Source of the DNA: Dehalococcoidia bacterium
GTDB lineage: Bacteria; Chloroflexota; Dehalococcoidia; Bin125
Length of the DNA: 64,000 nt
Direction of reading: 5' to 3'
NCBI GenBank assembly: GCA_965261225.1
Contig: OZ253456.1
Span: 1,190,099 to 1,254,098, forward strand
In this document: in pieces, positions 1-64,000 of the stretch
How positions within the stretch are numbered: the first letter of the stretch is position 1
How the letters are laid out: each line of letters begins with the position of its first letter
Notes under the pieces: model-generated
Databases searched by the model: none
Told to the model about the DNA's origin: nothing
Seen by the model: the letters and a program-made list of their open reading frames with translations, nothing else
Made by a program: the position numbers and the translations under genes

Positions 1-1265
1 GCATTGTCGTCCAGACGGCCAAGTTTGCTTTCATTCGGGCGCCGGTCAAAGCCCCAGTATCCCTGCGTGTTCCTGTTGTTCCATCTACCAACGTTCATCG
101 TCGATTGCCAGATCGCGGTCGTGCCCATGCCGTATTCCGACCAGGAGCCGGCCCGGGTGTCGTCCTCCGAGCGGACCCTCACCTGATAGTTGACATCGGG
201 CTGCAGGCTCGCGATTGTCGTCGTCGTGTCCTGGACACCCTGTGGGCCGTCAGTCCAGGCGGTCTGATCGATAGTGCGGTATTGCAGGTCATATGCGGTG
301 ATCGTCGAAACGGATTCGGTGGGCGCCGTCCAACGCACGGTCAACGCGGTTTGGCCCGCGTCGAACACCGTCGGAGTCTCGGGCGCCGGGGGCGCGCCGC
401 TCTGCTCGTCAATGTCTATCAGCGTCACTGTGATGTCGGCCGAGGTGTTGTTGACGCCGTCGCTGACTTGCACGGTGATGTTGTATATACCACCCGCGCC
501 GTCGTCGTCGGGCGCTTCAAAGTCCTTCGCCTGCGTAAACATCAATGCGCCGCTCGAACTCAGAATGAAGTGGGACTGATCGGCGGCGCCGGTCAGCGCC
601 CAGATCAAGTCTGTAAAATCGGTGTCAGAATCGGTGGCGGAATCGGTGGCGGAACAATTGAACACGCCGACGATTCCCTCAGCAACTGTGAGGGCACTTG
701 CGGTGTTGATCTGCGGGACCGTGCTGTCTGGCACGGTTGAACTCTCCGGCGCGGTCGGTGTTTCCGGCTCGGAGTCCAGTTGCGTGACCAGATCGGTCAA
801 CGGAGCATTAGCCGGATCGGTTACGGGTACGGGGACCGGCTGGGTGACCGGCTGGGTGACAGGCTGGGTGACAGGCTCCGGCGCTGGAGTTTCGCTCACC
901 GTCCCCGTGGTCGTCGTGGACCAGGGTCCGCTCCACGGTCCGTTTCCCGGACCCCCGGTTTCGTATCGGGCGCGCATCCGGATCTTGATGGTCGCTGCCT
1001 CGGTCAGCCCGGTGAGTGTGATCGACGTCGTCACGCCCTCGGGATACTCATTCCCGCGGTCGGCTGCATTATCGGCTTTGAAGGATTGGTACTTGAGACT
1101 CTCTTCGGCCCAGCTAATCCGGTAGTCCGATGGCGCCGGTTCAGGCAAATCCCAGGCGATAGTGAGTTCACCCGGGTTCTCGCTACTGAGCCGAAGGTTT
1201 TCGATGGACCCAGGGGGCGTCGATCCCGTAGCCGGGGCGGCCAGGACGACGAGCATCGCCGTCAT
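1..1265 (-). CDS. Secreted/surface protein with fibronectin type III-like domains (partial; 3' end lies beyond window start)
   Basis: The reverse-strand reading frame is open from about 1334 down to position 1 and has no listed stop because it runs off the window. The translation begins MTAMLVVLAAPATGSTPPGSIENLRLSSENPGELTIAWDLPEPAPSDYRISWAEESLKYQSF... and shows FN3-like beta-sandwich periodicity and Pro/Thr-rich linkers (PVTQPVTQPVTQPV). The first ATG is at 1265 and overlaps the stop of a 99-aa upstream ORF as TGATG, so the exact start is uncertain. Confidence 0.55.
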   Translation of the reverse strand, partial: MTAMLVVLAAPATGSTPPGSIENLRLSSENPGELTIAWDLPEPAPSDYRISWAEESLKYQSFKADNAADRGNEYPEGVTTSITLTGLTEAATIKIRMRARYETGGPGNGPWSGPWSTTTTGTVSETPAPEPVTQPVTQPVTQPVPVPVTDPANAPLTDLVTQLDSEPETPTAPESSTVPDSTVPQINTASALTVAEGIVGVFNCSATDSATDSDTDFTDLIWALTGAADQSHFILSSSGALMFTQAKDFEAPDDDGAGGIYNITVQVSDGVNNTSADITVTLIDIDEQSGAPPAPETPTVFDAGQTALTVRWTAPTESVSTITAYDLQYRTIDQTAWTDGPQGVQDTTTTIASLQPDVNYQVRVRSEDDTRAGSWSEYGMGTTAIWQSTMNVGRWNNRNTQGYWGFDRRPNESKLGRLDDN

Positions 1266-1794
1266 CAGCGCAGTGATCGCGGCGAGGGCCAGAACGCGGA
1301 CCGGCCGAATCGAACGACCAGGTTGCCGTAGTGCCTACCTGTCGCGATGCCCCATAACTTCGACAAGGCGTGTGGGAGAAACCAAACTACGGCGAGTGCG
1401 ACAGCAACCAGTTTCATGGCGGCCCTGCTTCCAACCATGCCGAAGCCGCCATGCAATCGAAGATGTCGGCAATCGCCACCGAAACGGTGGAGATTGATTG
1501 CATAGCGACACGACGACAGACGACTTCGCCGCAAGCAGCGCGCTGCGCTTCGCGACCAAGCCAAACTTGGTGGGTGCTACGAGAACGCCGAATGCGCTCT
1601 CGCCAGCTGCTGACGCGCCCTCAACGGGCGGCGCCAGCGCCGTTCTCTCAATCAGTGCCGCGGCCAGCCACACGGCGAACTCCCAGTTCCGAATCGACCA
1701 GGTGTTATGCGCTGCCGACACTGACGCCGCTCCCTCTCTAGTTCTTGTGTCCTCGCTGAATGAAGCGTGGAACGAGTGTCCTCTCAGAGAATTC

Positions 1795-1900
1795 AACTCC
1801 GTCGTGGCATGTTATCTAATATGAATATGCAAGGCTGGTTATTATAACCGTTGTAAGTCAACTATGATGCGTGTTCAACATCATTAGGTTCCGTATGACA
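1795..1900. promoter_or_regulatory. AT-rich intergenic island with the palindrome GGTTAT-T-ATAACC (1837-1849); candidate promoter/operator for the FN3 surface-protein gene
   Basis: This is a local AT-rich stretch (ctaatatgaatatgcaaggctggttattataaccgttgtaagtcaactatgatg) in an otherwise GC-rich genome. It lies between the Crp-family gene's 3' end and the start of the minus-strand FN3 gene, and it contains a 6-bp-arm palindrome. Confidence 0.3.
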
Positions 1901-2217
1901 CCAGACGCAGATGGGCCGTGGCAGGCTTCGTCGATTGACTGGGCGTGGCCGGCGCAGGACTAGAGCGACGTGTGATTGCCCGAGCGCAAGCCGTCGTTGG
2001 AAGAACGGACCGATGACGACTGGGAAGAACTACGGAGCAAATCGCCGGCCGGATTGCGCATCGGACCAGACGCGAACTCCACGTCAACGACACTCAGCAT
2101 GTCTGCCATCAACCGGTTCCGGACGGTTTGGCTGAGCTCGGGTCAGAAAGCGGCCGGGGTTGCGGGCTAGATTCGTTCAGAATGGATGGGACTGTGAGTT
2201 GCCCGGCGGGTCCTGGA

Positions 2218-2979
2218 TCAATCCAGGTCGGTGTCCGCCAACAGCGGCCGAATCTCCCGCTCGCGCACATCCTGGAAGGCGTGCTCCTTGAGCAGGTCAA
2301 CGTCCGGCACCACCACTTCGCCCGCGAATCTTGCGCCGGGACCGTCGCCCCAGCGGATGACGCGCGCCTCCGAGAGTTCGGCGAGCCCCGCCGCCACTGC
2401 CGACCGTGACATGGTCGTCAGCCGTCCGATGTCCTTCTGGCGCACCGCAACCCGGCGTTCGGCGCCGAAGTCCAGGTCGTCGAGCGCTAACCGCGAAACT
2501 AGCGCCGCCGCCACTCGGGACGGTGGCGCGCCACTCGTCGCCAACGAGACCCAGTAGAAGCAGGCCAGACGCCGCATGACCAGCTCATGCATCCGTACTT
2601 GCACCGAAGGAATGCGATCGACTACCAGCTGCATCACGCTCTTGGGCATTCGGACGACGAAGGTCTCCGTGATTGCCGAGTAGCTCCCGACCCAGCGCTC
2701 GGCGTCCATCAAGAACTCATGCACGCCGATCAGAAACGGCGCGGTCAGCTCCGAGTACGGAGATTGCCAGGCAACCAATGTCCCCTGCTGCACGAAATAG
2801 AGATGCGAAAACGGGGAACCTGACTGAATGAAGGCCGACTCAACGGTGGCTTCCACATAGTCCAGCTCCAGCGTCTCCGGCGACTCTTCGAGGACGCCGT
2901 CCAACTCCTCGCTGGGGACCGACATGAAGTCGGGGCAGCGGACCAACCCCTTGGCAAATCCGGAGACCTGGACAGGCAT
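2218..2979 (-). CDS. Crp/Fnr-family transcriptional regulator (cNMP-binding domain plus C-terminal HTH)
   Basis: The 253-aa ORF has a central beta-roll-like region (FSHLYFVQQGTLVAW...ELTAPFLIGVHEFL) and a C-terminal helix-turn-helix (RQKDIGRLTTMSRSAVAAGLAELSEARVI) that matches the Crp-family DNA-binding helix pattern. The true start may be the internal MSVPSEEL at about 2925. Confidence 0.75.
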   Translation of the reverse strand: MPVQVSGFAKGLVRCPDFMSVPSEELDGVLEESPETLELDYVEATVESAFIQSGSPFSHLYFVQQGTLVAWQSPYSELTAPFLIGVHEFLMDAERWVGSYSAITETFVVRMPKSVMQLVVDRIPSVQVRMHELVMRRLACFYWVSLATSGAPPSRVAAALVSRLALDDLDFGAERRVAVRQKDIGRLTTMSRSAVAAGLAELSEARVIRWGDGPGARFAGEVVVPDVDLLKEHAFQDVREREIRPLLADTDLD

Positions 2980-3282
2980 GCGCGGCGATTTCTCTACGAT
3001 TTGCTCTGTACCCTAGTCCAGTCGGCAACCTGAGAACACAAACCATCGATCTGGCTGGTCGCTTACGGCCGGAGGACATCCTCGGATGCGCAAAGCACGA
3101 CCCGGGCAGGCAGCTGATCCGTGCCGGCGGCGGCTGCCAATCTGCGACAGCCAGGGGTTGTTCACATTGGCGGCTGTCCTCGTTGCCCCGTGTCAAGCAC
3201 GGGGAAACGGAATGCAGCGGTTTCGTACCTTGTGGTCGCTGTCTGAAACTAGAGATCACTGGTTGCAAGTGCTGGTACCGGA

Positions 3283-3297
3283 TGTGTGAACAGGCCC
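3283..3297 (+). promoter_or_regulatory. 15-nt motif TGTGTGAACAGGCCC; the same 15-mer recurs at 24982-24996 and, as an inverted 12-mer, at 24559-24570
   Basis: Three identical occurrences of such a long motif in intergenic DNA are unlikely by chance. This copy is about 300 bp upstream of the Crp-family gene start and immediately precedes the nested-repeat element. Confidence 0.3.
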
Positions 3298-3326
3298 AAG
3301 TTGAGACCGATGCAACACCTTTGATC

Positions 3327-3727
3327 TGCATCTCCCCCCTTGCGGAGACCAATGCATAACTCCCCTTCTCCCCCCATGCGGGGGAGATGCCGAAGGCAGA
3401 GGGGGGGGCTCCCTATCGCAATGCCTATCTGGTCGTCGCCGGCGCCCTCCCACTGTCACTCCGTGACATCTCCCCCCGCAGGGAGACCTTTGAATAAGTC
3501 ACGCATGGGGAATCTCCCAGTCCCCGCCTCCGCGCGGGGACCCGCTCCGCTTCGCCCTGCTCTCGCCTGTTCATCGCTCCTTACCAGATATGCAACCGAC
3601 CCTTCGTCGCTCAGCCGGCGAGGAACGGGGGCAGGTCCCCGCGCGGAGGCGGGGACTGAGAACCGCAAGTGCCGGACTAATTCAAAGGTCTCCGCAGGGG
3701 GGGAGAGAGGAACTGAGAGTTATGCAT
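3327..3727. repeat. Roughly 400-bp intergenic element of nested GC-rich inverted repeats (possible MITE or structured RNA)
   Basis: Three copies of a 20-nt motif are present: TCTCCCCCCTTGCGGAGACC at 3331-3350 and 3469-3488 (direct) and 3687-3706 (inverted). There is a perfect 22-bp inverted-repeat pair, GTCCCCGCCTCCGCGCGGGGAC, at 3520-3541 and 3635-3656, 93 bp apart. A perfect hairpin tctcccccc-atgc-gggggaga sits at 3367-3387. An outer pair atgcataactc / gagttatgcat lies at 3352-3362 and 3717-3727. The only ORF over this region (3340-3939+) is low-complexity. Confidence 0.6.
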
Positions 3728-3733
3728 CACTCT

Positions 3734-6700
3734 CTAGTTGGGGCTGGCGAAGACGCCGATGGCCAGTGGATTCCTGCCCGACACCGTTACCCAACCCCGG
3801 TTCTCTGGTGAGGACGTGTAGTGCCTGGATTTGGTCTGGTCGCCGATACTCCAACCAGCCGCTCCCGATGTGTCCTCGCTGTTCGAGTTGGACTCAGCGA
3901 CGCGGTAGAACGAGTTCGGGTGTTCGCTCAGCGACCTGAACACGATCCAGTACTTCGTGCTCGCCTCAAGCGTCACGCCCGCGCACGTCCCGGCGTACAT
4001 CTCGTCCGGCCAGTCTCCGGTCAACCGTATCAGCCCCGTCTCGTAGCCCGTGAGCCGTTCGAGCTGGCAGAGCTCAGTGCCGGGGCGGTTGGCGGTGGTG
4101 TTGCTGTAGATGGCGACCTGGGGCGCCGCGCGCGTCGGCACGAGCTGCACGGCGGTCACGAGAAGATCGGCACCCACGTAATGCGCGGGTTCATCGGCCA
4201 ATTCGGGGTTTTCGTCGTCGTCCACGCGCACCGCCACTTTGCCAATCACCTCGCTGTAGCCGCCGCCGTTAGCGGTGTGCACCAGCGTGACATCGTCGTC
4301 CGTGCTGTCGGTATCCTCCGCGCTGCTCACTGTCACCGTCTGCGCCTGGTCCCAGGTCGATGAGGTGAAGGTCAGCGAGGCCGGGGCCACGCTGACGTCC
4401 GTGTCCGCGGCGCCGGTGATGACCACCGTCACGTCGGCCGAGGGCCGCGTGCTCAGCTCGACGGTATAGTTCACGCTGAGCCCTTCGACTACCGTCAGCG
4501 TCCTGTCATCGACGACGATGCTGTAGGCCGGGGTCCCAATAGCAACGTTGGCGCCGACAACGCCGGTGATCGTGGCGGTACCCACCCGGGCGGAACGGCG
4601 GCCCATGCTGATGTAGGCCGCGAGCTTGTCCAGCGTGTAGCCCGCGGCATGCGAACCGGTGGTGAAGTCGATCGCCATCTCCTTGACGTGCCCGGTCAAG
4701 CCGTCTTCGGTCAGGTGGCCGACGTTGTAAAACTTAAGACTGTTGTTGGCCCGCTGTCGCAGGTTGCTCACCATGAGCCGCAGCTCCGGCAGTTTGCTGA
4801 GCGTGACCGTGTAGGGGCCGGTGTAGCGGTTCCTGTCTTCTTCGCGGTTCAAGTCGTTGTCCGACTCGACCTGCACGTACATGGTCGAGGTGCCCACCGC
4901 GACCGGCCAGAAGTCGAGCACGGCGTGGCCGTCGTAGTTGTTGTCCCACAGGTCGCCTCGGGCCACCGCCGGCCGGCCCATCGTCGACGAGAAGATATCG
5001 AGCGAACCACCAACCACGTTCGCGCCGAGGAAGTCCACCTCGAGGCGATACTGGCGGTAATGCTCCAGGCCATCGATCCTGAACCAGTCTCTGTCCGAGG
5101 CGTCATCCAGCGTGCCGATCGAGTACTCTCCGAGCCGGACCCGCCCCGGCGTCGCTTCGGAAGCCGGGAAGTCCTGTCCGAGCTGTTCGGCCTGTTCGGC
5201 CCGGCCGAGTGGCGCCACTCTACCTTTCAGGCCGAACTTGACTTCGCCGCCGAAGGACCAGCCGGGAAGGCTCCCCGTATCCATCTCCGTGGCAGTCGTT
5301 GGACGGAAGTACGTTCGCCTGTTAACTCCTTTGCGGTCGTAATCCTGATCACGAACCTGGAACTGGACCCAGTACTTGGTGGACGGGAACAGGAACACGT
5401 CCAGGTACTCAAAGGTGAAGTCATGGTCCTGAAGGAGTGCCCCCTACCCGGCCCAGCTCTGCCAGTTTCACTCCCGGACTGCCGCCCTTGTCCGTCCACA
5501 GGGACACGATGAGAAAGTCGTTCCCGTTGAAGGCCCTGAAACTGAAGCTGTTAACCAAGAACCCCGATCCACCCGGATCGGTTGTGAACGACTGCCGGAA
5601 TCGAACTTCAGCGGAGGTAAGGGTGTTGGCAGGCGTAATCTTCGCGTTCGGCTTGCCCAGGTTGCTGGCCAACGTCACGATCGGGTTGTCGTTGAACGAC
5701 AGGATCCGGTTCTCGTCAACCGCTTGCTGCTGCTCTGCGATCAGTGGTTCTTCGGGTTCCGGGGTCGGAAGGCTCGTCACCCGTGGCGCGGGCAGGGTGG
5801 TGACGTTGCCGGTCGACTGCGGCCCGGCGCCAGGCTGCGCGTGCCCGGGGTCGGGCCGGAACCGGACTTACCGGGCTTGGCCTCAGCGCTCGGCGACGGC
5901 GTCGGTGACGGCGTCGTGGTGCTCGCGGACACCGACGGCGCTCCCTCGCCGGCCGCGCTGAGCGCCACCACGGCGTAGACGTAGGTCGTCAAAGGACTCA
6001 CGCTGGCATCCACATAGCTCGTCGCCGTGCTGCCCGTGTCGGTCGCGATTACCGAGAGCGACACGGCGTCAGTCCCTCGCAGGATCCGGTAGCCGCTGAT
6101 CGCGCTGTGCGCCGGCGCCGTCCAGGACAGCGTCACGCTGCCGCCGGTGTGAACGTCAAGCGGGACCACTGTTCCCGACTCTCGTCCGACCACTCCGTCC
6201 CCGCGACGACGGCGCCGGAGGCGTCATGCACCGACTCGACGATCGGCGCCAGCAAGGTGCAGTCAACACCCGGCGTGCCCAACACCTGGATCCGGTAGGC
6301 GTGCCCGGCCGTCAAGTCCGCCGCGAACCAGTCCGTGTCCCACAGGGCGGTGCTTTCGGTCAGCCGCCCGCGGGCCGCCTGGTCGAGGGCAACCACCCCG
6401 GTCGTGTCGCCGGTCCCGGGTAGATCACCCGCGGCCGGCTCGGAGCGGCTCTGGCCGCTTCGCCCACTGCTCAACGGCACGGTGTCCGGCGTCGTCTCGG
6501 GTTCGGTCTCGGATGGCGTAATGGGATCGGTCACAGGTGGCGTCACCGGTTCGGTCGCAGGTTCGATCACCGGCGTCGTGACGGGCTGCGCCGTTGGCGC
6601 CGGCGTCGGCCTGGTCAGCGCCAGCACGAATCGGTCGCCCGCGCCGATCCTCGTCAGGATCGCGCGTCCCGTCGTCGGCACGTTGAAGTTCACGTAACCG

Positions 6701-7210
6701 CCGCCGACCGTCTCGACGTCGTTCGCCGCAAAGCTGGTCGTGCCGCTATCGGTCTGTACCCACACCGTCAGGTCGACGCCCGCTCCTGACACGCCGAAAT
6801 AGGCGCGCAGCACCAGGGGGCCGTGGTCATTCAGCCGCAGCAGAGACCCATTGCGGTTGGGGACCATCACCCGCACGATCTTCGAATCGGCGCTCAGGTT
6901 GACGTCGCCCTCAAGCAGCGAACCCGTCGCGCCCCAGCGCGAATCGGCTGCCGTATAGAGGGTCTTGGCCCCACCCGCCGTAAACGAGGCGAGCGCCACC
7001 GCCTGCAATCCGTTCTGGTCGAAATCGGCGACCCGTGAGCGAACTGATCTGAGCCTCCGCCAACCCGTTGCCGCTCAGCGATGCGACGGCGAGCCATCCG
7101 ATCAGGACCAGAGCCAGAATGCCGGCAAGCCGCACGAGGCGACGCCGCGGCCGCTTGGCGGCCGGAGACGCCTGGACGTATGTTGTCGTTGATCGCTCGA
7201 TCTGGCTCAT
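3734..7210 (-). pseudogene. Large secreted surface protein (signal anchor, FN3 domain, PT-rich linker, PPC-like and Ig-like/cadherin-like domains) split over at least 4 reading-frame segments
   Basis: The collinear minus-strand ORFs are 6911-7210 (N-terminal RPRRRLVRLAGILALVLIGWLAVA signal anchor), 6133-7008, 5777-6193 (FN3: VTLSWTAPAHSAISGYRILRG...TYVYAVVAL), 5421-5780 and 3734-5398 (PPC-like DWFRIDGLEHYRQYRLEV and SLTFTSSTWDQAQTVTVSS...DDDVTLVH repeat). They overlap by 4 to 98 nt in different frames. The same region in two frames (LVYGGWGQD versus AGGAKTLYTAADSRWG) indicates frameshifts rather than separate genes. Confidence 0.5.
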
Positions 7211-7215
7211 GCTCG

Positions 7216-7330
7216 GCTCCTTCTACCGCAGTTCGCGAACTGCGGTTCGTCAGGAATGATTCGACCGATACGGATTCAAGAAACCATAGTTGAAAGAGTA
7301 TTGCACATATTTCAGTTGGTTGTCAGAAAT
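7216..7330. promoter_or_regulatory. AT-rich upstream region of the 3734-7210 gene with the palindrome ATATTTC-N13-GAAATAT
   Basis: This is the only strongly AT-rich stretch nearby (ccatagttgaaagagtattgcacatatttcagttggttgtcagaaatatttgaatatgg). It lies directly upstream of the signal-anchor start at 7210. Confidence 0.35.
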
Positions 7331-7478
7331 ATTTGAATATGGTTTTCTACATCCATCATCGCGGAAGAGATTGAAACTCTGCTCAGGCCGGGCCGCCGTT
7401 CGCTCCCCGAACCCTGAGTCTGCCAGCTTCGCCGTCGCATCATCCGCACGAGAGGTCGCCTTGACAGGAGCATCTGTG

Positions 7479-8258
7479 TCAACAATCTATGAAGACGAGC
7501 GCTCCGAGTAGTGCCATGCCCAGCATGATCGCGCCACTCCAGGCGGCGAAATAGAACGGGCGCCCATCTAGGCGTTTTGCTTCGCCGACCCACGCCTGTA
7601 GCAAGTAGTGTGCGCCAAAGACCCATACAATCGTGGCGAGAGATCCGAGATAGATGGCGGCGAGTCCTGAATAGTCTTCGCTACTGTTAGCGTCTTGAAC
7701 CGACATGCAGGAGCCCAGGAACGGGAAAGCAACGGTGGCGAACAGGGCGGGGCCCGCAAACATTCCGGCGAGTGTCGCCGTGACTCGCGGAAAGAGCGGC
7801 GTCCAGACCCACGTGATCCCTGCCGCGAGCATGATTCCTAGCCAACGCAACGGGCCGAACTCAAGCTCCGGCACGAACTCGGACTGCGGCGCCCTCCAAG
7901 TCCACGCAAGGTATGTGAACAATCCGACTAGTGAGGCCGCCATTAACAGCGGGAGCCAGGGACCGACATGGCTCCCGCGCAGCGCCAGGATCCGGTCCGC
8001 GCCGAAGCGCAGCCGGGCGGCGGCGACCGCCGTCAGCGGGACGATCGCCAACTCGACGCCTGGCAGTATGACCTCGATCGACCCGAACCTGCGACCAAGA
8101 AGGAGCTCACTGATGCCGAGCCATACGGTCAGGCCGAAGACCCACACGACAGCTACCAGCAACGCAAGAAGCACGACCCAGCCAAAAACCTCGACTGCTT
8201 GCCCAACCGCGCCGCCATTTTCTTTGTGCAACCGTCGCTCCTCCTCGGTTCGCGGCAA
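7479..8258 (-). CDS. Polytopic integral membrane protein of unknown family (copy 1 of a tandem triplication)
   Basis: The 259-aa ORF has about 7 hydrophobic helices and the conserved segment LPLFPRVTATLAGMFAGPALFA. It is a paralog of 8546-9313 across its whole length. Confidence 0.6.
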   Translation of the reverse strand: MPRTEEERRLHKENGGAVGQAVEVFGWVVLLALLVAVVWVFGLTVWLGISELLLGRRFGSIEVILPGVELAIVPLTAVAAARLRFGADRILALRGSHVGPWLPLLMAASLVGLFTYLAWTWRAPQSEFVPELEFGPLRWLGIMLAAGITWVWTPLFPRVTATLAGMFAGPALFATVAFPFLGSCMSVQDANSSEDYSGLAAIYLGSLATIVWVFGAHYLLQAWVGEAKRLDGRPFYFAAWSGAIMLGMALLGALVFIDC

Positions 8259-8545
8259 CTGTCGACAGCCTGAAAAGTGAATCAGGCTGGCGGACGACGG
8301 CTGGCCGGTGGGTGCGAGCGTACCGGTTCGATCGGAGCAACAACGTGGGGATCAACGCCGATTCATTTGAGTGATTGTGCTTGGGAAGGATCCGCCCCAG
8401 GCGACCTGCGACCTCTTCCTTGGAAGGGTTGTGCGGTCGAGGGGGACATTGATAGACCTCAGCCCGCTCAGGTTATCCCTCTGGGCGGGCTCGATCCGCC
8501 CAGTTCGTCATCCGATGTCGGCGCAGTGCAGCATCAGAGGACGCG

Positions 8546-9313
8546 CTAAAAGGTTATTCCACGCACCGCCAGAAACAGCATCAACGCCCCACTCCAGACC
8601 GCGTAGCTCAACGGCGGCCGGTCCTGGCGCACCAGGTCGCCACGCCGCCCCAGGTAGCTCAAGCAAATCACCCCCAGCAGCCAAAAGAACGCTGCCGGCA
8701 GGCCGAGACCGCCGGCCACGCCGGCCAGTCCATCAGACCCTGGCGAGGCGAGCTGCATGTGCGAGCCAAAGAACGTGTAGCCAATCATGGCAAACAGGGC
8801 GGGACCGGCGATCATCCCGGCCAGGGTCGCCGTAATCCGCGGAAAGAGCGGCAGCCAGACAACCGTGAACGCCGCCGCGAGCGCGGTTCCCAGCCAGCGC
8901 ACGAGGCCGAATTCTGGTACCGGTCCAATAGTGGTCAGCGCGGTCTCCCAGGACCAATAAAGATACGCGACCAACCCGACCAGCGCCGCTGCCATCAGCA
9001 AGCCGAGACCGGGGCCGACGCGGCTCGCGCAGAGCGCGATCAACCGGTCCGCCCCAACGCGCCATCGTGCGGCAGCGATCGCGGCGAGCGGCATGATCAC
9101 CAACTCAACACCAGGAAGCGTGGCTCTCCCCGGAGGACGGTGGTGAAGTGTGTCATCCAAAAGGAACGCGCCGATCGCGCCGAAGTAGAACATCAGAGTC
9201 GTCACCACTAGGAGCAGCGCGATCCAGCCCAGGCCTTCAGCCAACTGTTCCGTAGCGCCTCCGATCCCTGCATTCATCGAACACTCCCCCTCTTGGCCTC
9301 CCACACGCATCAT
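8546..9313 (-). CDS. Polytopic integral membrane protein, paralog copy 2
   Basis: The 255-aa ORF is collinear with copy 1 (LPLFPRITATLAGMIAGPALFAMIGYTFFGSHM). The upstream intergenic DNA is also duplicated: ccttggaagggttgtgcggtcgagggggacattgatagacctcagcccgctcagg matches the corresponding stretch ahead of copy 3. Confidence 0.6.
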   Translation of the reverse strand: MMRVGGQEGECSMNAGIGGATEQLAEGLGWIALLLVVTTLMFYFGAIGAFLLDDTLHHRPPGRATLPGVELVIMPLAAIAAARWRVGADRLIALCASRVGPGLGLLMAAALVGLVAYLYWSWETALTTIGPVPEFGLVRWLGTALAAAFTVVWLPLFPRITATLAGMIAGPALFAMIGYTFFGSHMQLASPGSDGLAGVAGGLGLPAAFFWLLGVICLSYLGRRGDLVRQDRPPLSYAVWSGALMLFLAVRGITF

Positions 9314-9596
9314 TAGCCAACGTGGTATGCAGTGTCACGCTCGTGACGCAAGAGTGACAGTCCAGGGCGATTTGCGGGCGTGCGCTGATTTGCGTGGCTT
9401 CGACATTTGCGCACCGACGCGACCAGCCGCAGGCGGTGGGGCGGACCAGATCGCTGTTTGGCGAGCCGCTATCGATTCCCTGGAAGAGCTGGGCAGTCCG
9501 GGCGGACATCGATGGAGCTCAGCCCGTTCGGGCGCTCACGACAGCAGCGTCAGCGGCTGGGCTCTCCACCGTGACCACAGTATTGACGCATCGATT

Positions 9597-10100
9597 TCAA
9601 CAGGCTGTGTAGGGAGTCGTTCCCCATATCGTCAGTCCCAGCATGATTGCACCGCTCCAGAGCGCATGAGCCGAAGGTCGCCGACCTTGGCGAACCAATT
9701 CGCCAAACCATTCCCGGTGACTCAGCCAGATGGCGCCGGGCAGCCACACAGCCATACTCGCCAAGGCGAACAAGAGCCCCGGGATTATCAGGAGCAGGCC
9801 GGGTGACTCGTGGTTGGGAAGCTGAGCGGGCATGCACGAGGCAAAGAACGTATAGCCAACGATGGCAACCAGGGCGGGACCGGCGATCATCCCGGCCAGG
9901 GTCGCCGTGACACGGGGGAAGAGCGGCAGCCAAATGATCGTGAACGCAGCCGCGAGCGCGACGCCCAGCCAGCGCACCAGGCCGAACTGGGGAATCGGGC
10001 CGACAGTGGTCAGCTGCGCCTCCCAGGATCACATGAGAGACGCAATGAGGCCGACCAGCGCCACCGCCATCAGCCAGGCGAGGTAGAGGCCGACGACACC
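9597..10100 (-). pseudogene. Truncated third copy of the membrane-protein gene with an in-frame TGG-to-TGA nonsense change (10029-10031)
   Basis: The C-terminal 126 aa (9597-9977) align with copies 1 and 2. Upstream, the frame continues the homology (…LVGLIASLM*) but hits TGA where copy 2 encodes Trp (YLYWSW). The homology ends at about 10100, so the N-terminal third is missing. Confidence 0.55.
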
Positions 10101-10622
10101 CGTCGCCTTGCATGCGACCTGCTTACGCTCCTCGCACGGCCGTGATTTCCGCAATCAGAGACGGAGCGCAAACGTCAACTCCAAGGTTCTTGATGTTGTC
10201 CAGTTTGCTGGGCCGTGCTGTCCTCTGTTGCGTACACGTCAGTTGTAGCTCTCCTCGCGCACTGCCAATTGCACTCTTGCTCTCACGACGCGCAGATGTG
10301 GGTGACCAGGTCGACTTCGCTTGCCTGATCGTCGTTCTGCTCGACCCCGTGTGCGAGAACTGTTTTGGCCTGCTGTGAGTGTTGCTGATGGCGTCCAGGC
10401 GCCCAGGCGAGCAGGCGAAGCGGCCGGCACACTGGTCCTCCGTGCCGTGCAGGACCATGTCCACGATGTCTTCAGCTACTCCGGTTTCGCGGAGATCGTT
10501 CCAATCCACGGCGACGGCGCGGCAGCGCTGGAGACGTGCTAGCCGTCGTCGATTGCGGAACCGTGGTAGCCGCCAGGATTCGGCTGTCGCGGGAATACTC
10601 ATGGCGTATTGCTGCTGTGCTG

Positions 10623-13600
10623 TCACTGAGCACCTGCAACGACAACCGCACTGCTGGCCAACCAGCGTCCGCTGGCCACGTGAGCTGGAAGGAAGCGAGA
10701 AGGCGGCAGCTGCAGGTCACCCCAGGCGCTGCCAGGTACACGAGCCTGTAATGCGAACTCCATCCTTCCATCTGACCGCGGACGAGCCGCGATTCGGATC
10801 TCGATGCTGACCTGGGCAGTCGTCAACGAGAGCGGCGAGCTCGCCAACCAAACGTCGACGACGGCATTCGTAGGCATGAACCGCGCTTCCGGACTCAGCG
10901 AGACGCCCCAGGAGCCATCTGGTGCGCGCTCCTGTAGCGCGAACTCGGTTCGGCCATCGGCCAAGCGACGAGCCACGATTCGCACTTCGTAGAGGGCCTC
11001 CGCGTTGACGGCCTGCGCGGCGACTGTCACTCGCACGCGAACCGGCGATGTCTCCAGTTCGCCGTCTGAGGCGGTGAGACTGAACGATGCTTCGCCTGCG
11101 GCAACCGGCGCGACAGTGACGACGCCGTTGGCCAGTTCAACCCTGATCTCGTCCGACGAGTCGGGCGCGACCAGCGAGTGTTCGAGTTGGTCGCCGTCGG
11201 GGTCGGAGAAGAACTGGGACAGCGTGAGGCGCGCTGACTCTGCATTGGCCGTCAGAGACAGCGCGGGTATTGCGTTCCCGACCGGCGGCTGATTGGGAAC
11301 TGTCTCGGGCAAGGTGACGCGGTACGTTCTCGCCCGGCTGCCATCCGCTGATGTTACGGTCGCCGCTACAGTGGCCGCCTCGCCGAGCGTGACTTGATGT
11401 CCGTTCTCTGCGTCGCCGTCCCACTTGACAGGTTCCACGGCGATCGTCGCCGACTCCTGAGTAGCTGTTGCCTCGACGATGCTTGAAGTGGCTTCGTCGG
11501 TGGCAGTTGCCTGGTAATCCAGTTTGCTCGGGGAGAACTCTCCGATGTCAATGTCGCTGAGCGAGAGTGAGGCGAGAGCAGCCTGGATGGCGTCGGGGAT
11601 GTTGTACGTGTTGACCCTGTCGTCCTCGGCGTCGACGACATACAGAACATCGCCGTTGGGCCAGATGCCGCGAGCATCGCCGTTCCCCGCTTTGATCAAG
11701 ACACGGAACCCGAATTCTTCTGCTTCGAGTCGTGCCAAGGTCTGATCTTCGATTCGGTAGGCGAAGATTCGGTTGGCGCCGTCATCTGAGACCCAGATGG
11801 ACACTCCATCCGACCAGATGCCGCGCGGGCTCTTGTTCAGGCTGTGGAGCGCATGCTCAGCGTCCAATTCCGCAGTCTCCAGGTTGTAGACGAACAATGC
11901 GTCTTTGACACTGTCAAGCACGTAGAGCGTTTCACCATCCGACCAGATGCCACGCGGATCGCGGTTGCGTTCAGCCAGTTCGATGTCGCGATCTTCCAGC
12001 CGTGATCCATCGGACAGTTCGTAGGCAAACAATGAGTCCCGACCGGCGTCGGCGATCCAGACGGTTTCTCCATCCGACCAGATGCCGTGCGAGAATCGGT
12101 TTCGCGAATCGAGCTCAACCTCGCGGGCTTCCTGGCGGTCCCCGGTCAGCAGGTCATAGGCGAACACTGAGTCGGATCCGATTGACGGGTTGTTGAGGAT
12201 CCAGAGCGTGGTTCGATCGGACCAGATGTCCGTCGGGTTGTCGTTGTCACGGTGCAGGTCGTCGATGTCCCGTGTGAGGTTGCAGTCAAAGTCCTCGTCA
12301 GAAGGCAAACGAACCGGAGCCGCGCCGCCTCCACCACCACCACCGCCACCGCCGCCGCCAGCCGTAGTAGTCCCGGAGCGACCAGTGCGGCCGGGACCGG
12401 CCACGAACTGGCCCGTGTATCGTGCCGCAGGTCCTTGAATGACGTTGATCGTCACCGTAGTCACGGCCTGCCTGTTGTCTCCGTCTGTTGCTGTGACCGT
12501 GAACGTGTGCGTGGGTTCCCGGGCAGCGTCTAGCGTGGCTGTCATAGAGACCCTGATCTGGCCGGTGTGCTGGTCGATTAAGAACTCACTGCAGATACTC
12601 CGGCTGTAGGTCAGCGCGTCGCCGTCGACATCCGTGGCCACAACCGGGACGCCGACTGGGTCGTTGTGACGAGCGCGTTCGGAGACTGTGCGAGTTGCAG
12701 TTTCCGATGCGAATACCGGCGGGTCGTTCCCAGGGGCAACGAGCACCTTGATGGTCCCTGTGTCTGAGAGTCCAACCTGATCGGTCAGCCGATAAGTGAA
12801 GTGGTCCTGACCGAAGAAGTTCGCCCTGGGCGTGTACGTCAAATGGGTCTGGACTGGCTGGTCCTGCTGGTCTGGCTGGTCTGGCTGGTCTGGTGCTGCG
12901 GTCACTTTCCCATTAGGCGGCTGTGTGAACGTTAGAGAAGGTGATTCGTTGTCGGGATCACCGCCCAGCGGTAGGTCGATTCGTAACTCTTCGTCCTCAT
13001 TCGTCGTTACCCATTGTTCAACCGCCACCGGCCGTTCATTGACATCCTCAACGTGAACTTCGAACTGCAGGCCTGTGCCCTCATGACGGTCGTCAACGGC
13101 GTTGACCGTGAAGTAGTGAACACCAATCAACTCGTGGTCCAGCATTGCACCCTGGGCGATCCGGACCTGGCGCGAGCGCGAATCGATGACAAATTCTGCA
13201 TTGTCGCTGACCGTGTAATAAACGGAGTCGCCGTCGCTGTCGGTGGCCTCGGGTACCGTGGTGACGACAGTACCCGCCGGGGCGTCCTCGCGAATCATAA
13301 TCTCGATCTTGGTATTGTCGGCGCATGGTATCTCGGCATTGAAGACCGGTGCGGTGTTTGGGTCGGAGCCCTTCGCACCGACACGGGTCGGCGAAACTGC
13401 CTGAAGTGTCTCCGCGCCGTGCCGATCCGTGTACGTCACAGTGACGCGGAGGAACTGATTCACGTCCTCGATCAACGGGGTGATTCTGGAACCGTTGTTG
13501 CTCAGTGCGACGCTGCCCAGCGCGGGCGTCCAGGGTCCGCCCGAATTAGTGGCCAGTTCCCAGGACCATTCGGCGCTTCCGATGATCATATCGGGCTCGT

Positions 13601-13754
13601 TCAATTCAGCCCGGTACATAGCACCTACGCGCGGCCGCCAGGGAGCAAGAGTCAGCGTTCCCGGCTCTGCCACATCAGTCAGGGTGACGATCAGGCTACG
13701 CTCAACGGGCCTATTCCTTTCTCGTGGTGGGCTGCCGTCAGAAACCTGGACCAT
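10623..13754 (-). CDS. Giant adhesin-like protein, C-terminal segment: cadherin repeats, (Gly)11 linker, 5-bladed beta-propeller (GIWSDG blades), cadherin-like beta-sandwich domain, C-terminal RIAAR/GRWLASS repeats
   Basis: The 1043-aa ORF carries cadherin-type repeats (VYYTVSDNAEFVIDSRSRQVRIA...VNERPV), a GGGGGGGGGGG run, five blades of about 45 aa each (PRGIWSDGETLYVLDSVKDALFVYNL...), the pattern LSLSDIDIGEFSPSKLDYQAT...TYRVTL, and about 45-aa repeats at the end (IRIAARPRSDGRMEFALQARVPGSAWG...GRWLASS). Its start overlaps the stop of 13754-15664 as TGATG. Confidence 0.65.
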   Translation of the reverse strand: MVQVSDGSPPRERNRPVERSLIVTLTDVAEPGTLTLAPWRPRVGAMYRAELNEPDMIIGSAEWSWELATNSGGPWTPALGSVALSNNGSRITPLIEDVNQFLRVTVTYTDRHGAETLQAVSPTRVGAKGSDPNTAPVFNAEIPCADNTKIEIMIREDAPAGTVVTTVPEATDSDGDSVYYTVSDNAEFVIDSRSRQVRIAQGAMLDHELIGVHYFTVNAVDDRHEGTGLQFEVHVEDVNERPVAVEQWVTTNEDEELRIDLPLGGDPDNESPSLTFTQPPNGKVTAAPDQPDQPDQQDQPVQTHLTYTPRANFFGQDHFTYRLTDQVGLSDTGTIKVLVAPGNDPPVFASETATRTVSERARHNDPVGVPVVATDVDGDALTYSRSICSEFLIDQHTGQIRVSMTATLDAAREPTHTFTVTATDGDNRQAVTTVTINVIQGPAARYTGQFVAGPGRTGRSGTTTAGGGGGGGGGGGGAAPVRLPSDEDFDCNLTRDIDDLHRDNDNPTDIWSDRTTLWILNNPSIGSDSVFAYDLLTGDRQEAREVELDSRNRFSHGIWSDGETVWIADAGRDSLFAYELSDGSRLEDRDIELAERNRDPRGIWSDGETLYVLDSVKDALFVYNLETAELDAEHALHSLNKSPRGIWSDGVSIWVSDDGANRIFAYRIEDQTLARLEAEEFGFRVLIKAGNGDARGIWPNGDVLYVVDAEDDRVNTYNIPDAIQAALASLSLSDIDIGEFSPSKLDYQATATDEATSSIVEATATQESATIAVEPVKWDGDAENGHQVTLGEAATVAATVTSADGSRARTYRVTLPETVPNQPPVGNAIPALSLTANAESARLTLSQFFSDPDGDQLEHSLVAPDSSDEIRVELANGVVTVAPVAAGEASFSLTASDGELETSPVRVRVTVAAQAVNAEALYEVRIVARRLADGRTEFALQERAPDGSWGVSLSPEARFMPTNAVVDVWLASSPLSLTTAQVSIEIRIAARPRSDGRMEFALQARVPGSAWGDLQLPPSRFLPAHVASGRWLASSAVVVAGAQ

Positions 13755-15664
13755 CAGATTTCGGCTCGTGTCCTCTTCAAAACATTCAGCGGACGTTCAG
13801 CAAACAGGTCCGCTCGCTGCTCGGCCCCTGAAGACCTCGCTCGCGGACGAAGCGCGAAGCCATTGATCTCATGTGTGCTTAGTGTCCAGATGAGATCAGA
13901 ACCGAGATCGTCAGTGACGACTAACCTGCCTACCAGCCCCGTCCAATTCTCGTCGATCGTCCAGGCTGGCGGATGTGTCATGGCTGGCGGCTGTGTCATG
14001 ACGGGTGTCTCGTTGACATCGGTCACTACGAATCCGATCGGTCGACTGACCGTATGCGTACTGTCCGACGCCTGCAGCGTGACGACGTACGTGTTGTCGC
14101 GGTTGGCATCCCCTGGATTCTCGTAGTTATGCCCATACAGCTTGACTAGCGCTCCCGTCTTCACGTTCATCGGGTCTGGCGTGAACTCGAAACTGTCCGC
14201 ATCGGCTCCGGCGAGAGACCAGGTGATGGTCCCCGACTCGGGATCGGTGGCGTCATAGTCGCCGACTGCCGTACTGGTCGCGGATTCGTCCTCATCGACA
14301 ATGACGAGCACCGGCCCCGTGATCAGCGGCGGCTCGTTAACATTGGTCACGTTGATCGTTACTGCCAGGGTCGTGGTCTTGTTTGCGTCGTCCACGGCTT
14401 TGATTGTGACCCGATGCTCATCCTGTTTCTCGTAATCCACGCCGATCCGGAACGCCAGCACGCCACTTCGGCTTAGCGTGAACTTGCCCGAGTCCCTGCC
14501 CTCCAGGGACAGCGTCACATTCATCCGTCGCTCGGGGTCGTAGGCGGCATACTGAGCAGGTGCGTCATCGCGATCTTCGGCGTAGTCCACTTCCGTGGGT
14601 CCAATGATCACCGGAGGTTCATCGACATCAATGACTTTAATGATGAATGTAATTTCGTTGTCTGTGGTGCTTGAGCTGGCGCCTCCAGAATCAAGTCCAT
14701 CGCTGACAGCCAGACCTACTGTGTACTGGCTGCTGTTCTCATAATCGATCTCGCCGTTCGTGCCAACGGTAATCCTGGCGCTGTTGCCAGCAATGACCAG
14801 CGTGAGACCAGCTTCATCCACATACTGGTCAGGGTAATAGAAGAAATCGAACGGATCCGCGTCCGGATCCGTGGCGCTCACTGTGGCTACGGTTGTTCCG
14901 GGTAGCGTGCCTTCACGAACGCTAAACACGCTCGGTCGTTGCGTGAAATATGCGTTCCGGCTGCTGATCGTCGTACGGACCGCGTCGGTGGGCGGGGATG
15001 CTATGATCTTTCCAGATCCGCTGCCGTCGCTATAGGTGGCAACTGCTCGCAGGTACTGCCCCACGTCGGAATCGGGATCGCCATCGATCTGAACAGGCGT
15101 GTAGCGCGCCGACTGAGCCCCGCTAATCGGCGTGAAGCCAGAGTACTTGTTCGTGGATCGTTCCCACTGCCAAGTCACGTCACGGACGTTGCCGTCGGCA
15201 TCAGTGAGCGAAGCGGACAGGCTGCTGCCGATCACTGGAGTATTGGTCGACAGGCGGACGATGCCGTCTTCCTCGTTGTTCGAAATTGTGAACGTCAGGT
15301 CAACCGAATCGTCGATGCTTGGGTCGAACGATCCAGAGGCGTCGAGATTGTCGGTGACATGAACGGTGACGGAGTACGACCTTCTCGTTTCGTGATCGAT
15401 CTGCGTGTTGTCGCGGACCAGGATATCTCCGCTACGTGAGATGAGCGTGAACGCCCTCGAGAATACGGCCGCATCTCGACCCGTCACGCTGTAGTCGAGA
15501 GTGTCGCCGTCGGAATTGTCTGCGGCCAGGGTCAGGATCAGCTCACCGTTTCGATGTGGCACTTTGTTGATTGAGCGTTCGACTTCGGCATCGGAGAACG
15601 ATGGGTCGGTGTTTAGCTCCGCGGTGCGGATGGCGAGGCGGATGACTGCAGGAGACCCGGTCAC
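13754..15664 (-). CDS. Giant adhesin-like protein, middle segment (cadherin repeats); frame differs from the flanking segments
   Basis: The 636-aa ORF shows cadherin repeat signatures (VDEPPVI, VNEPPLITGP, YDATDPESGTITWSL). It is collinear with 15984-17612 upstream and 10623-13754 downstream but in another frame. Confidence 0.6.
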   Translation of the reverse strand: MTGSPAVIRLAIRTAELNTDPSFSDAEVERSINKVPHRNGELILTLAADNSDGDTLDYSVTGRDAAVFSRAFTLISRSGDILVRDNTQIDHETRRSYSVTVHVTDNLDASGSFDPSIDDSVDLTFTISNNEEDGIVRLSTNTPVIGSSLSASLTDADGNVRDVTWQWERSTNKYSGFTPISGAQSARYTPVQIDGDPDSDVGQYLRAVATYSDGSGSGKIIASPPTDAVRTTISSRNAYFTQRPSVFSVREGTLPGTTVATVSATDPDADPFDFFYYPDQYVDEAGLTLVIAGNSARITVGTNGEIDYENSSQYTVGLAVSDGLDSGGASSSTTDNEITFIIKVIDVDEPPVIIGPTEVDYAEDRDDAPAQYAAYDPERRMNVTLSLEGRDSGKFTLSRSGVLAFRIGVDYEKQDEHRVTIKAVDDANKTTTLAVTINVTNVNEPPLITGPVLVIVDEDESATSTAVGDYDATDPESGTITWSLAGADADSFEFTPDPMNVKTGALVKLYGHNYENPGDANRDNTYVVTLQASDSTHTVSRPIGFVVTDVNETPVMTQPPAMTHPPAWTIDENWTGLVGRLVVTDDLGSDLIWTLSTHEINGFALRPRARSSGAEQRADLFAERPLNVLKRTRAEI

Positions 15665-15983
15665 CTCGGTCCAGGCTACCCACGCCGCTCAGCACACGCA
15701 GGCGGCTGGTCGTATCGGGACGGTCGTCCGAGCCGTTGGGCCAGATCACGAACTGCGGTCTGGATCCTACGACAGTTTCAGCCGCGAATCGAACGGCCAG
15801 CAGCACTACTTGGCTACTGCCGGTGGTGAACGAAACAGCATGGCGCGTGTTGCCGGTTGCGGAGTAAGCCTGCGCCGGATCGGAGGTCTGGCTCAGATTG
15901 CCGACCGCGTAGCTGGCGGTACTACCGACGATCATCAAAGGCAGACTGGTGACGCTGTCCGGGACATCCGCGTCATCGGTGTA

Positions 15984-17612
15984 TCAAACCCGGACCTTGA
16001 ACTGCTTCCCCACGTCAGCGGCCTGGATCGCATAGGTCGCTGCGGTGGCGGTATTGATGTTGGACTCGCTGCGACCGTTGACACGTATCCACTGGTAGGT
16101 AAAGCCTGGGGTCGTCAGGCCATCCGTGTCGCTGATCGGCGACGTATCCACCTGCGCAGTTGTCCCCGGTTCCAGCACACCGGTGATGCGAGGTTGCCCG
16201 ACAGGTCGCGTATTGGTCTCCAGGTCGACACGCACGACATCGTTAACCATCCAGGTCACCCCGGAAACGGTCCACCTCAGCCTCGTGTTGGCCACGTTGG
16301 CGTCCCAGGCTCCCAGCTTCTTGCTCCCGACGCGGAGAGCGACGGTGTTCAGGAATTCGGCCGCTGGCGGGCTCTCGAAATCGATGTCGAGCATGTTCGA
16401 GCTCCTCAGCGCCAGGTTCCTGATGAAGTTGTTCTCGTCTCCAAACTCGAATGTCCGATTCGAAAGCGTCCCCGTGATTGAAGTCAACGCGTCGCTGTAG
16501 CCCTGGACGTTGGTTTCTACTTGCTTCACGGTCAGGCTGCTGCAGAAGGTGAGCTCGCAACCCGCCGTTGAGCCGTCCACCTTCTGGCCTGTGCCTGCCT
16601 CTACCGCGTTGGACGCGATGTCGATCCGGTCCCCCCCGGCGGACTTGACTTCAAGCGTGGACGCCGCGTTGGCGTTGATCGTGAATCCATCCGAATCGGT
16701 GTTGCCGGCCCTCACCACGTGGCGCAAGAGCGCGCGTGTTTCGTCGCGACTGCCCACATACTCGGCCCGAGCGGAACCGGATGGGAACGTCAGACCGATG
16801 TGTCCTCCCGAGACCACGACATTGCTGCTGAATGTCAGTTGCAGCTCGATGTTCTCCCCTGCCTTGTACGTATCGCCTGACAGCGGCGTGGATGAGACTA
16901 CGACCTCGGTAACGGTGATGATCGCTCTGGTGAACAACGCAAGTCGTACGTTCCCCGCTGCCGTGGTCCATGAGCCTCCGCTGAGCCTGCTCGCTGCATC
17001 GTCGCCGATTGTCCACATGCTCGATGAGGTCTGGTTATCCGACGTTGTGTGACCGACACTCAGGTCCCCGGCGCCAAATTCCTTCTGAACAACGACCCAG
17101 TACGTCGTGTTGGCCGCCAACTCGCAGGTAGCGCCGGAGCACTCAAAGTCCTCTGCGGTTGTCAGGTTGGCGTCTATGGCCGAGGGCGCGTTGAGCGTGG
17201 CGACGGGTACTCCAGGCGTAGCCCCGCTGTTGCTGTAGATCCAGGCGCCGACATCTACGTCGGCTCCTGCCGATATCCGCAACTGGACGTTGTCGAGGAA
17301 GTGAATGTCGTTCCCGGTCGTGAACGACTGTGCAATGAGCTGTCGGTTGGCAATCGCATGGCTGCCGTCTCCGGCGTCCGTCTCCGACAAGTTGCTGACC
17401 ACGGGACTGGGCGTCTGGGCCACGGAAGGAGTTGGCGGAGCGCTGGCGAACAGGGCTCCGAGGAACACGAACAGCACGCCCCCCAACAGCCGCAGAGGCC
17501 GTCCCGTTCTCCTGCCCGGAGGAGAACGCAAAGCGGCATTCAGGGACCTCGCCACCAGTTGGAGAAGCTCAAGGCGAGACAGTGACATGTGGATAATCTT
17601 CACTAGTCCCAC
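15984..17612 (-). CDS. Giant adhesin-like protein, N-terminal segment with signal peptide; ends at an in-frame TGA (15984-15986)
   Basis: The 542-aa ORF has an N-terminal signal (LLGGVLFVFLGALFASAPPTPSVAQ), the motif VSNLSETD...AQSFTTGN, and an Ig-like repeat ending FTYQWIRVNG...KQFKVRV. The same frame reopens just after the TGA (ORF 15543-15938, TASYAV...) with the same repeat family. Confidence 0.6.
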   Translation of the reverse strand: MGLVKIIHMSLSRLELLQLVARSLNAALRSPPGRRTGRPLRLLGGVLFVFLGALFASAPPTPSVAQTPSPVVSNLSETDAGDGSHAIANRQLIAQSFTTGNDIHFLDNVQLRISAGADVDVGAWIYSNSGATPGVPVATLNAPSAIDANLTTAEDFECSGATCELAANTTYWVVVQKEFGAGDLSVGHTTSDNQTSSSMWTIGDDAASRLSGGSWTTAAGNVRLALFTRAIITVTEVVVSSTPLSGDTYKAGENIELQLTFSSNVVVSGGHIGLTFPSGSARAEYVGSRDETRALLRHVVRAGNTDSDGFTINANAASTLEVKSAGGDRIDIASNAVEAGTGQKVDGSTAGCELTFCSSLTVKQVETNVQGYSDALTSITGTLSNRTFEFGDENNFIRNLALRSSNMLDIDFESPPAAEFLNTVALRVGSKKLGAWDANVANTRLRWTVSGVTWMVNDVVRVDLETNTRPVGQPRITGVLEPGTTAQVDTSPISDTDGLTTPGFTYQWIRVNGRSESNINTATAATYAIQAADVGKQFKVRV

Positions 17613-17769
17613 GTGTCAATGTTGGAGGATCGGATGTCGTGTCCATAGACTGACTGAGACATAGCATCGAGAAGACATTAGACATGTTCTGCCACGGTCA
17701 TATGAATGCTCTATCGAATGGCTTGCCCCACGTCGAAACGAGGACTCCGAGCGAACCCTGCAGAGCTAG

Positions 17770-18891
17770 GAACGCTCTGAACAAGTCTGCGTTCTGAGGC
17801 CTGGTTAGGATCGAGGCAGCGACCGCTGAAGAGAGCGCCTTGATGCAGGAACCGACGTTTGTCAGCCTGGAGTTCACGCACAAGAAGCGCAAGGCCCGGC
17901 GTGAGCGGTTCATGGAAGGGAGCGACGCGCTGGTTCCGTGGGGCACGCTGGCGGCGCGCGTCGAGCCGGTCTATCCCCAGCCGGGGCGCGGACGGCGACC
18001 GTACCCGCTGGCCGTGATGCTGCGCATCCATTGCGTGCAGCTCTGTCACAACCTCAACGACCCGGCGATGGAGGACTTGCTCTACGAGGCCGAGTCGGCG
18101 CCCGCTTCTGCGGGCTGAACCTGAGTGGGCCGATCCCGAACGAGTCGACGATCCTGCACTTCCGCCGCCTGTTGGAGCGGCATCAGCTGGGCGAGGCGCT
18201 GTTGGAGACGATCAACGCGCACCTGGAAGGCCGGGGACTGCGGCTGCAGCCCGGCACGATCGTGGACGCGAGCATCATTGCGGCGCCGTCCTCAACCAAG
18301 AACCAGCATCGCCAGCGCGACCCGGAAATGCACTAGACCAGGAAGGGCAACGAGTGGCGCCTTCGGGATGAAGTTGCATATCGGCGTGGACGCGGCGCTG
18401 GGCCTGACCCAGAGCCTGAGCACGACGGCAGCGAACAGCGCCGACGCGCCAAGGCTTGACGGCGTGGCGGGTCGCGATGCGTCCCGGACGCCGCCGCATG
18501 CGGCGCCCGACAGTCCGCTGGCCTAGCGCGAGCGCGAGCGGGCTTCGCTGCGGGCCAAGGCCGAGCACCCGTTCCTCTTCATCAAACGACGCTTCGGCTA
18601 CGACAAAAACCTGCCCCCGCGAAAGCGGGGGTGCGCTACCGCGGCCTGGCCAAGAATCATCAGCGGCTGGCGTTGCTCCTGGGCTTCACCAATCTGCTGA
18701 TCGCTGAGCCACGGCTCGCCTCAACCCCGGCGCACTGCGCCCCCGGCCCGGCTCGGCCCCAACCATCGGGCCAACCGGACCCTCGGCATCGCCCCACCCC
18801 ATCGTCCCCCACGCCAGTTCAACTCTGTGACGCCACAGCCCACGCCGAATCAGGACCAAATCCGATCGAGAACCCCCTGTTCAGAGCGTTC
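17770..18891. mobile_element. IS5-family insertion sequence (about 1.12 kb), degenerate
   Basis: The terminal inverted repeats are GAACGCTCTGAACAAG (17770-17785) and CCTGTTCAGAGCGTTC (18876-18891). The flanking tetranucleotides are CTAG and CTGG (an imperfect 4-bp target duplication of the CTAG type). The internal ORFs encode an IS5/InsH-like transposase. Confidence 0.75.
17840..18720 (+). pseudogene. IS5-family (InsH-like) transposase, fragmented over three or more frames
   Basis: Frame 1 gives FVSLEFTHKKRKARRERFMEGSDALVPW...RPYPLAVMLRIHCVQLCHNLNDPAMEDLLYE. Frame 2 gives ESTILHFRRLLERHQLGEALLETINAHLEGRGLRLQPGTIVDASIIAAPSSTKNQHRQRDPEMH. Frame 3 gives GMKLHIGVDAALGL...TTAANSAD. The C-terminal frame gives KAEHPFLFIKRRFGYDK...VRYRGLAKNHQRLALLLGFTNLLIAE. 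The DDE middle part is incomplete, and a hairpin (cccccgcgaaagcggggg) is inserted between GYDK and VRYRGLAKN. Confidence 0.75.
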
Positions 18892-20671
18892 CTGGGTCTG
18901 GGCGCTCATGCGACTGGTCGTCGCTGGATGCTGCGCGCTGGTCGTTCGGGACGCGTACGAATCGCTCCTCGATGAGGTGATCCAACACCAGCCTGGCATT
19001 GCCGCGTGCGGACTGTTGGACAGTGTCAAGCGAAATCTCCGGGTGTTGCGGAGCTTCATACGGATCATCGATCCCGGTGAAGTTGGAGATCTCACCGCGG
19101 CGCGCCCTGGCGTACATGCCCTTGGGGTCGCGCTCCTCGCAGACATGGAGCGGCGTGTCGACGAACACCTCGATAAAGCGCTCGGATCCGACCATGGTCC
19201 GTACCTCATTTCGCACAGCGCTGTAGGGGCTCACGGCCGCGCAGATTGCGACTCCGCCATGACGGACGATTTCCGAGGCGACGAATCCAATCCGGCGAAT
19301 GTTGGCGTCGCGGTCGTCTTTGGAGAAGCCCAGACCTTTGGATAGATGCGTTCTGACGACGTCTCCGTCGAGCACCGTCACCCGCCGCCCGTGCTCCATG
19401 AGCAGTCCCGTGAGCAGCTCGGCGGTTGTGGACTTGCCTGAACCGCTGAGACCGGTGAACCAGACGCACACCCCCTGGCGATGCTTCGGCGGATTGTGCT
19501 CAGCCACGATCCTGGCGACCTCGGGTAAGGCCATCCAGCTCGGCAGCGTTCGCCCCTGGCGCGAGTTCTCCTCACCCATCTGCGGCGGATTGGGCATGGC
19601 TCCACCCGCGCGTACGGGACGAACGGCGACCTCAGTGCGCGTCTCGCCGCCGGTGTCGTCCACCGTCCAGCGAACGGTCACAGCTCTCACTCCGCTCTCA
19701 TCGCGGTACCGGTCGACGAGTTCATGGGCGTCGTCTGGGCTGTGGATCGTGGCGCCCAAGGAGTCGTCGGGGGGACTGGCGTAGTCGCGGCCGACGATCA
19801 GATGGTTGGCGCCGTAGTTGCGTCGGATGATCGCGTGCCAGAGCGCCTCTCTCGGTCCGGCAAACCTCGTCGCCAACGGCAGCAGCGATAACAGCACCCG
19901 ATCGCTCTCGTAATAGTGGAGCGACAGCGTCCGGTACGTGCGGATGCGCGCGTAATGGTCCACCTCCCCGGTATTGGTCAACCCCGCTGCCGGATGAAGC
20001 AGCAGCACCCCGTCCAGACTCTCAGCGGCCCGCCGAGTGAGTTCCTCTTCGGCCCGGCGAAACGGATCGCAGGCATGGAAGGCCACGACGTTGCCTCGGC
20101 CGTAGGCGGAGAGCTCGGCCCGGGTCTCGCGCGGTGTTCGCCTCAGTTCGGTGAAGTCATAGTGTCGTGGAAGCTGCAACACCTGGAGCGGGCCGGATAC
20201 GTTCACCTTCCCCCAGCGCTGCATCTCGGACACGAGTGGATGCCGCGCGTCGCGAGTGCCGAGTACTTGATCCGCGAGCTCCAGCGGGTTCCACTCGTAC
20301 GCCTCCTGAATCGTCATGACCGCGAGCAGATCGTTTCGGGCATCGCGCAGGGCCACGTCAGTATCGAGTTTGACGGCAGAAGCGTCTTCGATGGACAGGG
20401 TTACTGGAACAGGAAACAGCATGCCGTCGGCCAGCCGCATATCGGCGACCGATCGACGGTAGTCGTCCTCGCCCATGAACCGGTCAAGAGGCGAGAACGC
20501 CCCCGTCGCAAGAAGCTCGAGATCGCAGGTCGCGCGTTCGGACAGCTGAATGCTGTCCAATCGTCCGGCGCGGTCCTTGAGATCGGCGAATCGCTCCTGC
20601 GGAGCCACGAGGTCGATCAGCTCGCCGCCGTAGGGCGCGATCAGGCCGGTCTGTTCGATCGAGGACGCCAT
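18881..20671 (-). CDS. sat/cysC: Fusion of an ATP-sulfurylase-like domain (N-terminal, catalytic motifs degenerate) and adenylylsulfate (APS) kinase (C-terminal)
   Basis: The 596-aa ORF's N-terminal half aligns with ATP sulfurylase (VVAF..., LSLLPLATRFAGPREALWHAIIRRNYGANHLIVGRDYA), but QTRN is replaced by HACD, HRAH by RRAE and GRDHAG by GRDYAS. The C-terminal half is canonical APS kinase (VWFTGLSGSGKSTTA, DGDVVRTHLSKGLGFSKDDRDANIRR, ISNFTGIDDPYEAP). The last three codons and the stop lie inside the IS5 right inverted repeat. Confidence 0.85.
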   Translation of the reverse strand: MASSIEQTGLIAPYGGELIDLVAPQERFADLKDRAGRLDSIQLSERATCDLELLATGAFSPLDRFMGEDDYRRSVADMRLADGMLFPVPVTLSIEDASAVKLDTDVALRDARNDLLAVMTIQEAYEWNPLELADQVLGTRDARHPLVSEMQRWGKVNVSGPLQVLQLPRHYDFTELRRTPRETRAELSAYGRGNVVAFHACDPFRRAEEELTRRAAESLDGVLLLHPAAGLTNTGEVDHYARIRTYRTLSLHYYESDRVLLSLLPLATRFAGPREALWHAIIRRNYGANHLIVGRDYASPPDDSLGATIHSPDDAHELVDRYRDESGVRAVTVRWTVDDTGGETRTEVAVRPVRAGGAMPNPPQMGEENSRQGRTLPSWMALPEVARIVAEHNPPKHRQGVCVWFTGLSGSGKSTTAELLTGLLMEHGRRVTVLDGDVVRTHLSKGLGFSKDDRDANIRRIGFVASEIVRHGGVAICAAVSPYSAVRNEVRTMVGSERFIEVFVDTPLHVCEERDPKGMYARARRGEISNFTGIDDPYEAPQHPEISLDTVQQSARGNARLVLDHLIEERFVRVPNDQRAASSDDQSHERPDPGTL

Positions 20672-20775
20672 AATTGCCTTCCTCCGAGCTCGCGGCGGGC
20701 GGGTGGACTGGTGACATCTGGGTCTTGAGCGCTGCCTCCGGAGACCTACGGCTCAGTGGCTCGACCCCGGATTTG

Positions 20776-21888
20776 TCAGCCTGAATCTCGCGCCTTCGCC
20801 ACCAGTCTCTCACTGGCTTCCCACAGCTTGCGACCGTTCTCCGGGTCGGCCGCACTGGCTGAGACTGACTTGGGTTGGGTCATGTGCAGGTACATCCCTG
20901 TGGAGGCGCCGGGTTCTTCAGCACAACAGAGGTAGATCACCGGCGCCACCGCCTCTTGCGGAGACTGGAAGATACGCCGGAACAGCGAATTCAGCAGCGG
21001 CCTCAGCAGTGGCGGAGCTTCTCTGCCGATATTCGTGGCTACTCCTCCGGGACAGATGGCATGTACAGCGACCTCTACCTCCTCGCCTGGGTTGAGACGG
21101 CGCGACAACTCGCGAGCGAACGTGCACTGGACCAACTTGCTGAAACCGTACTGCTTCAGGCTTCCCCTGATCCCGTAGTCAACGTATGCGCCCAGACGAT
21201 CGAAATCGATGTCCTCGGCAGATCGGTGTGATTCGGAAGTGATGAAGACGATCCGCGGGATCTCGCGGCCGCGGCCGCCCGGACGAACGACGCCGTCTCG
21301 CAGCCAGCGGTCGAGCATCACCCGATTTGCAAGGAAATGCACCGCGAACATCAGATCGTATCCTTGCCGGCTCCTCCTTGACCTGCTCGCCGCCAGGCCA
21401 GCGTTCAGCACAGCGATATCGATCTGCGTCCCCTGTTGAACCAGGCGGTCGCAGAAGCGATGCACGGATGCCAAATCCGAGAGGTCCACCTCCATCATCT
21501 CGACCGTCGTGGAACCTGAGAGCTGCACGATCTCGGCACGAGTTTCCTCGTGTCCCGGCCGGCACGCCAGGATCACATGGCCGCCGCGCCTGGCCAGCTC
21601 GATCGCCGCCGCCCTGCCCAAACCACTGTTCGCTCCGGTCACCAGGCAGGTCTTGCCCTCAATTCGCACGTCTTGCGGGACGGCGCTCACCGGAGATTGT
21701 TTCGGCTGCCTGAGGTCTCGCACAGCCGTGACAATGGCGTTCACCAGGTTGCTATGACCTGAGCGTCTGTTGTCTCCGGCAGCATCACTCACGGCCGCGT
21801 TCGCTTTCGAGGCTTCACTCGCTCTACTCGAAAGGGATGCCGTACCTGCGACGATAGGAGCAGAAGTCCTTGTCGACCGTTTCCGCAT
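20776..21888 (-). CDS. Short-chain dehydrogenase/reductase (SDR) family oxidoreductase
   Basis: It has the Rossmann motif TCLVTGANSGLGRAAAIELARRGGHVILACR, an NAG-like segment (DIAVLNAG) and an active-site-region YxxxK (YGFSKLVQ). The listed ORF extends to 22029 and overlaps the sulfotransferase gene, so the start is probably internal (MRKRS at 21888 or VNAIV at about 21744). Confidence 0.7.
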   Translation of the reverse strand: MRKRSTRTSAPIVAGTASLSSRASEASKANAAVSDAAGDNRRSGHSNLVNAIVTAVRDLRQPKQSPVSAVPQDVRIEGKTCLVTGANSGLGRAAAIELARRGGHVILACRPGHEETRAEIVQLSGSTTVEMMEVDLSDLASVHRFCDRLVQQGTQIDIAVLNAGLAASRSRRSRQGYDLMFAVHFLANRVMLDRWLRDGVVRPGGRGREIPRIVFITSESHRSAEDIDFDRLGAYVDYGIRGSLKQYGFSKLVQCTFARELSRRLNPGEEVEVAVHAICPGGVATNIGREAPPLLRPLLNSLFRRIFQSPQEAVAPVIYLCCAEEPGASTGMYLHMTQPKSVSASAADPENGRKLWEASERLVAKARDSG

Positions 21889-23089
21889 CCAGCCCGAAAT
21901 CGGACAGACGATACGTATGTCTGCCAAAGCGATTCTGTGGGTGCGCGCTTGCGTATTGCTCAGCGATACGGGCGGCCACATCACCGAATGAGATCTGAGC
22001 GTGCTCGTAAATTCGCCGGAGTTGCGCAATGGGATCCTCGATCAGATCGTAGTAGGACACATCCATACTTTGGTCGGGGTCCAGCATGTCCCGCGTTCGC
22101 ATGTTCAGTTCCACCATGCGTTGTGTCTTTCTGCTCCAATGCCTGCCGATTTCGCCCGGGTCAATGGCATCGCTGAACATGCCGCGCCCATGAGCGACCA
22201 TGCTGCAGAACGAGGGCAACGTTTTGCGTGGATCGCGATGGGTCTGGACGATCAACGCACGGGGGAAATACTTGAGAAACAGATCGAGGTATTCCATGTG
22301 GTGAGGCGTCTTGAGCACCCAGGCGCGGCCGGGATGCCGCCAACACAGGATCTTCAGCACCCTGGAGAAGTGCTCATAAACCTGGGTGTGGTCCTGTTCC
22401 TCCAGCCAGCGAGAATATGCAGGGACGTGCATCATCGCCTCCGGCGCCTGGCTCATGAAACTCAGATCGAGCAACATGACGTCTTCTTCCGGTTCCTGAT
22501 GGTCGACCGGATGCACCATATTGAACTCTGGGGACAGGTAGGCGAGCAGTCGTTGCGCCAGCATCGCTCGTGTTGTTCGGACGGCAGAACCGGGAGTCAT
22601 GTCGCGGTCGGCAGGAATGGGTTCAAGCGCCTCCGCACTCGACACTCCTCGAATGTCCGGATTCGAGTACAGCAGTCGATGCAGAAAAGTTGTGCCGGTA
22701 CGTTGCAATCCAGCGATCAGAATGACCGAGCCGAGATCGACATCATGGATCTCAGGATGCTGCTTGAACAGTTCCTCTATTCGTAGACGCTGAATCAACG
22801 CGCTAGTCAGCCGCGACCGTTGGATCAGCTTGCCGGTCGGAGTCAAGTCGGCCTCGCCATTGATCGACTCGACGAGCACTGCCAATGCCCGAACGTGACT
22901 ATCGTTCCCGAAGTCCGTTAGACCGGATTTGCGAGTCGCCTCGCCGATGAGGGTCTCGACGACCAGATCACTCGACCAACCAAGCTGTCGGGCAGCGCGG
23001 CCCATGGAGTTGAATGCCCTGACGGGGAGAGGGCGGTGGGGTTGAACGTAGTTCGTGGAAGTTTCTACACGGCGGCTGAGCATGGCCAT
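21824..23089 (-). CDS. PAPS-dependent sulfotransferase family protein
   Basis: It has the 5'-phosphosulfate-binding loop LIAGLQRTGTTFLHRLL and the 3'-phosphate-binding motif THRDPRKTLPS, with an overall sulfotransferase fold pattern (KTPHHMEYLDLFLKYFP). The listed ORF extends to 23182, so the likely start is MAMLSRR at 23089. Confidence 0.8.
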   Translation of the reverse strand: MAMLSRRVETSTNYVQPHRPLPVRAFNSMGRAARQLGWSSDLVVETLIGEATRKSGLTDFGNDSHVRALAVLVESINGEADLTPTGKLIQRSRLTSALIQRLRIEELFKQHPEIHDVDLGSVILIAGLQRTGTTFLHRLLYSNPDIRGVSSAEALEPIPADRDMTPGSAVRTTRAMLAQRLLAYLSPEFNMVHPVDHQEPEEDVMLLDLSFMSQAPEAMMHVPAYSRWLEEQDHTQVYEHFSRVLKILCWRHPGRAWVLKTPHHMEYLDLFLKYFPRALIVQTHRDPRKTLPSFCSMVAHGRGMFSDAIDPGEIGRHWSRKTQRMVELNMRTRDMLDPDQSMDVSYYDLIEDPIAQLRRIYEHAQISFGDVAARIAEQYASAHPQNRFGRHTYRLSDFGLDAETVDKDFCSYRRRYGIPFE

Positions 23090-23103
23090 ATCCGGGCACT
23101 CAG

Positions 23104-24300
23104 TCAGTTCTTCAGACTGCTCAGTTTGACCAGCCGGGTGCGGGGTTGGGGATGCTCCTTCGCCTGAACCCAGCGGAAACACATGGTCCCCGACGTGTGG
23201 CCGGCGGTCTCGATCCAGTTGGGCAGGCCGGGATCGGCGTGGGCAACCACTAAACGAACGGCTTCGTCGGCGTCATAGACCGCGAGGTGCTTGTTGGTGT
23301 GAATCCGATGATGACGATAGTCCAGGGATTCCATCCAGTAGTTGTTCAACTGAAAGTTCCAGTACTCGCACTCAGGAGGCAAGACTTCGATCACAAGCGC
23401 TTCGTCCTCAGCAACAGCCCAGTGGCTGTGATAATACCTGATGTTCGGATCACCCCCGGCGCTCAGCGATCGCTCCGGGTCGAACTCCGGCAACTTGTTG
23501 CTGTGCTGTTGAAAGTCGCGCGCCCACTTGGCGAACAACAGCGGCGCACCCACGACCAGCGCTCCCACCTTCTGCAACCCCTCGTCAAGTTGTTTCGCGG
23601 TAAGCGAGGAAGAGCGACGCTCGTCTTCCGGGCAGTTGATCCGCTCGATCTGCAGTTCCGCCGGGATCTCAGTTTGCCGATCGAGAAACGTCTGGCGCAC
23701 GACCAGTGTGCCGGTCTCAGGCGTCATCGGCAGCCAATTCCTGGCTTGCGGGCGGCGACTCAGGATCAGCTCGAAGTTTCCCTGCTCGTCCATCTCGATC
23801 TGGCTGGAATCGATGTGGCCGGTGGGCGGCAACCCTCGTCCCTGGCCATAGTTTCCGCTCTGCGTGCCAAAGCTGAGGAAGGCAATTGTGTTGCGGCGGC
23901 CGCTGATCTGGTACTCGTATGTGCCATCCAGTGCCGCCGTCAGATAGAAGTTATCGGGATTGTCGGCGCCCAACTTGGTGAACTCATTGACCACTCGGTG
24001 CAGGACCGGCGCCTGTGGATCGGCGTGCTCGATGAACGCCATCAAGCCGGCCCGCGCGATCCGGCTGAGATATCGATATCCCTCCGCCTGGGCCACTGCG
24101 TCTCGAGGCGTCCCGGGAAACTGCAAGGCTGCTCCAGCAGCCTTCAACGTGTCACAGAATTCATTCCATGACTCGCCACTCGTCACACGGCGCGCAGCGA
24201 GATCGTCTTCAGTCATCCCGCGCAGCTTCCAGATCAATAACGAGATGCGTCGATATAACGTCAGCAGAGCGATCACAAATTTCCGCATGGCGTGCCTCAA
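23104..24300 (-). CDS. Conserved hypothetical protein (398 aa), family not recognised
   Basis: This is a long non-repetitive ORF of ordinary composition (codon usage not computed). It is co-oriented with, and partly overlaps, the sulfotransferase/SDR genes. I cannot assign a family from sequence alone. Confidence 0.45.
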   Translation of the reverse strand: MRHAMRKFVIALLTLYRRISLLIWKLRGMTEDDLAARRVTSGESWNEFCDTLKAAGAALQFPGTPRDAVAQAEGYRYLSRIARAGLMAFIEHADPQAPVLHRVVNEFTKLGADNPDNFYLTAALDGTYEYQISGRRNTIAFLSFGTQSGNYGQGRGLPPTGHIDSSQIEMDEQGNFELILSRRPQARNWLPMTPETGTLVVRQTFLDRQTEIPAELQIERINCPEDERRSSSLTAKQLDEGLQKVGALVVGAPLLFAKWARDFQQHSNKLPEFDPERSLSAGGDPNIRYYHSHWAVAEDEALVIEVLPPECEYWNFQLNNYWMESLDYRHHRIHTNKHLAVYDADEAVRLVVAHADPGLPNWIETAGHTSGTMCFRWVQAKEHPQPRTRLVKLSSLKN

Positions 24301-24558
24301 CGGGGTCGCGTGACATCTGGTCGTTGGACATCGTAACGCTTGTCACCGGCCGGTTAATCTCGACACGGACGTCGAGCGACCGCTTGCAATGTCATGGAAT
24401 CACGCTCCGCGCTTGCCGATGGCGTATATCCGACAGGCCGACAGACGAGCAGCATGGAGGAACGTCTCTTCCGTCGAATCGCCGCCGCTACGACAAGCTG
24501 GATATGGATCTGCGCGTCCTCGGACGGGCCATGCTTGTTGTCGATGACGATTGACTCA

Positions 24559-24995
24559 GGCCTGTTCACATAGAACGCTCGCGACGGCCAACCCCAAACC
24601 AAGCCCTGCGCCGCAGCTCCGTCCCTGCCGAGCCACGCTACCATCAGAACGCATGAGCGCTTGAAAGACGGAGCCAATGTCAACCCCACACCCAACCACA
24701 ACCCGGTACGCCCCCGACCACCCGCCAACCCCCGCTCACCGCGTGATAACCCAGCGAACCGTTTCGTCCCAATCCGCACAGATCCGAACAAATCCGAACA
24801 GCAACCGACCAGAAATCCCTCAACCAGACTGAAAAAACCTGAAAAAACCTGAAAGAGCTGAAACACGATCTCCAGCAATGCACGGGAGATCGCCCCCGAA
24901 CCACCCCAGAAAAAAAGTCCCACCTGAAACCTGAAACCGCCAATGACCACAACACACGCCTCGACCGAACCCATCCCCGGCTGTGTGAACAGGCC
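24559..24995. repeat. Intergenic segment bounded by the inverted 12-mers GGCCTGTTCACA and TGTGAACAGGCC, with internal A-rich direct repeats (CTGAAAAAAC x2, CTGAAA x4, ATCCGAACA x2)
   Basis: The bounding inverted repeat is at 24559-24570 and 24984-24995. CTGAAAAAACCTGAAAAAACCTGAAAGAGCTGAAACAC lies at 24829-24866 and CCTGAAACCTGAAACC at 24922-24937. The region ends 36 bp upstream of the GMC oxidoreductase ATG, which has a strong GAGGAGG Shine-Dalgarno sequence. Confidence 0.4.
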
Positions 24996-25031
24996 CTAGC
25001 CTGACCAGACCCTGCTGAGGAGGTCACAGCG

Positions 25032-26543
25032 ATGTACGACGACATCATCATCGGTGCGGGTTCGGCTGGGGCGGTGATTGCGGCAAGACTCTCGGAGGAT
25101 CCCGGACGCCAAGTGCTGTTGCTCGAGGCGGGACCCGACTACAGCCGGATTGAAGATCTGCCGCGCGATCTGGTCAGGCCCTGGATCTCGTGGGTGGATC
25201 ACGATTGGGGCTTTAGCGCCAATGCACGCCACGGTCGCGAGCTTCGCATGCATCGCGGCAAGGTCATGGGCGGCACCTCCGCCATCAATGGGGCAGTCGC
25301 GCTGCGCGGCGTTCCCGCCGACTTCGACGCGTGGGTCGAACTGGGCTGTGATCAGTGGTCGTACGAAGACGTGCTGCCCTGGTACCGCAAGCTCGAGTCG
25401 GATCCCGAGGGCGGCGACTTCCACGGCTCGCGCGGCCCGGTCCCGATCGAACGCAGCCCCAAGGACTCGTGGCAGCCGCTGCACCGCGCCTTCTACGACG
25501 CCTGCCGCGAACGAGGATTCGATGATGTCTGGGATCACAACCGCCCCGATGCGACCGGCGTCGGACCGTGGCCACGGAACCGCCGCGAGGGCCTGCGGAT
25601 CTCGACCAACATCGCCTACCTGATGGGCATCCGCGACCGGGAACATCTGACTATCCGTCACGGAGTGCTGGTCGACCGTGTGCAGCTCGAACATGGTCGC
25701 GCCACGGGTGTCGTGCTTGCGGACGGGAACGTGATCGAAGCGAAGCGAGTGTGTGTCAGCGCCGGCGCTGCCGTGACGCCGGCGATCCTGCTTCGCTCGG
25801 GGATCGGCCCAGCCGAGAAACTGACACCGCACGGAATCAAACAGGTGCACGTGCTACCCGGAGTCGGCGAAAATCTGATCGACCACATCGCGATCGGTGT
25901 AGCGGCATCGGCGAAGCCGGACATTGCCCACGACCCCGCCGTGGTCTTCGAGGTTGGCCTGCGCTACACGGTGCCCGGCAGCGACCTGTTCAATGACATG
26001 CAGATCGCGCTGTCGACAAACTGGGATCCGGAGCACATGCGCGGATTCAGCAATGCACCGCGTGGATATCCGGGCATCAGCTTCGCCGCGATGCTGCAAC
26101 GTCCGTACTCGCGTGGCTCGGTCACGCTGCGCTCGTCCGATCCCGAGGAGCAGCCCAACATCGACTTGAACTATGGCCATCCCGAAGATTTGCGTCGGCT
26201 CATGGAAGCTGCGCGACTCTGCTGGGATCTGATGCACAGCGACCAGATGGCGCCTTATGTCGATGAGATCGTTGCGCCTCAACCTGGGCTGATCGAATCG
26301 GACCTGGCCCTGGCCGACTACGTCCTTAGCGCGGCATCGACGGCGTGGCACATCAGCGGGACCGCGCGGATGGGACAGGCTACGGATCCGTTGGCGGTCA
26401 CCGATCAACAGGGACGAGTCCACGGATTGGACGGCCTGCGGGTGGCCGACACGAGCCTGCAACCGGACATCGTGAGCTGCAACACGAATCTGACCAGCAT
26501 CATGTTCGGCGAACGGATCTCCGACTTCATGCGTTCGGCATGA
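25032..26543 (+). CDS. GMC-family FAD-dependent oxidoreductase (choline dehydrogenase-like)
   Basis: It has the N-terminal FAD fingerprint MYDDIIIGAGSAGAVIAARLSED...VLLLEAGPDY, a GMC signature region (GKVMGGTSAINGAVALRG) and a C-terminal catalytic-domain pattern (HISGTARMG). The Shine-Dalgarno GAGGAGG is 7 nt upstream. Confidence 0.85.
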   Translation: MYDDIIIGAGSAGAVIAARLSEDPGRQVLLLEAGPDYSRIEDLPRDLVRPWISWVDHDWGFSANARHGRELRMHRGKVMGGTSAINGAVALRGVPADFDAWVELGCDQWSYEDVLPWYRKLESDPEGGDFHGSRGPVPIERSPKDSWQPLHRAFYDACRERGFDDVWDHNRPDATGVGPWPRNRREGLRISTNIAYLMGIRDREHLTIRHGVLVDRVQLEHGRATGVVLADGNVIEAKRVCVSAGAAVTPAILLRSGIGPAEKLTPHGIKQVHVLPGVGENLIDHIAIGVAASAKPDIAHDPAVVFEVGLRYTVPGSDLFNDMQIALSTNWDPEHMRGFSNAPRGYPGISFAAMLQRPYSRGSVTLRSSDPEEQPNIDLNYGHPEDLRRLMEAARLCWDLMHSDQMAPYVDEIVAPQPGLIESDLALADYVLSAASTAWHISGTARMGQATDPLAVTDQQGRVHGLDGLRVADTSLQPDIVSCNTNLTSIMFGERISDFMRSA

Positions 26544-26573
26544 TTCCGCACTGATCGCGTGCGGCCCAATTGG

Positions 26574-26906
26574 CTACTCCGACCCGCGCACGGCGCACAC
26601 TGGCACCTCAATGTCCAGCAGCGGCGCGTACTGCTGTCCACCGAAGCAGTCGCTGTCTTCAAGGTCGCCCGACGAGACGGGCCTGGGGATCGAGAACTTG
26701 ATCGCCAGCGCGTTATCACAGTTGAAGAAGAGCACGTCCTCCTCGTGTTGCTTGTAGATCTCCGCGACCAGCTTCTTGTTCAGCACCCCGGAATCGCGTA
26801 CCTGTTCGTACACGTCGACGTCATCGAACATGATGTCGAAGGTCAGCACGAAGGGTCCGGCGTTCTTGCTGCGCACCAGCTTGGTGACCTCCCAGAGCTT
26901 TGCCAT
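26574..26906 (-). CDS. Small conserved protein that co-occurs with AtuA-like proteins (DUF4387-like)
   Basis: The 110-aa ORF lies immediately downstream of the AtuA-like gene on the same strand and has non-repetitive composition (MAKLWEVTKLVRSKNAGPFVLTFDIMFDD...). Confidence 0.45.
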   Translation of the reverse strand: MAKLWEVTKLVRSKNAGPFVLTFDIMFDDVDVYEQVRDSGVLNKKLVAEIYKQHEEDVLFFNCDNALAIKFSIPRPVSSGDLEDSDCFGGQQYAPLLDIEVPVCAVRGSE

Positions 26907-26921
26907 GACGCGCCTCTACCT

Positions 26922-28292
26922 CTATACCGTCGCCATCTGAATGGGGAACATCTCGTAGGGATCAGCCGGTTCGACGACGTGGTTCAGGTTGAACCTGTGA
27001 GTCGCGCCCCGATGCAGTACTGCGGGGCTGTACGGGAACGCCAGGGCGCTGATCAAGCCGTGCCATTCAGGCACCGGGAAATGCAGCGCCAGGTGGTGCG
27101 CGGTTTCGGCCAGTTGACCGGCCAGGTCGGACTCGGGTGCGGTTACCTCGATGATCAGACACACCTCGTGGGCAGGCGTCGTCACCGGCTCCAATGCGCC
27201 CATGACTCCGTCTCGACCGTAGACGCGGAAGAAGACCGAGTAGTGCTCGTCGATCTCCAGGCCGTCGAACGCATCCCTGATCCGCAAGGCCAATCGCTCC
27301 TTCATCCGGCCGAGCCAGTCATCGAGTTGGCGGATGATGATTGGGTCTCTGATCGCCCCGATGATTATGCTCTGGTAACCCGCCAGTTCCACTCCCTCGA
27401 GCTTCACCGTGTAGCGTTCCGCCGGAACCCATCGGCTGTTGGAGACCTTGACGGCCCGGTCCGAGACGGCCTCATAGACCGAATCCGTGGTGTCGAGCAT
27501 CCCCGACGACTCGTACAGGTGGAAGGGATCGGCGTTCTCGTACAGCGTGTGAGAGGCGACGCTCTGCGGCGTGCACCAGAGTTCGTCGGCCGGTGGTTCG
27601 ACGATGAAGTGGTCGTTGCGGACAGTGGCAAACATGCAATCGGGCGACTTTCTCAGAGCCACGGACGCAGCTCCGCACTCCAGGATCTTTGCGGCGTGCC
27701 AGACCGGGCCTTCAGCGAATCCCCGCGCCAGGGGCATGGCTGCAAAGAGCGTGGTGTCGCTGGCTCTGCCGCCGACGATCACCTCTGCGCCATCATCCAG
27801 CGCCCTGGCGATCGGCTCGGCGCCCATCATGCCGACGATGTGCAGGCTCTGGTCGATCACTGCTTCGTCCAGATGCGGCGCCGGCTTGAGCGGCGTGATC
27901 TTGCCCGCTCGGAGTTTTGACTTCAGGTACTCCCGGTCCTGCTCCGAGCGGATCACCGCGAGGTTGAACTGCAGTTCCTCTTCCCTGGCGATCTCCTCGA
28001 CGATCTCCACCGTCCACTGGACATTCAGGTCCCCGCCGGCCGACCCGGCTGAGCCGATGATCACCGGAATGCCCGCCGCTCGCCCGGCCTGGAGGATGAG
28101 CCGGATGTCCCGTTTGACCGCGGTCCGGGGAAAGTTGCTCCTCCCGGTCGCGAGGGCGTCCGGCCCGCCGTCGGTGGTGCCCGCGTCGGCCGCGATGAAG
28201 TGCGGCTCCCATCCCATGGCCCGCTTCAACGACGCTTCCAGGAAGCCGGATCCGATCATCCCCGTCGCCGAAAGCGCTCTGATCTCGTCCAT
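26922..28292 (-). CDS. AtuA-like (DUF1446) family protein
   Basis: The N-terminal MIGSGFLEASLKRAMGW...IAADAGTTDGGP and the overall length of about 455 aa match the acyclic-terpene-utilisation AtuA family pattern. The listed ORF extends 48 nt further to 28340. Confidence 0.6.
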   Translation of the reverse strand: MDEIRALSATGMIGSGFLEASLKRAMGWEPHFIAADAGTTDGGPDALATGRSNFPRTAVKRDIRLILQAGRAAGIPVIIGSAGSAGGDLNVQWTVEIVEEIAREEELQFNLAVIRSEQDREYLKSKLRAGKITPLKPAPHLDEAVIDQSLHIVGMMGAEPIARALDDGAEVIVGGRASDTTLFAAMPLARGFAEGPVWHAAKILECGAASVALRKSPDCMFATVRNDHFIVEPPADELWCTPQSVASHTLYENADPFHLYESSGMLDTTDSVYEAVSDRAVKVSNSRWVPAERYTVKLEGVELAGYQSIIIGAIRDPIIIRQLDDWLGRMKERLALRIRDAFDGLEIDEHYSVFFRVYGRDGVMGALEPVTTPAHEVCLIIEVTAPESDLAGQLAETAHHLALHFPVPEWHGLISALAFPYSPAVLHRGATHRFNLNHVVEPADPYEMFPIQMATV

Positions 28293-28486
28293 GAGGAGTC
28301 TCCCAAATCGCAAATGCCCGAAGTCCCACCGCAGCATCACCAGGGCAGGATTTGCGTCGGAGCATACCGAGTTCTCGTACCGCTCTCAAAGGACTCGACT
28401 ATTAGGGACCACGCCACCCTCGACCCAGACTCCGAACCCTCGTGCTTGCACTCGACATCACGCCAACAGATCGGGGAGGGCGCCGA

Positions 28487-28978
28487 TCATTCTGTCCGGA
28501 CAGATAGCCTCCCTTCCACAAGCCGGTCGCCGTCTGCGTCCACCCAGACGCCGTAGATGCCCATCCGTTGCGCGCCCCCGATGTCGTGCTCCAGGTTGTC
28601 GCCGACCATCCAGGCTTCGGTCGGCCCCACGCCCAGCGCTTCGAGCGAATGCAGGAAGGCTCGCTCGTCCGGCTTCCCGACCCCGAACTCTTCCTCGATC
28701 TGGATGTGGTGGAAGAAGCGGTCGAGGCTGAACCGTTCGATCTTTCGGCGCTGATTCCTGGTCTGGCCATTGGTCAGCAGACCGAGGCAGATGTCCGCCT
28801 CTCGAATCCGCTGGAGCGTGTCGATCACTCCGGGCAGGGGCTTCACCGCCTCCTCCCTGACGACGGTGAAGCGGTCGGCCAACTCGCGACAGAGCCTGCG
28901 CCAGACCTCGTCGGGGTTGCCGTACGAATCGAGGATGGTGTCGTCAAGGTCGAGGAGGAGCGCGTTGGGGAGATCCAT
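28487..28978 (-). CDS. HAD-superfamily hydrolase (subfamily IA)
   Basis: Motif I is LLLDLDDTILD, motif II is LGLLTNG, and motifs III/IV are VGK...MVGDNLEHDIGGAQRMG. The probable start is MDLPNALLLDLDDT. Confidence 0.75.
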   Translation of the reverse strand: MDLPNALLLDLDDTILDSYGNPDEVWRRLCRELADRFTVVREEAVKPLPGVIDTLQRIREADICLGLLTNGQTRNQRRKIERFSLDRFFHHIQIEEEFGVGKPDERAFLHSLEALGVGPTEAWMVGDNLEHDIGGAQRMGIYGVWVDADGDRLVEGRLSVRTE

Positions 28979-29304
28979 GGCGTCTTCGATCGTAGTTGGA
29001 TAGGGGCGGGTGAGATCGAGCCGGGTCGCAAGCACGCCTGCTCGGCGCGGCTCCGGACCTGCCCGATTGCCTCGGACTCGCCGACGAAGTAGCGCAGCCG
29101 TCGTCCGCCCGTGAGTGGGAAACGGTTCGTATCAGGGAATAGCGGAATAGCGGACCACACGATCGAGTGTTAGAAGTCAACGTCAGCGGCGTGTCTGGGG
29201 AACTAGAGGCCCGGCCCACTGGCTAAGCGCTAGCACCGACAACAGTTCATCGGCCCTCAGCGTCTTCACAGGTCAAGCGTAAACGTCAACTCGAAGTTTC
29301 TCGA

Positions 29305-30948
29305 TTAAGTCAAGTTTGGTGGGCCGGACTGGACAAAATCGAGAACCGATGTTTCGTCTCTGGTCACGCCGTCTGAAGGCATTGGAATGGTGTATCTCAA
29401 CGTCACGTCGTCATCGAGGACCTCGATTGATTTGACGAAGTTCCGAATCAGCGCCTTGCGCTCAGGAAACGTTCCCGCTTCGAGGAAGCCGCGGAAGTCG
29501 GACACGTACTCGGCAATCTCGGTGCTGGTCGGGAAGTCGGCTTTGCGCTGCCGCAACTGACGGTCCGCATCTTCCTGGGTGGCGGCGAGTTGATCCTCGC
29601 GCTGGCGCAGCGTGAGGATGCGCGGCGACAACGCCTGCATCGTCAGCTCCGTTGTCTCTAGCGCTTCATAGAGTCGTTCGAGCCGGCTGCGGACACCTGC
29701 CAACTCCGCCTCGATGGCCGTAAGTTGGCCGCCGAGCTCACCCGCCCAGGCGTCGATCTCCTCGGAGACCAGCACGATCAACTCAGTGATCGTCTCATCG
29801 GTCAGAATCCGTCCGAGGATGCGCTCGACAATGCGTGCCTCCACCCGGTCGGCGTTCAGGTAACGAGCGGAGAAGGAGCCGGCCCCTTCGCGCAGCAAGG
29901 TCCTACAGACGTAATAGAAGAAGCGGCCGCTCTTTGCTCCCTGGCCGGTGTAGGGATTGCCACAGATTCCGCAGCGGAGCAAACCACTGAGTAGGAACTT
30001 GCTGCCGACGCGGGCAGGCCGCTGCTTCTTCGGCGCGCGCTCCTGCAATCCCTGCTGGACCTCATTGAACAGTTCCCGCGAGACCAGGGCTTCCCAGGCG
30101 CCCTCGGTCCGTACCGGGTCGGGCTTCTTGTCGCCCGTCGTCGTGCGGCCCCAGATTGCCGTGCCTGTGTAGGCCTCATTGGTCAAGACGTAATGCAGAC
30201 TGTTACGTCGCCAACGCTTCCCCTTATTCGTGATTCCCCGCTCGTTGAGCTCGGCCGCAATCTCCTTCAGCCCAACGCCGCGCAGCGACTTCTCGAAGAT
30301 CTCCTTGACGATCGGACCAGTGTCCGGGTCGACCTGCAGTGTCGGTCGCTCCTTGGCGCCGTCCAGCACCTTGATCCGACGGTAGCCGAAGGGCGCCTTC
30401 GAACTCAAGAAGAATCCGCGCGAGGCGGCCTCGCGCATGCCGCGGGTCACTTCCTGGGCGAGATGCTCGGAATAGAACTCGTCCACGCTCTCGATGCTCG
30501 CCTCCATCAGCTTGCCGGTCGGCGTGTCGTCGGCGTGCTCAGTAACCGAGGTGACGCGGATCCCGCGCCGGCGCAACATCGATTTGAAGGCGACCGCGTG
30601 CTCACGCTTCCGAGTGAAACGAGAGAACTTCCAGACCAGTATCTCCTGCAACGGCGCGTCGGGTTGAGCCGCCTCATCCAGCATCTTGCGAAACTGGGGC
30701 CGGTCGGCGACGCGACCGCTCTCGGCCTCGTCTATGTACTCGCGCTCAATCAAGTAGCCATTCCGCTCCGCGTAGTCGCGAAGGGCGCGCAGCTGCGCCG
30801 CGATAGAGAGGTCGACATCCTGGCGGTCGCTGGAGACGCGGGCATAGAGGGCGGCGCTAAGGGGCGGGACTGCGGGATTCACTGATTGATGCTCTCGTTT
30901 CACGTCGCTGGGATAGGCACGTGAATGATCTGGCGTTCCAATGCTCAT
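29305..30948 (-). CDS. Large serine recombinase (resolvase-type catalytic domain, recombinase domain, zinc ribbon and coiled coil)
   Basis: It has the catalytic N-terminus AALYARVSSDRQ...SIAAQ...L..YA, the recombinase-domain pattern GKRWRRNSLHYVLTNEAYTG, a zinc ribbon LLRCGICGNPYTG...FYYVCR, and a C-terminal coiled coil. The start may be an internal GTG near 30870. Confidence 0.85.
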   Translation of the reverse strand: MSIGTPDHSRAYPSDVKREHQSVNPAVPPLSAALYARVSSDRQDVDLSIAAQLRALRDYAERNGYLIEREYIDEAESGRVADRPQFRKMLDEAAQPDAPLQEILVWKFSRFTRKREHAVAFKSMLRRRGIRVTSVTEHADDTPTGKLMEASIESVDEFYSEHLAQEVTRGMREAASRGFFLSSKAPFGYRRIKVLDGAKERPTLQVDPDTGPIVKEIFEKSLRGVGLKEIAAELNERGITNKGKRWRRNSLHYVLTNEAYTGTAIWGRTTTGDKKPDPVRTEGAWEALVSRELFNEVQQGLQERAPKKQRPARVGSKFLLSGLLRCGICGNPYTGQGAKSGRFFYYVCRTLLREGAGSFSARYLNADRVEARIVERILGRILTDETITELIVLVSEEIDAWAGELGGQLTAIEAELAGVRSRLERLYEALETTELTMQALSPRILTLRQREDQLAATQEDADRQLRQRKADFPTSTEIAEYVSDFRGFLEAGTFPERKALIRNFVKSIEVLDDDVTLRYTIPMPSDGVTRDETSVLDFVQSGPPNLT

Positions 30949-31028
30949 TGGAATAGTGTTCCGAACATACTATCCGATACGCCGGACCAGATGCTGAAAC
31001 AGACCTCACACACCACGCGTCATGCTGT

Positions 31029-31400
31029 TTAGGGTTGTCGAGTCACAACTCGGCCAGCTACAGGAGTGGATTCCCGCATCAGCGGGAGTAATAGACTTGG
31101 CGGGCTATTCGGCTTGTCAGCAGCCCGTTGGTCCGGCGGGATAAGGTCTGTTCCCAAGGATGTGAACGGGTTGATCACCGTGACGCCGCCATACTCCTGG
31201 CCAGCGTTCAAGTCCTCGGAGTAGACCGCGTCGCAATACGAAATCTGGTAGCGCTGGCTAATCACTGTGGCCGAGCGGAACAGCTCGATCGTCAGCGCCT
31301 GCACATGTCGCTTCGATAGTTCCTCAACAAACAGGATCGCAGCGTCGTGCGACAGTCTACCTGGTCGGCTCGGTCGGGTGACGTGGTAATAGAACTCTTG
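31029..31400 (-). CDS. Possible PIN-domain (VapC-like) protein
   Basis: The segment LLDSVDIVLSVQVLQEFYYHV...ISYCDAVY...GGVTVINPF loosely fits PIN-domain spacing. The listed ORF (to 31586) overlaps the higB remnant on the opposite strand, so the extent and even the reality of this gene are uncertain. Confidence 0.3.
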   Translation of the reverse strand, partial: QEFYYHVTRPSRPGRLSHDAAILFVEELSKRHVQALTIELFRSATVISQRYQISYCDAVYSEDLNAGQEYGGVTVINPFTSLGTDLIPPDQRAADKPNSPPSLLLPLMRESTPVAGRVVTRQP

Positions 31401-31511
31401 CAGAACCTGGACAGATAGGACGATGTCGACTGAGTCCAACAGACCGTCGGCGGCGCTGCCGGAGTGGTGCATAGCGCTTTGCCAGACGCCAAATGGAGGT
31501 ACGCTCGGCGA

Positions 31512-31791
31512 ATGATCCTGCGCATTCGGCACCGCGGAATGCGGCATTTCCACCGTCGCGGCGACCCAAGCGGATTGACTCCGCACGAGATCCCAGGAAT
31601 TCGCCGTATCGTGACAGCACTCGAAGTAGCGTCCGGACCAGGGGGACTCGGACGCGCCTACCTACCGATTGCATCCACTGAAAGGAAGCATGTCAGGATT
31701 GTGGACCGTTGACGCTTCCGCGAATCGCCGCATGATCTATCGCTTCGGAGAGAGAGACGTCACGGACGTTGACCTGCTCGACTACCACTGA
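31512..31791 (+). pseudogene. higB: higB-like toxin gene (copy 1) with a 1-nt insertion frameshift
   Basis: The N-terminal frame gives MILRIRHRGMRHFHRRGDPSGLTPHEIPGIRRIVTALEVASGP. The +1 frame gives LHPLKGSMSGLWTVDASANRRMIYRFGERDVTDVDLLDYH*. Both halves align with the intact copy at 32098-32376. The junction (around 31655-31668) carries 28 nt where the paralog has 27. Confidence 0.6.
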
Positions 31792-31802
31792 GGGAGAGTC
31801 CG

Positions 31803-32093
31803 ATGCCGATGAAGAACCCTTGTCATCCAGGCGAGCTGATCCTGTACGACTGGATCGGCGGTCTCAATCTGACCGTGGAGGCAGCCGCGGAGCATATGCA
31901 GGTGTCAGCCCAGTCGTTGGAGGACATCTGCCAGGGCAAGGCGCCGGTCACAACGGAAATGGCCGTGCGCCTCTCCAAAGCGCTCGGCAGCACACCTCGG
32001 TTCTGGATCCAACTACAGGCCAGCTACGACGCCTCCCAGGCCGACCAAATGCTCGACCAATTCAACATCAAGCGAATCGAACGGGCCGCCTGA
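31803..32093 (+). CDS. higA: HigA-family antitoxin (XRE-type HTH), copy 1
   Basis: The sequence MPMKNPCHPGELILYDWIGGLNLTVEAAAEHMQVSAQSLEDICQGKAPVTTEMAVRLSKALGSTPRFWIQLQASYD is the classic HigA N-terminus. The ribosome-binding site GAGGGAGAG precedes the ATG. Confidence 0.75.
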   Translation: MPMKNPCHPGELILYDWIGGLNLTVEAAAEHMQVSAQSLEDICQGKAPVTTEMAVRLSKALGSTPRFWIQLQASYDASQADQMLDQFNIKRIERAA

Positions 32094-32097
32094 GCCT

Positions 32098-32376
32098 GTG
32101 ATTACACACTTCCGACATCGCGGGGTGCGGCGTCTGCACGAGCGGGGCGACCAAAGTGGAGTCTCCGCTCGGCACGTCCGGAGGATCCGGCTCATTCTGC
32201 AGCAGCTAGACGTTGCGACGGGACCACAAGACATCGAGTTGCACTCGCTGGACTTGCATCCACTGAGGGGCGATCTCGCGGGACATTGGGCGCTGCGCGT
32301 GAGTGGTAACTGGCGGATCACGTTCCGTTTCGAAGAAGGTGATGTCCGCGATGTGGACTTGACCGACTACCATTAG
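32098..32376 (+). CDS. higB: HigB toxin (RelE/ParE superfamily, plasmid-maintenance killer protein), copy 2; GTG start
   Basis: The sequence (M)ITHFRHRGVRRLHERGDQSGVSARHVRRIRLILQQLDVATGPQDIELHSLDLHPLRGDLAGHWALRVSGNWRITFRFEEGDVRDVDLTDYH matches the HigB consensus throughout. Confidence 0.8.
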   Translation: MITHFRHRGVRRLHERGDQSGVSARHVRRIRLILQQLDVATGPQDIELHSLDLHPLRGDLAGHWALRVSGNWRITFRFEEGDVRDVDLTDYH

Positions 32377-32397
32377 GACGGCGAATGGAGACTAGCA

Positions 32398-32688
32398 ATG
32401 CCGATGTACAATCCGCCGCACCCGGGGGAAGGTGTTCTGGGCTTGTGCCTGGAACCGTTTGACCTGTCGGTCACGGACGCCGCGGCGCACCTTGACTTGG
32501 ACGAGGGGTATCTGGCCGACCTCTGCGCGGGGCGAGAGCGGATTACGGCTGACCTGGCAATCCGGCTGGAGCAGGCGTTCGGCGGCACCGCCGACAATTG
32601 GATGCGCGTGCAAGCGGCGTACGATCTCGCCCAGATGCGCCTGAAGTCAGACCACATCCAGGTCAAACCAATCGGCTCAGCAGCTTGA
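32398..32688 (+). CDS. higA: HigA-family antitoxin, copy 2
   Basis: The sequence MPMYNPPHPGEGVLGLCLEPFDLSVTDAAAHLDLDEGYLADLCAGRERITADLAIRLEQAFGGTADNWMRVQAAYDL is a paralog of copy 1. Confidence 0.8.
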   Translation: MPMYNPPHPGEGVLGLCLEPFDLSVTDAAAHLDLDEGYLADLCAGRERITADLAIRLEQAFGGTADNWMRVQAAYDLAQMRLKSDHIQVKPIGSAA

Positions 32689-32790
32689 CCACTGGGTCAG
32701 ATTGCAGACCGCCTACGACCTCGTCCAATCCGCAAGACAGCCTGCGACTTCAAGCGGATCAAGCGCGTAGCCTGACCATTCCGACACTGC

Positions 32791-33759
32791 CTAAAGCTGC
32801 TCCGGGGGAATGCCGTGCCAAGACAGTAAATCACCGGCGTCGGCATCTCTGACATCCTTCAGTTTGGGCGGATTGTCTTGATCATCGAGTGCTTCGTCCA
32901 ACTGACTCTGCGTAAGGCCAACGACGCCCTGCGATTCTTCGCGACGGCCACTATATTCGCCTTCTCTGTTGACTGACCAGGCACTAAACCGGGTCTCCGA
33001 CAAGACAGATTGACGTATGTTCGCACCACGGAAAGAGGCTCCGCCGAAAAAACAGCGACTAAGGTCCGCGTAACTTAGATTCGCGTCCCCTAAGTTGGCC
33101 CGCCTAAAGAACGCATCGTGAAACAGTACTCTCTCGAGATTCATTTCACGCAAGTCCCATCCCTCGAAGAATCTATCACTCAGATCGATCTGAAATTCTC
33201 GTCTCGCTTCGAGTGCCAGTTCAGCATCAGTACGGGACCCAATGAGTTTCAGCGCGGCAGCTTCATCCTCACGCAGCTTCGTGCCGAAACCGCCGTCGAA
33301 TGTGACGGCCGTAACGAGCTTTGAATCAGGAGGGTTTCGAATGAATGCAGCGAGCAAGGTCACCGTATCGACGTAATAGCGCTCTGGAACCTCCCGCGCT
33401 AGTGCACCCAAAGTGTGGATTGCACCCAGACGAACCGCATTCGAGTGATGCCCGAGCATTTCTGCGGCAGCCTGAAACCTCTGATTCGCGATCGCCTCTT
33501 GCGCTGCATCAACACTCTTCTGCGTTGCTTTGACTTGTCGCTCAGCCACCCAGCCCCTCCAGATTGCGAGCGGTAGCGCCAGTAAACCACCCATCATCAG
33601 CATGACGTTGCGAACCGTCGTGCTCAGGCTCTCACTCGTGCCGTTTGGCGTCGTGGAGAGGTCGCCCCAGAAGCCCGCTGATAGCCCTGCTCCGACACCC
33701 AGCACGACGACAACAGCGACGCTGAACCAGAATGTCCCTGACCTCAATAGGCGCCTCAT
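32791..33759 (-). CDS. Membrane-anchored pentapeptide-repeat protein
   Basis: Two N-terminal hydrophobic helices (FWFSVAVVVVLGVGAGLSAGFW and VMLMMGGLLALPLAIW) are followed by pentapeptide repeats (RANLGDANLSYADLSRCFFGGASFRGANIRQSVLSETRFS). The start codon overlaps the stop of the upstream restriction-modification gene as ATGA. Confidence 0.7.
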   Translation of the reverse strand: MRRLLRSGTFWFSVAVVVVLGVGAGLSAGFWGDLSTTPNGTSESLSTTVRNVMLMMGGLLALPLAIWRGWVAERQVKATQKSVDAAQEAIANQRFQAAAEMLGHHSNAVRLGAIHTLGALAREVPERYYVDTVTLLAAFIRNPPDSKLVTAVTFDGGFGTKLREDEAAALKLIGSRTDAELALEARREFQIDLSDRFFEGWDLREMNLERVLFHDAFFRRANLGDANLSYADLSRCFFGGASFRGANIRQSVLSETRFSAWSVNREGEYSGRREESQGVVGLTQSQLDEALDDQDNPPKLKDVRDADAGDLLSWHGIPPEQL

Positions 33760-36700
33760 CGGTCAGCCTCCGAGATCTTCGTGATACCCGCCGCCCGACG
33801 AGCCACTTCTGAGAACCATGCCACCTCGGACACCTCCAACCCCCTCCCCAACACCTTCGACTCACGGTAGCTCAGCCACTTCTTTAGCACCTGGTAGCCG
33901 CCTAGCCGATACTCCCACACCTCGATCGGCACGTCTTTCCAATACGCTCGATCGTTCAGATACACATCCACCATGTCTCCCCGACGCACCACCTTGCCCT
34001 GGCCGGGCATGACGGCTTGGTTGGTTCCGAAGTGGCCCCAGCCGGCGCTGATTTTGAAGTCGTTGGGTTGCATCGGGGCGCCGTCGGTGGTGGTGGGGAC
34101 GGCGATGCTGGTGTCGAGGAGGTCGCTGACGTCGGACTCGGTGTCTAGCAGGCGGGCGAGTCGGCGGCCTCGGGCGGCGGACTCGGCCAGGGCGTCGGCG
34201 CTGTCGGGCAGGGGGATGCGGGGCCAGCCCATGCGCAGACCGCCGGCGTTGGCCTCGCGGTAGGCGGGGTCGTGCAGCGTGGCGAGGACGTGGTGGAAGA
34301 GGTCCTCAGGCTCGGCGCTCATGGACTCGATGTAGGCCTGCGCCCGCTCGCTCAGGTTGGCGGTGCGCTTGACGCCGTTCACTTCTTCGCCGAACTGGTC
34401 GTCTCGGAGGTAGAGGGGGACGCATGTCGCGCTCCGGTCGAACAGGTCGAGACAACCAATCGTCGATATCACTTGCGCTGGTGACCACTCGCGACGCGGC
34501 TTCTGTTGCGAAACTATCGCCAAGTTGCCGGGAAACACGTGCGGTCGATACTCAGGTCGCGGTCGATCCAATAGTCCCGTCTTTTCCGACCAGTAGAGCC
34601 AACGGACATCAAACGGACGGTAGGCGTAGCGAATGAAGTCAGAGTCAGCCGCTTCAACGAGTTCGCTGATCCGCTTCCTGAGATCATCCAAGTTGATGTC
34701 TACGACCAGGGAGTCACGGCTCGTCTTTACGCCAGGGAAGTAGGCAGGAAACAGATCTAGCAGCGAGGGCCACTCGAACCAGTCGTCACTCACTGCGACA
34801 GGAGAGAAAGGCAAGCCCAAACCAGCCATCGGCCTGACCGACCCATATAGCGCTGAAGGATCCACCCCAGCAGACTCATCCAGTTCCCGCGACTTGCTGG
34901 TTCCCCACAGCTCACGCCAATCGATCTGTTCCGCGCTCTGATGCGACTCCTTACGTACTAATGTCGCGATGGCCGTCCCCACCTGGATGCCGACCGGATT
35001 GTCGGACGTGGAGAAGATGCTGGGATCGGAATCGCCCTCTGGGGTGAGCTTGCCGGTTCGGTATTTGTCTCCGTTGAGGTTGTCGATTCGGACGATGTCG
35101 AAGGCGTCGAGGTAGCGCTGTCTCATGCCAGGGAAGGAGAGGCCGTCGAGCCAGGAGTAGTTGCTGATGAAGCAGACGATGCCCTGGCCGGTCTTCTCGG
35201 CGATGCGGCGCTCGGCCATGCGGAAGAAGCGGACGTAGAGGTCGTTGAGACCCTGGCCCTGCGGTTTGGGCAGGTCGGCGCCGGGAACTTGCTTAACGGT
35301 GCGGTAGGCGTCGGTCAGGTTGCGCTCTTCGTCTACCTCGGCGACGCCGGGGAAGCCGTTGTAGGGCGGATTGCCGAGCACGACCAGGATTGGGCGCTGC
35401 TGCTTGACCTCGGTGGCGTCCTTGCGCTCCTGTTCGAGTTCGGGGAAGGGCAGCGGCTTGGTCGTATGCGGCTCCCAGCCGGTCAGGGCGTTGGTCAGGA
35501 AGACTCCGGCGCGCTGGCTGGGCGCAAGTCCCGCGCCCATCTGCTCCAGCGCCAGCCCGATCTCCAGGTGCGAGACAACCAGAGGGGCGGGCATGATCTC
35601 GAATCCGAAGACCCGCGTCGCGGCGGCCTGCCGGACCGACTCGGCCCAGGCCGCCCCACCGCCCGATGACTGCTCCGTCTCGGCAATCCGGCGCAGCGTC
35701 TCGACCAGGAAGGCGCCCGTTCCGCAGCACGGGTCGAGCACGTAGACGCGCTCATCGGCCAGTCCCTTGGCGATACCGAGGTCGTCGCGCAGCGCCCGGT
35801 CGACACGCGCCACCATGTAGCGGACCACCTCGCGCGGCGTGTACCAGACGCCGAGGTCCTTGCGCAGCTTCGGGTCGAAGGCTTCCAGGAACGGCTCATA
35901 GAAATACTGCACCGCTTCACCCTCGCTGAAGCGCTTGAGGAAGGCCTCACGGTCAACCCGCTCCAACGCAGCCTCGGTCCAGTCCAGCACGTCGTTCAGC
36001 GCCAGCCGTTCCAGCCGGCCGGGATCGGTGAGCTGGTGGAACAGCATCCGCAGCACGGGCGCGCGCAGGTAATCGCGCGTGTCCTTCCAGCGGAAGCGGT
36101 CCGCTGATTTGCTGGATGGGCCGCCCCGCGCCCAGAGCACCCAGGCGGCGAAAATCCCATAGAACAGCGTCTGCACGAGAGTCGAGCGGAAGAACTCCTC
36201 GCCGCGCTCGTCCTCGAAGGACATGCCGAGCGCCTGCTCGATGGAGTCGCGAATCGGTTTGAGCGAGTCCTCTTCCTCCTCCGCCTGTTCAACCCGCTGC
36301 AACGCATCGCGGGCATACGAGGCGAGCAGTCGGGCGAGGTCGCGCGGCTCGGAAATGGTCGAGCGGTGCGACATCACCCGCAGCAGATACTCGCCCAGCG
36401 AGACGCCGTGTCGATTGGCGGCGGTCACACGATGCTTCAGAAGGTCGTCGAATGCTGCAACCGTGTTGGCCGCGCTGTAGCGTTCCAGCGTCGCCTTTGA
36501 GCCGCTGTTGTCCTGTCCGACCAGCGCGAACTCGCGCAGATTCGTGACCAGCACGAGCTTGTGCTTCTGCCAGTACGTATCGACCTGCTCGGAGGCGATT
36601 AGCTCATCGAGGTCGGCGTCAGCGCCCTTGACCTCGACAACGCCGCGGTCCGGTCCGGTCGCAAGCGCTTCGCCGGCGCTTGAGAAGAACCCCAGGTCCG

Positions 36701-36902
36701 GTTGATGGCCACCCTGTTCGGAGTAATGCACAACGGCGCGGACTCGATGCGCGAGTTGAGCGCCGATCGCATTGAACAGATTCGCCAGCGCGGTGTAGTG
36801 CGATAGCTCCGGCGTTCCGACGAGGCTGACCTCTGCGATGGCGTCGAGGTACGCCTTGACCGCTTGCCTGAGTTCATTCACTGTGGTGACCCAGCTTCCC
36901 AA
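33756..36902 (-). CDS. Type IIL/IIG restriction-modification enzyme, MmeI-like (N-terminal PD-(D/E)XK nuclease, gamma-class N6-adenine methyltransferase, C-terminal target-recognition region)
   Basis: The N-terminus has D...EVK (HQPDLGFFS...GVVEVKGADADLDEL). The methyltransferase has the region VWYTPREVVRYMV, motif I VYVLDPCCGTGAFL and motif IV LGNPPYNGF. The length is 1048 aa with no helicase motifs. Confidence 0.75.
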   Translation of the reverse strand: MGSWVTTVNELRQAVKAYLDAIAEVSLVGTPELSHYTALANLFNAIGAQLAHRVRAVVHYSEQGGHQPDLGFFSSAGEALATGPDRGVVEVKGADADLDELIASEQVDTYWQKHKLVLVTNLREFALVGQDNSGSKATLERYSAANTVAAFDDLLKHRVTAANRHGVSLGEYLLRVMSHRSTISEPRDLARLLASYARDALQRVEQAEEEEDSLKPIRDSIEQALGMSFEDERGEEFFRSTLVQTLFYGIFAAWVLWARGGPSSKSADRFRWKDTRDYLRAPVLRMLFHQLTDPGRLERLALNDVLDWTEAALERVDREAFLKRFSEGEAVQYFYEPFLEAFDPKLRKDLGVWYTPREVVRYMVARVDRALRDDLGIAKGLADERVYVLDPCCGTGAFLVETLRRIAETEQSSGGGAAWAESVRQAAATRVFGFEIMPAPLVVSHLEIGLALEQMGAGLAPSQRAGVFLTNALTGWEPHTTKPLPFPELEQERKDATEVKQQRPILVVLGNPPYNGFPGVAEVDEERNLTDAYRTVKQVPGADLPKPQGQGLNDLYVRFFRMAERRIAEKTGQGIVCFISNYSWLDGLSFPGMRQRYLDAFDIVRIDNLNGDKYRTGKLTPEGDSDPSIFSTSDNPVGIQVGTAIATLVRKESHQSAEQIDWRELWGTSKSRELDESAGVDPSALYGSVRPMAGLGLPFSPVAVSDDWFEWPSLLDLFPAYFPGVKTSRDSLVVDINLDDLRKRISELVEAADSDFIRYAYRPFDVRWLYWSEKTGLLDRPRPEYRPHVFPGNLAIVSQQKPRREWSPAQVISTIGCLDLFDRSATCVPLYLRDDQFGEEVNGVKRTANLSERAQAYIESMSAEPEDLFHHVLATLHDPAYREANAGGLRMGWPRIPLPDSADALAESAARGRRLARLLDTESDVSDLLDTSIAVPTTTDGAPMQPNDFKISAGWGHFGTNQAVMPGQGKVVRRGDMVDVYLNDRAYWKDVPIEVWEYRLGGYQVLKKWLSYRESKVLGRGLEVSEVAWFSEVARRAAGITKISEADR

Positions 36903-37020
36903 CCAACGACACCAACTTCGACATCAATAGACACTTTACTCCCGGCTCTCTAGCTCTCTCCCTTGTCAGTCGAGAGTTGACTTCAGTCGCAATCGTGGGG
37001 CATTTGGTGCAGAGGAACTA

Positions 37021-38035
37021 GTGTCCTGAGTCGGGAATACGGTTGAGATATGCGGCGAGGTTGTCGAAGATCTGGTCGGCGGTCTTGTGTCAGACGAAGG
37101 GGCGCGGATGTTCGTTCCAGCCGGCGACCCAGCGTTCGATGTCGCCGGTCAGGTCAGACACGCGACAGTGGGCGCCGCGCCGGAGCCATTTGGTGGTCAG
37201 TTCGGCGAACCAGCGCTCAACCAGGTTCATCCAGGAGGTGGGCGTGAAGTGAAAGCGGAAGCGGGGATGACGCTGGAGCCAACGCTGGATCTCGGCGGTG
37301 CGGTGGGTGGCCACGTTGTCCAAGACGACATGCACGGCGAGTTCGTCGGGTACCTGCTCGTCAATCAGGTCGAGGCAGCGCCGGAACTCGCGGGCCCGGT
37401 GTCGCGGAGTCAGGTCGGCGATCACGTGTCGCGAGGCGATATCCAGCGCCGCGTAGAGATTGGTGGCCCCGTGACGCACGTAGCCGTGAGTCTGACGGCG
37501 AGGCGCCGCCGGGCAGCATCGGCCGCGTCGCAGCGGTGCGGTCAAGCGCCTGGATCTGGGTTTGCTCGTCCACGCACAGCACGACCGCCGCGTCGGGCGG
37601 GTCGACCAATGGGTCGCGTGGCGCGGTTGCTGTTCCAGCGTCTTGACGATCACCGCTTCCACCTGCTCATCGCCGATCGTGCGGGGCGCGTCGGGACGCG
37701 GCTCATCGCTCAGCCCATCCAGCCGCCGCTGGGCGAAGCGTCGCCGCCACTTGCCGGCCGTGACCGGATGGCAACCGAGCGCCGCGCCGATCTCAGTATG
37801 CGCCTGCCCGGCCGCCGCCGCGAGCACAATCCGGCTGCGTAGCGCCAAGGCCTGCGCCGTGCTCGGTCGGCGCGCCCAGCGCTCCAGCGTCTCTCGCTCC
37901 TCCGCACTCAACACGATCGTCACCGTCGGGCGGCCCTGTCGGGTACGCATGACACTCCAGCGAAAGCCCCGGACGGCCAAACCGGCTCCATCAACACCAG
38001 ACCCCGTTGTTCATCGCATTAGCGACTCAGGACAC
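37021..38035. mobile_element. IS630-family insertion sequence, degenerate (about 1.0 kb)
   Basis: The terminal inverted repeats are (C)TAGTGTCCTGAGTCG at 37018-37033 and CGACTCAGGACACTG at 38023-38037. The flanking dinucleotides are TA and TG, consistent with IS630 TA-target duplication allowing one mismatch. Confidence 0.65.
37090..37980 (-). pseudogene. IS630-family transposase with an internal deletion and frame change
   Basis: The N-terminal HTH region (RSRIVLAAAAGQAHTEIGAALGCHPVTAGKWRRRF) and the C-terminal DDE region (HVVLDNVATHRTAEIQRWLQRHPRFRFHFTPTSWMNLVERWFAEL) are present. The central ALVLCVDE...QALDRT segment is readable only in another frame (ORF 37361-37609), and about 50 aa are missing ahead of it. 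Confidence 0.7.
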
Positions 38036-38139
38036 TGGGGAGTATCCCGTTCCGGGCGGGGCGACCGCCCCACCCAGACACCCCGTGTATCGGGACTTCT
38101 CCGATTGCTGGCCGGGGCCTGCGATGACGCATGATCGGG

Positions 38140-41100
38140 CTACCCGTCCGGTCCGACGACGGTAAACTCCAACCCGTTGGAGAGCTTCCTGCCGTCACCG
38201 GTGCAGATGGCCCCCTGGTCGTCGCAGTCATTGGTGACGGGAAGGACGATGGTCACGTTCCCGTTGGCGTGCGGTTGCACAGTGATTCGCCACTGGATGT
38301 TGCTAGGCTTTTCCACCCGCTGCGCTTTCTTCACCGTTCCCCCAGTCACCGTGAACGCATCAAACTTCAGGTTCCTGAAGCTCAGCGCGACCTCCTCGCT
38401 GAAGCGGATTTCGAACGTGAATACGTCAGTGCCGTTGTGAATAGTGGGATTGTTCTCCAAGCTGACGGTCAGCGGGATGAGAGCCGCCGTCACCGCGTCC
38501 GTTGCGGCGCTGGTCAAAGACTCCGCGTTGCTCCGGTCGTCGATGAAGTTCACCCGTACCTGAATGGTCTGTCCCTGCTCGCTGGACGTGAGGGTGTAGG
38601 CGGAGCCCGTGGCTCCGGCGATGTCCGACCCACCGGCAACCCACTGGTAGGTGAAGGTGGCGCCAACGAGCCCGTCAGCGTCAGCGATGCCGGAGGTGTT
38701 CGCCGTCAACGTCTCGCCAACCTGGGCGGTGCCGATGATTGTCGGCGCTGCGGTGGCGGGGCTGTTGGGCGCGGCGTCTACTGCTGCCGTCGCCGCGCTG
38801 GTCAGCGTCTCCCCGTTGTCGGCGTCGTCGGTAAAGGACACCTTAACCTTGATGGTCCTGCCCTCGTCGTCGGCAGCCAGGGAGTAGGTAGAGCCCGTCG
38901 CGCTTGTGATGTCCGAGTCCGAGCTACCGTCGTTTCTTATCCACTGGTAGCTGAAGGACACGTTGCTCAGCCCGTCGGCGTCGGCGATGGCAGAGGTGTC
39001 CGCCGTCAATGTCTCCCCGACCTGGGCAGCGCCGCTGATGGCGAGAGCCCCGGTGGCCGGGCTGTTGGCTACCTGTTGCTGGACAGCAAAGCTGACCGAA
39101 TCCGTCGCCGCGCTGGTCAGGGATTCTGCGTACCCGCCCCTGTCGGTGAAGGCGACCCGGACCTTGACGATCTTTCCCTCGTCGGCTGCAACCAAGATGT
39201 AGGTAGAGTCGGTTGCGCCCGTGATGTCAGCGTCTGCGCTCCCATCGTTGGTTACCCATTGGAACCGGAACTGCACCTGGTCCAGACCGTTTCCGTCCTC
39301 TATTCCCGTCGTATCGGCGGTGAAGCTCTCTCCGACCTGCGCCGTGCCATTGATGACAGGCGCGCCACTGGCCGTCACGTTGTCCGGCCTGGCCTGTTTG
39401 CCCAACGAAGATTGGTTCGTGGAGCCCACTTGCCTGAAATCGGACCAATCCGAGGAGCTGTGAGCGTTTCTGGCACGTACCTGGAACCAGTGCGTGGAGC
39501 CGGGGTCCAGTTTGCTGATGATGCCCCCCGCCCCGTAGAACGCGATCTCAACGCCGTCTCCCGGCAGGTCCATCCACTGGCCGTTCCGGAACAGCTGCAC
39601 GTCGTAGGAATCGGCCCCCGGCACATCGTTCCACTCCAGGTCTACGCCCCCGACGAAGACCGCAGTCCCGACCGGCCGATCCGGAGTGTCCGGAGCGCTG
39701 ACCGGCGGCGGCGGCGGTCCGGCTATCTGCAGGGCGGGAGCAACCGTCAGAGTCCCTCCGTCCGCGGTGCAAAGCGCCCCCACCTCGGTACACGCCCGGT
39801 TCAGCGGCGTGAGTATCGACACCGGCCCGTTCCCCGAGGGCTGAAGCGTCAGATCCCAGAGGGTCTTGAGTCCTTCCACCTGCTCTGCGCCGGTCACCGT
39901 CCCACCGAACACCGTCAACGCGTGGTCGCGCATGTCCTCGGGCGTTATCTCCACGTCCTCGCTGAAGGCCATCCGCAGCGTGAACGCGCTCGACCCGTCA
40001 TGGGACAACGGCGGGTTCTCGAAGGCTGCCATCAGTGGCTCGGCCGCGGTCGCCATGGACGCAGCGGCTTTGGTAATCCAGAGCTGGTACACCCTCCGAT
40101 CGAAGGCGGTATGCCCTTCGACTCTAGCGTTCGGGCCAATGACCCAGATCGACCTGTAGCGATTCTGTCTGCCCAACTTGAGGTCGAACCTGTCCATCTC
40201 GAGGTCGAACTGAACGCCGGCCAGGTCCGGGTCCTCGTCGATAGCATCCAGCCGGACCGTCTCGGTGCGCATCAGGCGCACGTCCGGGTCGGGTGAGTTC
40301 TTCTCCACAGACACCGTTACCGCGGTCGTGCCGGAGGACACCCTGATCTTGAAGGTGGCTGCATTCGTGCCCAGGTGAAAACCCGGTGTGAACGAGAGCA
40401 GCGTCCCGTTGACCGGCGTCACCGTGAGCGTCTTCAGTCTCACATCCGCCGCCGGGCCGCCGCCACCTTCTCCCCGACGGACCGTCACTCTGTAGGTCTT
40501 GGTCTCGTTGCCGTCCGCCGAGGTGACGGTCACCCTCCAGGTGGTGGAGCCTTCCGGCACGTCGAGCTTCGCCGTGGCGCCGCCGTCCCAGCGGTCGCCG
40601 GCGGTGAAGGTGCCGGCGGGACCGGTGACGACGACCGTGGCGCCCGTGGCGTAGGGCGCTGCCTGCATGGTCAGCTCACTGAAGGAGTGGCGCCCGTCGT
40701 AACTGTAGGTGTCTGACCCTATCCCGCCGAGCCAGATTCCGCCCTTCGTCGTGAGCCACAGCTTCGACAGCCGCGCATCGTCCTCCTTGCCCACCCAGCG
40801 CTTGATTTCCTGCCCCAACGCATCGCCGGCAGCGGTGCAGATGGGGTGGCCGGAGGAACTGCAGTCCAGGGTTTGCCGCACGCGGATGCGGACCGGATCC
40901 CCCGAGCTGGGCGTGATCGTCATCGTGAAGTTCCGCTTGCTGCTGCCCACCGCGGCGAGGTCGCTCTTGGTCCCGTTCTTGATCCCGACTGCCCCGTCGA
41001 GGTTGTCGATCGAGTCGTCGGAGATGTCCTTGTTGAACTTGAGCGTCACCGAGAACGCCGTGCTCCCGTCGTGGGACGACGGCAGGTTCTCGATCCGCCC

Positions 41101-42198
41101 ACTGAGTCCCCCGCCGCGGTCCACGATCACCGTGTAGACCTTCATGGTGCTGTCGTCCGGCGCCGTGACCTGCACGGTGAAGGTGTTGAGGCCGGGCGAG
41201 ACATCCCCATAAATCTCGTCTGCGTCCCCGGTGTCCTCTTGCGTGCTCCCGTCGGGACGGGTTACCACCAACTCGGCGCCGGCTTCGGTCGCCGTCGCAC
41301 TCAAGATAGCTACCGTGACTCCGCTGGGAACTCCGGCTGTGTACTGGGTCGTGTCCGGGGAGAATGCAGGGTCGAGGGGCGCGTTGTTCGTAATTACCAC
41401 ATCAGTTAAGTAGTCGACTCTGAGGCTTTTCAGCGTCGCATCGTCGGAGGCCATCACGGTCGCCTCCGACAGCTTGACCTCCACCGTATCCCCGACGCTC
41501 CAGCCCCTGCCGGTTTGAACGTCGAGAAATCCATCGCCCTCCGGATCGAGGAAATCGAAACTTCTGCTGCCCAGATCAAGGGTGTAGCCCGAGCCTGAGA
41601 GATCGCCGGTGTAGTACAACTCCAGATAAGTGCCATCGTGGGTGAGCTGGTTCACGGTGATGGGCGAGCCGTTGCGGGTGAATTCATTGGGCGTTAGCGC
41701 GCCATATGAAATGGAGAATGAAGTGGCGAACCCGGTAAAAGCGATTGAGGTTGGGTGCTGCCCGACCGTGAGCGTGGCGCACCAGAGGACGTCGCACTCC
41801 TGGGCCTGCGCCCGGGCCGGTAGGGCCAGGAGCGCGGCGAAGGCCACGAGCAGCAACACGGCCGATATCCGCCAACGTGCGAGAGAACCAACGCGGACGG
41901 ACCGGGCCAGCGCTGCGCCGAGGATGGTTCGGCTGGTCGCGCCGGACCGGGCCGCGTCAGCAGGCTCGGTTGGTGCGGACGCGCGAGGAAGAGCACCGCC
42001 GGACTTACGGGATGCCGCCGGAGGGTTGGCGGCGAGTGGCTCGTCCGCAATCGAAGATTCGTCCACAGCCGACGAGGAACGTTCACCTGACCGGCTGCGC
42101 CGCCAGCGGCTCAGCCCAGTCATGCCACGCCGCCGCCGCAGCGCGTCGAGAACGCGTGATTCGTAGGCGCTGTGCGGCTGCGCAGGCGCGTGCTTCAT
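38140..42198 (-). CDS. Giant adhesin-like surface protein (about 1350 aa) with an Arg-rich N-terminal leader plus hydrophobic anchor, cadherin-like beta-sandwich domains, an FN3 domain and Ig-like YQW repeats
   Basis: The listed ORF runs to 42327, but homology with the divergent paralog places the start at MKHAPAQ (42198). The leader is RWRRSRSGERSSS...RISAVLLLVAFAALLALPARAQAQ. Downstream features include the CDVLWCATLTVGQ motif, LKSLRVD...FSPD...YTA cadherin-like patterns, and three YSYQWIRNDGS...GATxSTY...VKVSFTDD repeats. Confidence 0.7.
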   Translation of the reverse strand: MKHAPAQPHSAYESRVLDALRRRRGMTGLSRWRRSRSGERSSSAVDESSIADEPLAANPPAASRKSGGALPRASAPTEPADAARSGATSRTILGAALARSVRVGSLARWRISAVLLLVAFAALLALPARAQAQECDVLWCATLTVGQHPTSIAFTGFATSFSISYGALTPNEFTRNGSPITVNQLTHDGTYLELYYTGDLSGSGYTLDLGSRSFDFLDPEGDGFLDVQTGRGWSVGDTVEVKLSEATVMASDDATLKSLRVDYLTDVVITNNAPLDPAFSPDTTQYTAGVPSGVTVAILSATATEAGAELVVTRPDGSTQEDTGDADEIYGDVSPGLNTFTVQVTAPDDSTMKVYTVIVDRGGGLSGRIENLPSSHDGSTAFSVTLKFNKDISDDSIDNLDGAVGIKNGTKSDLAAVGSSKRNFTMTITPSSGDPVRIRVRQTLDCSSSGHPICTAAGDALGQEIKRWVGKEDDARLSKLWLTTKGGIWLGGIGSDTYSYDGRHSFSELTMQAAPYATGATVVVTGPAGTFTAGDRWDGGATAKLDVPEGSTTWRVTVTSADGNETKTYRVTVRRGEGGGGPAADVRLKTLTVTPVNGTLLSFTPGFHLGTNAATFKIRVSSGTTAVTVSVEKNSPDPDVRLMRTETVRLDAIDEDPDLAGVQFDLEMDRFDLKLGRQNRYRSIWVIGPNARVEGHTAFDRRVYQLWITKAAASMATAAEPLMAAFENPPLSHDGSSAFTLRMAFSEDVEITPEDMRDHALTVFGGTVTGAEQVEGLKTLWDLTLQPSGNGPVSILTPLNRACTEVGALCTADGGTLTVAPALQIAGPPPPPVSAPDTPDRPVGTAVFVGGVDLEWNDVPGADSYDVQLFRNGQWMDLPGDGVEIAFYGAGGIISKLDPGSTHWFQVRARNAHSSSDWSDFRQVGSTNQSSLGKQARPDNVTASGAPVINGTAQVGESFTADTTGIEDGNGLDQVQFRFQWVTNDGSADADITGATDSTYILVAADEGKIVKVRVAFTDRGGYAESLTSAATDSVSFAVQQQVANSPATGALAISGAAQVGETLTADTSAIADADGLSNVSFSYQWIRNDGSSDSDITSATGSTYSLAADDEGRTIKVKVSFTDDADNGETLTSAATAAVDAAPNSPATAAPTIIGTAQVGETLTANTSGIADADGLVGATFTYQWVAGGSDIAGATGSAYTLTSSEQGQTIQVRVNFIDDRSNAESLTSAATDAVTAALIPLTVSLENNPTIHNGTDVFTFEIRFSEEVALSFRNLKFDAFTVTGGTVKKAQRVEKPSNIQWRITVQPHANGNVTIVLPVTNDCDDQGAICTGDGRKLSNGLEFTVVGPDG

Positions 42199-42351
42199 CC
42201 CAGCCTCCCGTTCCTCATCGACACGCATGCACGGGCTCGGACGCTGTGCACGCACGAGAAGCCGGACCACGCTTGAGCGGGCCCAGACGACTTCCGCCCG
42301 CGGAATCGCATCCTGCACGCGTGACACCGGCGAGGCGAGGCCCAGAGTTCC

Positions 42352-42378
42352 GAACAGATGTGTTATAGCGTGTATAAA
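42352..42378. repeat. Left copy of a 27-bp near-perfect inverted repeat (GAACAGATGTGTTATAGCGTGTATAAA), overlapping a 10-6-10 palindrome GCGTGTATAA-atcttg-TTATGCACGC
   Basis: Its reverse complement matches 43701-43727 at 26 of 27 positions. It lies 154 bp upstream of the 42198 start codon. It is AT-rich relative to the surroundings and contains the near-palindrome AACAGATGTGTT. Confidence 0.7.
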
Positions 42379-42512
42379 TCTTGTTATGCACGCTTTATCT
42401 CCCTTATTCGAGCGTTTACGACCGATATCAACACATCTCTGCGTGGTGTAGCAGTGTATCCACTGCCCAGGGAAATGAGCAAATCACGAGATCCGCGAGG
42501 CGCCCAGCGTGC

Positions 42513-43646
42513 CTAGCCAAGTTGTCTGCGGCGGCCAACACAATATTGCGCCACTGCCCCGCGGGCGGCCGTCTCGTTGCGCGTGTAGAGGGCCGGCATG
42601 GCCGAGTCGCGCCAGCGCCCGGCGGTCATCAGGCTGGTCAGTTCGATCCCGGCGCGGGCCAGGTCCTGGGCCATGCCGACGCGCGGCGAGTGGCCGCTGA
42701 AGCCCGCGCCGAGGCCGGCCGCCGCCGCCGCCTGGCTGATCCGCTCGGCGATCTGATTGGGCCGCAAGGGGAAGAGGCGCTCGTCGCTGTCCGCTCCGCT
42801 GCGCAGTTGTTCAAGCGCAGCCATCGTCTCAGGCGAGATGTAGAGGATCGCGCCGGCCCCCTCGGCGTCCGTCTTCGAGTGCCGGATCAGCAGTCGTCCG
42901 GTGCCGTCGCGCATCAGGCTGATCAGGGCGATATCGAGGAGCCCGCGGTTGCGAGCGGTCTGAGGATATTCAGGCCGCCCGCCCCTGCCCAGGCGGGGCA
43001 TACAGGCCGTTGAGCGTATCTGGTCAAGGGCCGTGTCCGTGAGCGGTCTGGCTTGCTGTTGGCCGCGGCCGAGCTTGCGCCCGGCTCCACGCAAGGTGCG
43101 TTTGACCTCGTCCGAGCTGCAGGGGTCAAACGGTCCCGCGGCGCGGTGCACAAACGCGATCGCCGAAGCGGCGACCCGCAGCGTGGCTGGCTTGTGCTGC
43201 TGGCGTTCGATTCGTTCGGCGAGGTATGCCGCGACCTGAGCGGGTGCGGCCGGCAGCGGGCTGACGGCCTTGGCCTGCGCCCATTCGGCGAAACGGTTCC
43301 ATTGGCCGCGGTAGTTCTTGAGCGTGTTGGCGGGGAATTCGTGCTCCTGCACCGCTTGCAAATCATCGAGCTCGATTTCTGACAGTTCTGAAGCATCCCG
43401 GCCGAACGCACGCCTGGCCGGGGGTGGACCTGGGCCATCGTCGATCAGCCGACGGCGGTCTGGCGACTCGCCCGACGGCGACCACTTCGCGCTCAGCGGA
43501 GGGCTGACGGGCGACCGGCAGTCGAGCTGTGCGGCTCCCGGGGGCAAGTAGCCAGTCTGGTCAAGCACAAGGTTTGGCCGATTCTCCGCCGTTTGCGTCG
43601 GACGGTCGGGTTCCAGTTTGGAGACGTGAACGGTCTTTAGAAGCAT
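42513..43646 (-). CDS. Tyrosine-type site-specific recombinase (XerC/D and phage-integrase family)
   Basis: The C-terminal catalytic signature is HSPRVGMAQDLARAGIELTSLMTAGRWRDSAMPALYTRN (H-x-x-R, W and the nucleophile Tyr). The core-binding region is LQAVQEHEFPANTLKNYRGQWNRFAEWA. The gene lies entirely between the two 27-bp inverted repeats. Confidence 0.8.
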   Translation of the reverse strand: MLLKTVHVSKLEPDRPTQTAENRPNLVLDQTGYLPPGAAQLDCRSPVSPPLSAKWSPSGESPDRRRLIDDGPGPPPARRAFGRDASELSEIELDDLQAVQEHEFPANTLKNYRGQWNRFAEWAQAKAVSPLPAAPAQVAAYLAERIERQQHKPATLRVAASAIAFVHRAAGPFDPCSSDEVKRTLRGAGRKLGRGQQQARPLTDTALDQIRSTACMPRLGRGGRPEYPQTARNRGLLDIALISLMRDGTGRLLIRHSKTDAEGAGAILYISPETMAALEQLRSGADSDERLFPLRPNQIAERISQAAAAAGLGAGFSGHSPRVGMAQDLARAGIELTSLMTAGRWRDSAMPALYTRNETAARGAVAQYCVGRRRQLG

Positions 43647-43700
43647 GTAGATACCAGATGTGTAGGTACCGAGTTGTTAGCTAAACCGTGTATAACTGCA

Positions 43701-43727
43701 TTTATACACGCTATAACACATGTGTTC
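43701..43727. repeat. Right copy of the 27-bp inverted repeat (TTTATACACGCTATAACACATGTGTTC), adjacent to the palindrome CCGTGTATAA-ctgcat-TTATACACGC (43686-43711); contains the perfect palindrome AACACATGTGTT
   Basis: It lies 154 bp upstream of the 43881 start codon, the same spacing as the left copy. Flanking DNA shows only about 70% identity between the two arms, which makes this conserved core stand out. Confidence 0.7.
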
Positions 43728-43880
43728 TGCCTTCTGACCCTGGTCCGCTGGAGTGACGCGTCGTCGTCGCGACGCCCTCGGGCGGCTTGCCGCCTGAGCG
43801 CCGTCATGCACGAGGGGACCACCCAGGTCGGTGCGGCGTCGAGCACTCGCACGCGTGCCGGCTGAACAGGAGACGCCGGG

Positions 43881-44972
43881 ATGAAGAACTACCCTGCGCT
43901 GTCGCCCAGCGCCAGTGATTCGCGTCTGTTTGATGCGCAGCGGAGCCGTGGCATACCGCGGTTGAGCTGGTGGCGGCGCAGCCGGCCGGGCGGACGTTCC
44001 TCGTCGGGGGCGGACGAAGCTTCGATCTCGGACGAACCGCTCGCCGCCAACCTTCCGGCGGCATCCGCTGAGCCAGGTGCCGGGTCTGTTTCCGGCGCGT
44101 CCGCACCGACTGAGCCTGCCGCCGCAGCCCGGAACGGCGCTGCCCGGTTCGGCGCGACCAGCCGAACCATCCTCGGCGCCGCCCGTGCCCGGTCCGTCCG
44201 CGTTGGCGCTCTCGCAGGTTGGCGGATATCGGCCGTGCTGCTGCTCGTGGCCTTCGCCGCGCTCCTGGCCCTGCCGGCGCAGGCGCAAACGGCGGGCACG
44301 CTGGTCTCGAATCTGGAGCAGACCGACACTTCCGGGTCCACTTCGCAGCTGGCACAGGCCTTCGACACCGGCTCGAACGCCGCTGGTTACGGGTTGACCA
44401 GCGTCACTCTCAGACTGGCCGGGGCAGAGCAAAATCCTGGCAGAGGCGCCCTGGTACGAATCACGCCAGCGACCAGCAGCGGCCCGGACTTGAGCGACTC
44501 GACCAAGATCATCACGCTAACCACTCCGACGTTGACGACGGACGCCGACAATGTATTCACCGCGCCTGCCGGCGCCACGTTGGACGCGGACAGCACCTAC
44601 ATGGTCGTGGTCACGAGCGCTGACGGCACTGACGGTAATCGATTTCCTGTGGGGCGGACCCGATCAACCGGAACGGACAGCGACAGCGATCCCGAGTGGG
44701 ACATTGCCGATACCAGGTTCTTTAGAGACGACAACACAGATACCTGGTCTACAAGCAGCACCCTTCTCCAGTTCAAGATATCGGGCACCGCCAGCGTCGG
44801 CCCCACCGAGGTCCCCAGTGACTGGAGCCTGATCCCCACCGGCCTGACCACCGGCGACCAGTTCCGGCTGATCTTCCTCTCCTCGACCAAGCGCGACGGC
44901 GAGGCCACCGACATCGCGACCTACAACAGCTTCATCCAGACCCGCGCCGCGGCCGGCCACACCGACAGCTAG
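43881..44972 (+). CDS. Giant adhesin-like protein 2, N-terminal segment (Arg-rich leader plus anchor, VSNLEQTD...AQAFDTG N-domain); ends at an in-frame TAG (44970-44972)
   Basis: The leader MKNYPALSPSAS...RWRRSRPGGRSSS...RISAVLLLVAFAALLALPAQAQ is about 65% identical to the leader of the 38140-42198 protein. The same frame reopens after the TAG (45048-45410, IYWLNGAKVADDYADFYDEDWDEE...). Confidence 0.6.
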   Translation: MKNYPALSPSASDSRLFDAQRSRGIPRLSWWRRSRPGGRSSSGADEASISDEPLAANLPAASAEPGAGSVSGASAPTEPAAAARNGAARFGATSRTILGAARARSVRVGALAGWRISAVLLLVAFAALLALPAQAQTAGTLVSNLEQTDTSGSTSQLAQAFDTGSNAAGYGLTSVTLRLAGAEQNPGRGALVRITPATSSGPDLSDSTKIITLTTPTLTTDADNVFTAPAGATLDADSTYMVVVTSADGTDGNRFPVGRTRSTGTDSDSDPEWDIADTRFFRDDNTDTWSTSSTLLQFKISGTASVGPTEVPSDWSLIPTGLTTGDQFRLIFLSSTKRDGEATDIATYNSFIQTRAAAGHTDS

Positions 44973-45367
44973 ACCTACAGCGCCGGCTTCAGCGTCGTCG
45001 GTTGCACCGCAGACGTCGACGCCCGCGACAACACCGGCACGATCGGCGTGGGCGTCCCGATCTACTGGCTCAACGGGGCCAAGGTCGCCGACGACTACGC
45101 GGATTTCTACGACGAGGACTGGGACGAGGAGCGCCACAACCAGAATAAGAACGAGTTAGGCGCCAACGGCCCCGACACCGGCAGCAGCGGCAACTACCCC
45201 CGCACCGGCTGCGACCACGACGGCACCGAGGCTTTCACCCCGGGCGGGTCTTCAGTGCCGCTCGGATCGACCGCTGACACCACGCGCGTTGGCCGTCCCA
45301 ACTCATCCACGAGCAGCGAGGGCCCCTCAGTAGCGGCACCCTCGCGGACTCCGACAAAAACCGCCCC

Positions 45368-48300
45368 ATGTACGGGCTCTCGGCGGTCTTCAAGGTGGCC
45401 GCGGTGGTGACCAACAGCGACCCGACGTTCGCGATGTCGACGGCGGACCGCGAGGTGGCCGAGAACACGGCGGCGGGCCAGAACGTCGGCGCCGTGCTGA
45501 CCGCCAGCGACAGCGACGGCGACACGCTGACCTACACGCTCGAAGGGACCGACTCAGCCTCCTTCGTCCTCGACACGACCACGACCGCCGGCTCGGCCCA
45601 GATCCAGACCAAGACGGGCGTGAGTTACGACCACGAGGTCAAGTCCAGCTACAGCGTCGTGGTCAAGGCCGACGACGCTGGCGGCGGAACCGCCGCCAGC
45701 GTCACGGTGTCGATCGCGATCACCGACGTGGACGAGGCCCCGGAGCGGCCGGCGGCGCCGGCGGTGACCGCGACGTCGGGATCGACCACCAGCCTGTCCG
45801 TGAGCTGGACCGAGCCGGCGACCACCGGTCCCGACATCGACGACTACGACCTGCGCTACCGCGAGGGCACCAGCGGCAACTGGAGCAACGGCCCGCAGAA
45901 CGTGACCGCCACGCTTGCCAGCATCGGCAGCCTCGACGCCGGGACCTCGTACCAGGTGCAGGTACGCGCCACCAACGACGAGGGCGACAGCAACTGGTCG
46001 CCCTCGGGCAGCGGCTCAACCACTGCGGAGGCGACGCCGACGGTGAGCATCTCGGCGGACAAGACCAGCGCGGTCTTCAAGCAAGACGGGATCAGCTACA
46101 CGCTGACGCGCAGCGGCTCGACGACCGGCGCCCTGACCGTCTCGGTCACGCTGACACAGACGAAGGATTTCCTGTTGGCGACGGAGCTCACGAAGACGGT
46201 GACGATCGCCGCGGGCCAGTCGACGAAGACCTTCACGGTCGCGGCCTCGAGCTTCCAGCATTTCGCGGTGGGAACCACGGTCGAGGGCGGAACCCTGACC
46301 GCGGCGGTGCAGGATGTCCTCGGCTACGACCTGGGGACGCCGTCCTCGGTCGCTGTGTCCATCGTCATCCACTCGATGATCGGGCTCGACCAGGCGTCCT
46401 ACACCGTCGGCGAGGCAGCCGGGACCCTCACCGTCAAGCTCACTGGGCGCACCAGCCCAGGCGCGCCGCAGCCGACTTCGAACACCAGCACTGTGGAGCT
46501 GACTCCGGTTGACCAGACCACCTCGTCAGGAGATTTCGACGCTTCTTTCATTGCATATCAGTTCACGCCCTCTCACTTCAGCTTGACCGGCGGAGTGTGG
46601 AAGGCGGAGGAATCGTTAGCTATCACGATCACGAACGACGATCTCGACGAGGACGACGAAACCTTCGATCTCGAAATCGAGTATCGAGTCGGGACCCAGC
46701 ACAGCCCGCTCGTGGATGCGTCCGGCAACTCCTGCGGGTCCAAGTGCACGGTGACGGTGACGATCACCGACGACGACACGGCGGGCGTCACGGTCTCGAA
46801 GTCGTCGCTGACGGTGACCGAGCAGGACACGACCGGCGACAGTTACACGGTGGTCCTCGACAGCCAGCCGACCGCGGATGTGACGATCTCCGTCGGCGGG
46901 CAGTCGGGCACGGACGTCACTGCGGCTCCGACTCCAATGACCTTCACGACCGTGAACTGGGCGACGCCGGTGACGGTGACGGTGACGGGCGACGACGATG
47001 CGGACACGACCAACGACATTGTCTCGCTGACCCACAACGCGGCGAGCGGCGACAGCGACTACCAGGGCATCACGATCGCCGGCCTGACGGTGTCGGTCAA
47101 CGACAACGACACCGCCCAGGTGACGGGGCTGATGGTCGAACCGGGCAACGGGCAACTGGTGGTGCAGTGGACGGCGGTCACGGGCGCGACGGGCTACCAG
47201 GTGCAGTGGAAGTCGGGCGGCCAGGGCTACAACAACAGCGGCCGGCGCGCCGTCATCGGTTCGGGTTCGACCACGAGCCACACGATCCCCAGCCTGAGCA
47301 ACGGCACCGAGTACACGGTGCGGGTCAGAGCGACGCGGACCGGCGCCAACGCCGGCGCGTATTCGTCGGAGGTGTTGGAGACGCCGGTGATGCCGACGGC
47401 GGCGGGCGTCACGGTCTCGAAGTCGTCGCTGACGCTGACCGAGCAGGACACGACCGGCGACACATATACGGTGGTCCTCGACCGCCTGCCGACGGCGAGT
47501 GTGACGGTGACGGTGGGAGGCCTGGGCAGCTCGGACGTCACCGCCAACCCGTCCAGCCTGACCTTTACGACCGTGAACTGGGCGACGCCGCAGATGGTGA
47601 CGGTGACGGCCGGCAACGATGCGGACACGACGAACGACACGGTCTCGCTGAGCCACAGCGCGATGAGCAGCGACAGCGCCTACCAGGGCATCACGATCGC
47701 CGGCCTGACGGTGACGGTCAACGACAACGACACCGCGCAGGTGACGGGGCTGATGGTCGAACCGGGCAACGCGCAACTGGCGGTGGAGTGGACGGCGGTC
47801 ACGGGCGCGACGGGCTACGAGCTGCAGTGGAAGTCGGGCGTCCAGAGCTACAACACCAGCGGCCGGCAGGCCACAATCAGCTCGGGTTCGACCACGAGCC
47901 ACACGATCCCCAGCCTGACCAACGGTACCGAATACACGGTACGGGTCAGAGCGACGCGGACCGGCGCCAACGCCGGCGCGTATTCGGTGGAGGTGTTGGA
48001 GACGCCGGTGATGCCGACCGCGGCGGGCGTCACGGTCTCGAAGTCGGCGCTGACGCTGACGGAGCAGGACACGACCGGCGACACGTACACCGTGGTCCTC
48101 AATACCCTGCCGACGGCGACTGTCACGGTGACGGTGGGAGGCCTGGGCAGTTCGGATCTGACCGCCAACCCGTCCAGCCTGACCTTCACGACCGTGAACT
48201 GGGCGACGGCTCAGACGGTGACGGTGACGGCCGGCAACGATGCGGACACGACGAACGACACGGTCTCGCTGAGCCACAGCGCGATGAGCGGCGACAGCGA

Positions 48301-51300
48301 CTACCAGGGCATCACGATCGCCGGCCTGACGGTGACGGTCAACGACAACGACACCGCGCAGGTGACGGGGCTGATGGTCGAACCGGGCAACGCGCAACTG
48401 GCGGTGCAGTGGACGGCGGTCACGGGCGCGACGGGCTACGAGCTGCAGTGGAAGTCGGGCGTCCAGAGCTACAACAACAGCCGGCGCGCCGTCATTAGTT
48501 CGGGTTCGACCACGAGCCACACGATCCCCAGCCTGAGCAACGGCACCGAGTACACGGTGCGGGTCAGAGCGACGCGGACCGGCGCCAACGCCGGCGCGTA
48601 TTCGTCGGAGGCGTTGGAGACGCCGGTGATGCCGACGGCGGCGGGCGTCACGGTCTCGAAGTCGTCGCTGACGGTGACCGAGCAGGACACGACCGGCGAC
48701 ACGTACACCGTGGTCCTCGACCGCCTGCCGACGGCGACTGTCACGGTGACGGTGGGCGGCCTGGGCAGTTCGGATCTGACCGCCAACCCGTCCAGCCTGA
48801 CCTTCACGACCGTGAACTGGGCGACGGCCCAGACGGTGACGGTGACGGCCGGCGACGATGCGGACACGACCAACGACACGGTCTCGCTGAGCCACAGCGC
48901 GATGAGCACTGACGGCGACTACCAGGGCATCACGATCGCCGGCCTGACGGTGACGGTGGCAGACAACGACACCGGCAACACCCCCGCCGAGGGCAAGCCG
49001 ACCATTTCGGGTCCGGCGCAGGCGGGTCGGACGCTGACGGCCTCGACGGCCGGCATCACCGACGCCGAGGGGCTGACGACGGTCAGCTACAGCTACCAGT
49101 GGCTCGCGTCGGGGACGGCTATCGGGGGCGCCACGAGTTCCACCTACAGCGTGAGCGCGAGCGTGCAGGGCGACAAGATCTCGGTCAGGCTGACCTTCGA
49201 CGACGATGAGGACAATCCCGAGACGCTGACCAGCAACGCGACCAACAACGCGGTGGTGCCCGCTGCGGTCACCTGTCCCACGGGCACGCTCTGGTGCTCC
49301 ACGCTGACGGCGGGGTACGGCACAGCAGATATGGACGGTGAGTTCTTTCTTGGGCTGGGCGCCGGCGTCGATACGCCCCCCGAGAGTTACGGCAGCCTCG
49401 ACGACGGCGCCTTCACGCACCTCGGGGCGCCCTACACGGTCACGCAGTTCTTCGCTGACGCGGACGGCTTGGCGGCGATCTTTGCCACCAGTCCGAACCT
49501 GCCCGACGACGGCGCCGGGCTGACGCTGCAGGTCCAGCAGGTCTCGGGCCAACGCGAGATCCCGCTGAGCGGAAAAGCGTACTCCAGCATCCCCTATTTG
49601 CCAGCGACCATAAAGGCCTGGCAGCTTAGAACTGCTCTCAGGTCCAGCGTTACTGATCCCTTGACCGCCCCGCTCCTGCGCGGTTTCGATCGAGCTTACG
49701 ATCCGTACGGAAGTCAAACCGACGAGGACACCGAGGTCACGGTCTGGCTGACCTACACCAACCGCCCTGCCGAGGGCGGCCCGACGATTTCCGGCAGGGC
49801 GCAGGTAGGCGAGACGCTGACGGCCGGCATGGGCGACATCGCCGACGCCGACGGGCTGCCGACCACGTTCCCGGGCGACTACAGCTTGCAGTGGCTGCGG
49901 GTGGACGCCGACGGCGTCTCGAACGAGACGCCCATCGGCGCCGACGCCCTGACCTACACGCCGCTGGCGGTGGATCTGGGCAAGAAGCTCAGGGTGCAGG
50001 TGAGTTTCAGCGACGGCGGCGGCGGCAGCGAGACGCTGACCAGCGACGCCTACCCGTCCAGCGGCACGATCACCGACGACTCCGCGGCGGGCGTCACGGT
50101 CTCGAAGTTGGCGCTGACGGTGACGGAGGAGGACTCCTCCGGCGACACCTACACGGTGGTCCTCAATACCCAGCCGACCGCGAGTGTGACGGTGACGGTG
50201 GGAGGCCTGGGCAGCTCGGATCTGACCGCCACCCCGGCCAGCCTGACGTTTACGACCGTGAACTGGCAGACGGCCCAGACGGTGACGGTGACGGCCGGCT
50301 CCGATACGGACCTGACGGACGACACGGTCGCGCTGAGCCACAGCGCGGCGAGCAGCGACAGCGCCTACCAGGGCATCACGATCGCCGGCCTGACGGTGAC
50401 GGTGGCAGACAACGACGACCCGCCGCCGCCGCCGCCGGGGGTACGGGCCCTCGTCTCGAACCTCTACGAGACTCCCGCCTCCACCGGCACTGACTTTGAG
50501 ACGGTGGCGCAGCCCTTCACCACCGGCAACAACCCGGACGGCTACGTACTGACGAGCGTGGAGTTGCGGGCGGACGATACGACGGACGACACGCGCTTCC
50601 GCGTGCAGATCGTGACGCTCGACGGTGACGGCGAGCCGTCCGCCTTGCTGTATACGCTGAGCAACCCGGCCAGCATCGACGACGGACCCCTGACGTTCAC
50701 GGCGCCGGAGAGCGCGAACCTCGCTGCCGACACGAGCTATGCGGTCCAGGTGGTGATCAGCAGCGCCAACGGCGGCCCCAATCCCGGGGCCACGCTCGAT
50801 GTGACCCCCTCGTGGAACGAGGACCTCGCGCTGTACGGCTGGAGCATCGCCAACACCCGGTTCAAACGCTCCAGCGATACGGATCCCTGGAGCAGCAGCT
50901 TCACCCGCCTGGTCCAGCTGAGGATCAGAGGCGCGTTCTACATCGGACCCTCCAACAATGCAACGCTGGCGGCGCTGACGCTGGCCGACGCCGCGGACGA
51001 CAGCGCCATCGCGCTGAACGAGAGCGTCGCGGCGGGCACGACAGCCTATACGGCGGAGGTGGAGGACGGGGTCGAGACGATCACCATCAATGCAGAGACG
51101 GCCGACGACGGGGCAACCGTGGCGTTCCTCGACGGCAGCGGCGCGGCGCTCGCCGATGCGGACGCGACCGCGGACGGCTGGCAGGTCCAGCTGGGCGCGA
51201 GCGCGACCACCATCCAGGTGACGGTGACGGCCGAAGACGCCAGCACCCGGACCTACACCGTGACGCTGGTCGTGATCGACACCAGCGACGCGACGCTGCA

Positions 51301-53500
51301 GTCGCTCAGTCTGAGCGAGGTCGCGCTGAGTCGCACGTTCTCGCCTGACGTCACTTCGTACACGGCGAGCGTGGCGGACAGCGTCCTATCCACGACCGTG
51401 ACGGCGAACCCGGCTCAGCCCGAGGCCACGGCGGTGGTCAGGTTGGACGGCGTCGAGGACAGCGACGGCATTGTCGAGTTGGAGGAGGACACGACCTCGT
51501 TCAGCATCAGTGTCGTGGTGACCGCGCCCAACCGCACGAACACGCGGACCTACAGCGTCGCCGTCAACCGGGGCAGCGTCGCCGTCACCGGGACAACAGG
51601 CGGCGGCGGTGGCGGCGGCGGCGGCGCGCCGCCGGCGGCGGTCCCCTCCGAGGCCGACTTCGACTGGAACGTGACCCGCGACATCGAGTCGCTGGACCCC
51701 GACCACGACGCGCCGACCGACATCTGGTCGGACGGCCGGACGTTGTGGGTCCTGCAGAACGCGTCGGCGGGCGCCGACGCCGTGTTCGCCTACGAGTCGG
51801 ACAGCGGTGAGCGACAGGCGGAGCGCGAGTTCGAACTCGACCGGCGCAACCGCTTCGCGCACGGCCTCTGGTCCGACGGCGCGACCGTCTGGGTATCCGA
51901 TAGCGGTCAGGACACGCTCTTCGCCTACGAGCTCGGCAGCGGCGAGCGGCTCGAGGCGCGCGACATCGAACTGGCCGAAGACAACCGCGACCCACGCGGC
52001 GTCTGGTCGGACGGCGAGACGATCTACGTGCTCGACAGCGTCCAGGACGCGATCTTCGCCTACGACCTCGAATCGGGCGAGTTGCTGGCCGAGTACCCGC
52101 TGGACACGCTCAACCAGAGCCCGCGCGGGATCTGGTCGGACGGCGTCACGATCTGGGTCTCGGACGACGGCGCCAAGCGCATCTTCGCCTACCGGATCGA
52201 AGGCGGCGTGCTGGTCCGCTACGAGGCTGAGGAGTTCACGTTCCGCTCGCTGCTCAAGGCCGGCAACGGCGACGCGCGCGGGATCTGGTCGGACGGCGAT
52301 GTGATCTTCGTCGCGGACGAACAGGACGACAAGCTCTACAGCTACAACCTGCCCGACGCGATCAACGCGAACCTGGCGGCGCTCAGCTTGAGCGATGTCG
52401 AGATCGGCGCGTTCTCGCCGCTGCGCACCAGCTACGAGGCCGCAATCGGCGCCGCCACGCAGACCACGGTGTCGGCGCAGCCCGTGCGTGAGGACGCGAG
52501 CGTCAGCATCGTTCCGGCCGACGCGGACCCGGCGGACGGACACCAGGTCGCGTTCGCCGGTCTGGACGAGATCGCGGTCACCGTGACCTCACCCGACGGC
52601 AGCCGGACCCGTGTCTATCGCGTCAGCCTCGAACCAGGGCTAACCCCAGTCGACCAGACGCCGCCGGCGTCCGACGAGACTCCGCCGCAACCAGCGGACG
52701 CCGGCGGCGAGTCCAGCAGTGAGCCCAGCAGCGACGAGACGGCGGTTGAGGTGACCAGCGAGGTGCGGATCACGGTGCGCAATGCGCCGGACGGCCGGGT
52801 CGAGTTCGCACTACAGCAGCGCGCCGCCGATGGGAGTTGGGGCGAACGGCTGTTGCCGCGCGGCCGCTTCCTGGCGGCCGATGCGGCGCTCGGACGCTGG
52901 CTGTTCAGCACCCCGGTCGCCATCACGGTCGGCGGCGAGATCCTGGAGCTGCGGATCGGCGCCCGCCGTCTTGAGGACGGCCGGGTCGAGTTCGCACTAC
53001 AGCGCCGGACCGCGGACGGCTCCTGGAGCGGGCGGCTGCTGCCCAGCGCCCGCTATCTCCCGGCCGGGACCGAGGCCGGGCGCTGGCTGGCCAGCAGCGC
53101 CCTCGACGTCGACAGCGCCGGCAGCCTCAACGTGCGCATCGCCGCACGGCGGCTGGACGGCGGCCGGGTCGAGTTCGCCCTGCAGCAACAATCGGCGGAC
53201 GGCGCCTGGGGCGAACGCAACCTGCCCAGCGGCCGCTTCCTGCCGGTCGGAACTGAGGTCGGACGCTGGCTGGCCAGCAGCGCCGTCAACGTTGGCGAGG
53301 CCGCCGCCGGCGCAGTCGTACGCATCGCCGCACGGCGGGCGGCCGACGACCGGGTCGAGTTCGCACTGCAGCAACAATCGGCGGACGGGTCCTGGGGCGA
53401 GCGCCATCCGCCCAGCAGCCGCTTCCTGCCGGTTGAGGCCGAGATCGGACGCTGGCTGGCCAGCAGCGCCCTCGCCGTGTCGCTCGCGGACGCGCCATGA
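45368..53500 (+). CDS. Giant adhesin-like protein 2, main body (2710 aa): cadherin repeats, FN3 domains, five or more copies of an Ig-like SLTFTTVNWAT...VTVTAGxDADTTNDTVSLSH module alternating with FN3, YQW repeats, (Gly)9 linker, GIWSDG beta-propeller, cadherin-like beta-sandwich domain, four C-terminal RIAARRL...GRWLASS repeats
   Basis: The reading frame is +2 relative to the 43881 segment. The frame is open upstream of the first ATG back to about 45280, so the frameshift lies near 45290-45370, where there is a homopolymer-rich stretch (gacaaaaaccgcccc). The repeat modules are near-identical at the DNA level (47380-48960). Confidence 0.7.
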   Translation: MYGLSAVFKVAAVVTNSDPTFAMSTADREVAENTAAGQNVGAVLTASDSDGDTLTYTLEGTDSASFVLDTTTTAGSAQIQTKTGVSYDHEVKSSYSVVVKADDAGGGTAASVTVSIAITDVDEAPERPAAPAVTATSGSTTSLSVSWTEPATTGPDIDDYDLRYREGTSGNWSNGPQNVTATLASIGSLDAGTSYQVQVRATNDEGDSNWSPSGSGSTTAEATPTVSISADKTSAVFKQDGISYTLTRSGSTTGALTVSVTLTQTKDFLLATELTKTVTIAAGQSTKTFTVAASSFQHFAVGTTVEGGTLTAAVQDVLGYDLGTPSSVAVSIVIHSMIGLDQASYTVGEAAGTLTVKLTGRTSPGAPQPTSNTSTVELTPVDQTTSSGDFDASFIAYQFTPSHFSLTGGVWKAEESLAITITNDDLDEDDETFDLEIEYRVGTQHSPLVDASGNSCGSKCTVTVTITDDDTAGVTVSKSSLTVTEQDTTGDSYTVVLDSQPTADVTISVGGQSGTDVTAAPTPMTFTTVNWATPVTVTVTGDDDADTTNDIVSLTHNAASGDSDYQGITIAGLTVSVNDNDTAQVTGLMVEPGNGQLVVQWTAVTGATGYQVQWKSGGQGYNNSGRRAVIGSGSTTSHTIPSLSNGTEYTVRVRATRTGANAGAYSSEVLETPVMPTAAGVTVSKSSLTLTEQDTTGDTYTVVLDRLPTASVTVTVGGLGSSDVTANPSSLTFTTVNWATPQMVTVTAGNDADTTNDTVSLSHSAMSSDSAYQGITIAGLTVTVNDNDTAQVTGLMVEPGNAQLAVEWTAVTGATGYELQWKSGVQSYNTSGRQATISSGSTTSHTIPSLTNGTEYTVRVRATRTGANAGAYSVEVLETPVMPTAAGVTVSKSALTLTEQDTTGDTYTVVLNTLPTATVTVTVGGLGSSDLTANPSSLTFTTVNWATAQTVTVTAGNDADTTNDTVSLSHSAMSGDSDYQGITIAGLTVTVNDNDTAQVTGLMVEPGNAQLAVQWTAVTGATGYELQWKSGVQSYNNSRRAVISSGSTTSHTIPSLSNGTEYTVRVRATRTGANAGAYSSEALETPVMPTAAGVTVSKSSLTVTEQDTTGDTYTVVLDRLPTATVTVTVGGLGSSDLTANPSSLTFTTVNWATAQTVTVTAGDDADTTNDTVSLSHSAMSTDGDYQGITIAGLTVTVADNDTGNTPAEGKPTISGPAQAGRTLTASTAGITDAEGLTTVSYSYQWLASGTAIGGATSSTYSVSASVQGDKISVRLTFDDDEDNPETLTSNATNNAVVPAAVTCPTGTLWCSTLTAGYGTADMDGEFFLGLGAGVDTPPESYGSLDDGAFTHLGAPYTVTQFFADADGLAAIFATSPNLPDDGAGLTLQVQQVSGQREIPLSGKAYSSIPYLPATIKAWQLRTALRSSVTDPLTAPLLRGFDRAYDPYGSQTDEDTEVTVWLTYTNRPAEGGPTISGRAQVGETLTAGMGDIADADGLPTTFPGDYSLQWLRVDADGVSNETPIGADALTYTPLAVDLGKKLRVQVSFSDGGGGSETLTSDAYPSSGTITDDSAAGVTVSKLALTVTEEDSSGDTYTVVLNTQPTASVTVTVGGLGSSDLTATPASLTFTTVNWQTAQTVTVTAGSDTDLTDDTVALSHSAASSDSAYQGITIAGLTVTVADNDDPPPPPPGVRALVSNLYETPASTGTDFETVAQPFTTGNNPDGYVLTSVELRADDTTDDTRFRVQIVTLDGDGEPSALLYTLSNPASIDDGPLTFTAPESANLAADTSYAVQVVISSANGGPNPGATLDVTPSWNEDLALYGWSIANTRFKRSSDTDPWSSSFTRLVQLRIRGAFYIGPSNNATLAALTLADAADDSAIALNESVAAGTTAYTAEVEDGVETITINAETADDGATVAFLDGSGAALADADATADGWQVQLGASATTIQVTVTAEDASTRTYTVTLVVIDTSDATLQSLSLSEVALSRTFSPDVTSYTASVADSVLSTTVTANPAQPEATAVVRLDGVEDSDGIVELEEDTTSFSISVVVTAPNRTNTRTYSVAVNRGSVAVTGTTGGGGGGGGGAPPAAVPSEADFDWNVTRDIESLDPDHDAPTDIWSDGRTLWVLQNASAGADAVFAYESDSGERQAEREFELDRRNRFAHGLWSDGATVWVSDSGQDTLFAYELGSGERLEARDIELAEDNRDPRGVWSDGETIYVLDSVQDAIFAYDLESGELLAEYPLDTLNQSPRGIWSDGVTIWVSDDGAKRIFAYRIEGGVLVRYEAEEFTFRSLLKAGNGDARGIWSDGDVIFVADEQDDKLYSYNLPDAINANLAALSLSDVEIGAFSPLRTSYEAAIGAATQTTVSAQPVREDASVSIVPADADPADGHQVAFAGLDEIAVTVTSPDGSRTRVYRVSLEPGLTPVDQTPPASDETPPQPADAGGESSSEPSSDETAVEVTSEVRITVRNAPDGRVEFALQQRAADGSWGERLLPRGRFLAADAALGRWLFSTPVAITVGGEILELRIGARRLEDGRVEFALQRRTADGSWSGRLLPSARYLPAGTEAGRWLASSALDVDSAGSLNVRIAARRLDGGRVEFALQQQSADGAWGERNLPSGRFLPVGTEVGRWLASSAVNVGEAAAGAVVRIAARRAADDRVEFALQQQSADGSWGERHPPSSRFLPVEAEIGRWLASSALAVSLADAP

Positions 53501-53512
53501 CCTTCATCTGCA

Positions 53513-53568
53513 GGCGTTGATCAACGCTGGGCGACCGAACACCGGGCACTCCCTGCTCGGTCGCCCAG
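53513..53568 (+). terminator. Two adjacent palindromes immediately after the giant-gene stop: GCGTTGATCAACGC and a 12-bp-stem hairpin CTGGGCGACCG...CGGTCGCCCAG
   Basis: The palindromes are perfect inverted repeats at 53513-53526 and at 53527-53538 / 53557-53568. There is no U-tract, so this is a stem-loop rather than a canonical intrinsic terminator. Confidence 0.35.
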
Positions 53569-53674
53569 CTCATTCCCCTCGTGGGCGATGGCCCAGTGAT
53601 CGTCCGATAGGAGGACCCGGCTCGGCGACAGACGAAATCAGGCGGCGGGACGAGACAAGAAGGAGTCGTTCACC

Positions 53675-53911
53675 ATGGATTCTGGTCAACCCGAGCCACG
53701 CGCCCGACTCAATCCTGATGCCGTCTGGGCCCAGCTCAATCGGCGCAACCTGGCGCAGAACGAACTCGCACGCGCCGCCGGCATCACATCTGGATACCTC
53801 TCCCAGTTGATGAGCGGGACACGCTACCCATCGGCCGCGGTGAGAACGCGGCTGGCAGAGGCGCTTGGCCTGGAAGATCGCGACCTCTTCACTCTTGACC
53901 TGGATGACTAG
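53675..53911 (+). CDS. XRE-family helix-turn-helix transcriptional regulator
   Basis: The HTH is LAQNELARAAGITSGYLSQLMSGTRYPSAAVRTRLAEALGL. It is 78 aa long and divergent from the helicase-led minus-strand gene block, as a prophage or integrative-element repressor typically is. Confidence 0.7.
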   Translation: MDSGQPEPRARLNPDAVWAQLNRRNLAQNELARAAGITSGYLSQLMSGTRYPSAAVRTRLAEALGLEDRDLFTLDLDD

Positions 53912-54115
53912 CCGCCGTCCCTGGCGTCCTACCTGCTCAGGTTCACCGCTCAGGCCTGGGCATCTCGCATCTGAGCTGCCGAGCAGACTGGCGCTGGTCG
54001 CTTGCCTCGCAGGCTTTGGTCGATGGCGCGTGCGCCACGGACACGAAAAAAGCGTCCCACACATGCGACCGCGGGGAGGTCATTGCCGATGTGGCAATGA
54101 CCTCCCCGCTTGCGC

Positions 54116-56473
54116 TCAACCGGCTGCAGCAAGTCCGGCGCCTTGCTCCTGTTCCAGCGCCCACTCGAACAACGATGGCGAGGCTGGTTGCGCCTGGCGC
54201 CCGCGCCGCTTCGACGGCTGAGGCGGCTCAGCCATGAACTCGGTCCAACTGAACAGTGACGGCTGCGCTTGCGGCAATTTGTGATGGCCGCCGCAGGGAA
54301 CCAGTTCCAGTACCGATTCCTCATGGCGGTCGCTGGGGATCGTCACGACCAGCGGTCGCGCCTCCGGTTCGACGCGCTCCCAGCCGTCATCGACCAGCAA
54401 CGCGTCGGCGTCGGCCGCGACCTGCTGCGCCTGCTGGAAGATGTCTTCGACCGGCTCGTCGTCGGTCTCGCCGGCGATCAGCTTGCGCGCCAGGGCCATC
54501 ATCAGGTCGTCGCCGCTGTCGCCGTAGGCGGCCAGCCCGTCTTCGGGCAGGTCGCCCTCGACCGCCAGCGAGGATTGCAGCTTCTGCGCGACCAGCTTGA
54601 GCGCGTCGGCCTGCAGCGTCGAGCGGTAGGCCATGAACACGACCTTGACCGGCTCGCTCTGGCCGATTCGCCACGAGCGCCTGGAGGCCTGGCGCATCGT
54701 GTAGACCGAGTAGTCGGTCTCGTACCAGCAGATCGTCGGAAAGGCGATCAGGTCGAGTCCGGTCTGGACCAGCCTGGGGTGGCAGATCAGGACATCGACG
54801 CCTTCCTTGACCCGCTTCGCGACCCAGGCCTCGCGCTGCTTGGGTTCAACCCGGTCGGCCTTCATCACTGCGGTGCGGAAGCCGTGCCGGGTGAGCAACG
54901 ACTCCAGCCGGCCGGTGATGTCCCGCGTTCCGGTGTGGGTGGCGTAGACCAGCACCCGCCTTCCGGCCATCCGCTCCTTGGCTACCAGATCGATCAGCTG
55001 CTGCTCCTTGGGATAGACGCGCTCCTCGTCGAGCGGCGGCAGTTGCACGATCAAGTCGCCGGAGTCGGGGTCGAACACGGACTCGCCCCTGGTGCAACCC
55101 TCGGGATAGGCCAGTAGCGCCTGCAGGTAGGTCGAGAGCAGCCGCGCCGAGCCGCGCTCGATCGCCTGCAGCAGGGCCCGCTTGAGGTTCGTCGAGAGGA
55201 TGCGATAGGCCGAAGCCTGAGAGAATCCGCTGTCGTCCTCTTCGGTGTCCAAGCTCGTCACCTGGATCTGCTCCTCGTAGGCCGGCAGTCCCGAGGCGAC
55301 ATCAGCGAGGCGCAGGAACAGCGAGTGGCCGATGATGTGGAACAGCGCCGCCGGCGCCATCCCCGGCCGCTCCTTGACCTGCTTGCGGTAGCCGCGGCGG
55401 CGCGACTGCGAGCCGTCCTCAGTCGGATCGTCGTCACGGTCGTTGCGCACCCGCTGCTCGAGGAAGCCGTAACGCTCGACCCACTTGTGCTCCTCGGCGC
55501 GGCCGAACTCCGAGCGGATCTCCGGCGAGAAGCGGTAGAGCAGGTGGAACAGGGTTGAGGCGTGGCCGCCCATCAGGGTTCCCGAGAGGGCCAGCGACTT
55601 GCCGCAGGCGTCGGCCAGGATGCCGGCCGAGACGCCCTGCGCGGAGCCGCGACCCTTGTGTTCGTGCACTTCGTCCACGATCAGCAGGTCGAAGTAGCCG
55701 CGCATGCGCTGCTTGACGTAGTCGGCCAGGGGGTACTTGCGCGGGCCCCGGCCGGGCGACCGGCGAGCCATCAGACCGGCGTTGTAATCGGTCGTCACGT
55801 TCTGCACCGGACGCGCCTCGGCCGTCCACAAGGGCGTCCCGCACTTGGGGCACTTGTGACGCTTCTTGTTCAGCGCCGTGTGCGAGACGGGGACGCCTTC
55901 GCCATCCACGATCTGCGTGGTGCAGTCGGGACAGGCCGGGGTCATGACGAACGCGCCGGTCTGCTCGTCGCGTACGGGCAGGCCGTCCTCATCGGTGAGC
56001 CGGCGCATCCAGTAGGCGGGCCGGAAGCGGTGGCCCAACTTGGCCCGCGAGTGCGACATGACCACGTACTGGGGGCCGGAACCCTCCTGGCGGCGCAGTG
56101 CTTCGAGGTCGGTGATGCTGTCGGCGATGCCCGTGCGGACCAGCGGGATGGTCTCCTCGATCTCGCGCTGCCACTTGCCGACCAGGTGCGGCGGACAGAG
56201 CACCAGCACGCGGCGGAAGCCGGCCAGCTGCGCGGCGGCGATGCCGATGAACGTCTTGCCCACGCCCATTTCGCCGACGACGGTCGTGCCGCGCTGCTCG
56301 GTCAGGCTCAGCGCGGCGCCGCGGATCACGGTCTCCTGGGCGCCCATCGGTTGGCGCTTGAGCGGCGGCATCGGGCGGTCGTCCGCCGCCGGTCGGTACC
56401 TGGGTGGGTAGCTGTGGACGATCCGCTTGGTGATCGCCTCGCGGTAGGTGTCGATGAACTCTGAGAGGTTCAT
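54116..56473 (-). CDS. SNF2-family helicase with an internal zinc ribbon (phage/ICE-type)
   Basis: Walker A is GEMGVGKTFIGIAAA, DExH is LLIVDEVHEHKG, helicase motif VI is QASRRSWRIGQSEPVKVVFM, and the zinc ribbon is CPDCTTQIV...CPKCGTPLW. Confidence 0.8.
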   Translation of the reverse strand: MNLSEFIDTYREAITKRIVHSYPPRYRPAADDRPMPPLKRQPMGAQETVIRGAALSLTEQRGTTVVGEMGVGKTFIGIAAAQLAGFRRVLVLCPPHLVGKWQREIEETIPLVRTGIADSITDLEALRRQEGSGPQYVVMSHSRAKLGHRFRPAYWMRRLTDEDGLPVRDEQTGAFVMTPACPDCTTQIVDGEGVPVSHTALNKKRHKCPKCGTPLWTAEARPVQNVTTDYNAGLMARRSPGRGPRKYPLADYVKQRMRGYFDLLIVDEVHEHKGRGSAQGVSAGILADACGKSLALSGTLMGGHASTLFHLLYRFSPEIRSEFGRAEEHKWVERYGFLEQRVRNDRDDDPTEDGSQSRRRGYRKQVKERPGMAPAALFHIIGHSLFLRLADVASGLPAYEEQIQVTSLDTEEDDSGFSQASAYRILSTNLKRALLQAIERGSARLLSTYLQALLAYPEGCTRGESVFDPDSGDLIVQLPPLDEERVYPKEQQLIDLVAKERMAGRRVLVYATHTGTRDITGRLESLLTRHGFRTAVMKADRVEPKQREAWVAKRVKEGVDVLICHPRLVQTGLDLIAFPTICWYETDYSVYTMRQASRRSWRIGQSEPVKVVFMAYRSTLQADALKLVAQKLQSSLAVEGDLPEDGLAAYGDSGDDLMMALARKLIAGETDDEPVEDIFQQAQQVAADADALLVDDGWERVEPEARPLVVTIPSDRHEESVLELVPCGGHHKLPQAQPSLFSWTEFMAEPPQPSKRRGRQAQPASPSLFEWALEQEQGAGLAAAG

Positions 56474-56475
56474 GG

Positions 56476-56661
56476 TTACTCCTCAATGTGGGCCCGCGCG
56501 TCGCGGACGCAGTCGGGCAGGCTCTCGTAGTCGTCCCGGCTGCGGTTGCAGGCGCAGCACCAGGAGAAGGTTCCCGTGCCGGTCTCCTCGCCGTGCTCGT
56601 TGATGGTCACGGTCTTGTCGAAGTAGATCTGGCAACCTCGGTCGTTGATCCAGGGGTTCAT
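56476..56661 (-). CDS. Small Cys-containing protein (61 aa), translationally adjacent to the helicase gene
   Basis: The sequence MNPWINDRGCQIYFDK...FSWCCACNRSRDDYESLPDCVRDARAHIEE ends 3 nt before the helicase start. It is a typical small phage-module ORF. Confidence 0.35.
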   Translation of the reverse strand: MNPWINDRGCQIYFDKTVTINEHGEETGTGTFSWCCACNRSRDDYESLPDCVRDARAHIEE

Positions 56662-56902
56662 GCTTGGCGTTCCGTTCTAGCCCGACCGGCGACAGTGCGG
56701 GTCGGGCGGGCTGATGGTCTAGGCGCTGAGCGGGAGCGGCAGCTGTCGCTCGGGGGCGACGGTGCTGAGGCGCTCGGCCAACAGTCGGGCGTCGTCGCGG
56801 TCGGCGCAGTCGTCGAGGTCGATCCACTCGAGTTCGAGCAGCTCGGCGATGACCTGTCCGATCGTGACGTAGGCGTTGAAGTCCGGTAGCGGCGGCGTGC
56901 GC

Positions 56903-57136
56903 TCAGGCATCGGTCGCCAACCAGACGAGATCCGAGGGCTGCCAATCCACCAGTTCGACGTGGTCGTCGGGCTGCCAGTCGAACATCGGGAAGTCTCGCT
57001 CGCGGACGCCGCGGGCCTCTTGCCGTGCGCAGGTCGCGCACCGGTTGAGCGTGGGCGCCTCGGCGTCAGGCGTGAGGCTCTGGTCTCCGACTCGGTAACT
57101 CTCGCGGCAAGAGCCGCACTGGGTAGTCTGGGTCAT
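56903..57136 (-). CDS. Small zinc-ribbon protein
   Basis: The sequence MTQTTQCGSCRESYRVGDQ...LNRCATCARQE has two CxxC pairs. The listed ORF extends to 57265. Confidence 0.3.
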   Translation of the reverse strand: MTQTTQCGSCRESYRVGDQSLTPDAEAPTLNRCATCARQEARGVRERDFPMFDWQPDDHVELVDWQPSDLVWLATDA

Positions 57137-57198
57137 GTCAGTTCTCCGTATCTGACTAGAGCGGGCGAGGGGTACGATCCCTCGCTCGCTCGCTGGTT

Positions 57199-57489
57199 TC
57201 AGTTGGTGCAATCGCAGGGGTCGGGCGACTCCAGCGATTGCTCGATGAGGCCGCAGCCCGAACACTCCCAGCGGGTGAACCCGTGCTGGTGAAACTGCCG
57301 CCAGGTCTGGCGGCGAGGTTCGTCGTCCGTGATCCGGTCGACGCTGCGGGGCGTGTGCTGCGTCATGTAACCGCAGCCGTCGCAGGGTCCTCGGACGATC
57401 TCGGTCTCGTGGTACCGATAGTCGAAGTACTCGGCGGACGACTGGCGGCCGCAGCGGTCGCAGGCGTAGTGAACTCTGAGTCGGGGCAT
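57199..57489 (-). CDS. Zinc-ribbon protein (4 CxxC-type motifs)
   Basis: The motifs are CDRCGRQ, CDGCGY, CSGCGL and CDC, in 96 aa. Confidence 0.45.
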   Translation of the reverse strand: MPRLRVHYACDRCGRQSSAEYFDYRYHETEIVRGPCDGCGYMTQHTPRSVDRITDDEPRRQTWRQFHQHGFTRWECSGCGLIEQSLESPDPCDCTN

Positions 57490-57584
57490 GGTGGGTCTCC
57501 AGTTCCGGTGTGGGCGCTGTGAGTGGTGGCGCGCGTCGCGCCCGACCGCGCTTGGGGTCGTGAGATTGATTTGGTTCGGGGCTG

Positions 57585-58613
57585 TTACGCCTCGATCCGT
57601 TCGATCCGGCCCGTGTCGAGGTCGAGCGTGACCACGCTGGTGCAGAGTTGCTCGCGGTAGACGTCGTGCGTCTCGCCCTCCTCGACCAGGACCATCTCCT
57701 TCGTCGTGCGTCCCTTGACGAGGACGCGCGATTCGGGCGTTTCCAGTTCGAGGTTGTCGAGGAAGCCGGCCGCGACCAGCATCGCCAGGTGTCCCTTGCG
57801 CAGCGGCATCAACGGGCGCGTGGAGCGGTCGCTGGGCGGCCAGAACGCGTCCGTGATCTCCTCCTGGGTCCAGAGACCGCGCGCGCGTGCCTCGGCGACC
57901 GCCTTCTGGAAGTCGATCACCCGAGTCGTGAACATCGCCGCTCCGGGCGGCGAGTGCCCCACGTCGTAGACGGGTTGCAGGTCCTGACGCAGCGGCGTCA
58001 GCTCGTCGATACTCCCGAGCAAGTCGTTCATCGCCCGAGCGTCAGGTCGCGGATGTTCCTTGCGCAGACCCATGACCACGACCTGGTTGAACTGCTCGAT
58101 CTCGGGCTCGGGGAACGCCCAGGCCCGGACGCGGGCGTAGTTCGTGGTCAGGAACCGCGCCGAGGTCGCGATCTGCGCACGCGGGATGATGTAGACGAGC
58201 ACGCCCGAGGGCTCCAGGTAGCGGGTGCAGTGGGTCAGGAACGCGTGCTCGACCCGCTTGTCTTCGCGGTCGTGGTCGTAGGGCGGGTTCAACCAGAGCA
58301 GATTGAACGTGCGGTTGGCGATCGAACAGCGGAAGAGGTCGCTGGCCAGCGCGTGGTCGAGCTGTTCCGCCGCCTGCTGCGCGCGCTCGGTCTGCAGTTC
58401 GACGCCGTAGGTCTCAACCGTCATGCTGCGCTTGATCGAATCGGCCAGCTGCCGCAGGGCGTCGCCCGGGCCGCAGCAGGGGTCGAGCAGTCGGACGATC
58501 TGGTCGCGGTTGCGGCTGTAGCGGATCGGCGCCATCAGCAGCGAGCGGATGTAGTCGACTACGCGCGGCGGCGTGGGGTAGTAGCCGCCTTTGGCTTGTC
58601 CGGCGAGTCTCAT
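57585..58613 (-). CDS. SAM-dependent DNA methyltransferase (N6-adenine/N4-cytosine type, NPPY motif); no adjacent restriction partner
   Basis: Motif I is VRLLDPCCGPGDAL and motif IV is LLWLNPPYDHD. It sits in a phage-like gene block with no cognate endonuclease nearby. Confidence 0.75.
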   Translation of the reverse strand: MRLAGQAKGGYYPTPPRVVDYIRSLLMAPIRYSRNRDQIVRLLDPCCGPGDALRQLADSIKRSMTVETYGVELQTERAQQAAEQLDHALASDLFRCSIANRTFNLLWLNPPYDHDREDKRVEHAFLTHCTRYLEPSGVLVYIIPRAQIATSARFLTTNYARVRAWAFPEPEIEQFNQVVVMGLRKEHPRPDARAMNDLLGSIDELTPLRQDLQPVYDVGHSPPGAAMFTTRVIDFQKAVAEARARGLWTQEEITDAFWPPSDRSTRPLMPLRKGHLAMLVAAGFLDNLELETPESRVLVKGRTTKEMVLVEEGETHDVYREQLCTSVVTLDLDTGRIERIEA

Positions 58614-58972
58614 TGGTTGTCTTCCTTTCGGTTGTCGGCCTCAACGAGGCTGATCAGGTGGTCTTCGAGGTCTTCGGCGATCTGGGGATCTGCCAGCCGG
58701 ACTCCTGCGGTTGCAGTAGCCAGCCGGCCGTCTCCCCCGGACCGCGTTGGACCGTGATGATGATCTGGTCGTCTGACGCTTCGGTCATTGGTTCTCCTCC
58801 CGGTACTGCTCAAGCAGGTTGAGCAGGTGGTCGTGGATGTCCTCGTGGAAGCCTTCGTCGATCTGCGATCCGTCCTCCTTGAGGTCGAAGTTGTAGATCG
58901 CGGTGATCTCCTCGCCGGCGATATCGTGTTCGCCGGCTCGGGTCTCGACGGTGACCGCGACGTAGCGATGAC

Positions 58973-59647
58973 TCATGCGGGTGCGCCGTTCAGTTCACGC
59001 GGCAGCTTGAGCGCGCCGTACTTGACAGCCGCCGAGAGCTCCGATTCGAGCAGGTCCGGGTCGTGGTAGCAGGACCAGGCGTGCAGGCCCTCCGACTTGA
59101 GCGGTCTGATCGCTCCGCTGTCGAGCCCGTGTTCCCAGAGCCAGTCGGCCCAGCTGTGATGCAGCGGCAGCTCGCTGCGCTGGTTGAGGAAGCGCAAGTG
59201 CAGCGCCGGCGCTTCGGCGGCGTCCGGAGTCAACAGCAGGAAGGCGTCGCGCTCAAACGAGAGTTCCGCCATCTGCGTGTAGACCATCGCGTGCCAGGCG
59301 CCCGCCTGCGGCAACCGCGCGATCTTGGTCTTCCAGGTGCCGATGCTGCTCTCGGGGATCTGATAGCTCTCGTAGCCGCCCTCGTGGATACCGTCGGCCG
59401 CGCCTTTGATCAGGAACGCGGGTTGCGGCGGTGAGTTGAGCAGCGCCGCCCAGATCGCCTTGAGCGAGGTCTGGGCGCCGACCATCGAAACGAACCAGAG
59501 CTGGTTCTGCTCGGGGTCGGAGGCGAACGCGTCGACCGTGGCCGAGAAGCCGCCGGCCGTAATCGTGTAAAGCTGGGTTGCCTGCCCCGCACTTGATGCG
59601 GGCGAGAGCTCATCTCCTGAGGGAGACGTGGTGTGGGTGTCGAGCAT
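58973..59647 (-). CDS. Hypothetical protein (224 aa) in the phage-like module
   Basis: It is co-oriented and tightly packed with flanking module genes (its start overlaps the upstream small ORF). Confidence 0.4.
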   Translation of the reverse strand: MLDTHTTSPSGDELSPASSAGQATQLYTITAGGFSATVDAFASDPEQNQLWFVSMVGAQTSLKAIWAALLNSPPQPAFLIKGAADGIHEGGYESYQIPESSIGTWKTKIARLPQAGAWHAMVYTQMAELSFERDAFLLLTPDAAEAPALHLRFLNQRSELPLHHSWADWLWEHGLDSGAIRPLKSEGLHAWSCYHDPDLLESELSAAVKYGALKLPRELNGAPA

Positions 59648-59686
59648 GGCTCGTCCTTTCGTTGAATGCGGTGTTGGGGAGCGGGC

Positions 59687-60226
59687 TCAGGCGAGGAGGC
59701 CCTGGCCCTTGAGGCTGGTCCAGCCGTCCGAGCCGACCACGACGTGGTCGAGCAGTTCGATACCCAGGAGCTGGCCGACCTCGACCAGGTCCTTGGAGAG
59801 CTTGATGTCGTCGCGGCTCGGTTCGGGGTCGCCCGAGGGATGGTTGTGCACGACCACGATGTGCGGCACGGCCTCGACCACGGCGGGGCGGAAGACCTCG
59901 GCCGGGCGGACCAGCGCGCAATAACCATTGCCCCCCGATCGAGTCGGGGGCAGGCTCTGGTAGATCGTGCGCTGGCCGACGACGCGGTTCTTGCGGTCGA
60001 GCAAGACCCGCACTTGTTCCTGGGCGAGCCGCGACATCTCCTCGCCGAGCAGCTCGACGACCGTCTCGGGCCGGTAGATGGTGGGCATGTCCAAGGGCCG
60101 CTCGGGCCGGGTCTCGACCTCGTAGCGGATCGCCAGTTCGCCGAGCAGGTTGAGGTTCTGGCGCAGGGCGTCGAGCAGCGCCTGCTGCTCGGCGTTCGCG
60201 GGGATGGTTTCGGTCAGGGTGGTCAT
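59687..60226 (-). CDS. radC: RadC-family JAB/MPN-domain protein
   Basis: The JAMM motif is HIVVVHNHPSGDPEPSRDDIKLSKDLVEVGQLLGIELLDHVVVG. Confidence 0.8.
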   Translation of the reverse strand: MTTLTETIPANAEQQALLDALRQNLNLLGELAIRYEVETRPERPLDMPTIYRPETVVELLGEEMSRLAQEQVRVLLDRKNRVVGQRTIYQSLPPTRSGGNGYCALVRPAEVFRPAVVEAVPHIVVVHNHPSGDPEPSRDDIKLSKDLVEVGQLLGIELLDHVVVGSDGWTSLKGQGLLA

Positions 60227-60335
60227 CTCGGGTTCCTTTCAGGTAGTGGGAACGAAGCGGGGCCGCTCCCCTCGTTGGTGGGAGAGCGGCCCCGTGATGC
60301 GCCTCGGTAGAGGCGTCGGTTCGTGTGATGTGTGA

Positions 60336-60734
60336 CTAGAAGGGTTGGTCGCTCCCCGATCGAGTCGGGGACAGGCTGTCCGACTGGCGGCCGTTGCCCT
60401 GGCCATTGCCATTACGGCTGTCGAGGAAGACGACTTCGTTCGCGTGGACCTCGGTCGTCTGACGGCGCTGGCCGTCCTGGTCCTCCCAGCTGTCGTAGCC
60501 GAGCCGGCCCGCGGCGTAGATCCGGTCGCCCTTCCGGACGTACTCGGCGACGGCCTCGGCGGTCTTGCCCCAGACCACGAGGTTGTGCCAGTCGGTCTGG
60601 CTCTCCCCGTTTCCGTTGCGGCGGTCGGTCGCCAGCCGCAAGCGGCAGACGGCGGTCCCGTTCTTGGTCTGGCGCAGTTCGGGTTCGGTCCCGACCCGGC
60701 CCAGGAGTTCGATTCGGTTGATCGTTCGTGACAT
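60336..60734 (-). CDS. ssb: Single-stranded DNA-binding protein (copy 1)
   Basis: The OB-fold is INRIELLGRVGTEPELRQTKNGTAVCRLRLATDRR...DWHNLVVWGKTAEAVAEYVRKGDRIYAAGRL...EVHANEVVFL, with a Gly-rich tail ending DQPF. The listed ORF extends to 60818. Confidence 0.85.
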   Translation of the reverse strand: MSRTINRIELLGRVGTEPELRQTKNGTAVCRLRLATDRRNGNGESQTDWHNLVVWGKTAEAVAEYVRKGDRIYAAGRLGYDSWEDQDGQRRQTTEVHANEVVFLDSRNGNGQGNGRQSDSLSPTRSGSDQPF

Positions 60735-60878
60735 TGGTCGTGCTCCTTTCAGAGAGCGCGTGTTGGCGCGGGACTCCCGCGCCTGTGTGCGAAACAGAAG
60801 CGGGTCCGCCCTCCGCATTGGTGGGAGAGCGGCCCCGAAGTGCGCCTCAGCGAAGGCGTCAGATGGCGTGATTGGTGA

Positions 60879-61247
60879 CTAGAAGGGTTGGTCACCACCG
60901 GACTGGCGACCGTTACCCGTCCCGTTGCGCGAGTCGAGGAAAACGACCTCGTTCGCGTGGACTTCGGTTGTCTGACGGCGCTGGCCGTCCTGGTCCTCCC
61001 AGCTGTCGTAGCCGAGCCGGCCCGCGGCGTAGATCCGGTCGCCCTTGTGGACGTACTCGGCGACGGCCTCGGCGGTCTTTCCCCAGCAGATGAGGTTGTG
61101 CCAGTCGGTCTGGCTCTCGCCGCCCGAGTTGCGGCGGTCGGTCGCCAACCGCAAGCGGCAGACGGCCGTGCCGTTCTTGGTCTGGCGCAGTTCGGGGTCG
61201 GTTCCGACCCGGCCCAGGAGTTCGATCCGGTTGATCGTGCGTGACAT
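60879..61247 (-). CDS. ssb: Single-stranded DNA-binding protein (copy 2, tandem paralog, about 90% identical)
   Basis: The sequence MSRTINRIELLGRVGTDPELRQTKNGTAVCRLRLATDRRNSGGESQTDWHNLICWGKTAEAVAEYVHKGDRIYAAGRLGYDSWEDQDGQRRQTTEVHANEVVFL ends in DQPF. Confidence 0.85.
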   Translation of the reverse strand: MSRTINRIELLGRVGTDPELRQTKNGTAVCRLRLATDRRNSGGESQTDWHNLICWGKTAEAVAEYVHKGDRIYAAGRLGYDSWEDQDGQRRQTTEVHANEVVFLDSRNGTGNGRQSGGDQPF

Positions 61248-61397
61248 TGGTAGTGCTCCTTTCAGAGAGCGTGTGTTGGCGCGGCCTGCCCCCGACTTGA
61301 TCGGTGGACTGCCCGCGCCTGTAGGAAACGAAAGCGGGGCCGACCTCCAATGTGTGGAGACCGGCCCCGTGTTCTGACCTCTCAGAGGAGGGGTCGC

Positions 61398-62462
61398 CTA
61401 GCTGACTCGGAGGTATTCCGAGGTTTGCTCGGTCACGATCTCGGCCCGCTGTTCGGGTTCGAGCAGCGCGTTGAGCCGCTTGTGGTCGACCGCGTAACGG
61501 CGACTCGTGACCATGCCGACGATGCGGGTCTTCTCGGATCCCTCCAGCTTGGCCTTGGCTTCTCCTTTCCCTTGCAGCCACTGCTGGAGAGTCTTGAGCG
61601 CGACTCGCTTGTCGGCGTCGAGCGACTTGAGCTGTCGTTGGACCTGCTCGTACTCGCGCAGCGCGCCTTGCGCCGCCTCGTCCGACACCGGCTCGACCGG
61701 CTCGATTTCGGCCTCGTCGGACGCCTCAATCGCCTGGCCGGGCTGGCAGGCGTTGAGGTAGGGGCAGCGGCGGCATTGCCAGTCCGAAGCCTCGAAGTCG
61801 CGTTCCGGCAACGCCTCGGGGTCGGGACCGCATGCCTGGTAGCGGTCGGCGAGCGGCGCCAGCCGTTCGCAGGCTCGGTCCCAGGCCCGCTCGATGCGGT
61901 CGGCTGGGATTACTTCGTAGTCCCAGCGCCGCGAACCCGTGTCGAGCGTGGCGATCACTGTCTCGCGGAAATCGCCGTAGACCCCGAGCGTGTAACAGGC
62001 GGCCTGGGCCACCGACTCGGGGTGGCTGCGCTCGGCGCCCAGCGTCTGCCAGCGCTTGAACGCCTCGGGGCCGCGCGTCTTGACCTCGATCACCCGTTCG
62101 TCGCCGAACAGTTCGATCGCGCCGGTCGCGTCGGGGTGACCGGTCACGGTCAGTCCCGGCACGGCCTCAACCGCGACTTGCAGCGGCGCCTGCGGGTCGG
62201 CCGGGGTGACCGTCCAGAACCGGCGCTGCATGGCGCGGACGACGACCGGTTCGAGCGCCTGGCCGACTTCGAGCACGGTCTTGGTCTCGTCCGACATCGG
62301 GTTGGTCACCTCCTGCTCGGTGGCCGCGTACCAGAGGGCGCGGCGGCACTGGCCCAGGGCGGAGGCGCGGACTTCGATCCGTCCGTCGTCGGTGAACCGC
62401 GCGGCAGGGCGGTCGAAGACGCGAGAGCGGCTCGGAGTCAGGGGTGGGTTGCTGAGGGTCAT
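61398..62462 (-). CDS. PD-(D/E)XK-type exonuclease (YqaJ/lambda-Exo-like), likely partner of the annealing protein
   Basis: It has the D...ExK pattern GHPDATGAIELFGDERVIEVKTRG, and a CxxC pair later (CRRCPYLNAC). It lies directly downstream of the Rad52-like gene, in the order typical of phage recombination modules. Confidence 0.55.
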   Translation of the reverse strand: MTLSNPPLTPSRSRVFDRPAARFTDDGRIEVRASALGQCRRALWYAATEQEVTNPMSDETKTVLEVGQALEPVVVRAMQRRFWTVTPADPQAPLQVAVEAVPGLTVTGHPDATGAIELFGDERVIEVKTRGPEAFKRWQTLGAERSHPESVAQAACYTLGVYGDFRETVIATLDTGSRRWDYEVIPADRIERAWDRACERLAPLADRYQACGPDPEALPERDFEASDWQCRRCPYLNACQPGQAIEASDEAEIEPVEPVSDEAAQGALREYEQVQRQLKSLDADKRVALKTLQQWLQGKGEAKAKLEGSEKTRIVGMVTSRRYAVDHKRLNALLEPEQRAEIVTEQTSEYLRVS

Positions 62463-62548
62463 GGTGGATACCTTTCTGGGTTCCGGTAGAGAGGAAGAGC
62501 GGGGCCGCCACTTCAGTGCGCGGCCCCGCTGTGCTCGGTGGGCTGGGG

Positions 62549-63454
62549 CTAGCTGTGCTCGGCCTGCTGCCGCTGTTCGAGCTTCTCGGCGGCGGAGGCG
62601 ATCAGCGGGTTGATCTCGTCCGGGCCGAGTTCGTCCAGCGGGCGACCGGTCTTGGCTTCGACGGCGGCGCGGACTTGCTGCTCGGAGAAGCCCTGCTGCG
62701 CGCTCAGCTCGATCAGGTGCGCGCGCAGGTTTACGGCATCGCGCCCGTCGTCCCGGACCGGTTCCGCCGACGGTTGAGCAACCCGGCGTCGCGGCTGCTG
62801 CTGGGCGCTGCGTTCGGACGGTTGCTGCCGGCGAGGCTGTGAGGCCGGTTCGGACTGTCGGCCGTTGCGCGTGTTCGTTGGCGGGTCTCCGTAGAGGCCG
62901 TTGCCGAAGCGGTCGCCGAAGCTGCGCAAGGCTCGCTTGAGTGCGTCGGTGACCGCCCCTTTGAAGGCCGTTTCGTGGCCGTCCGCGGGCTCGCCCGTGA
63001 CCGCCTGGAAGCCGACGTCGGTGCGCGAAGGCGCGCCCGGCACCGTGACCCGGACCATCGCCGAGTAGGCGGCGCTGCGCGTGACTTCGCCGGTGCGCGA
63101 GTCTGTGGACTCGATCTGCCGCATGGTCACATCGCCAATCAACTCATAGCCCCAACCGCCGAATCCGAAGATCCGGTTGGCCTGATCGATCGCTGTGTGG
63201 CCCTCGATGTAGTCGAACTTACGTCCGCCGCGGCCCTTGCGCTGCGAGACCAGCGCCGGGTCGAGCGGTTGCGCCAGCGCGTCGCTGACGACCGGCGCCA
63301 GCGCGTCCCAGTGCAGCGCCTCCATCGCGCTCGACGTGGGGATGTGCTCGAGGATCGTGGGGGCCGCGCCGTTCGGTCGCGAACCGTTTCCGTTCCTGCG
63401 AACCGCTGTCGCGGTTCCATTTCCGTTGCTGTTGCGGTGAGTTCCGTTGTTCAT
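62549..63454 (-). CDS. Rad52/Sak-family single-strand annealing protein
   Basis: The signature is RKFDYIEGHTAIDQANRIFGFGGWGYEL...AVTDALKRALRSFGDRFGNGLYGD. The listed ORF extends to 63535, so the likely start is MNNGTHRN. Confidence 0.7.
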   Translation of the reverse strand: MNNGTHRNSNGNGTATAVRRNGNGSRPNGAAPTILEHIPTSSAMEALHWDALAPVVSDALAQPLDPALVSQRKGRGGRKFDYIEGHTAIDQANRIFGFGGWGYELIGDVTMRQIESTDSRTGEVTRSAAYSAMVRVTVPGAPSRTDVGFQAVTGEPADGHETAFKGAVTDALKRALRSFGDRFGNGLYGDPPTNTRNGRQSEPASQPRRQQPSERSAQQQPRRRVAQPSAEPVRDDGRDAVNLRAHLIELSAQQGFSEQQVRAAVEAKTGRPLDELGPDEINPLIASAAEKLEQRQQAEHS

Positions 63455-63604
63455 CTCGTACTCCTCATTCAGTGGTGTGCGTGGTTGGTGAGCGCGGTTG
63501 CCCGTTGGGGCAACCGTGAGCCGTGCCGCGGGCACGGTCGGCCAGGGGCCATAGGCAGGCCCTCCGTTCGTTTGATTGGGTCTCGTGAGTTGGTGGGTTG
63601 GCAG

Positions 63605-64000
63605 CTACCGAGCGGCCATGGCCGCTCGGCGCAGCAGGTTGAGGAAGGCGGTGCGGCCGTCGGGCCGCGTGGCCAGTTCAGCCACATCGCCGACGCCCTC
63701 AGGCAAGGTCACGACCGCGCTTCGGTGGTGGCCGAGCAGGTCGCGAAGTTGACCGGCGGCGTCGCGTCCGGCGTCGTCCGCGTCGAACGCGAGGAAGACG
63801 CGGGGCTGTCCCTCCAGGGCGGAAGCGACCTTGTCCATTCCCTGCGTGCCCAAGGCGGCACAGGCGGGCAGGCCCCAGGAGGCCAGCGCGAGCCAGTCGA
63901 ACAGTCCCTCGGCGACGACGATCCACGGAGTCGGCGAAGGAACCGCCGCCAGACCGAGCACAGGCTTGCGCCCGGGCAGCGCCTGGAATCGCGGCTTAGC
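63605..64000 (-). CDS. Toprim-domain protein (primase-like), partial; 5' end beyond the window
   Basis: The Toprim acidic motif is PRVFLAFDADDAGRDAAGQL. The ORF is open to the window edge. Confidence 0.5.
   Translation of the reverse strand, partial: AKPRFQALPGRKPVLGLAAVPSPTPWIVVAEGLFDWLALASWGLPACAALGTQGMDKVASALEGQPRVFLAFDADDAGRDAAGQLRDLLGHHRSAVVTLPEGVGDVAELATRPDGRTAFLNLLRRAAMAAR

Follow-up and report, generated by a model that had tools for sequence, protein, structure and literature searches.

Gene content of the block

The DNA analysed here (the window) is a 64,000-nucleotide stretch from a Dehalococcoidia bacterium, within which a block of 8.7 kb runs from a large serine recombinase (LSR) gene to a degenerate IS630 element. 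The preliminary description had listed, in order, the LSR, a PIN-like ORF, higB(pseudo)-higA-higB-higA, a pentapeptide protein, a restriction-modification enzyme and a dead IS630, and each of these was recovered in its place:

29305-30948, minus strand: large serine recombinase; intact 547-aa ORF, with a likely GTG start giving ~525 aa
31029-31586, minus strand: PIN-like ORF, N-terminally truncated; conserved part 31131-31472
31512-31788, plus strand: higB-1 pseudogene; frameshift near 31636-31652
31803-32093, plus strand: higA-1 antitoxin (TIGR02607, 7.9e-28)
32098-32376, plus strand: higB-2 toxin, intact (PF05015, 2.4e-14)
32398-32688, plus strand: higA-2 antitoxin (TIGR02607, 3.8e-23)
32689-33794, no strand: variable cassette slot, from the higA stop to the last ~12 codons of the restriction-modification gene
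32791-33759, minus strand: pentapeptide protein, 322 aa; a pair of membrane helices at the N-terminus, pentapeptide repeats in the C-terminal region
33756-36902, minus strand: predicted Type IIG single-chain restriction-modification enzyme; nuclease-like motif, N6-adenine methylase, Type_ISP_C
37021-38035, minus strand: dead IS630; 22-nt terminal inverted repeats 37020-37041 / 38015-38036, transposase remnant 37090-37950

The LSR product matches the Resolvase (E 1.6e-31), Recombinase (E 8.8e-24) and Zn_ribbon_recom (E 1.5e-13) domains, exceeding the cut-offs of PF00239, PF07508 and PF13408 and so presenting the full domain set of a serine integrase, and it carries a catalytic ..YARVSSDRQ.. motif, zinc-ribbon cysteines (CGICG..YYVC) and a PHROG integrase match (3.6e-110). 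The best NCBIfam match is CcrB (E 2.4e-43), at a score of 148.6 bits that falls far under the equivalog cut-off of 900, and for this reason the protein is not regarded as a Ccr. The LSR has more than 4000 homologues and may represent a large Chloroflexota family. Related LSRs (84-97% identity) always form the outer edge of variable defence and toxin-antitoxin cargo, and the chromosomal DNA flanking them is of at least two kinds. The PIN-like ORF has a weak PIN match (E 3.4e-3, under the Pfam cut-off) and is homologous to PIN ORFs adjoining related LSRs (76% and 53% identity), lacking the N-terminal 16-40 residues of these homologues. Two successive modules follow with the higB-higA order of HigBA type II toxin-antitoxin systems, the toxin of the first being frameshifted; higB-1 is considered a pseudogene because it is split over two frames relative to an intact 92-aa orthologue in the related genome L090.

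The product of 33756-36902 matches the PADLOC model REase_MTase_IIG (7.6e-94, profile positions 2-486), a match that takes in its N-terminus, and combines an N-terminal PD-x21-EVK nuclease-like motif (residues 68-92) with N6_Mtase and Type_ISP_C domains and an NPPY motif at residue 511. With nuclease-like, methylase and target-recognition parts in one polypeptide, it is by its predicted domains a Type IIG enzyme. Type IIL enzymes of the MmeI/DrdV kind methylate one strand only and cut at a fixed distance. The match to DrdV (7lo5, 1.8e-41) covers the methylase core only, and the IIL subtype is not readable from sequence; neither the N-terminal nor the helical MmeI domain of Pfam matched this product. 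The methylase core also matches LlaGI and LlaBIII and the target-recognition domain is Type_ISP_C, but the enzyme is not of Type ISP, as LlaGI and LlaBIII are, since it has no helicase or Mrr module. Between this gene and higA the content differs from genome to genome, namely the pentapeptide gene in the window, a DUF4365 gene in L083, ApeA-HEPN in L084, and a C5 DNA methylase with HATPase_c_3 in L090, which marks the interval as a swappable slot for one or two genes. The pentapeptide gene has the lowest GC content of the block (0.568), and its start codon (ATG) shares bases with the stop codon of the gene before it, with predicted translational coupling to the restriction-modification gene.

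The recombinase-side junction

The recombinase end of the block carries an att-like site and a repeat unit, a third copy of which lies further to the left:

29296-29347, minus strand: att-like site, a 52-bp imperfect palindrome at the end of the LSR ORF; left arm GGTTCTCGATTTTGTCCAGT, made up of codons of the LSR; spacer CCGGCCCACCAA; right arm ACTTGACTTAATCGAGAAAC, pairing with the left at 16 of 20 positions
29316-29322, minus strand: core CCACCAA, the breakpoint of homology with L009 and L090
29275-29322, minus strand: 48-nt repeat unit DRb, recurring after tRNA-Ala(GGC) in L009 and L087-L089
10164-10229, minus strand: DRa, by sequence match to DRb a third occurrence of the 48-nt unit in decayed form (10164-10211), with a decayed left arm before it

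The comparison with an empty site that the preliminary description had proposed is provided by L009, a genome of the same species, in which an intact tRNA-Ala(GGC) occupies the place of the LSR and is followed by the HAD-AtuA flank. Homology between the window and L009 begins at 29322, in the CCACCA that forms the 3' end of tRNA-Ala in L009, and the flank is 94-96% identical. The defence and toxin-antitoxin block is absent from the corresponding site, which bears out its earlier description as accessory defence and addiction cargo, and no relative devoid of the recombinase was found to have this gene order in its core genome. Homology with a near-identical LSR locus in L090 ends at 29318, within the CCACCAA core. 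The LSR, correctly placed at one edge by the preliminary description, therefore sits exactly on a site-specific junction, and by these breakpoints its edge is read as the true site-specific boundary of a genomic island.

CCACCA (29318-29322) both closes the tRNA at its 3' end and belongs to the final conserved codons of the LSR (..SGPP; GGC CCA CCA). The conserved protein stops at ..VLDFVQSGPP (29317), and flanking DNA supplies the final three codons and the stop (29305-29316). All 120 of 120 LSR cluster representatives are conserved to ..VLDFVQSGPP and continue into unrelated sequence, so the stop codon comes from the flank; a recombinase ORF that overlaps its att-like site, with C-terminus and stop set by the flank, is characteristic of the DsiB/CcrB type. 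At L091, the only locus inspected in this respect, a second LSR gene converges on the LSR ORF and the two overlap over a single common core, and 51 of the 120 representatives have the tail pattern found there.

Read in antisense, the 48-nt unit resembles the LSR 3' end (..VLDxVQ..). Its copies are only 73-83% identical, those of L009 and the window included; the flank beyond is ~95% identical. DRa matches DRb at 82% over 51 nt (E 1e-6) and, lying 19 kb leftward of the LSR junction, has the look of an earlier island junction. Repeats of the target 3' end, which delimit tandem islands of the DsiB/CcrB type, are thus present at 29275-29322, at 10164-10211 and at tRNA-Ala in L087-L089. The att sites of large serine recombinases are dyad-symmetric and ~40-50 bp long, and arms of attB type have the outer motif ~5 bp nearer the centre. 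If the centre is placed as assumed here, TCGA(G)AACC, the outer motif, is closer to it by ~4-6 bp in the tRNA arm and in the right arm of L090 than it is in the LSR arm, a shift of the kind reported between attB and attP half-sites (Rutherford et al., PMC3783163). Half-site spacing, again with an assumed centre, makes the window site look attP-like, both arms being of P type, instead of a clean attR, which would fit tandem accretion. Canonical phage LSRs are not known for such accretion.

The IS630 edge and the reciprocal junction

The IS630 (NF033545, 5.7e-47) is dead, since it has a ~155-bp internal deletion and an in-frame stop relative to the intact 364-aa transposase of L090. It retains the inverted repeats of its family, with a broken transposase and an outer flank of CA instead of TA (the inner end has TA), and is best described from these features as a relic and no active element. 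That the block is a self-contained integrative and excisable island of ~8.7 kb with the LSR and IS630 as its ends would explain why synteny with relatives breaks both at 29318-29322 and at the outer end of IS630, 38036-38041. It is nevertheless very improbable. The preliminary description had noticed no direct-repeat att pair, and indeed no repeat linking the 29305 edge to the IS630 edge was found in a repeat search, nor any att-like arm on the IS630 side. On the LSR side, the window and L082, L083, L084 and L090 all have one and the same chromosomal locus; variation is confined to the outer flank of IS630, with three different neighbours among close relatives. L084 has the block without IS630, and a 1753-aa helicase gene next to it instead, while L083 is collinear with the window through IS630 into a cadherin-like gene (92.6% identity). 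The dinucleotide beside the outer end, TA in L082 and L090 vs CA in the window and L083, fits exchange between IS copies. The earlier view that an integrative unit closes at IS630 is not upheld, and the IS630 edge is interpreted as a rearrangement scar, not a partner att site.

The reciprocal junction, tRNA-Ala followed by the 48-nt unit, was found in the source population and two sibling genomes (L087-L089). It lies outside the window; in the closed sibling genome the distance is ~247 kb and the orientation opposite. Giant surface-protein genes follow it in the source population. The empty-type site is thus seen in L009, the LSR-side junction in the window and the tRNA-side junction in L087-L089, and with the partner this distant and inverted, simple insertion is not directly observed. 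Because the IS630 edge has no att partner and the reciprocal junction is ~247 kb off, the 8.7-kb block is not a self-contained excisable element.

Origin of the block and related systems

The block is probably the recombinase-proximal cargo end of an island of the DsiB/CcrB kind, within an island array associated with tRNA-Ala(GGC), so that the earlier island reading is partly supported. The LSR would have joined island DNA to the tRNA-Ala site via site-specific recombination at CCACC, successive elements would have accreted there, and a later rearrangement would have parted the two junctions. IS630 is a decayed insertion, and the DNA adjoining its outer end has been exchanged. With its junctions separated, the island would no longer be able to leave as a small circle, even with an intact LSR ORF. 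Weighing against this reading are the distant and inverted partner junction, the low identity between copies of the 48-nt unit, the attP-like spacing of the window site and the absence of DsiA, ParB and Mom. The cargo comprises a Type IIG enzyme, a swappable slot, two higBA modules (one with a dead toxin) and a truncated PIN gene; the block is a fairly ordinary island fragment, and it is the recombinase site that is unusual.

It is unlikely, though not far-fetched, that the LSR is instead the integrase of a far larger prophage- or ICE-like element extending from 29.3 kb to beyond the window's right edge, with the defence block as an accessory region near the integrase. No second att arm occurs in 29.3-64 kb, a phage-type DNA module is present at 54-64 kb (helicase, DUF6094 methylase, SSB, RecE/Cas4-like nuclease, Rad52-like annealase), the stretch separating the block from this module has a tyrosine recombinase and giant surface-protein genes, and giant surface-protein genes also follow the tRNA-side junction in the source population. 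However, GC rises from ~0.62 to ~0.68 at 44 kb, suggesting separate origins, no structural or conjugation genes were seen, and the separation and inversion of the junctions in the sibling would make the element far too large without a later inversion. A slimmer chance attaches to there having been no insertion at all, L009 and the window being two states of a ~247-kb chromosomal segment inverted between the LSR site and the tRNA-Ala site, by the LSR or by recombination between similar sites. Flipping the sibling segment between the cores gives exactly the tRNA-Ala/48-nt unit/HAD arrangement of L009, and core and right arm are common to both sites. Against this, no LSR orthologue is recorded on the L009 or L089 contig among the 10 nearest LSR clusters, which is not decisive as the L009 assembly is multi-contig; since even the frameshifted LSR of L083 is on record, a decayed one on L009 or L089 would probably have shown. 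It is likewise a rather improbable proposition that in this family the crossover core lies inside the enzyme's own last codons and that the window copy may flip the ~247-kb segment and not excise. If true, every recombination event would rewrite the C-terminal tail and stop of the enzyme, and the intact LSR of the window might still act on its own site and on the inverted tRNA-Ala site.

By description, the known systems closest to the preferred reading, an island of the DsiB/CcrB kind, include the ssrA-specific DsiB islands of Dehalococcoides, in which the recombinase ORF overlaps att and tandem arrays carry direct repeats (McMurdie et al., 2011, PMC3146451). Shared with these are the bacterial class, a CcrB-like LSR of ~540 aa at the extreme island edge, a variable stop codon and C-terminal tail arising from the overlap of ORF and att site, a target at the 3' end of a tRNA-like gene, tandem arrays with short direct repeats, and strain-specific accessory cargo. 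The target here is tRNA-Ala(GGC) and not ssrA, the LSR is codirectional with the tRNA at the tRNA-distal end whereas dsiB converges on ssrA, and the repeat is 48 nt and ~80% conserved as against 20 bp. DsiA, RecF, ParB and Mom are absent, and the window contains no second Resolvase-domain gene of the DsiA/CcrA type, the neighbours of the LSR being the PIN-like gene and higBA. SCC elements (CcrA/CcrB/CcrC) are also site-specific islands with tandem accretion at one site and accessory cargo including restriction-modification, but have a pair of recombinase genes where there is one here, and another host and target (orfX/rlmH). The integrases of phiC31, Bxb1, A118/LI and SPbeta (SprA) share the three-domain architecture and a dyad-symmetric site of ~50 bp, and phage and ICE integrases share, if the centre assumed here holds, the centreward shift of the outer motif in the host-type (tRNA) arm. 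Their attP lies outside the int ORF and their attL and attR share only a 2-bp core, whereas here the P arm is coding sequence, the 48-nt unit recurs at junctions, and no recombination directionality factor was identified.

On this analysis, an island without a visible att pair resolves into a single precise recombinase junction, a false edge and a swappable slot for defence genes. The principle known from Dehalococcoides, an ORF ending in its own att core and accretion at a tRNA-like gene, would extend to uncultured Dehalococcoidia, the tRNA-Ala target and the defence cargo (in place of reductive dehalogenases) being new relative to the Dehalococcoides islands. The LSR family represents many natural pairs of LSR and core site and could be of interest for serine integrase mining. 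Uncharacterised defence genes, such as that of the membrane-anchored pentapeptide protein, may be sought in the slot adjoining the Type IIG gene.

The recombinase edge and its core site

The preliminary description placed a defence and addiction island between a serine recombinase and a dead IS630 element. The following features define its recombinase side:

29305-30948 (-): large serine recombinase (LSR) gene, with its TAA stop at 29305-29307
29322-29317: CCACCA core
29275-29322: 48-nt unit, a repeat extending beyond the core
29296-29347: 52-bp imperfect palindrome
10164-10211: decayed copy of the 48-nt unit

The LSR matches all three LSR domains above cut-off as well as a PHROG integrase family (3.6e-110), and both its serine motif and its zinc-ribbon cysteines are preserved. 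An identical LSR protein is on record on a contig of 3,651,207 bp. Its edge is exact. A same-species locus, L009 (CAXXUV010000008.1), shares a HAD-AtuA-GMC-sulfotransferase flank with the window at 94-96% identity. Past this flank L009 has an intact tRNA-Ala(GGC) along with two sortase genes and formate dehydrogenase, none of them present in the window. Homology between L009 and the window begins at CCACCA, which in L009 forms the tRNA 3' end and in the window encodes the Pro-Pro of ..VLDFVQSGPP; there the LSR ORF continues three codons past the core into the shared flank. A second test of the edge comes from L090, a locus whose LSR region is 96.9% identical to that of the window and diverges at 29318, within the core. 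The LSR family comprises >4000 homologues at E<=1e-30 (the matches listed are all at least 71% identical), and tails were read in 120 cluster representatives; these are conserved to GPP and then end in unrelated tails of 1-70 residues. Thus, the conserved LSR gene ends at the crossover region and the flank supplies the stop codon. No tRNA gene was found in the 64-kb window by ARAGORN, a pattern search for the tRNA-Ala 5' end found no match there, and no Rfam family reached the gathering threshold across the whole 64 kb.

On the LSR strand the site reads GGTTCTCGATTTTGTCCAGT / CCGGCCCACCAA / ACTTGACTTAATCGAGAAAC, and the right arm of the palindrome is the beginning of the 48-nt unit. The unit also occurs directly 3' of tRNA-Ala in L009 and in three other related loci (L087, L088 and L089), and self-search of the window recovered the decayed copy (82% over 51 nt, E 1e-6). 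A search with the 20-nt arm, allowing up to 5 mismatches, matched at 29.3 kb and 10.2 kb alone, with no further att arm in the island or anywhere from 29.3 to 64 kb. The unit of the window and that of L009 (8808-8855) are only 73% identical, and the first 451 nt of the shared flank are 89% identical, against 96% farther out, so that divergence is raised locally at the junction.

Read in antisense, the 48-nt unit resembles the 3' end of an LSR gene, a likeness explained by the type of convergent LSR pair seen in a related locus, L091 (1414-4562). Here a member of the LSR family and a second LSR (52% identical) converge, with an ORF overlap of 175 nt that spans a single shared core, CCGGCCCACCAAC. 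Judged by sequence pattern, with the DNA itself inspected for L091 and L090 only, 51 of the 120 tails match the antisense-partner pattern seen in L091, 15 match an antisense tRNA T-arm-like pattern, and seven match an antisense LSR-remnant pattern, as does the window site.

In attB half-sites the outer (zinc-ribbon) motif lies about 5 bp nearer the centre than in attP half-sites (Rutherford et al., PMC3783163). With the centre assumed to lie between GGCC and CACC, GGAC occupies positions 10-13 in both kinds of arm; the two LSR-type arms then have TCGAGAACC at 18-26, and the tRNA-Ala arm, like the right arm of L090, has TCGAACC at 14-20. By half-site spacing from this assumed centre, the L009 and L087 sites would be B/P-type hybrids and that of L090 a P/B-type hybrid. 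The window site would be P/P-type, such as tandem accretion of a new element beside an older one would leave. L090 also contains, at 11566-11662, a 105-nt antisense tRNA T-arm-like fragment that separates the LSR core from a second GGCCCACCA with a decayed 48-nt unit; the fragment is bracketed by 8-nt repeats (GGCCCACC).

The IS630 edge and the history of the junction

The opposite edge, at IS630, is not an att site. The element has 22-nt inverted repeats and is dead, as initially described: compared with the intact 364-aa copy of L090 it shows an internal deletion of ~155 bp and an in-frame stop. Other IS630 copies are lacking in the window, and an identical transposase is on record on two contigs only. 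The initial failure to see an att pair between the edges was likewise borne out, in that local alignment of 29036-29350 with the IS630 flanks (36903-37025 and 38030-38145) yielded no repeat, direct or inverted, above shuffled controls.

Related loci share the LSR-side flank, DUF1214-sulfotransferase, with the HAD-AtuA block present or not. At the IS630 end, L083, a closed 3.64-Mb sibling genome, is collinear with the window (19296-40492, 92.6-97.8% identity) through IS630 into a cadherin-like gene. L082/L001 (ERZ25068833 ctg54849_2x, 2x coverage) is 99.99% identical to window 19306-38041 and beyond the outer end of IS630 (window 38036-38041) has a housekeeping region (DUF3179-SnoaL-AhpC-ZnuA...RNase T, rpsN) instead; this join is a structural variant present in a minority or else was made at the IS during assembly. 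L090 has a third, unrelated neighbour, a 580-aa gene, and in L084, which is without IS630, a gene for a 1753-aa UvrD/DEAD protein comes next. The inner IS630 flank is TA throughout; on the outer side L082 and L090 have TA as well, and the window and L083 have CA. Since the neighbourhood is constant on the LSR side and varies at the outer flank of IS630, the block has not moved as a unit. Its proposed bounding by IS630 is not supported: the edge has no att-like partner, and the outer neighbours differ in L082, L090 and L084. DNA has instead been exchanged at the outer end of IS630, and recombination between IS copies is the simplest way for this to have happened.

The sortase beside tRNA-Ala in L009 has orthologues on the source contig (96%) and in the sibling genome (95%). 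In both, the order runs from tRNA-Ala through the 48-nt unit to giant surface-protein genes (1916-1920 aa and 1826-2226 aa) instead of to HAD; L089 is a third genome with this order, the surface-protein gene being truncated there. In the sibling genome the tRNA lies at ~1,842,920 (-) and the LSR at 2,089,166-2,090,545 (+), which places the half-junctions ~247 kb apart and inverted. Either the island would have inserted at tRNA-Ala and been split by a later inversion, or a single inversion between the two sites, with no insertion, would have produced the present order. Pure inversion is weakened, though still a less likely possibility, because none of the ten closest LSR clusters has a member on the L009 contig, whereas a frameshifted copy, that of L083, was on record. 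This favours absence of the island from L009 and hence insertion plus rearrangement, but L009 is a multi-contig assembly. The right end of the window, 54116-63535 (-), encodes a SNF2/ResIII-type helicase, a DUF6094 methyltransferase, SSB, a RecE/Cas4-like PD-(D/E)XK nuclease and a Rad52-like annealase. This is a phage- or ICE-like DNA metabolism module, with more mobile DNA lying right of the block, so that the LSR-bounded island may far exceed 8.7 kb.

Closest among known systems are the ssrA islands of Dehalococcoides, and SCC is a looser parallel: the shared features are an edge-placed CcrB-like LSR whose ORF overlaps att, a target resembling a tRNA, and repeats in tandem arrays. The match of the present LSR to the CcrB model is far below cut-off. 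Unlike those systems, the target here is tRNA-Ala, the orientation is different, the repeat unit is long and loosely conserved, there is no DsiA/ParB/Mom module, and the cargo consists of defence genes. Defence islands beside recombinases are commonplace; the unusual parts here are the exact core inside an ORF, the convergent LSR pair of L091 with its tail pattern in many relatives, and the split, inverted junctions.

Defence and addiction cargo

Every gene listed for the block proved real by domain, profile and homologue matches, and the view that the cargo hangs on the serine recombinase is supported by the position of the LSR at the exact edge and by the defence cargo that its relatives head. 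More distant LSR relatives adjoin a different chromosomal flank and head other defence cargo, including SLFN/AlbA_2, an MmeI-type enzyme, a KAP NTPase, a PLD-helicase and several toxin-antitoxin pairs.

Toxin and antitoxin pairs of the higBA kind stabilise their carrier DNA. Compared with the intact 92-aa HigB of L090, the first higB (31512-31788) is broken across two frames, and the higA, higB and higA genes that follow are all intact; higBA-2 is a complete pair of mRNA-interferase toxin and antitoxin. The PIN-like ORF has a weak PIN match (E 3.4e-3) and is homologous to PIN ORFs just upstream of related LSRs (76% in L084, 53% in L085), its N-terminus being missing here. Both higB-1 and the PIN gene are decayed.

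The restriction-modification (RM) enzyme is a 1048-aa Type IIG single chain that matches its PADLOC profile from position 2 (7.6e-94), with N6_Mtase and Type_ISP_C domains, NPPY at residue 511 and PD-x21-EVK at residues 68-92. The methylase core gave matches to DrdV, LlaGI and LlaBIII, and a sequence search with the first 330 residues of the enzyme found no PDB match. By homology, the enzyme would methylate host DNA at its own motif and cleave incoming DNA that lacks the modification. Membership of Type ISP was rejected because the enzyme has no helicase or Mrr part, and a known multi-gene defence system in the window was likewise rejected, PADLOC having matched the Type IIG protein alone. The segment 32689-33794, between the higA stop and the last ~12 codons of the RM gene, is cleanly replaced in relatives and, judging from these comparisons, behaves as a cassette slot for defence-type genes.

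Occupants of the slot corresponding to 32689-33794 in related loci
L083 (closed sibling genome): DUF4365
L084 (locus without IS630): ApeA-HEPN
L090 (near-identical LSR locus): C5 DNA methylase and HATPase_c_3

The pentapeptide gene, whose start overlaps the stop codon of the Type IIG gene, has the lowest GC in the block (0.568). Two membrane helices lie at the N-terminus of its product, a member of a large and widespread family without defence annotation; a role as DNA-mimic regulator would be speculation.

Flanking genes and surface-protein loci

The window belongs to the chromosome of an uncultured member of the Dehalococcoidia (Chloroflexota), and its GC is ~0.60-0.65 as far as ~44 kb, then ~0.68. 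The AtuA gene of the flank has its nearest relatives only in Dehalococcoidia MAGs of ~3 Mb. The more distant loci L002-L017 have only AtuA-DUF4387 in common with the window and thus give no help on boundaries. At 28872-28886 the HAD hydrolase gene lacks ~175 nt of L009 (9258-9433) and is probably a pseudogene. L084 and L090 have no HAD-AtuA-DUF4387-GMC oxidoreductase block (window 24354-29287) between the LSR junction and the DUF1214 gene, and in L002 (8192-14431) the AtuA block is bracketed by two tRNA-Val(TAC) genes. The block may be a metabolic cassette that is mobile in its own right.

Two inverted repeats of 600 nt (41807-42400 and 43679-44287, 74% identical) bracket a tyrosine recombinase gene, 42513-43646 (-), and form the 5' ends of two divergent surface-protein genes; the region 41807-44287 resembles an invertible or shufflon-type locus that would vary surface proteins. 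Farther right, 45368-53500 holds a 2710-aa fn3/cadherin-like gene with ~620-nt tandem repeats (46779-50434, ~90% identical). An exact look-up of a 1395-aa cadherin-like protein found no identical sequence on record. Further giant cadherin-like genes lie at 10623-15664 and 38140-42327, and a sulfation cluster (sat/cysC and sulfotransferases, 18881-23182) adjoins giant cadherin-like genes.

What the first reader, a model, noticed from the sequence alone, without database searches (positions are those of the whole stretch)
32791..36902. MmeI-like Type IIL restriction-modification enzyme translationally coupled (ATGA overlap) to a membrane pentapeptide-repeat protein
Single-chain Type IIL enzymes normally need no partner. 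Here the downstream gene overlaps by 4 nt and encodes two transmembrane helices plus a pentapeptide-repeat beta-helix. That fold mimics B-form DNA in Qnr and MfpA. A DNA-mimic or membrane-tethered modulator co-translated with a nuclease-methyltransferase could act as an antitoxin-like regulator or a localisation factor. I do not know of such a pairing.
Basis: inference. Interest (0 to 1): 0.6.

Follow-up and report, generated by a model that had tools for sequence, protein, structure and literature searches.

The report
Restriction enzyme gene with coupled membrane-protein gene
A single-chain restriction-modification enzyme gene overlaps by four bases a gene for a membrane-anchored pentapeptide-repeat protein, and this pairing recurs in related Chloroflexota genomes. 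The second gene behaves like a swappable, self-sufficient passenger gene, probably defence-related, and not like a regulator the enzyme needs.

Summary
A 1041-aa DrdV-like Type IIL/IIG enzyme (33756-36881, minus strand) overlaps by ATGA a 322-aa protein (32791-33759). That protein has two N-terminal hydrophobic helices, a stalk, HEAT-like helices and a short pentapeptide beta-helix.

The pairing is not chance. I found 12 distinct paired loci in Chloroflexota/Dehalococcoidia MAGs, 8 with the same 4-nt overlap. Partner identity falls to 31%, and the two genes diverge in step.

The antitoxin or DNA-mimic reading is not supported:
- None of 80 other homologues of the enzyme carries the partner.
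- A collinear sister island has the defence gene ApeA exactly where the partner sits.
- Other relatives carry TIR, AIPR, Fic, HNH, Schlafen, STAND or Abi genes in that slot.
- The partner persists intact in 12 loci where the enzyme is deleted or absent.
- Its beta-helix is short (about 4 coils), uncharged and the fastest-evolving region, whereas helix 2 and the stalk are about 80% conserved.
- Its N-terminal module defines a family of about 1000 clusters, often solo genes on plasmids.

Best reading: a co-transcribed, autonomous accessory membrane protein in the enzyme's variable cargo slot, probably a defence sensor/effector. Its function is untested. Interest is moderate.

The parts
33756..36881 (-). 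Single-chain Type IIL/IIG restriction-modification enzyme gene (1041 aa; the maximal ORF extends to a TTG at 36902)
   Evidence: ORF. Identical 1041-aa database protein P0121. PADLOC REase_MTase_IIG 7.6e-94. DrdV is the best solved relative.
36372..36881 (-). N-terminal PD-(D/E)xK-type nuclease domain (about aa 1-170), with motif PD62...E83-V-K85
   Evidence: D62, E83 and K85 are invariant in 16 homologues of 61-100% identity. The AF2 N-terminal domain is alpha/beta with pLDDT 75-88. The PADLOC IIG profile covers residues 15-517.
35070..35903 (-). Gamma-class N6-adenine methyltransferase domain (motif I VLDPCCGTGAF, motif IV NPPY)
   Evidence: Pfam N6_Mtase 3.6e-10, with weaker Eco57I and MmeI_Mtase hits. 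Both motifs are invariant.
33846..34646 (-). C-terminal target-recognition domain (Type_ISP_C). The stretch 34420-35068 shows no nucleotide match to the sister island L035.
   Evidence: Pfam PF18135 8.6e-50. Gap in nucleotide similarity between the window and L035.
33767..33771 (-). Shine-Dalgarno-like GGAGG for the partner gene, lying inside the enzyme's coding sequence
   Evidence: Sequence. GGAGG or GGTGG/GGTGA stands at the same place in 7 loci.
33756..33759 (-). ATGA start/stop overlap (translational coupling)
   Evidence: The same NTGA overlap occurs in L006, L009, L010, L015, L017, L102 and L108.
32791..33759 (-). Partner gene: 322-aa membrane-anchored HEAT-like/pentapeptide-repeat protein
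33658..33738 (-). Hydrophobic helix 1 (aa 8-34)
   Evidence: Kyte-Doolittle score 2.1-2.5. AF2 helix 8-34.
33457..33627 (-). Hydrophobic helix 2 (about aa 52-66) running on into a long stalk helix (aa 45-101). This is the most conserved part of the protein.
   Evidence: AF2 helix 45-101. Kyte-Doolittle score 2.3 over 15 residues. Mean pairwise identity 80-82%.
33310..33456 (-). HEAT-like helical repeat (aa 102-150)
32941..33192 (-). Right-handed quadrilateral beta-helix of about 15 pentapeptides (aa 190-273). It is the fastest-evolving region and has net charge 0.
32794..32940 (-). Conserved acidic C-terminal cap (GLTQSQLDEALDD..PP.L..V.DA..G..L.WHG), net charge -9
   Evidence: Invariant columns. 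Charge.
32694..33784 (-). Swappable cassette: the last ~25 nt of the enzyme gene, the partner gene and ~97 nt downstream. It is replaced by an ApeA (HEPN) gene in the otherwise collinear island L035.
   Evidence: blastn breakpoints. ApeA_NTD1 and HEPN_Apea domains in L035:2295-3632.
31636..32688 (+). Two tandem HigB-like/HigA-like toxin-antitoxin modules, convergent with the partner gene (HigA 32398-32688 and 31803-32093; HigB-like about 32149-32361 and a fragment at about 31636-31779). They are part of the conserved island.
   Evidence: The same arrangement follows the partner in L002-L008 and follows ApeA in L035.
29305..30948 (-). Large serine recombinase of the island, 80% nt identical to that of L035
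   Evidence: Pfam Resolvase, Recombinase and Zn_ribbon_recom. Collinearity.
37090..37980 (-). IS630-like DDE_3 transposase just upstream of the enzyme gene. The outer edge of similarity to a second assembly lies at 38041.
   Evidence: Pfam. L001 matches the window at 99.99% over 22791-38041 only.

Best explanation
This is a two-gene operon on a serine-recombinase/IS-bearing mobile island.

Gene 1 is a complete, self-sufficient DrdV-like Type IIL restriction-modification enzyme.

Gene 2 sits in the variable 'cargo slot' that follows this enzyme family. In other members that slot holds known abortive-infection or defence genes. Gene 2 encodes an autonomous membrane protein. Its N-terminus and its roughly 250-residue C-terminal part face the cytoplasm, and a two-helix hairpin anchors it.

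Shown:
- conserved co-translation signals;
- co-divergence with the enzyme in one clade;
- independence of each gene from the other;
- cassette-like replacement by ApeA.

Inferred: the partner is a second-line defence sensor/effector. The fast-evolving HEAT-like/pentapeptide beta-helix would be the recognition surface for a phage or DNA-associated ligand. The highly conserved helix 2 and stalk would be the output, either oligomerisation with membrane permeabilisation or a block to DNA entry. The Hailong channel HalA, which also contains pentapeptide repeats, is the precedent. Coupling to the enzyme gene would serve joint, low-level expression and joint mobility, not regulation of the nuclease.
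For: Pairing and coupling:
- 12 paired loci, 8 with an NTGA overlap and a Shine-Dalgarno-like motif.
- All paired enzymes fall in one clade of the family tree.
- Identity of the two genes correlates across loci, rho 0.80.

Slot logic:
- L035 is collinear (enzyme 80-89%, HigBA 83%, recombinase 80% nt identity) but carries ApeA instead of the partner.
- Other homologues have, directly downstream and often with a -4 overlap: TIR (L038), AIPR (L042), Fic (L048), HNH (L025), Schlafen (L028), a STAND NTPase (L044), an Abi family protein (L112), and an AAA ATPase plus partner (L111).

Autonomy:
- The partner is intact in L002, L004, L007, L011-L014, L016, L018, L100, L103 and L109.
- L004 keeps a mini-ORF made of the enzyme's N- and C-termini that still overlaps the partner's start.
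- Solo partners lie next to AAA_21, CAP12-TIR, NmeDI_C and DpnII/QueC-type genes.
- Plasmid homologues lie next to toxin-antitoxin, integrase and IS genes.

Architecture:
- Helix 2 and the stalk are 80-82% identical across the family, against 38% for the beta-helix.
- No enzymatic domain is detectable.
- HalA (PDB 9nyi) shares a pentapeptide module (reviews PMC13434031 and PMC13586616).
- The partner gene has lower GC (0.568) than its surroundings.
Against: - No experiment ties this family to phage defence.
- PADLOC has no model that hits the partner, and I found no paper describing it.
- Adjacency could persist passively, because overlapping genes are hard to separate.
- Several solo copies sit beside housekeeping genes (ApbA, Iso_dh, POR).
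- The second hydrophobic segment is short (15-17 residues), so the topology is uncertain.
- No pore or oligomer was modelled.
- Long co-divergence with one enzyme clade is more than typical defence-island neighbours show, so a direct functional link remains possible.
Confidence: 0.5

Rival explanations
1. Membrane tether or modulator of the enzyme. The partner binds the Type IIL enzyme co-translationally and holds it at the inner face of the membrane, where phage DNA enters, or it tunes cleavage against methylation.
For: - The NTGA overlap is conserved down to 31% partner identity.
- The two genes co-diverge, rho 0.80, with two congruent clades.
- The cytoplasmic part is acidic, net charge -10.
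- Translational coupling favours assembly of operon-encoded complexes (general knowledge).
Against: - None of 80 homologues of the enzyme, including close ones in the same clade (L020-L028, L097), has the partner.
- ApeA replaces it in a collinear island.
- The partner stays intact long after the enzyme is lost, in three loci without any remnant.
- The putative binding domain is the least conserved region and varies in length.
Confidence: 0.17
2. One reading: a DNA-mimic, antitoxin-like inhibitor that protects the host from the nuclease.
For: - The pentapeptide fold mimics DNA in MfpA and Qnr (established knowledge).
- DNA mimics such as Ocr do inhibit related BrxX/PglX enzymes (structures 8zek, 9ex7 and 8q56 appear).
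- The genes are coupled.
Against: - The beta-helix has only about 4 coils and net charge 0.
- Qnr models score 16.6 against a cut-off of 240.
- The enzyme family is viable without the partner: 80 of 80 loci lack it. Type IIL enzymes protect the host through their own methyltransferase domain (DrdV paper).
- A membrane anchor is odd for a DNA mimic.
- The order of loss fits any autonomous gene and is not diagnostic.
Confidence: 0.05
3. A non-defence passenger. The partner is a membrane protein with an unrelated cellular role, such as envelope or stress signalling or protection of a topoisomerase. It is linked to the enzyme only by shared descent on a mobile element.
For: - The family is large and widespread: 959 clusters at E<=1e-10.
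- Many copies are solo, some beside housekeeping genes.
- No defence database hits it.
- Four-nucleotide overlaps are common in operons.
Against: - The slot is otherwise filled by recognised defence or abortive-infection genes.
- Paralogues cluster: L002, L013 and L019 carry extra copies, and L008 and L009 carry one on each side of the enzyme.
- The repeat domain evolves fast.
- Copies sit next to TIR, AAA_21, restriction enzyme, Cas1 and toxin-antitoxin genes.
Confidence: 0.23

Closest known systems
[quoted passage not shown]
   Same: Same length class (1029 against 1041 aa) and same domain order: N-terminal nuclease, helical connector, gamma-class N6A methyltransferase, C-terminal recognition domain. 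It is the best sequence and fold match (architecture from bioRxiv 10.1101/2021.01.06.425610).
   Different: Only about 20% identity over the fold alignment. The N-terminal 316 residues match by fold and motif only. DrdV is described as acting alone, with no coupled partner gene.
[quoted passage not shown]
   Same: Homologous methyltransferase and Type_ISP_C recognition domains.
   Different: There is no RecA-like ATPase/translocase domain, so this is not a Type ISP enzyme. The PGAP name on homologues of this length is misleading.
MmeI family (Type IIL)
   Same: Same overall single-chain logic, with a D...ExK nuclease motif at the N-terminus.
   Different: The MmeI Pfam domains are not met: MmeI_Mtase scores 22.2 against 27, the others do not hit. 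MmeI is absent from the top 50 fold matches.
Restriction-linked abortive-infection genes (PrrC inside the EcoprrI hsd operon; Abi, AIPR, TIR or ApeA genes next to restriction genes in defence islands)
   Same: A second, unrelated gene is co-transcribed with a restriction system on a mobile island, and the slot is exchangeable. PrrC/EcoprrI is from my own knowledge.
   Different: PrrC needs its restriction partner to stay silent, whereas this partner persists without the enzyme. The partner has no nuclease, NADase or HEPN domain. The pairing is much longer-lived than a typical island neighbourhood.
HalA of the Hailong system (PDB 9nyi)
   Different: The domain order differs: HalA's repeats lie near its N-terminus (residues 82-149), whereas here the hydrophobic helices come first. 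There is no HalB nucleotidyltransferase gene. The only similarity is in the repeats.
Qnr, MfpA, AlbG and McbG pentapeptide DNA mimics
   Same: Same right-handed quadrilateral beta-helix fold.
   Different: By my own knowledge those are soluble, dimeric, about 8-10 coils long and anionic. This one is membrane-anchored, about 4 coils long and neutral, with extra HEAT-like and stalk modules. The NCBIfam Qnr models score far below cut-off.

Membership tests
Type IIL/IIG single-chain restriction-modification enzyme (DrdV type) | Nuclease and methyltransferase in one polypeptide, with an N-terminal PD-(D/E)xK nuclease | tested here: met
   PD62...E83xK85 is invariant. The AF2 N-terminal domain is alpha/beta. 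The PADLOC IIG profile covers residues 15-517.
Type IIL/IIG single-chain restriction-modification enzyme (DrdV type) | Gamma-class N6-adenine methyltransferase motifs I and IV | tested here: met
   VLDPCCGTG and NPPY are invariant. Pfam N6_Mtase hits.
Type IIL/IIG single-chain restriction-modification enzyme (DrdV type) | C-terminal target-recognition domain in the same chain, with no separate S subunit | tested here: met
   Type_ISP_C scores 170 bits. The profile aligns with DrdV residues 282-894.
Type IIL/IIG single-chain restriction-modification enzyme (DrdV type) | Methylates one strand only and cuts at a fixed distance from an asymmetric site | not testable with these tools
   This needs biochemistry or methylome data.
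MmeI family | Matches to the MmeI-specific Pfam domains (MmeI_Mtase, MmeI_TRD and others) above their gathering scores | tested here: not met
   MmeI_Mtase scores 22.2 bits against 27, and no other MmeI domain hits.
Type ISP restriction-modification enzyme | RecA-like ATPase/translocase domain between the nuclease and the methyltransferase | tested here: not met
   No helicase or ATPase hit. The protein is 1041 aa against 1406-1578 aa for LlaGI and LlaBIII, and only their methyltransferase and recognition regions align.
Pentapeptide-repeat protein | Tandem A(D/N)LXX repeats forming a right-handed quadrilateral beta-helix | tested here: met
Qnr/MfpA-type DNA mimic | Soluble dimer of about 8-10 coils with an anionic surface the size of B-DNA, and family model scores above cut-off | tested here: not met
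   About 4 coils, net charge 0, membrane-anchored. NF033086 scores 16.6 against 240. Dimerisation was not tested.
Toxin-antitoxin-like pair (enzyme as toxin, partner as antidote) | The toxin gene does not occur stably without its antidote | tested here: not met
   None of 80 homologues of the enzyme carries the partner. ApeA replaces it in the collinear island L035.
Hailong (HalA/HalB) | A HalA channel paired with a HalB nucleotidyltransferase, with homology beyond the repeats | tested here: not met
   Only the pentapeptide stretch matches (E 0.023). No nucleotidyltransferase gene is adjacent.
Restriction-linked abortive-infection or accessory defence gene | Co-transcribed with a restriction system in an exchangeable slot on a mobile island | tested here: met
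Restriction-linked abortive-infection or accessory defence gene | Confers phage resistance or infection-triggered growth arrest | not testable with these tools
   This needs expression and phage assays.

The most novel reading that the evidence does not exclude
The family of two-helix anchor, stalk, HEAT-like repeat and pentapeptide-repeat proteins (about 1000 clusters) is an undescribed class of membrane-acting anti-phage sensor/effector. In this Chloroflexota clade it would be functionally wired to a Type IIL enzyme, for instance gated by DNA ends or fragments that the enzyme makes, or released when a phage blocks the enzyme. That would give a restriction-plus-abortive-infection unit with a HalA-like, nucleic-acid-gated membrane output.
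Probability: 0.15. Interest if true: 0.75.

Novelty: new variant of a known kind. Interest (0 to 1): 0.45.

Why it matters
If the partner proves to be a defence protein, a large and widespread family of unannotated 'pentapeptide repeat-containing' membrane proteins would gain a function. Pentapeptide repeats would join HalA as sensor modules of membrane effectors.

The locus also gives an unusually clean natural experiment. The same island exists with the partner, with ApeA, and with the enzyme deleted down to a mini-ORF. This shows how the gene after a single-chain restriction enzyme is exchanged as a cassette.

If the partner is only a passenger, the finding is an ordinary operon in a mobile island of an uncultivated Chloroflexota bacterium.

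Tried and rejected
- dN/dS of partner genes, paired against solo: synonymous sites are saturated in every pair, so no estimate was possible.
- Promoter and terminator scan of 32300-37300: no more hits than in shuffled sequence, so uninformative.
- Foldseek against afdb50: the library was not available.
- Phage genomes and IMG/VR viral contigs: only repeat-level hits or none, so there is no evidence for a phage-borne or anti-defence origin.
- PADLOC on the partner: no hit.
- Full-length AF2 model of the enzyme: poor (pLDDT 50). I used it only for the N-terminal domain and for ranking folds.
- The primary Hailong paper is not held, so I relied on a review, a 2026 NAR paper and the PDB entry.
- A search for cj0031/cj0033 found no paper, so the Campylobacter adjacency could not be followed to sequence.
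- Homology between the partner and HalA: rejected, because only the repeats match and the domain order differs.
- A conserved alternative partner across the enzyme family: rejected, because downstream ORFs form no cluster larger than two apart from the pentapeptide partner.

Full report
**1. Observation**

On the minus strand, an ORF at 33756-36902 (1048 codons from a TTG) is followed by an ORF at 32791-33759 (322 codons). The junction reads GGAGGCTGACCGATGAGG. The partner's ATG therefore overlaps the upstream TGA by four bases, and a Shine-Dalgarno-like GGAGG lies 7 nt upstream. The database protein identical to the large ORF, and the family consensus, start at the GTG at 36881, giving 1041 aa.

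**2. The enzyme**

- Pfam finds N6_Mtase and a strong Type_ISP_C recognition domain (170 bits). MmeI_Mtase is below threshold (22.2 against 27), and no other MmeI domain hits.
- PADLOC's Type IIG profile matches at 7.6e-94 from residue 15.
- The best solved relative is DrdV. Single-sequence search gives E 1.8e-41, the profile gives 1.2e-52 over DrdV residues 282-894, and Foldseek gives 6e-24 over about the full length. The Type ISP enzymes LlaBIII and LlaGI follow, then BpuSI.
- DrdV is a 1029-aa single-chain Type IIL enzyme with nuclease, helical connector, methyltransferase and recognition domains. Its methyltransferase and recognition domains resemble those of Type ISP enzymes (bioRxiv 10.1101/2021.01.06.425610).
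- In 16 homologues of 61-100% identity, PD62...E83-V-K85, the motif I DPCCGTG and the motif IV NPPY are all invariant.
- The N-terminal 170 residues model as an alpha/beta domain. The rest of the full-length model is poor.
- There is no ATPase domain.

The enzyme is therefore a complete DrdV-like Type IIL/IIG enzyme. It is 'MmeI-like' only in the broad sense, and it is not Type ISP, although PGAP gives that name to plasmid homologues.

**3. The partner**

- Pfam Pentapeptide scores 40.6 bits. The Qnr and HetL models are far below their cut-offs, and PADLOC finds nothing.
- An AF2 model built on 27 homologues is good (pLDDT 86, pTM 0.72). It shows helix 8-34, helix 45-101, HEAT-like helices 107-141, a small alpha/beta linker, a beta-helix at about 190-273, and a C-terminal cap.
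- Hydrophobicity supports two segments at about residues 10-30 and 52-66. The second is short.
- Positive charges before helix 1 and after helix 2 suggest that both termini are cytoplasmic. This is inference from the positive-inside rule.
- The beta-helix has about 15 pentapeptides and net charge 0. The C-terminal cap has net charge -9.
- Across the family, helix 2 and the stalk are 80-82% identical on average. The beta-helix is 38.5% identical.

**4. Is the pairing conserved?**

The partner has 221 relatives in the word-indexed search. Twenty-seven of them are full-length at 46-62% identity. A scan of species-representative genomes gave 16 loci, all from Chloroflexota/Dehalococcoidia MAGs. 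I added loci from contig look-ups. The tally is as follows.

| Class | Number | Loci |
|---|---|---|
| Enzyme plus partner | 12 | window/L001, L005, L006, L008, L009, L010, L015, L017, L019, L102, L107, L108 |
| Of these, NTGA overlap with a Shine-Dalgarno-like motif | 8 | window, L006, L009, L010, L015, L017, L102, L108 |
| Partner only, with remnants of the enzyme's 3' end just upstream | 6 | L002, L004, L011, L013, L014, L016 |
| Partner only, with no trace of the enzyme | 6 | L007, L012, L018, L100/L101, L103, L109 |

- In L004 the remnant is a mini-ORF. It joins the enzyme's first ~15 residues to its last ~55 and still overlaps the partner's start. The partner has therefore kept the enzyme's expression signals.
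- Pairwise identities of the enzyme and the partner correlate (Spearman 0.80 over 36 locus pairs). The pairs are not independent, but the two clades are congruent.
- In a neighbour-joining tree of 85 enzymes, all paired ones fall in one clade. That clade also contains unpaired members.

**5. The reverse test**

A metagenome scan with an enzyme profile returned 80 loci at 44-67% identity. A partner HMM found nothing in any of them. Downstream ORFs there form no recurrent family. Many of them are recognisable defence or abortive-infection genes, several with the same -4 overlap:

- TIR (L038), AIPR (L042) and Fic (L048);
- HNH (L025), Schlafen (L028), ApeA-HEPN (L035), a STAND NTPase (L044) and DUF7689 (L097);
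- on plasmids, an 'Abi family protein' (L112), an AAA ATPase with a second gene (L111), and DUF5131 with TcmP (L110).

The key case is L035, which is collinear with the window. The enzyme is 80-89% nt identical, the HigBA block 83% and the serine recombinase 80%. The partner cassette (window about 32694-33784) is replaced by ApeA. The enzyme's recognition-domain stretch (34420-35068) has no nucleotide match, as expected for a change of specificity.

**6. The wider partner family**

- The N-terminal 190 residues alone (anchor, stalk and HEAT-like repeat) find 2074 representative clusters at E<=1e-3 and 959 at E<=1e-10.
- Plasmid homologues in Streptomyces, Acaryochloris, Prescottella and others share the stalk, the HEAT-like repeat and a variable number of pentapeptides. 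They are solo genes next to transposase, integrase and toxin-antitoxin genes.
- Solo copies in the MAGs lie beside an AAA_21 ATPase, CAP12-TIR, NmeDI_C or DpnII/QueC-type genes in some loci. In others they lie beside housekeeping genes.
- Paralogues cluster. L002, L013 and L019 hold extra copies. L008 and L009 have a second, frameshifted, 30-42% identical copy immediately upstream of the enzyme.
- No relatives occur in phage genomes or viral contigs beyond repeat-level hits.

**7. Interpretation**

The enzyme does not need the partner, and the partner does not need the enzyme. That rules out a strict antidote or obligatory-subunit relationship. The short, neutral, fast-evolving beta-helix argues against Qnr-style DNA mimicry.

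Three things remain to be explained: long-term linkage with conserved translational coupling, positional equivalence to defence cargo, and an architecture of a constrained membrane/stalk module joined to a variable repeat module. The best fit is an autonomous accessory membrane protein, co-expressed and co-mobilised with the enzyme, and probably a second-line defence sensor/effector (confidence 0.5). A direct tether or modulator role stays possible (0.17). A non-defence passenger is also possible (0.23). A DNA-mimic antidote is unlikely (0.05). The membrane output (pore, or block to DNA entry) is inference. It leans on the precedent of HalA, which shares only the repeat module (PMC13434031, PMC13586616).

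**8. Literature**

I found no paper describing this pairing or this family as a defence system. Pentapeptide repeats are mentioned as variable modules in conflict systems (PMC7159879, PMC10853773). A C. jejuni strain comparison lists a cj0031-type Type IIG gene followed by a 'pentapeptide repeat-containing protein' in one strain and an AAA ATPase in the other, without comment (PMC8713573). This shows the same variable-slot pattern in another phylum. I could not check whether that protein is homologous.

**9. Verdict**

The feature is real and conserved. It is a new variant of a known kind: a restriction gene with an exchangeable, co-transcribed accessory gene. It is a reasonable lead to a function for a large unannotated protein family. 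Interest 0.45.

Noticed in passing
window 31636-32688 (+): Two tandem HigB-like/HigA-like toxin-antitoxin modules converge on the partner gene. The same modules follow the partner in L002-L008 and follow ApeA in L035, so they belong to the conserved island backbone.
   Followed up: partly
L035:2247-3651 against window 32694-33784: This is a clean cassette swap. An ApeA (HEPN) defence gene replaces the partner gene between an 80-89% identical enzyme gene and an 83% identical HigBA block.
   Followed up: yes
L004:9800-10004: A mini-ORF is left by an in-frame internal deletion of the enzyme gene. The N-terminal 'LSELRQAVK' is fused to the C-terminal '...KKWLSYRD...'. It still overlaps the partner's start by GTGA.
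   Followed up: partly
L008:4613-5933; L009:5865-6783: A second, divergent (30-42% identical) partner paralogue, split into two frames, lies immediately upstream of the enzyme gene, so the enzyme is flanked by partner genes. The frameshifts may be assembly errors.
   Followed up: partly
window 34420-35068: This stretch of the enzyme's recognition domain has no nucleotide match to the otherwise 80-89% identical L035 gene. That suggests a different recognition specificity.
   Followed up: no
window 37090-38041: An IS630-like transposase lies just upstream of the enzyme gene. A second assembly (L001) is 99.99% identical over 22791-38041 and unrelated beyond 38041, so the IS edge marks a rearrangement or an assembly break.
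   Followed up: partly
window 33001-34000: There is a local drop in GC (0.568 against about 0.60-0.63 in the neighbouring 1-kb windows) and a strong negative GC skew (-0.208) over the partner gene. This fits a cassette of separate origin.
   Followed up: no
window 10623-15664 (-), 38140-42327 (-), 45368-53500 (+): There are very large ORFs (636-2710 aa) rich in cadherin, Big_9 and fibronectin-III domains, which look like surface adhesion proteins. They are unrelated to the finding.
   Followed up: no
window 42513-43646 (-) and 54116-56473 (-): A tyrosine integrase and a ResIII/Helicase_C protein lie further along. They may be more mobile or defence content in the window.
   Followed up: no
plasmid loci L110-L112: NCBI's PGAP names helicase-less, roughly 1100-aa homologues 'type ISP restriction/modification enzyme', apparently because of the shared Type_ISP_C domain. 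The name is misleading for this family.
   Followed up: partly
L019:8925-9917; L107:4960-5523; L102:8302-8595: Extra small ORFs sit in or after some pairs. L019 has a 330-aa ORF weakly like a nucleoside deoxyribosyltransferase, and L107 a 187-aa ORF, between the enzyme and the partner. L102 has a 97-aa ORF that overlaps the partner's stop by 4 nt.
   Followed up: no
PMC8713573, Table 2 (C. jejuni CAMSA2038, DDV75_00180/00185): A cj0031-type Type IIG gene is followed by a 'pentapeptide repeat-containing protein'. The sensitive sister strain has an AAA ATPase there instead. This may be an independent instance of the pairing; I did not obtain the sequence.
   Followed up: partly

Follow-up and report, generated by a model that had tools for sequence, protein, structure and literature searches.

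A Cre-type recombinase gene between two divergent giant surface-protein genes of a Dehalococcoidia bacterium: a probably frozen member of a family of putative invertible promoters

In a 64-kb stretch of a Dehalococcoidia genome, hereafter called the window, two giant surface-protein genes diverge from a spacer that encodes a tyrosine recombinase, and their 5' regions resemble each other in inverted orientation. This arrangement raises the question whether the locus is a DNA-inversion switch for the two surface proteins, as the original prediction had proposed, and whether such a switch would still operate. Comparison with related loci leads us to consider it probable that the window holds a member of a family of invertible promoters, with its own switch most likely frozen and its layout derived from an exchange between loci. 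The features on which the argument draws are collected in Table 1.

Table 1 Features of the recombinase locus and its two flanking genes
Feature	Position	Strand	Description
Intact giant surface-protein gene	38140..42198	-	1352 aa; promoter (recombinase 3') side
Left 5' module	41807..42400	-	Long imperfect inverted repeat, left arm; contains the outer flank of the site, the 154-bp leader and some 135 codons, up to a signal-peptide-like segment at the end
R site (lox-like, recombinase 3' end)	42364..42397		TATAGCGTGTATAA-ATCTTG-TTATGCACGCTTTA
Promoter-like element	42453..42482	-	TTGCTC-N18-TACACT; reads out through the R site toward 38140-42198
Cre-type tyrosine recombinase gene	42513..43646	-	377 aa
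Right 5' module	43679..44287	+	Long imperfect inverted repeat, right arm
L site (lox-like, recombinase 5' end)	43682..43715		TAAACCGTGTATAA-CTGCAT-TTATACACGCTATA
Disrupted giant surface-protein gene	43881..53500	+	Promoterless side

The inverted layout itself was confirmed. The two arms are 70-91% complementary between 41807-42207 and 43872-44287 and 79% complementary between 42338-42400 and 43679-43741, and BLAST aligns 430 bp of them with 79% identity and, in addition, a 46-bp core with 87%. The 5' module shared by the two divergent genes measures about 600 bp, and their leader proteins are 66% identical. The two 27-bp repeats (42352-42378 and 43701-43727) are identical at 26 of 27 positions, the end of each lies 154 bp from the ATG of its own gene (42198 and 43881, respectively), and the recombinase gene is indeed the only gene between the two sites. 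The proposal that the other giant genes are silent or defective cassettes is ruled out, because the 5' module with its site occurs only twice within the window and the other large open reading frames are functionally unrelated (a Type ISP restriction enzyme, a helicase and unrelated cadherin-type genes that lack the 5' module). An Rfam scan of the whole 64 kb gave no match, and the window contains no tRNA genes as candidate att sites.

The segment with the recombinase gene is bounded by a palindrome, GTGTATAA-N6-TTATRCAC, which occurs exactly twice in 64 kb when up to three mismatches are allowed (chance expectation 0.00). Its two copies stand in inverted orientation, an arrangement found again in about 30 related loci. 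The palindromes had been put forward as core sites of a 10-6-10 type; their role as recombination sites of the enclosed recombinase family stands, but the family consensus is 14-6-14 (34 bp). Read in partner orientation, the spacer of the L site is ATGCAG, which differs from the ATCTTG of the R site at three of six positions, a state common to the window and its closest relative, locus L071. The R site combines the divergent spacer with one arm mismatch and has the identical sequence in L071. Two other readings of the palindromes were rejected: their arms do not serve as -10 boxes, on inspection of the spacing and the position of the TG, and a reading frame from a GTG inside the site into the giant gene fails in L007, where the two frames differ.

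About 30 genomes of Dehalococcoidia have the same Cre-type recombinase between the same two palindromes. With the window and L071 included, 32 of 70 related loci carry the palindrome on both sides of the gene. Within 27 of these 32 the spacers are identical in inverted orientation; 16 different spacers occur overall, and between sites of different loci the spacers match in 8% of pairs. Related genomes have two to three paralogous loci each, the family is present in several phyla, and its neighbours are giant cadherin/fn3/LRR proteins. At least 21 loci have a giant gene as their conserved neighbour, and the position of the unit beside it is retained among orthologous loci. Inversion in place can be read from several comparisons: between L041 and L057 of the same genome, between L007 and L009/L012/L016 and, in Acidimicrobiia, between L091 and L092/L054, the interiors are collinear while the flanks are swapped and inverted, with breakpoints inside the palindromes. 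Paralogous as well as orthologous loci thereby show both orientations, in two phyla, and a metagenome scan, which yielded only 13 loci, included one further inverted pair. The ten strain-level contigs with an identical recombinase (P0013, one intact locus) all have one orientation, the same comparison being uninformative for P0004, P0015 and P0010, and the window locus has the orientation of L071.

A promoter motif accompanies the units. On the outward strand of the 3' interior, TTGACn-N16-19-TAnnnT, mostly preceded by TG, occurs in 20 of 33 loci, against 0 of 33 in the seven segments or strands that served as controls. According to the alignment and the motif counts, the element of the window is a weak local version of the family motif TTGACn-N16-19-(TGn)TAnnnT; a scan of 41900-44200 for consensus promoters and terminators returned nothing, this element included. 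In most assemblies the motif is directed away from the giant gene, so the assignment of ON and OFF rests on the motif, from which we infer promoter function and the orientation that would be ON.

The conserved palindromes, the identical spacers within loci, the flips at the palindromes and the outward promoter motif argue, at the level of sequence, that these loci form a family of invertible promoters, each carrying a recombinase gene and lying next to giant surface-protein genes, in marine sponge-associated bacteria. A unit of about 1.3-1.5 kb would comprise the Cre-type recombinase gene and, between its stop codon and the unit end, an outward sigma-70-type promoter, and would be bounded by two inverted 34-bp lox-like sites with 14-bp arms and an asymmetric 6-bp spacer. 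By swapping strands within the spacers, the recombinase would flip the unit, and the promoter would then be aimed into the neighbouring giant gene (ON) or away from it (OFF).

Inversion of a segment with an internal outward promoter, as originally proposed for the window, finds its evidence in the flips and the motif of the related loci and not in the window itself, whose copy looks dead: the Arg-I motif is lost, the spacers are mismatched and the gene on the promoterless side is broken. Its recombinase gene has a 63-bp in-frame deletion (junction at about 42908/42909) equal to 21 residues. The deleted block, 'DAMLRVSEAAxLTWxDIxxxx', is the Arg-I motif and aligns with 'LLRIAEI' of Cre, which contains R173. 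It is present in eleven homologs and in nearly all library matches, and is missing only from the window and from a 98%-identical ortholog (P0001/L071) with the identical deletion. The window recombinase keeps the K (SKTD), the HxxR (HSPR), the W (GRW) and the Y (YTR), and the full catalytic set of Arg-I, Lys, His-x-x-Arg-II, Trp/His and Tyr is complete in intact relatives and incomplete here. Homology to the family extends over both domains: PF00589 is matched with 30 bits (cutoff 27.1), starting at profile position 53, the SAM-like N-terminal domain gives weak matches, and a profile of the recombinase reaches Cre, the closest solved relative by sequence, with E = 4e-20 over positions 93-377. 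Looked up as an exact sequence, the window recombinase gave no record among assemblies. We infer that the enzyme is inactive. It may have retained a residual function, e.g. DNA binding, since two genomes retain the open frame and pN/pS between the window and L071 is about 0.5, in a constraint test of little power because there are only 14 nucleotide differences.

As for the two giant genes, the one on the minus strand encodes cadherin-like beta-sandwich, Ig-like and ZirU-like repeats and has an ortholog of 1347 aa in L071. The one on the plus strand had been taken as one open frame, which does not hold: it is interrupted by a stop codon (CAG>TAG at 44970-44972) and by a 2-bp frameshift near 45330-45331, and if repaired would encode 3205 aa with choice-of-anchor R, fn3 and cadherin-like domains. 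Both lesions are missing from its 96%-identical (DNA) orthologs in L002 (1849+ aa open) and L084 (3196 aa), which are intact. They could in principle be assembly errors; most likely, the gene has decayed to a pseudogene, and the promoter end of the unit faces the intact gene.

How, then, did the unit come to lie between two adhesin genes? The recombinase between palindromes recurs in related genomes, but the two divergent adhesins do not, being absent from L071 and from nearly all family members. A 96% match to L071 covers the window only from 43715 inward; conversely, the match to L084/L002 reaches 94-96% only from 43685 outward and amounts to 81-88% within the unit. Because the homologies to L071 and to L084/L002 break within the L site (at 43715 and 43685, respectively), this site appears to be an exchange junction, and the two-adhesin layout would be secondary, explained by exchange within this single site between two loci. 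Such a crossover would have joined a giant gene of the L002/L084 type to an already defective, promoter-ON locus of the L071 type, presumably with catalysis in trans by a paralogous recombinase.

The same observations can be asked to support a switch that still works in the window, the 1.3-kb segment flipping often enough to toggle the two adhesins by means of the shortened recombinase or a paralog in trans. The arms of both sites are nearly perfect, two genomes conserve an open recombinase frame, an exchange evidently made use of the L site when the deletion had already arisen, and related genomes possess two to three paralogous loci. Set against the deleted Arg-I block, spacers that differ at three of six positions while those of 27 of 32 loci are identical, one broken target gene out of two and an unchanged orientation in the closest relative, these points leave an active switch unlikely. 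It is likewise improbable that the shortened recombinase is a dead enzyme turned DNA-binding regulator, with the palindromes 154 bp upstream of the adhesin ATGs as operators. Many other loci carry beside the switch a second, naturally truncated paralog that lacks the Tyr, and non-catalytic family members therefore exist; moreover, the window protein retains its N-terminal DNA-binding domain and most of its catalytic domain, and its frame is kept open, at the above pN/pS, in two genomes that are 4% diverged. Yet the 14 differences make for a weak test of constraint, the deletion costs the catalytic domain a structural segment, and a pseudogene is among the two supposed targets.

Less credit still is due to the idea that the recombinase and its inverted repeats are a small IS-like mobile element which landed by chance between paralogous genes. 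Several copies per genome, a distribution over several phyla and a compact unit of 1.3-1.5 kb with terminal inverted repeats would suit such an element, but in orthologous loci the unit is kept at the same place by the giant gene, it is flipped in place and not moved, and it ends in palindromic core sites whose spacer is specific to the locus, a feature that points to strand exchange rather than to transposase ends. Variable contexts, target-site duplication and want of a conserved neighbour would be typical of an insertion sequence, whereas here a giant gene is the neighbour in at least 21 loci. A scan of viral contigs revealed no relatives of the recombinase, which speaks against a mobile element and argues against a phage integrase. 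Least credible of all is an inversion of 41800-44290 by RecA-dependent recombination between the 430-600-bp 5' modules, of the Campylobacter fetus sap type, because the long inverted homology spanning the leaders is only 79% identical, lacks long identical tracts, is accounted for by paralogy of the gene 5' ends and belongs to a layout absent from the closest relative and nearly all other loci. The predicted swap of promoter and leader within a 570-bp homology loses its support with these 79% arms; the sap system has near-identical 5' regions and depends on RecA without a dedicated recombinase, whereas the window has a dedicated recombinase and core sites.

The reading that we prefer, a frozen member of an invertible-promoter family, places the window beside several known systems. 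Cre/loxP of phage P1, together with Dre/rox, Vika/vox, Nigri/nox and Panto/pox, likewise uses a 34-bp site with inverted arms and an asymmetric spacer, although its spacer and arms measure 8 and 13 bp compared to 6 and 14 bp in the family. For Cre, the spacers of partner sites must match, a rule mirrored by the identical spacers in 27 of 32 family loci and broken in the window. Unlike Cre/loxP, the family resides on the chromosome and has its recombinase gene enclosed by two inverted sites; it apparently serves to invert a promoter and not for the plasmid or phage dimer resolution of Cre-type systems, and no phage relatives of it were found. Hin/hix, which governs flagellar phase variation in Salmonella, shares the recombinase gene inside a segment with an outward surface-protein promoter, which in the family is putative, but Hin belongs to the serine recombinases and depends on Fis and an enhancer, whereas the family enzyme is a Cre-type tyrosine recombinase acting on lox-like sites. 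In FimB/FimE-fimS of E. coli and the Tsr-type invertible promoters of Bacteroides, tyrosine recombinases flip a short promoter element for surface structures, as is proposed for the family; there, however, the element does not include the recombinase genes, and its repeats of 9-30 bp have no lox architecture, while the family has the gene inside and a locus-specific spacer. Mycoplasma vsa/HvsR and vpma/Xer1 resemble the family in having a tyrosine recombinase act at conserved 5' regions of large surface-protein genes. Their inter-site exchange moves a single promoter between genes, and the window would be the product of such an inter-locus exchange. The Mycoplasma systems, however, are many-gene clusters with one promoter and a site within the conserved leader, whereas family loci are dispersed, each with its own recombinase and promoter, and have the site upstream of the leader; in the window, two genes carry the site and 5' module and the 64 kb hold no further copies.

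Beyond the single locus, a wider reading is possible, though we hold it only tentatively: Cre-type invertons beside giant eukaryote-like surface proteins may constitute an active, horizontally spread, multi-copy phase-variation system of sponge symbionts in several phyla, in which sites with the same spacer re-assort promoters and genes across the chromosome, the L site of the window may be switchable in trans and the Tyr-less paralog may regulate direction. The giant proteins that such a system would concern comprise cadherin, fn3, LRR and sulfatase fusions.

It is believed that sponges and their symbionts recognise one another through giant proteins with eukaryote-like adhesion domains, and the literature searched contained no report of a DNA-inversion switch beside such proteins of sponge symbionts. 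The window itself presents a copy that is probably frozen, with one gene fixed by the promoter and the other decayed. For genome engineering, the family as a whole would be of practical interest as a source of dozens of natural Cre-like enzymes whose 34-bp sites are known and whose spacers vary naturally. A dedicated inversion switch beside these proteins in Chloroflexota, Actinomycetota and other phyla would, if true, mean that sponge symbionts use phase variation to alter their surface, as pathogens and gut commensals do.

The claimed inverted repeats, 27-bp repeat and enclosed recombinase were all recovered by repeat search, BLAST and sequence inspection. BLAST aligned the inverted repeats over 430 bp at 79% identity plus a 46-bp core, and the 27-mers at 42352-42378 and 43701-43727, each ending 154 bp from its own ATG, are identical in inverted orientation at 26 of 27 positions. 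Allowing up to three mismatches, the 64 kb contain just two instances of the palindrome GTGTATAA-N6-TTATRCAC, at the sites of the 27-bp repeat, with none expected from shuffles, and the tyrosine recombinase is the sole gene between these lox-like sites (R at the 3' end and L at the 5' end of the recombinase gene). A 12-bp palindrome just outside each site on the giant-gene side (AACACATGTGTT at 43715-43726; AACAGATGTGTT in the left copy, 42353-42364) supplies much of the 27-bp repeat and is also present in the outer flanks of the L sites of the related loci L001, L002 and L084; it is a candidate binding site for an accessory factor or a regulator.

Scanning one genome per species recovered 70 related loci (L numbers), the majority in metagenome-assembled genomes labelled Dehalococcoidia; other labels were Acidimicrobiia ('Candidatus Poriferisodalis'), Binatia, Nitrospirales and Caldilineaceae, and several genomes hold two or three loci each. 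The organisms are uncultured, and sponge association is taken from record names only. In 32 loci, including the window and L071, the same palindrome flanks the recombinase on both sides, 1.26-1.56 kb apart, the consensus being (T)AAAGC-GTGTATAA-N6-TTATACAC-GCTTT(A), with two 14-bp arms separated by a 6-bp spacer. The arms are conserved between loci and the spacers vary, with 16 different ones in the 32 loci (ATGCAG, the commonest, in 8). In 27 of the 32 the two spacers of the locus, read in inverted orientation, agree completely; when a left site is paired with a right site of another locus, only 8% of pairs match. Strand exchange by tyrosine recombinases needs conserved arms and a spacer that is matched within a locus and free to differ between loci, and asymmetric spacers in inverted orientation predict inversion, not excision, as established for Cre and FLP. 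The Acidimicrobiia loci differ in their arms (GTGTGAAA/TTATCCCC types), and several of them likewise have matched spacers. At the R end of most loci, GGAGA is conserved about 10 nt ahead of the GTG at the start of the palindrome (L007 ~7055-7080; window ~42398-42412), a Shine-Dalgarno-like distance; in the common orientation the frame from this GTG is short, closed about 13 codons on by a conserved TGA of the outer flank.

For pairwise comparison, each locus was turned so that its recombinase gene ran in the same direction. L041 and L057, from the same genome, have a collinear interior (5614-7106; 97% identity), and both flanks are reversed and side-swapped at 91-99%. The same collinear interior with inverted, swapped flanks was seen for L007 against L009, L012 and L016, from different genomes, and for the Acidimicrobiia contigs L091 against L092 and L054. 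In every compared pair the palindromes contain the point where collinearity gives way to inversion. By this comparative evidence, which does not give a flipping rate, site-specific inversion has happened in the family. Ten contigs from four samples that encode a recombinase identical to P0013, the protein of one intact locus, all show one orientation. L015 carries a long inverted duplication around its switch (4493-5721 and 7118-8364, 1247 bp, 88%), whose duplicated ORFs, without Pfam match, point toward the switch; its spacers differ by one base.

With the recombinase set to plus, a giant ORF (~600 to >1900 aa) lies on the left on the minus strand, diverging from the recombinase start, in at least 21 loci, and the giant proteins contain cadherin-like, fn3, Ig-like, LRR or sulfatase domains. 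A giant gene on the right, downstream of and co-directional with the recombinase, was found in the window, L071, L007 and L020 (from a site-anchored table) and in L024 (from ORF list and domains only, sites not being identified there). Aligned over the 170 bp next to the right-hand site on its inner side, the loci show a conserved TTGAC(T/C), 16-19 nt, (G)TGnTAnnnT on the recombinase strand, 43-61 nt before that site. By pattern count, this motif occurs at this position and strand in 20 of 33 loci and in none of 33 for any of seven controls (other strand; other unit end and both outer flanks, on both strands), and it was not found in the GC-rich outer flank on the giant-gene side. We infer from this pattern that the recombinase 3' end of the unit bears a promoter directed outward. 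A giant gene facing that end would then be ON, so most assemblies would show the OFF state. The giant protein beside the flipped switch of L007 (7593-12782) has a complete sulfatase domain between fn3/Ig repeats, and thus the switched genes are not all plain adhesins.

Beside the R site of L009 (7500-8327, minus), L075 (7827-8636, minus), L007 (4402-5220, plus) and about 17 other loci lies an ORF of ~269 aa, absent from the window. It has no Pfam match and is a truncated recombinase paralog (~45% identity) that keeps LRVSE, with the first catalytic arginine (Arg-I), has lost the Lys, reads GDSPR for GHSPR and stops short of the Trp and Tyr. With the switch in its common orientation, the promoter runs antisense into this ORF; with the switch flipped, the ORF sits upstream of the recombinase and points the same way. 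It may be a regulatory subunit.

The system resembles Cre/loxP in enzyme and site architecture, Hin/hix in that recombinase and predicted outward promoter are both inside the flipped segment, fimS and the Bacteroides invertons in the predicted flipping of a promoter by a tyrosine recombinase, and Mycoplasma vsa/vpma in recombination between sites that precede different surface-protein genes. A literature search of an incomplete collection yielded no description of such a system in sponge-associated bacteria, which is absence of evidence only.

Features of the window, with strand, identity between paired segments and basis
Feature	Coordinates	Strand	Identity	Basis
Inverted segment pair	41807-41956/44138-44287		91%	repeat search
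Inverted segment pair	41999-42139/43937-44077		80%	repeat search
Inverted segment pair	42131-42207/43872-43948		70%	repeat search
Inverted segment pair	42338-42400/43679-43741		79%	repeat search
Type ISP restriction-modification enzyme	33756-36902	-		domain annotation
IS-type DDE_3 transposase	37090-37980	-
Helicase, ResIII/Helicase_C protein	54116-56473	-
Cadherin/Big_9 ORFs, adjoining, abutting at 13754	10623-13754 and 13754-15664	both -

The other giant genes of the window, thought to be silent or defective cassettes, turned out to be unrelated large ORFs, and no further copy of the lox-like site or of the 5' module (leader plus signal-peptide-like region) exists within the 64 kb. The cadherin/Big_9 pair, without either, may be two fragments of another large surface-protein gene. 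The restriction-modification (R-M) enzyme, helicase and transposase, which lie beside the locus, are consistent with the defence/mobile-element neighbourhood of relatives. The strain-level contigs L072-L081, with identical recombinase, share a common core at 92-98% and diverge completely from ~2.64 kb after the recombinase start into different defence genes (Type I, Type II and MmeI-like R-M, CD-NTase, DruA, RES/HEPN, Z1, OLD-TOPRIM, SNF2 helicases), so that the switch borders a defence-island hotspot. In L001, L002 and L084, the window's closest intact relatives, large serine recombinase genes a few kb past the R site (7356-9137, 9048-10892 and 10469-12103, respectively), in L084 together with small HTH genes, suggest that an integrated element adjoins the switch.

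A profile of the window recombinase and eleven homologs identified phage P1 Cre as the closest solved relative (E = 4e-20), with XerD matching only weakly. The window protein is shorter than its relatives (377 aa; homologs typically 400-426 aa), a point missed in the original prediction. It and its 98%-identical ortholog P0001 lack a 21-residue block, 'DAMLRVSEAAxLTWxDIxxxx', which aligns with Cre 'LLRIAEIARIRVKDISRT' containing R173, known to be the first catalytic arginine. In keeping with this, the Pfam match begins only at profile position 53, and in an exhaustive search nearly all relatives align as two pieces joined at residue ~251. The remaining catalytic positions are all present: Lys (SKTD), His-x-x-Arg (HSPR), Trp (GRW) and Tyr (YTR). 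Arg-I is required for tyrosine recombinase activity, and given this known requirement the activity would be lost.

The window and L071 align collinearly, at 96.1% identity, between 43715 and 34963; past the L site the L071 flank differs, with the sequence type usual outside the R site and then IS remnants. To L084 and L002 the window is 94-96% identical across the giant gene and the region upstream of it, as far as 43685; inside the unit matches are only 81-88% or absent. The breakpoints 43715 and 43685 lie on either side of the L site (43688-43709), which makes the window a recombinant in which two switch loci have been joined inside that site. The exchange is later than the recombinase deletion, as the window and L071 both carry the latter. 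We infer that a paralogous recombinase would have catalysed it. The long imperfect inverted repeat is the common 5' module of two paralogous giant genes, now divergent; the window's module is also present in L001, L002 and L084. Recombination within this extended homology, as earlier proposed, is not supported: beyond the window such homology occurs only in L015 and, shorter, in L065, and is not a family feature, and 79% identity makes a poor substrate for homologous recombination.

The window spacers, ATGCAG and ATCTTG (partner orientation), differ at 3 of 6 positions, with one arm mismatch. L071 shares both mismatches and the recombinase deletion, which therefore predate the split of the two (96% identity). 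The promoter-like element of this clade is weaker (TTGCTC-N18-TACACT, window 42482..42453, minus strand) and fails a stricter consensus promoter scan. The promoter end of the unit faces the intact gene 38140-42198. The opposite gene, 43881-53500, predicted as a single gene, is broken by a TAG at 44970-44972 and a frame change near 45330; compared with L002 and L084 these are a CAG>TAG change and a frameshift of 2 bp, and both depend on assembly accuracy. Its ortholog is open in both of those loci, for 1849+ aa in the stretch covered by L002 and for 3196 aa as called in L084, and removing both lesions restores a 3205-aa frame. Around 46779-48977 this gene contains ~620-bp domain repeats that match one another, and the repeats of the L002 and L084 orthologs, at 88-92% identity. 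Taken together, the enzyme deletion, the spacer mismatch, the orientation of the promoter end and the two gene lesions fit a switch locked with its promoter toward one gene while the other, no longer switchable on, decays, and the window's copy is probably an inactive member of the family.
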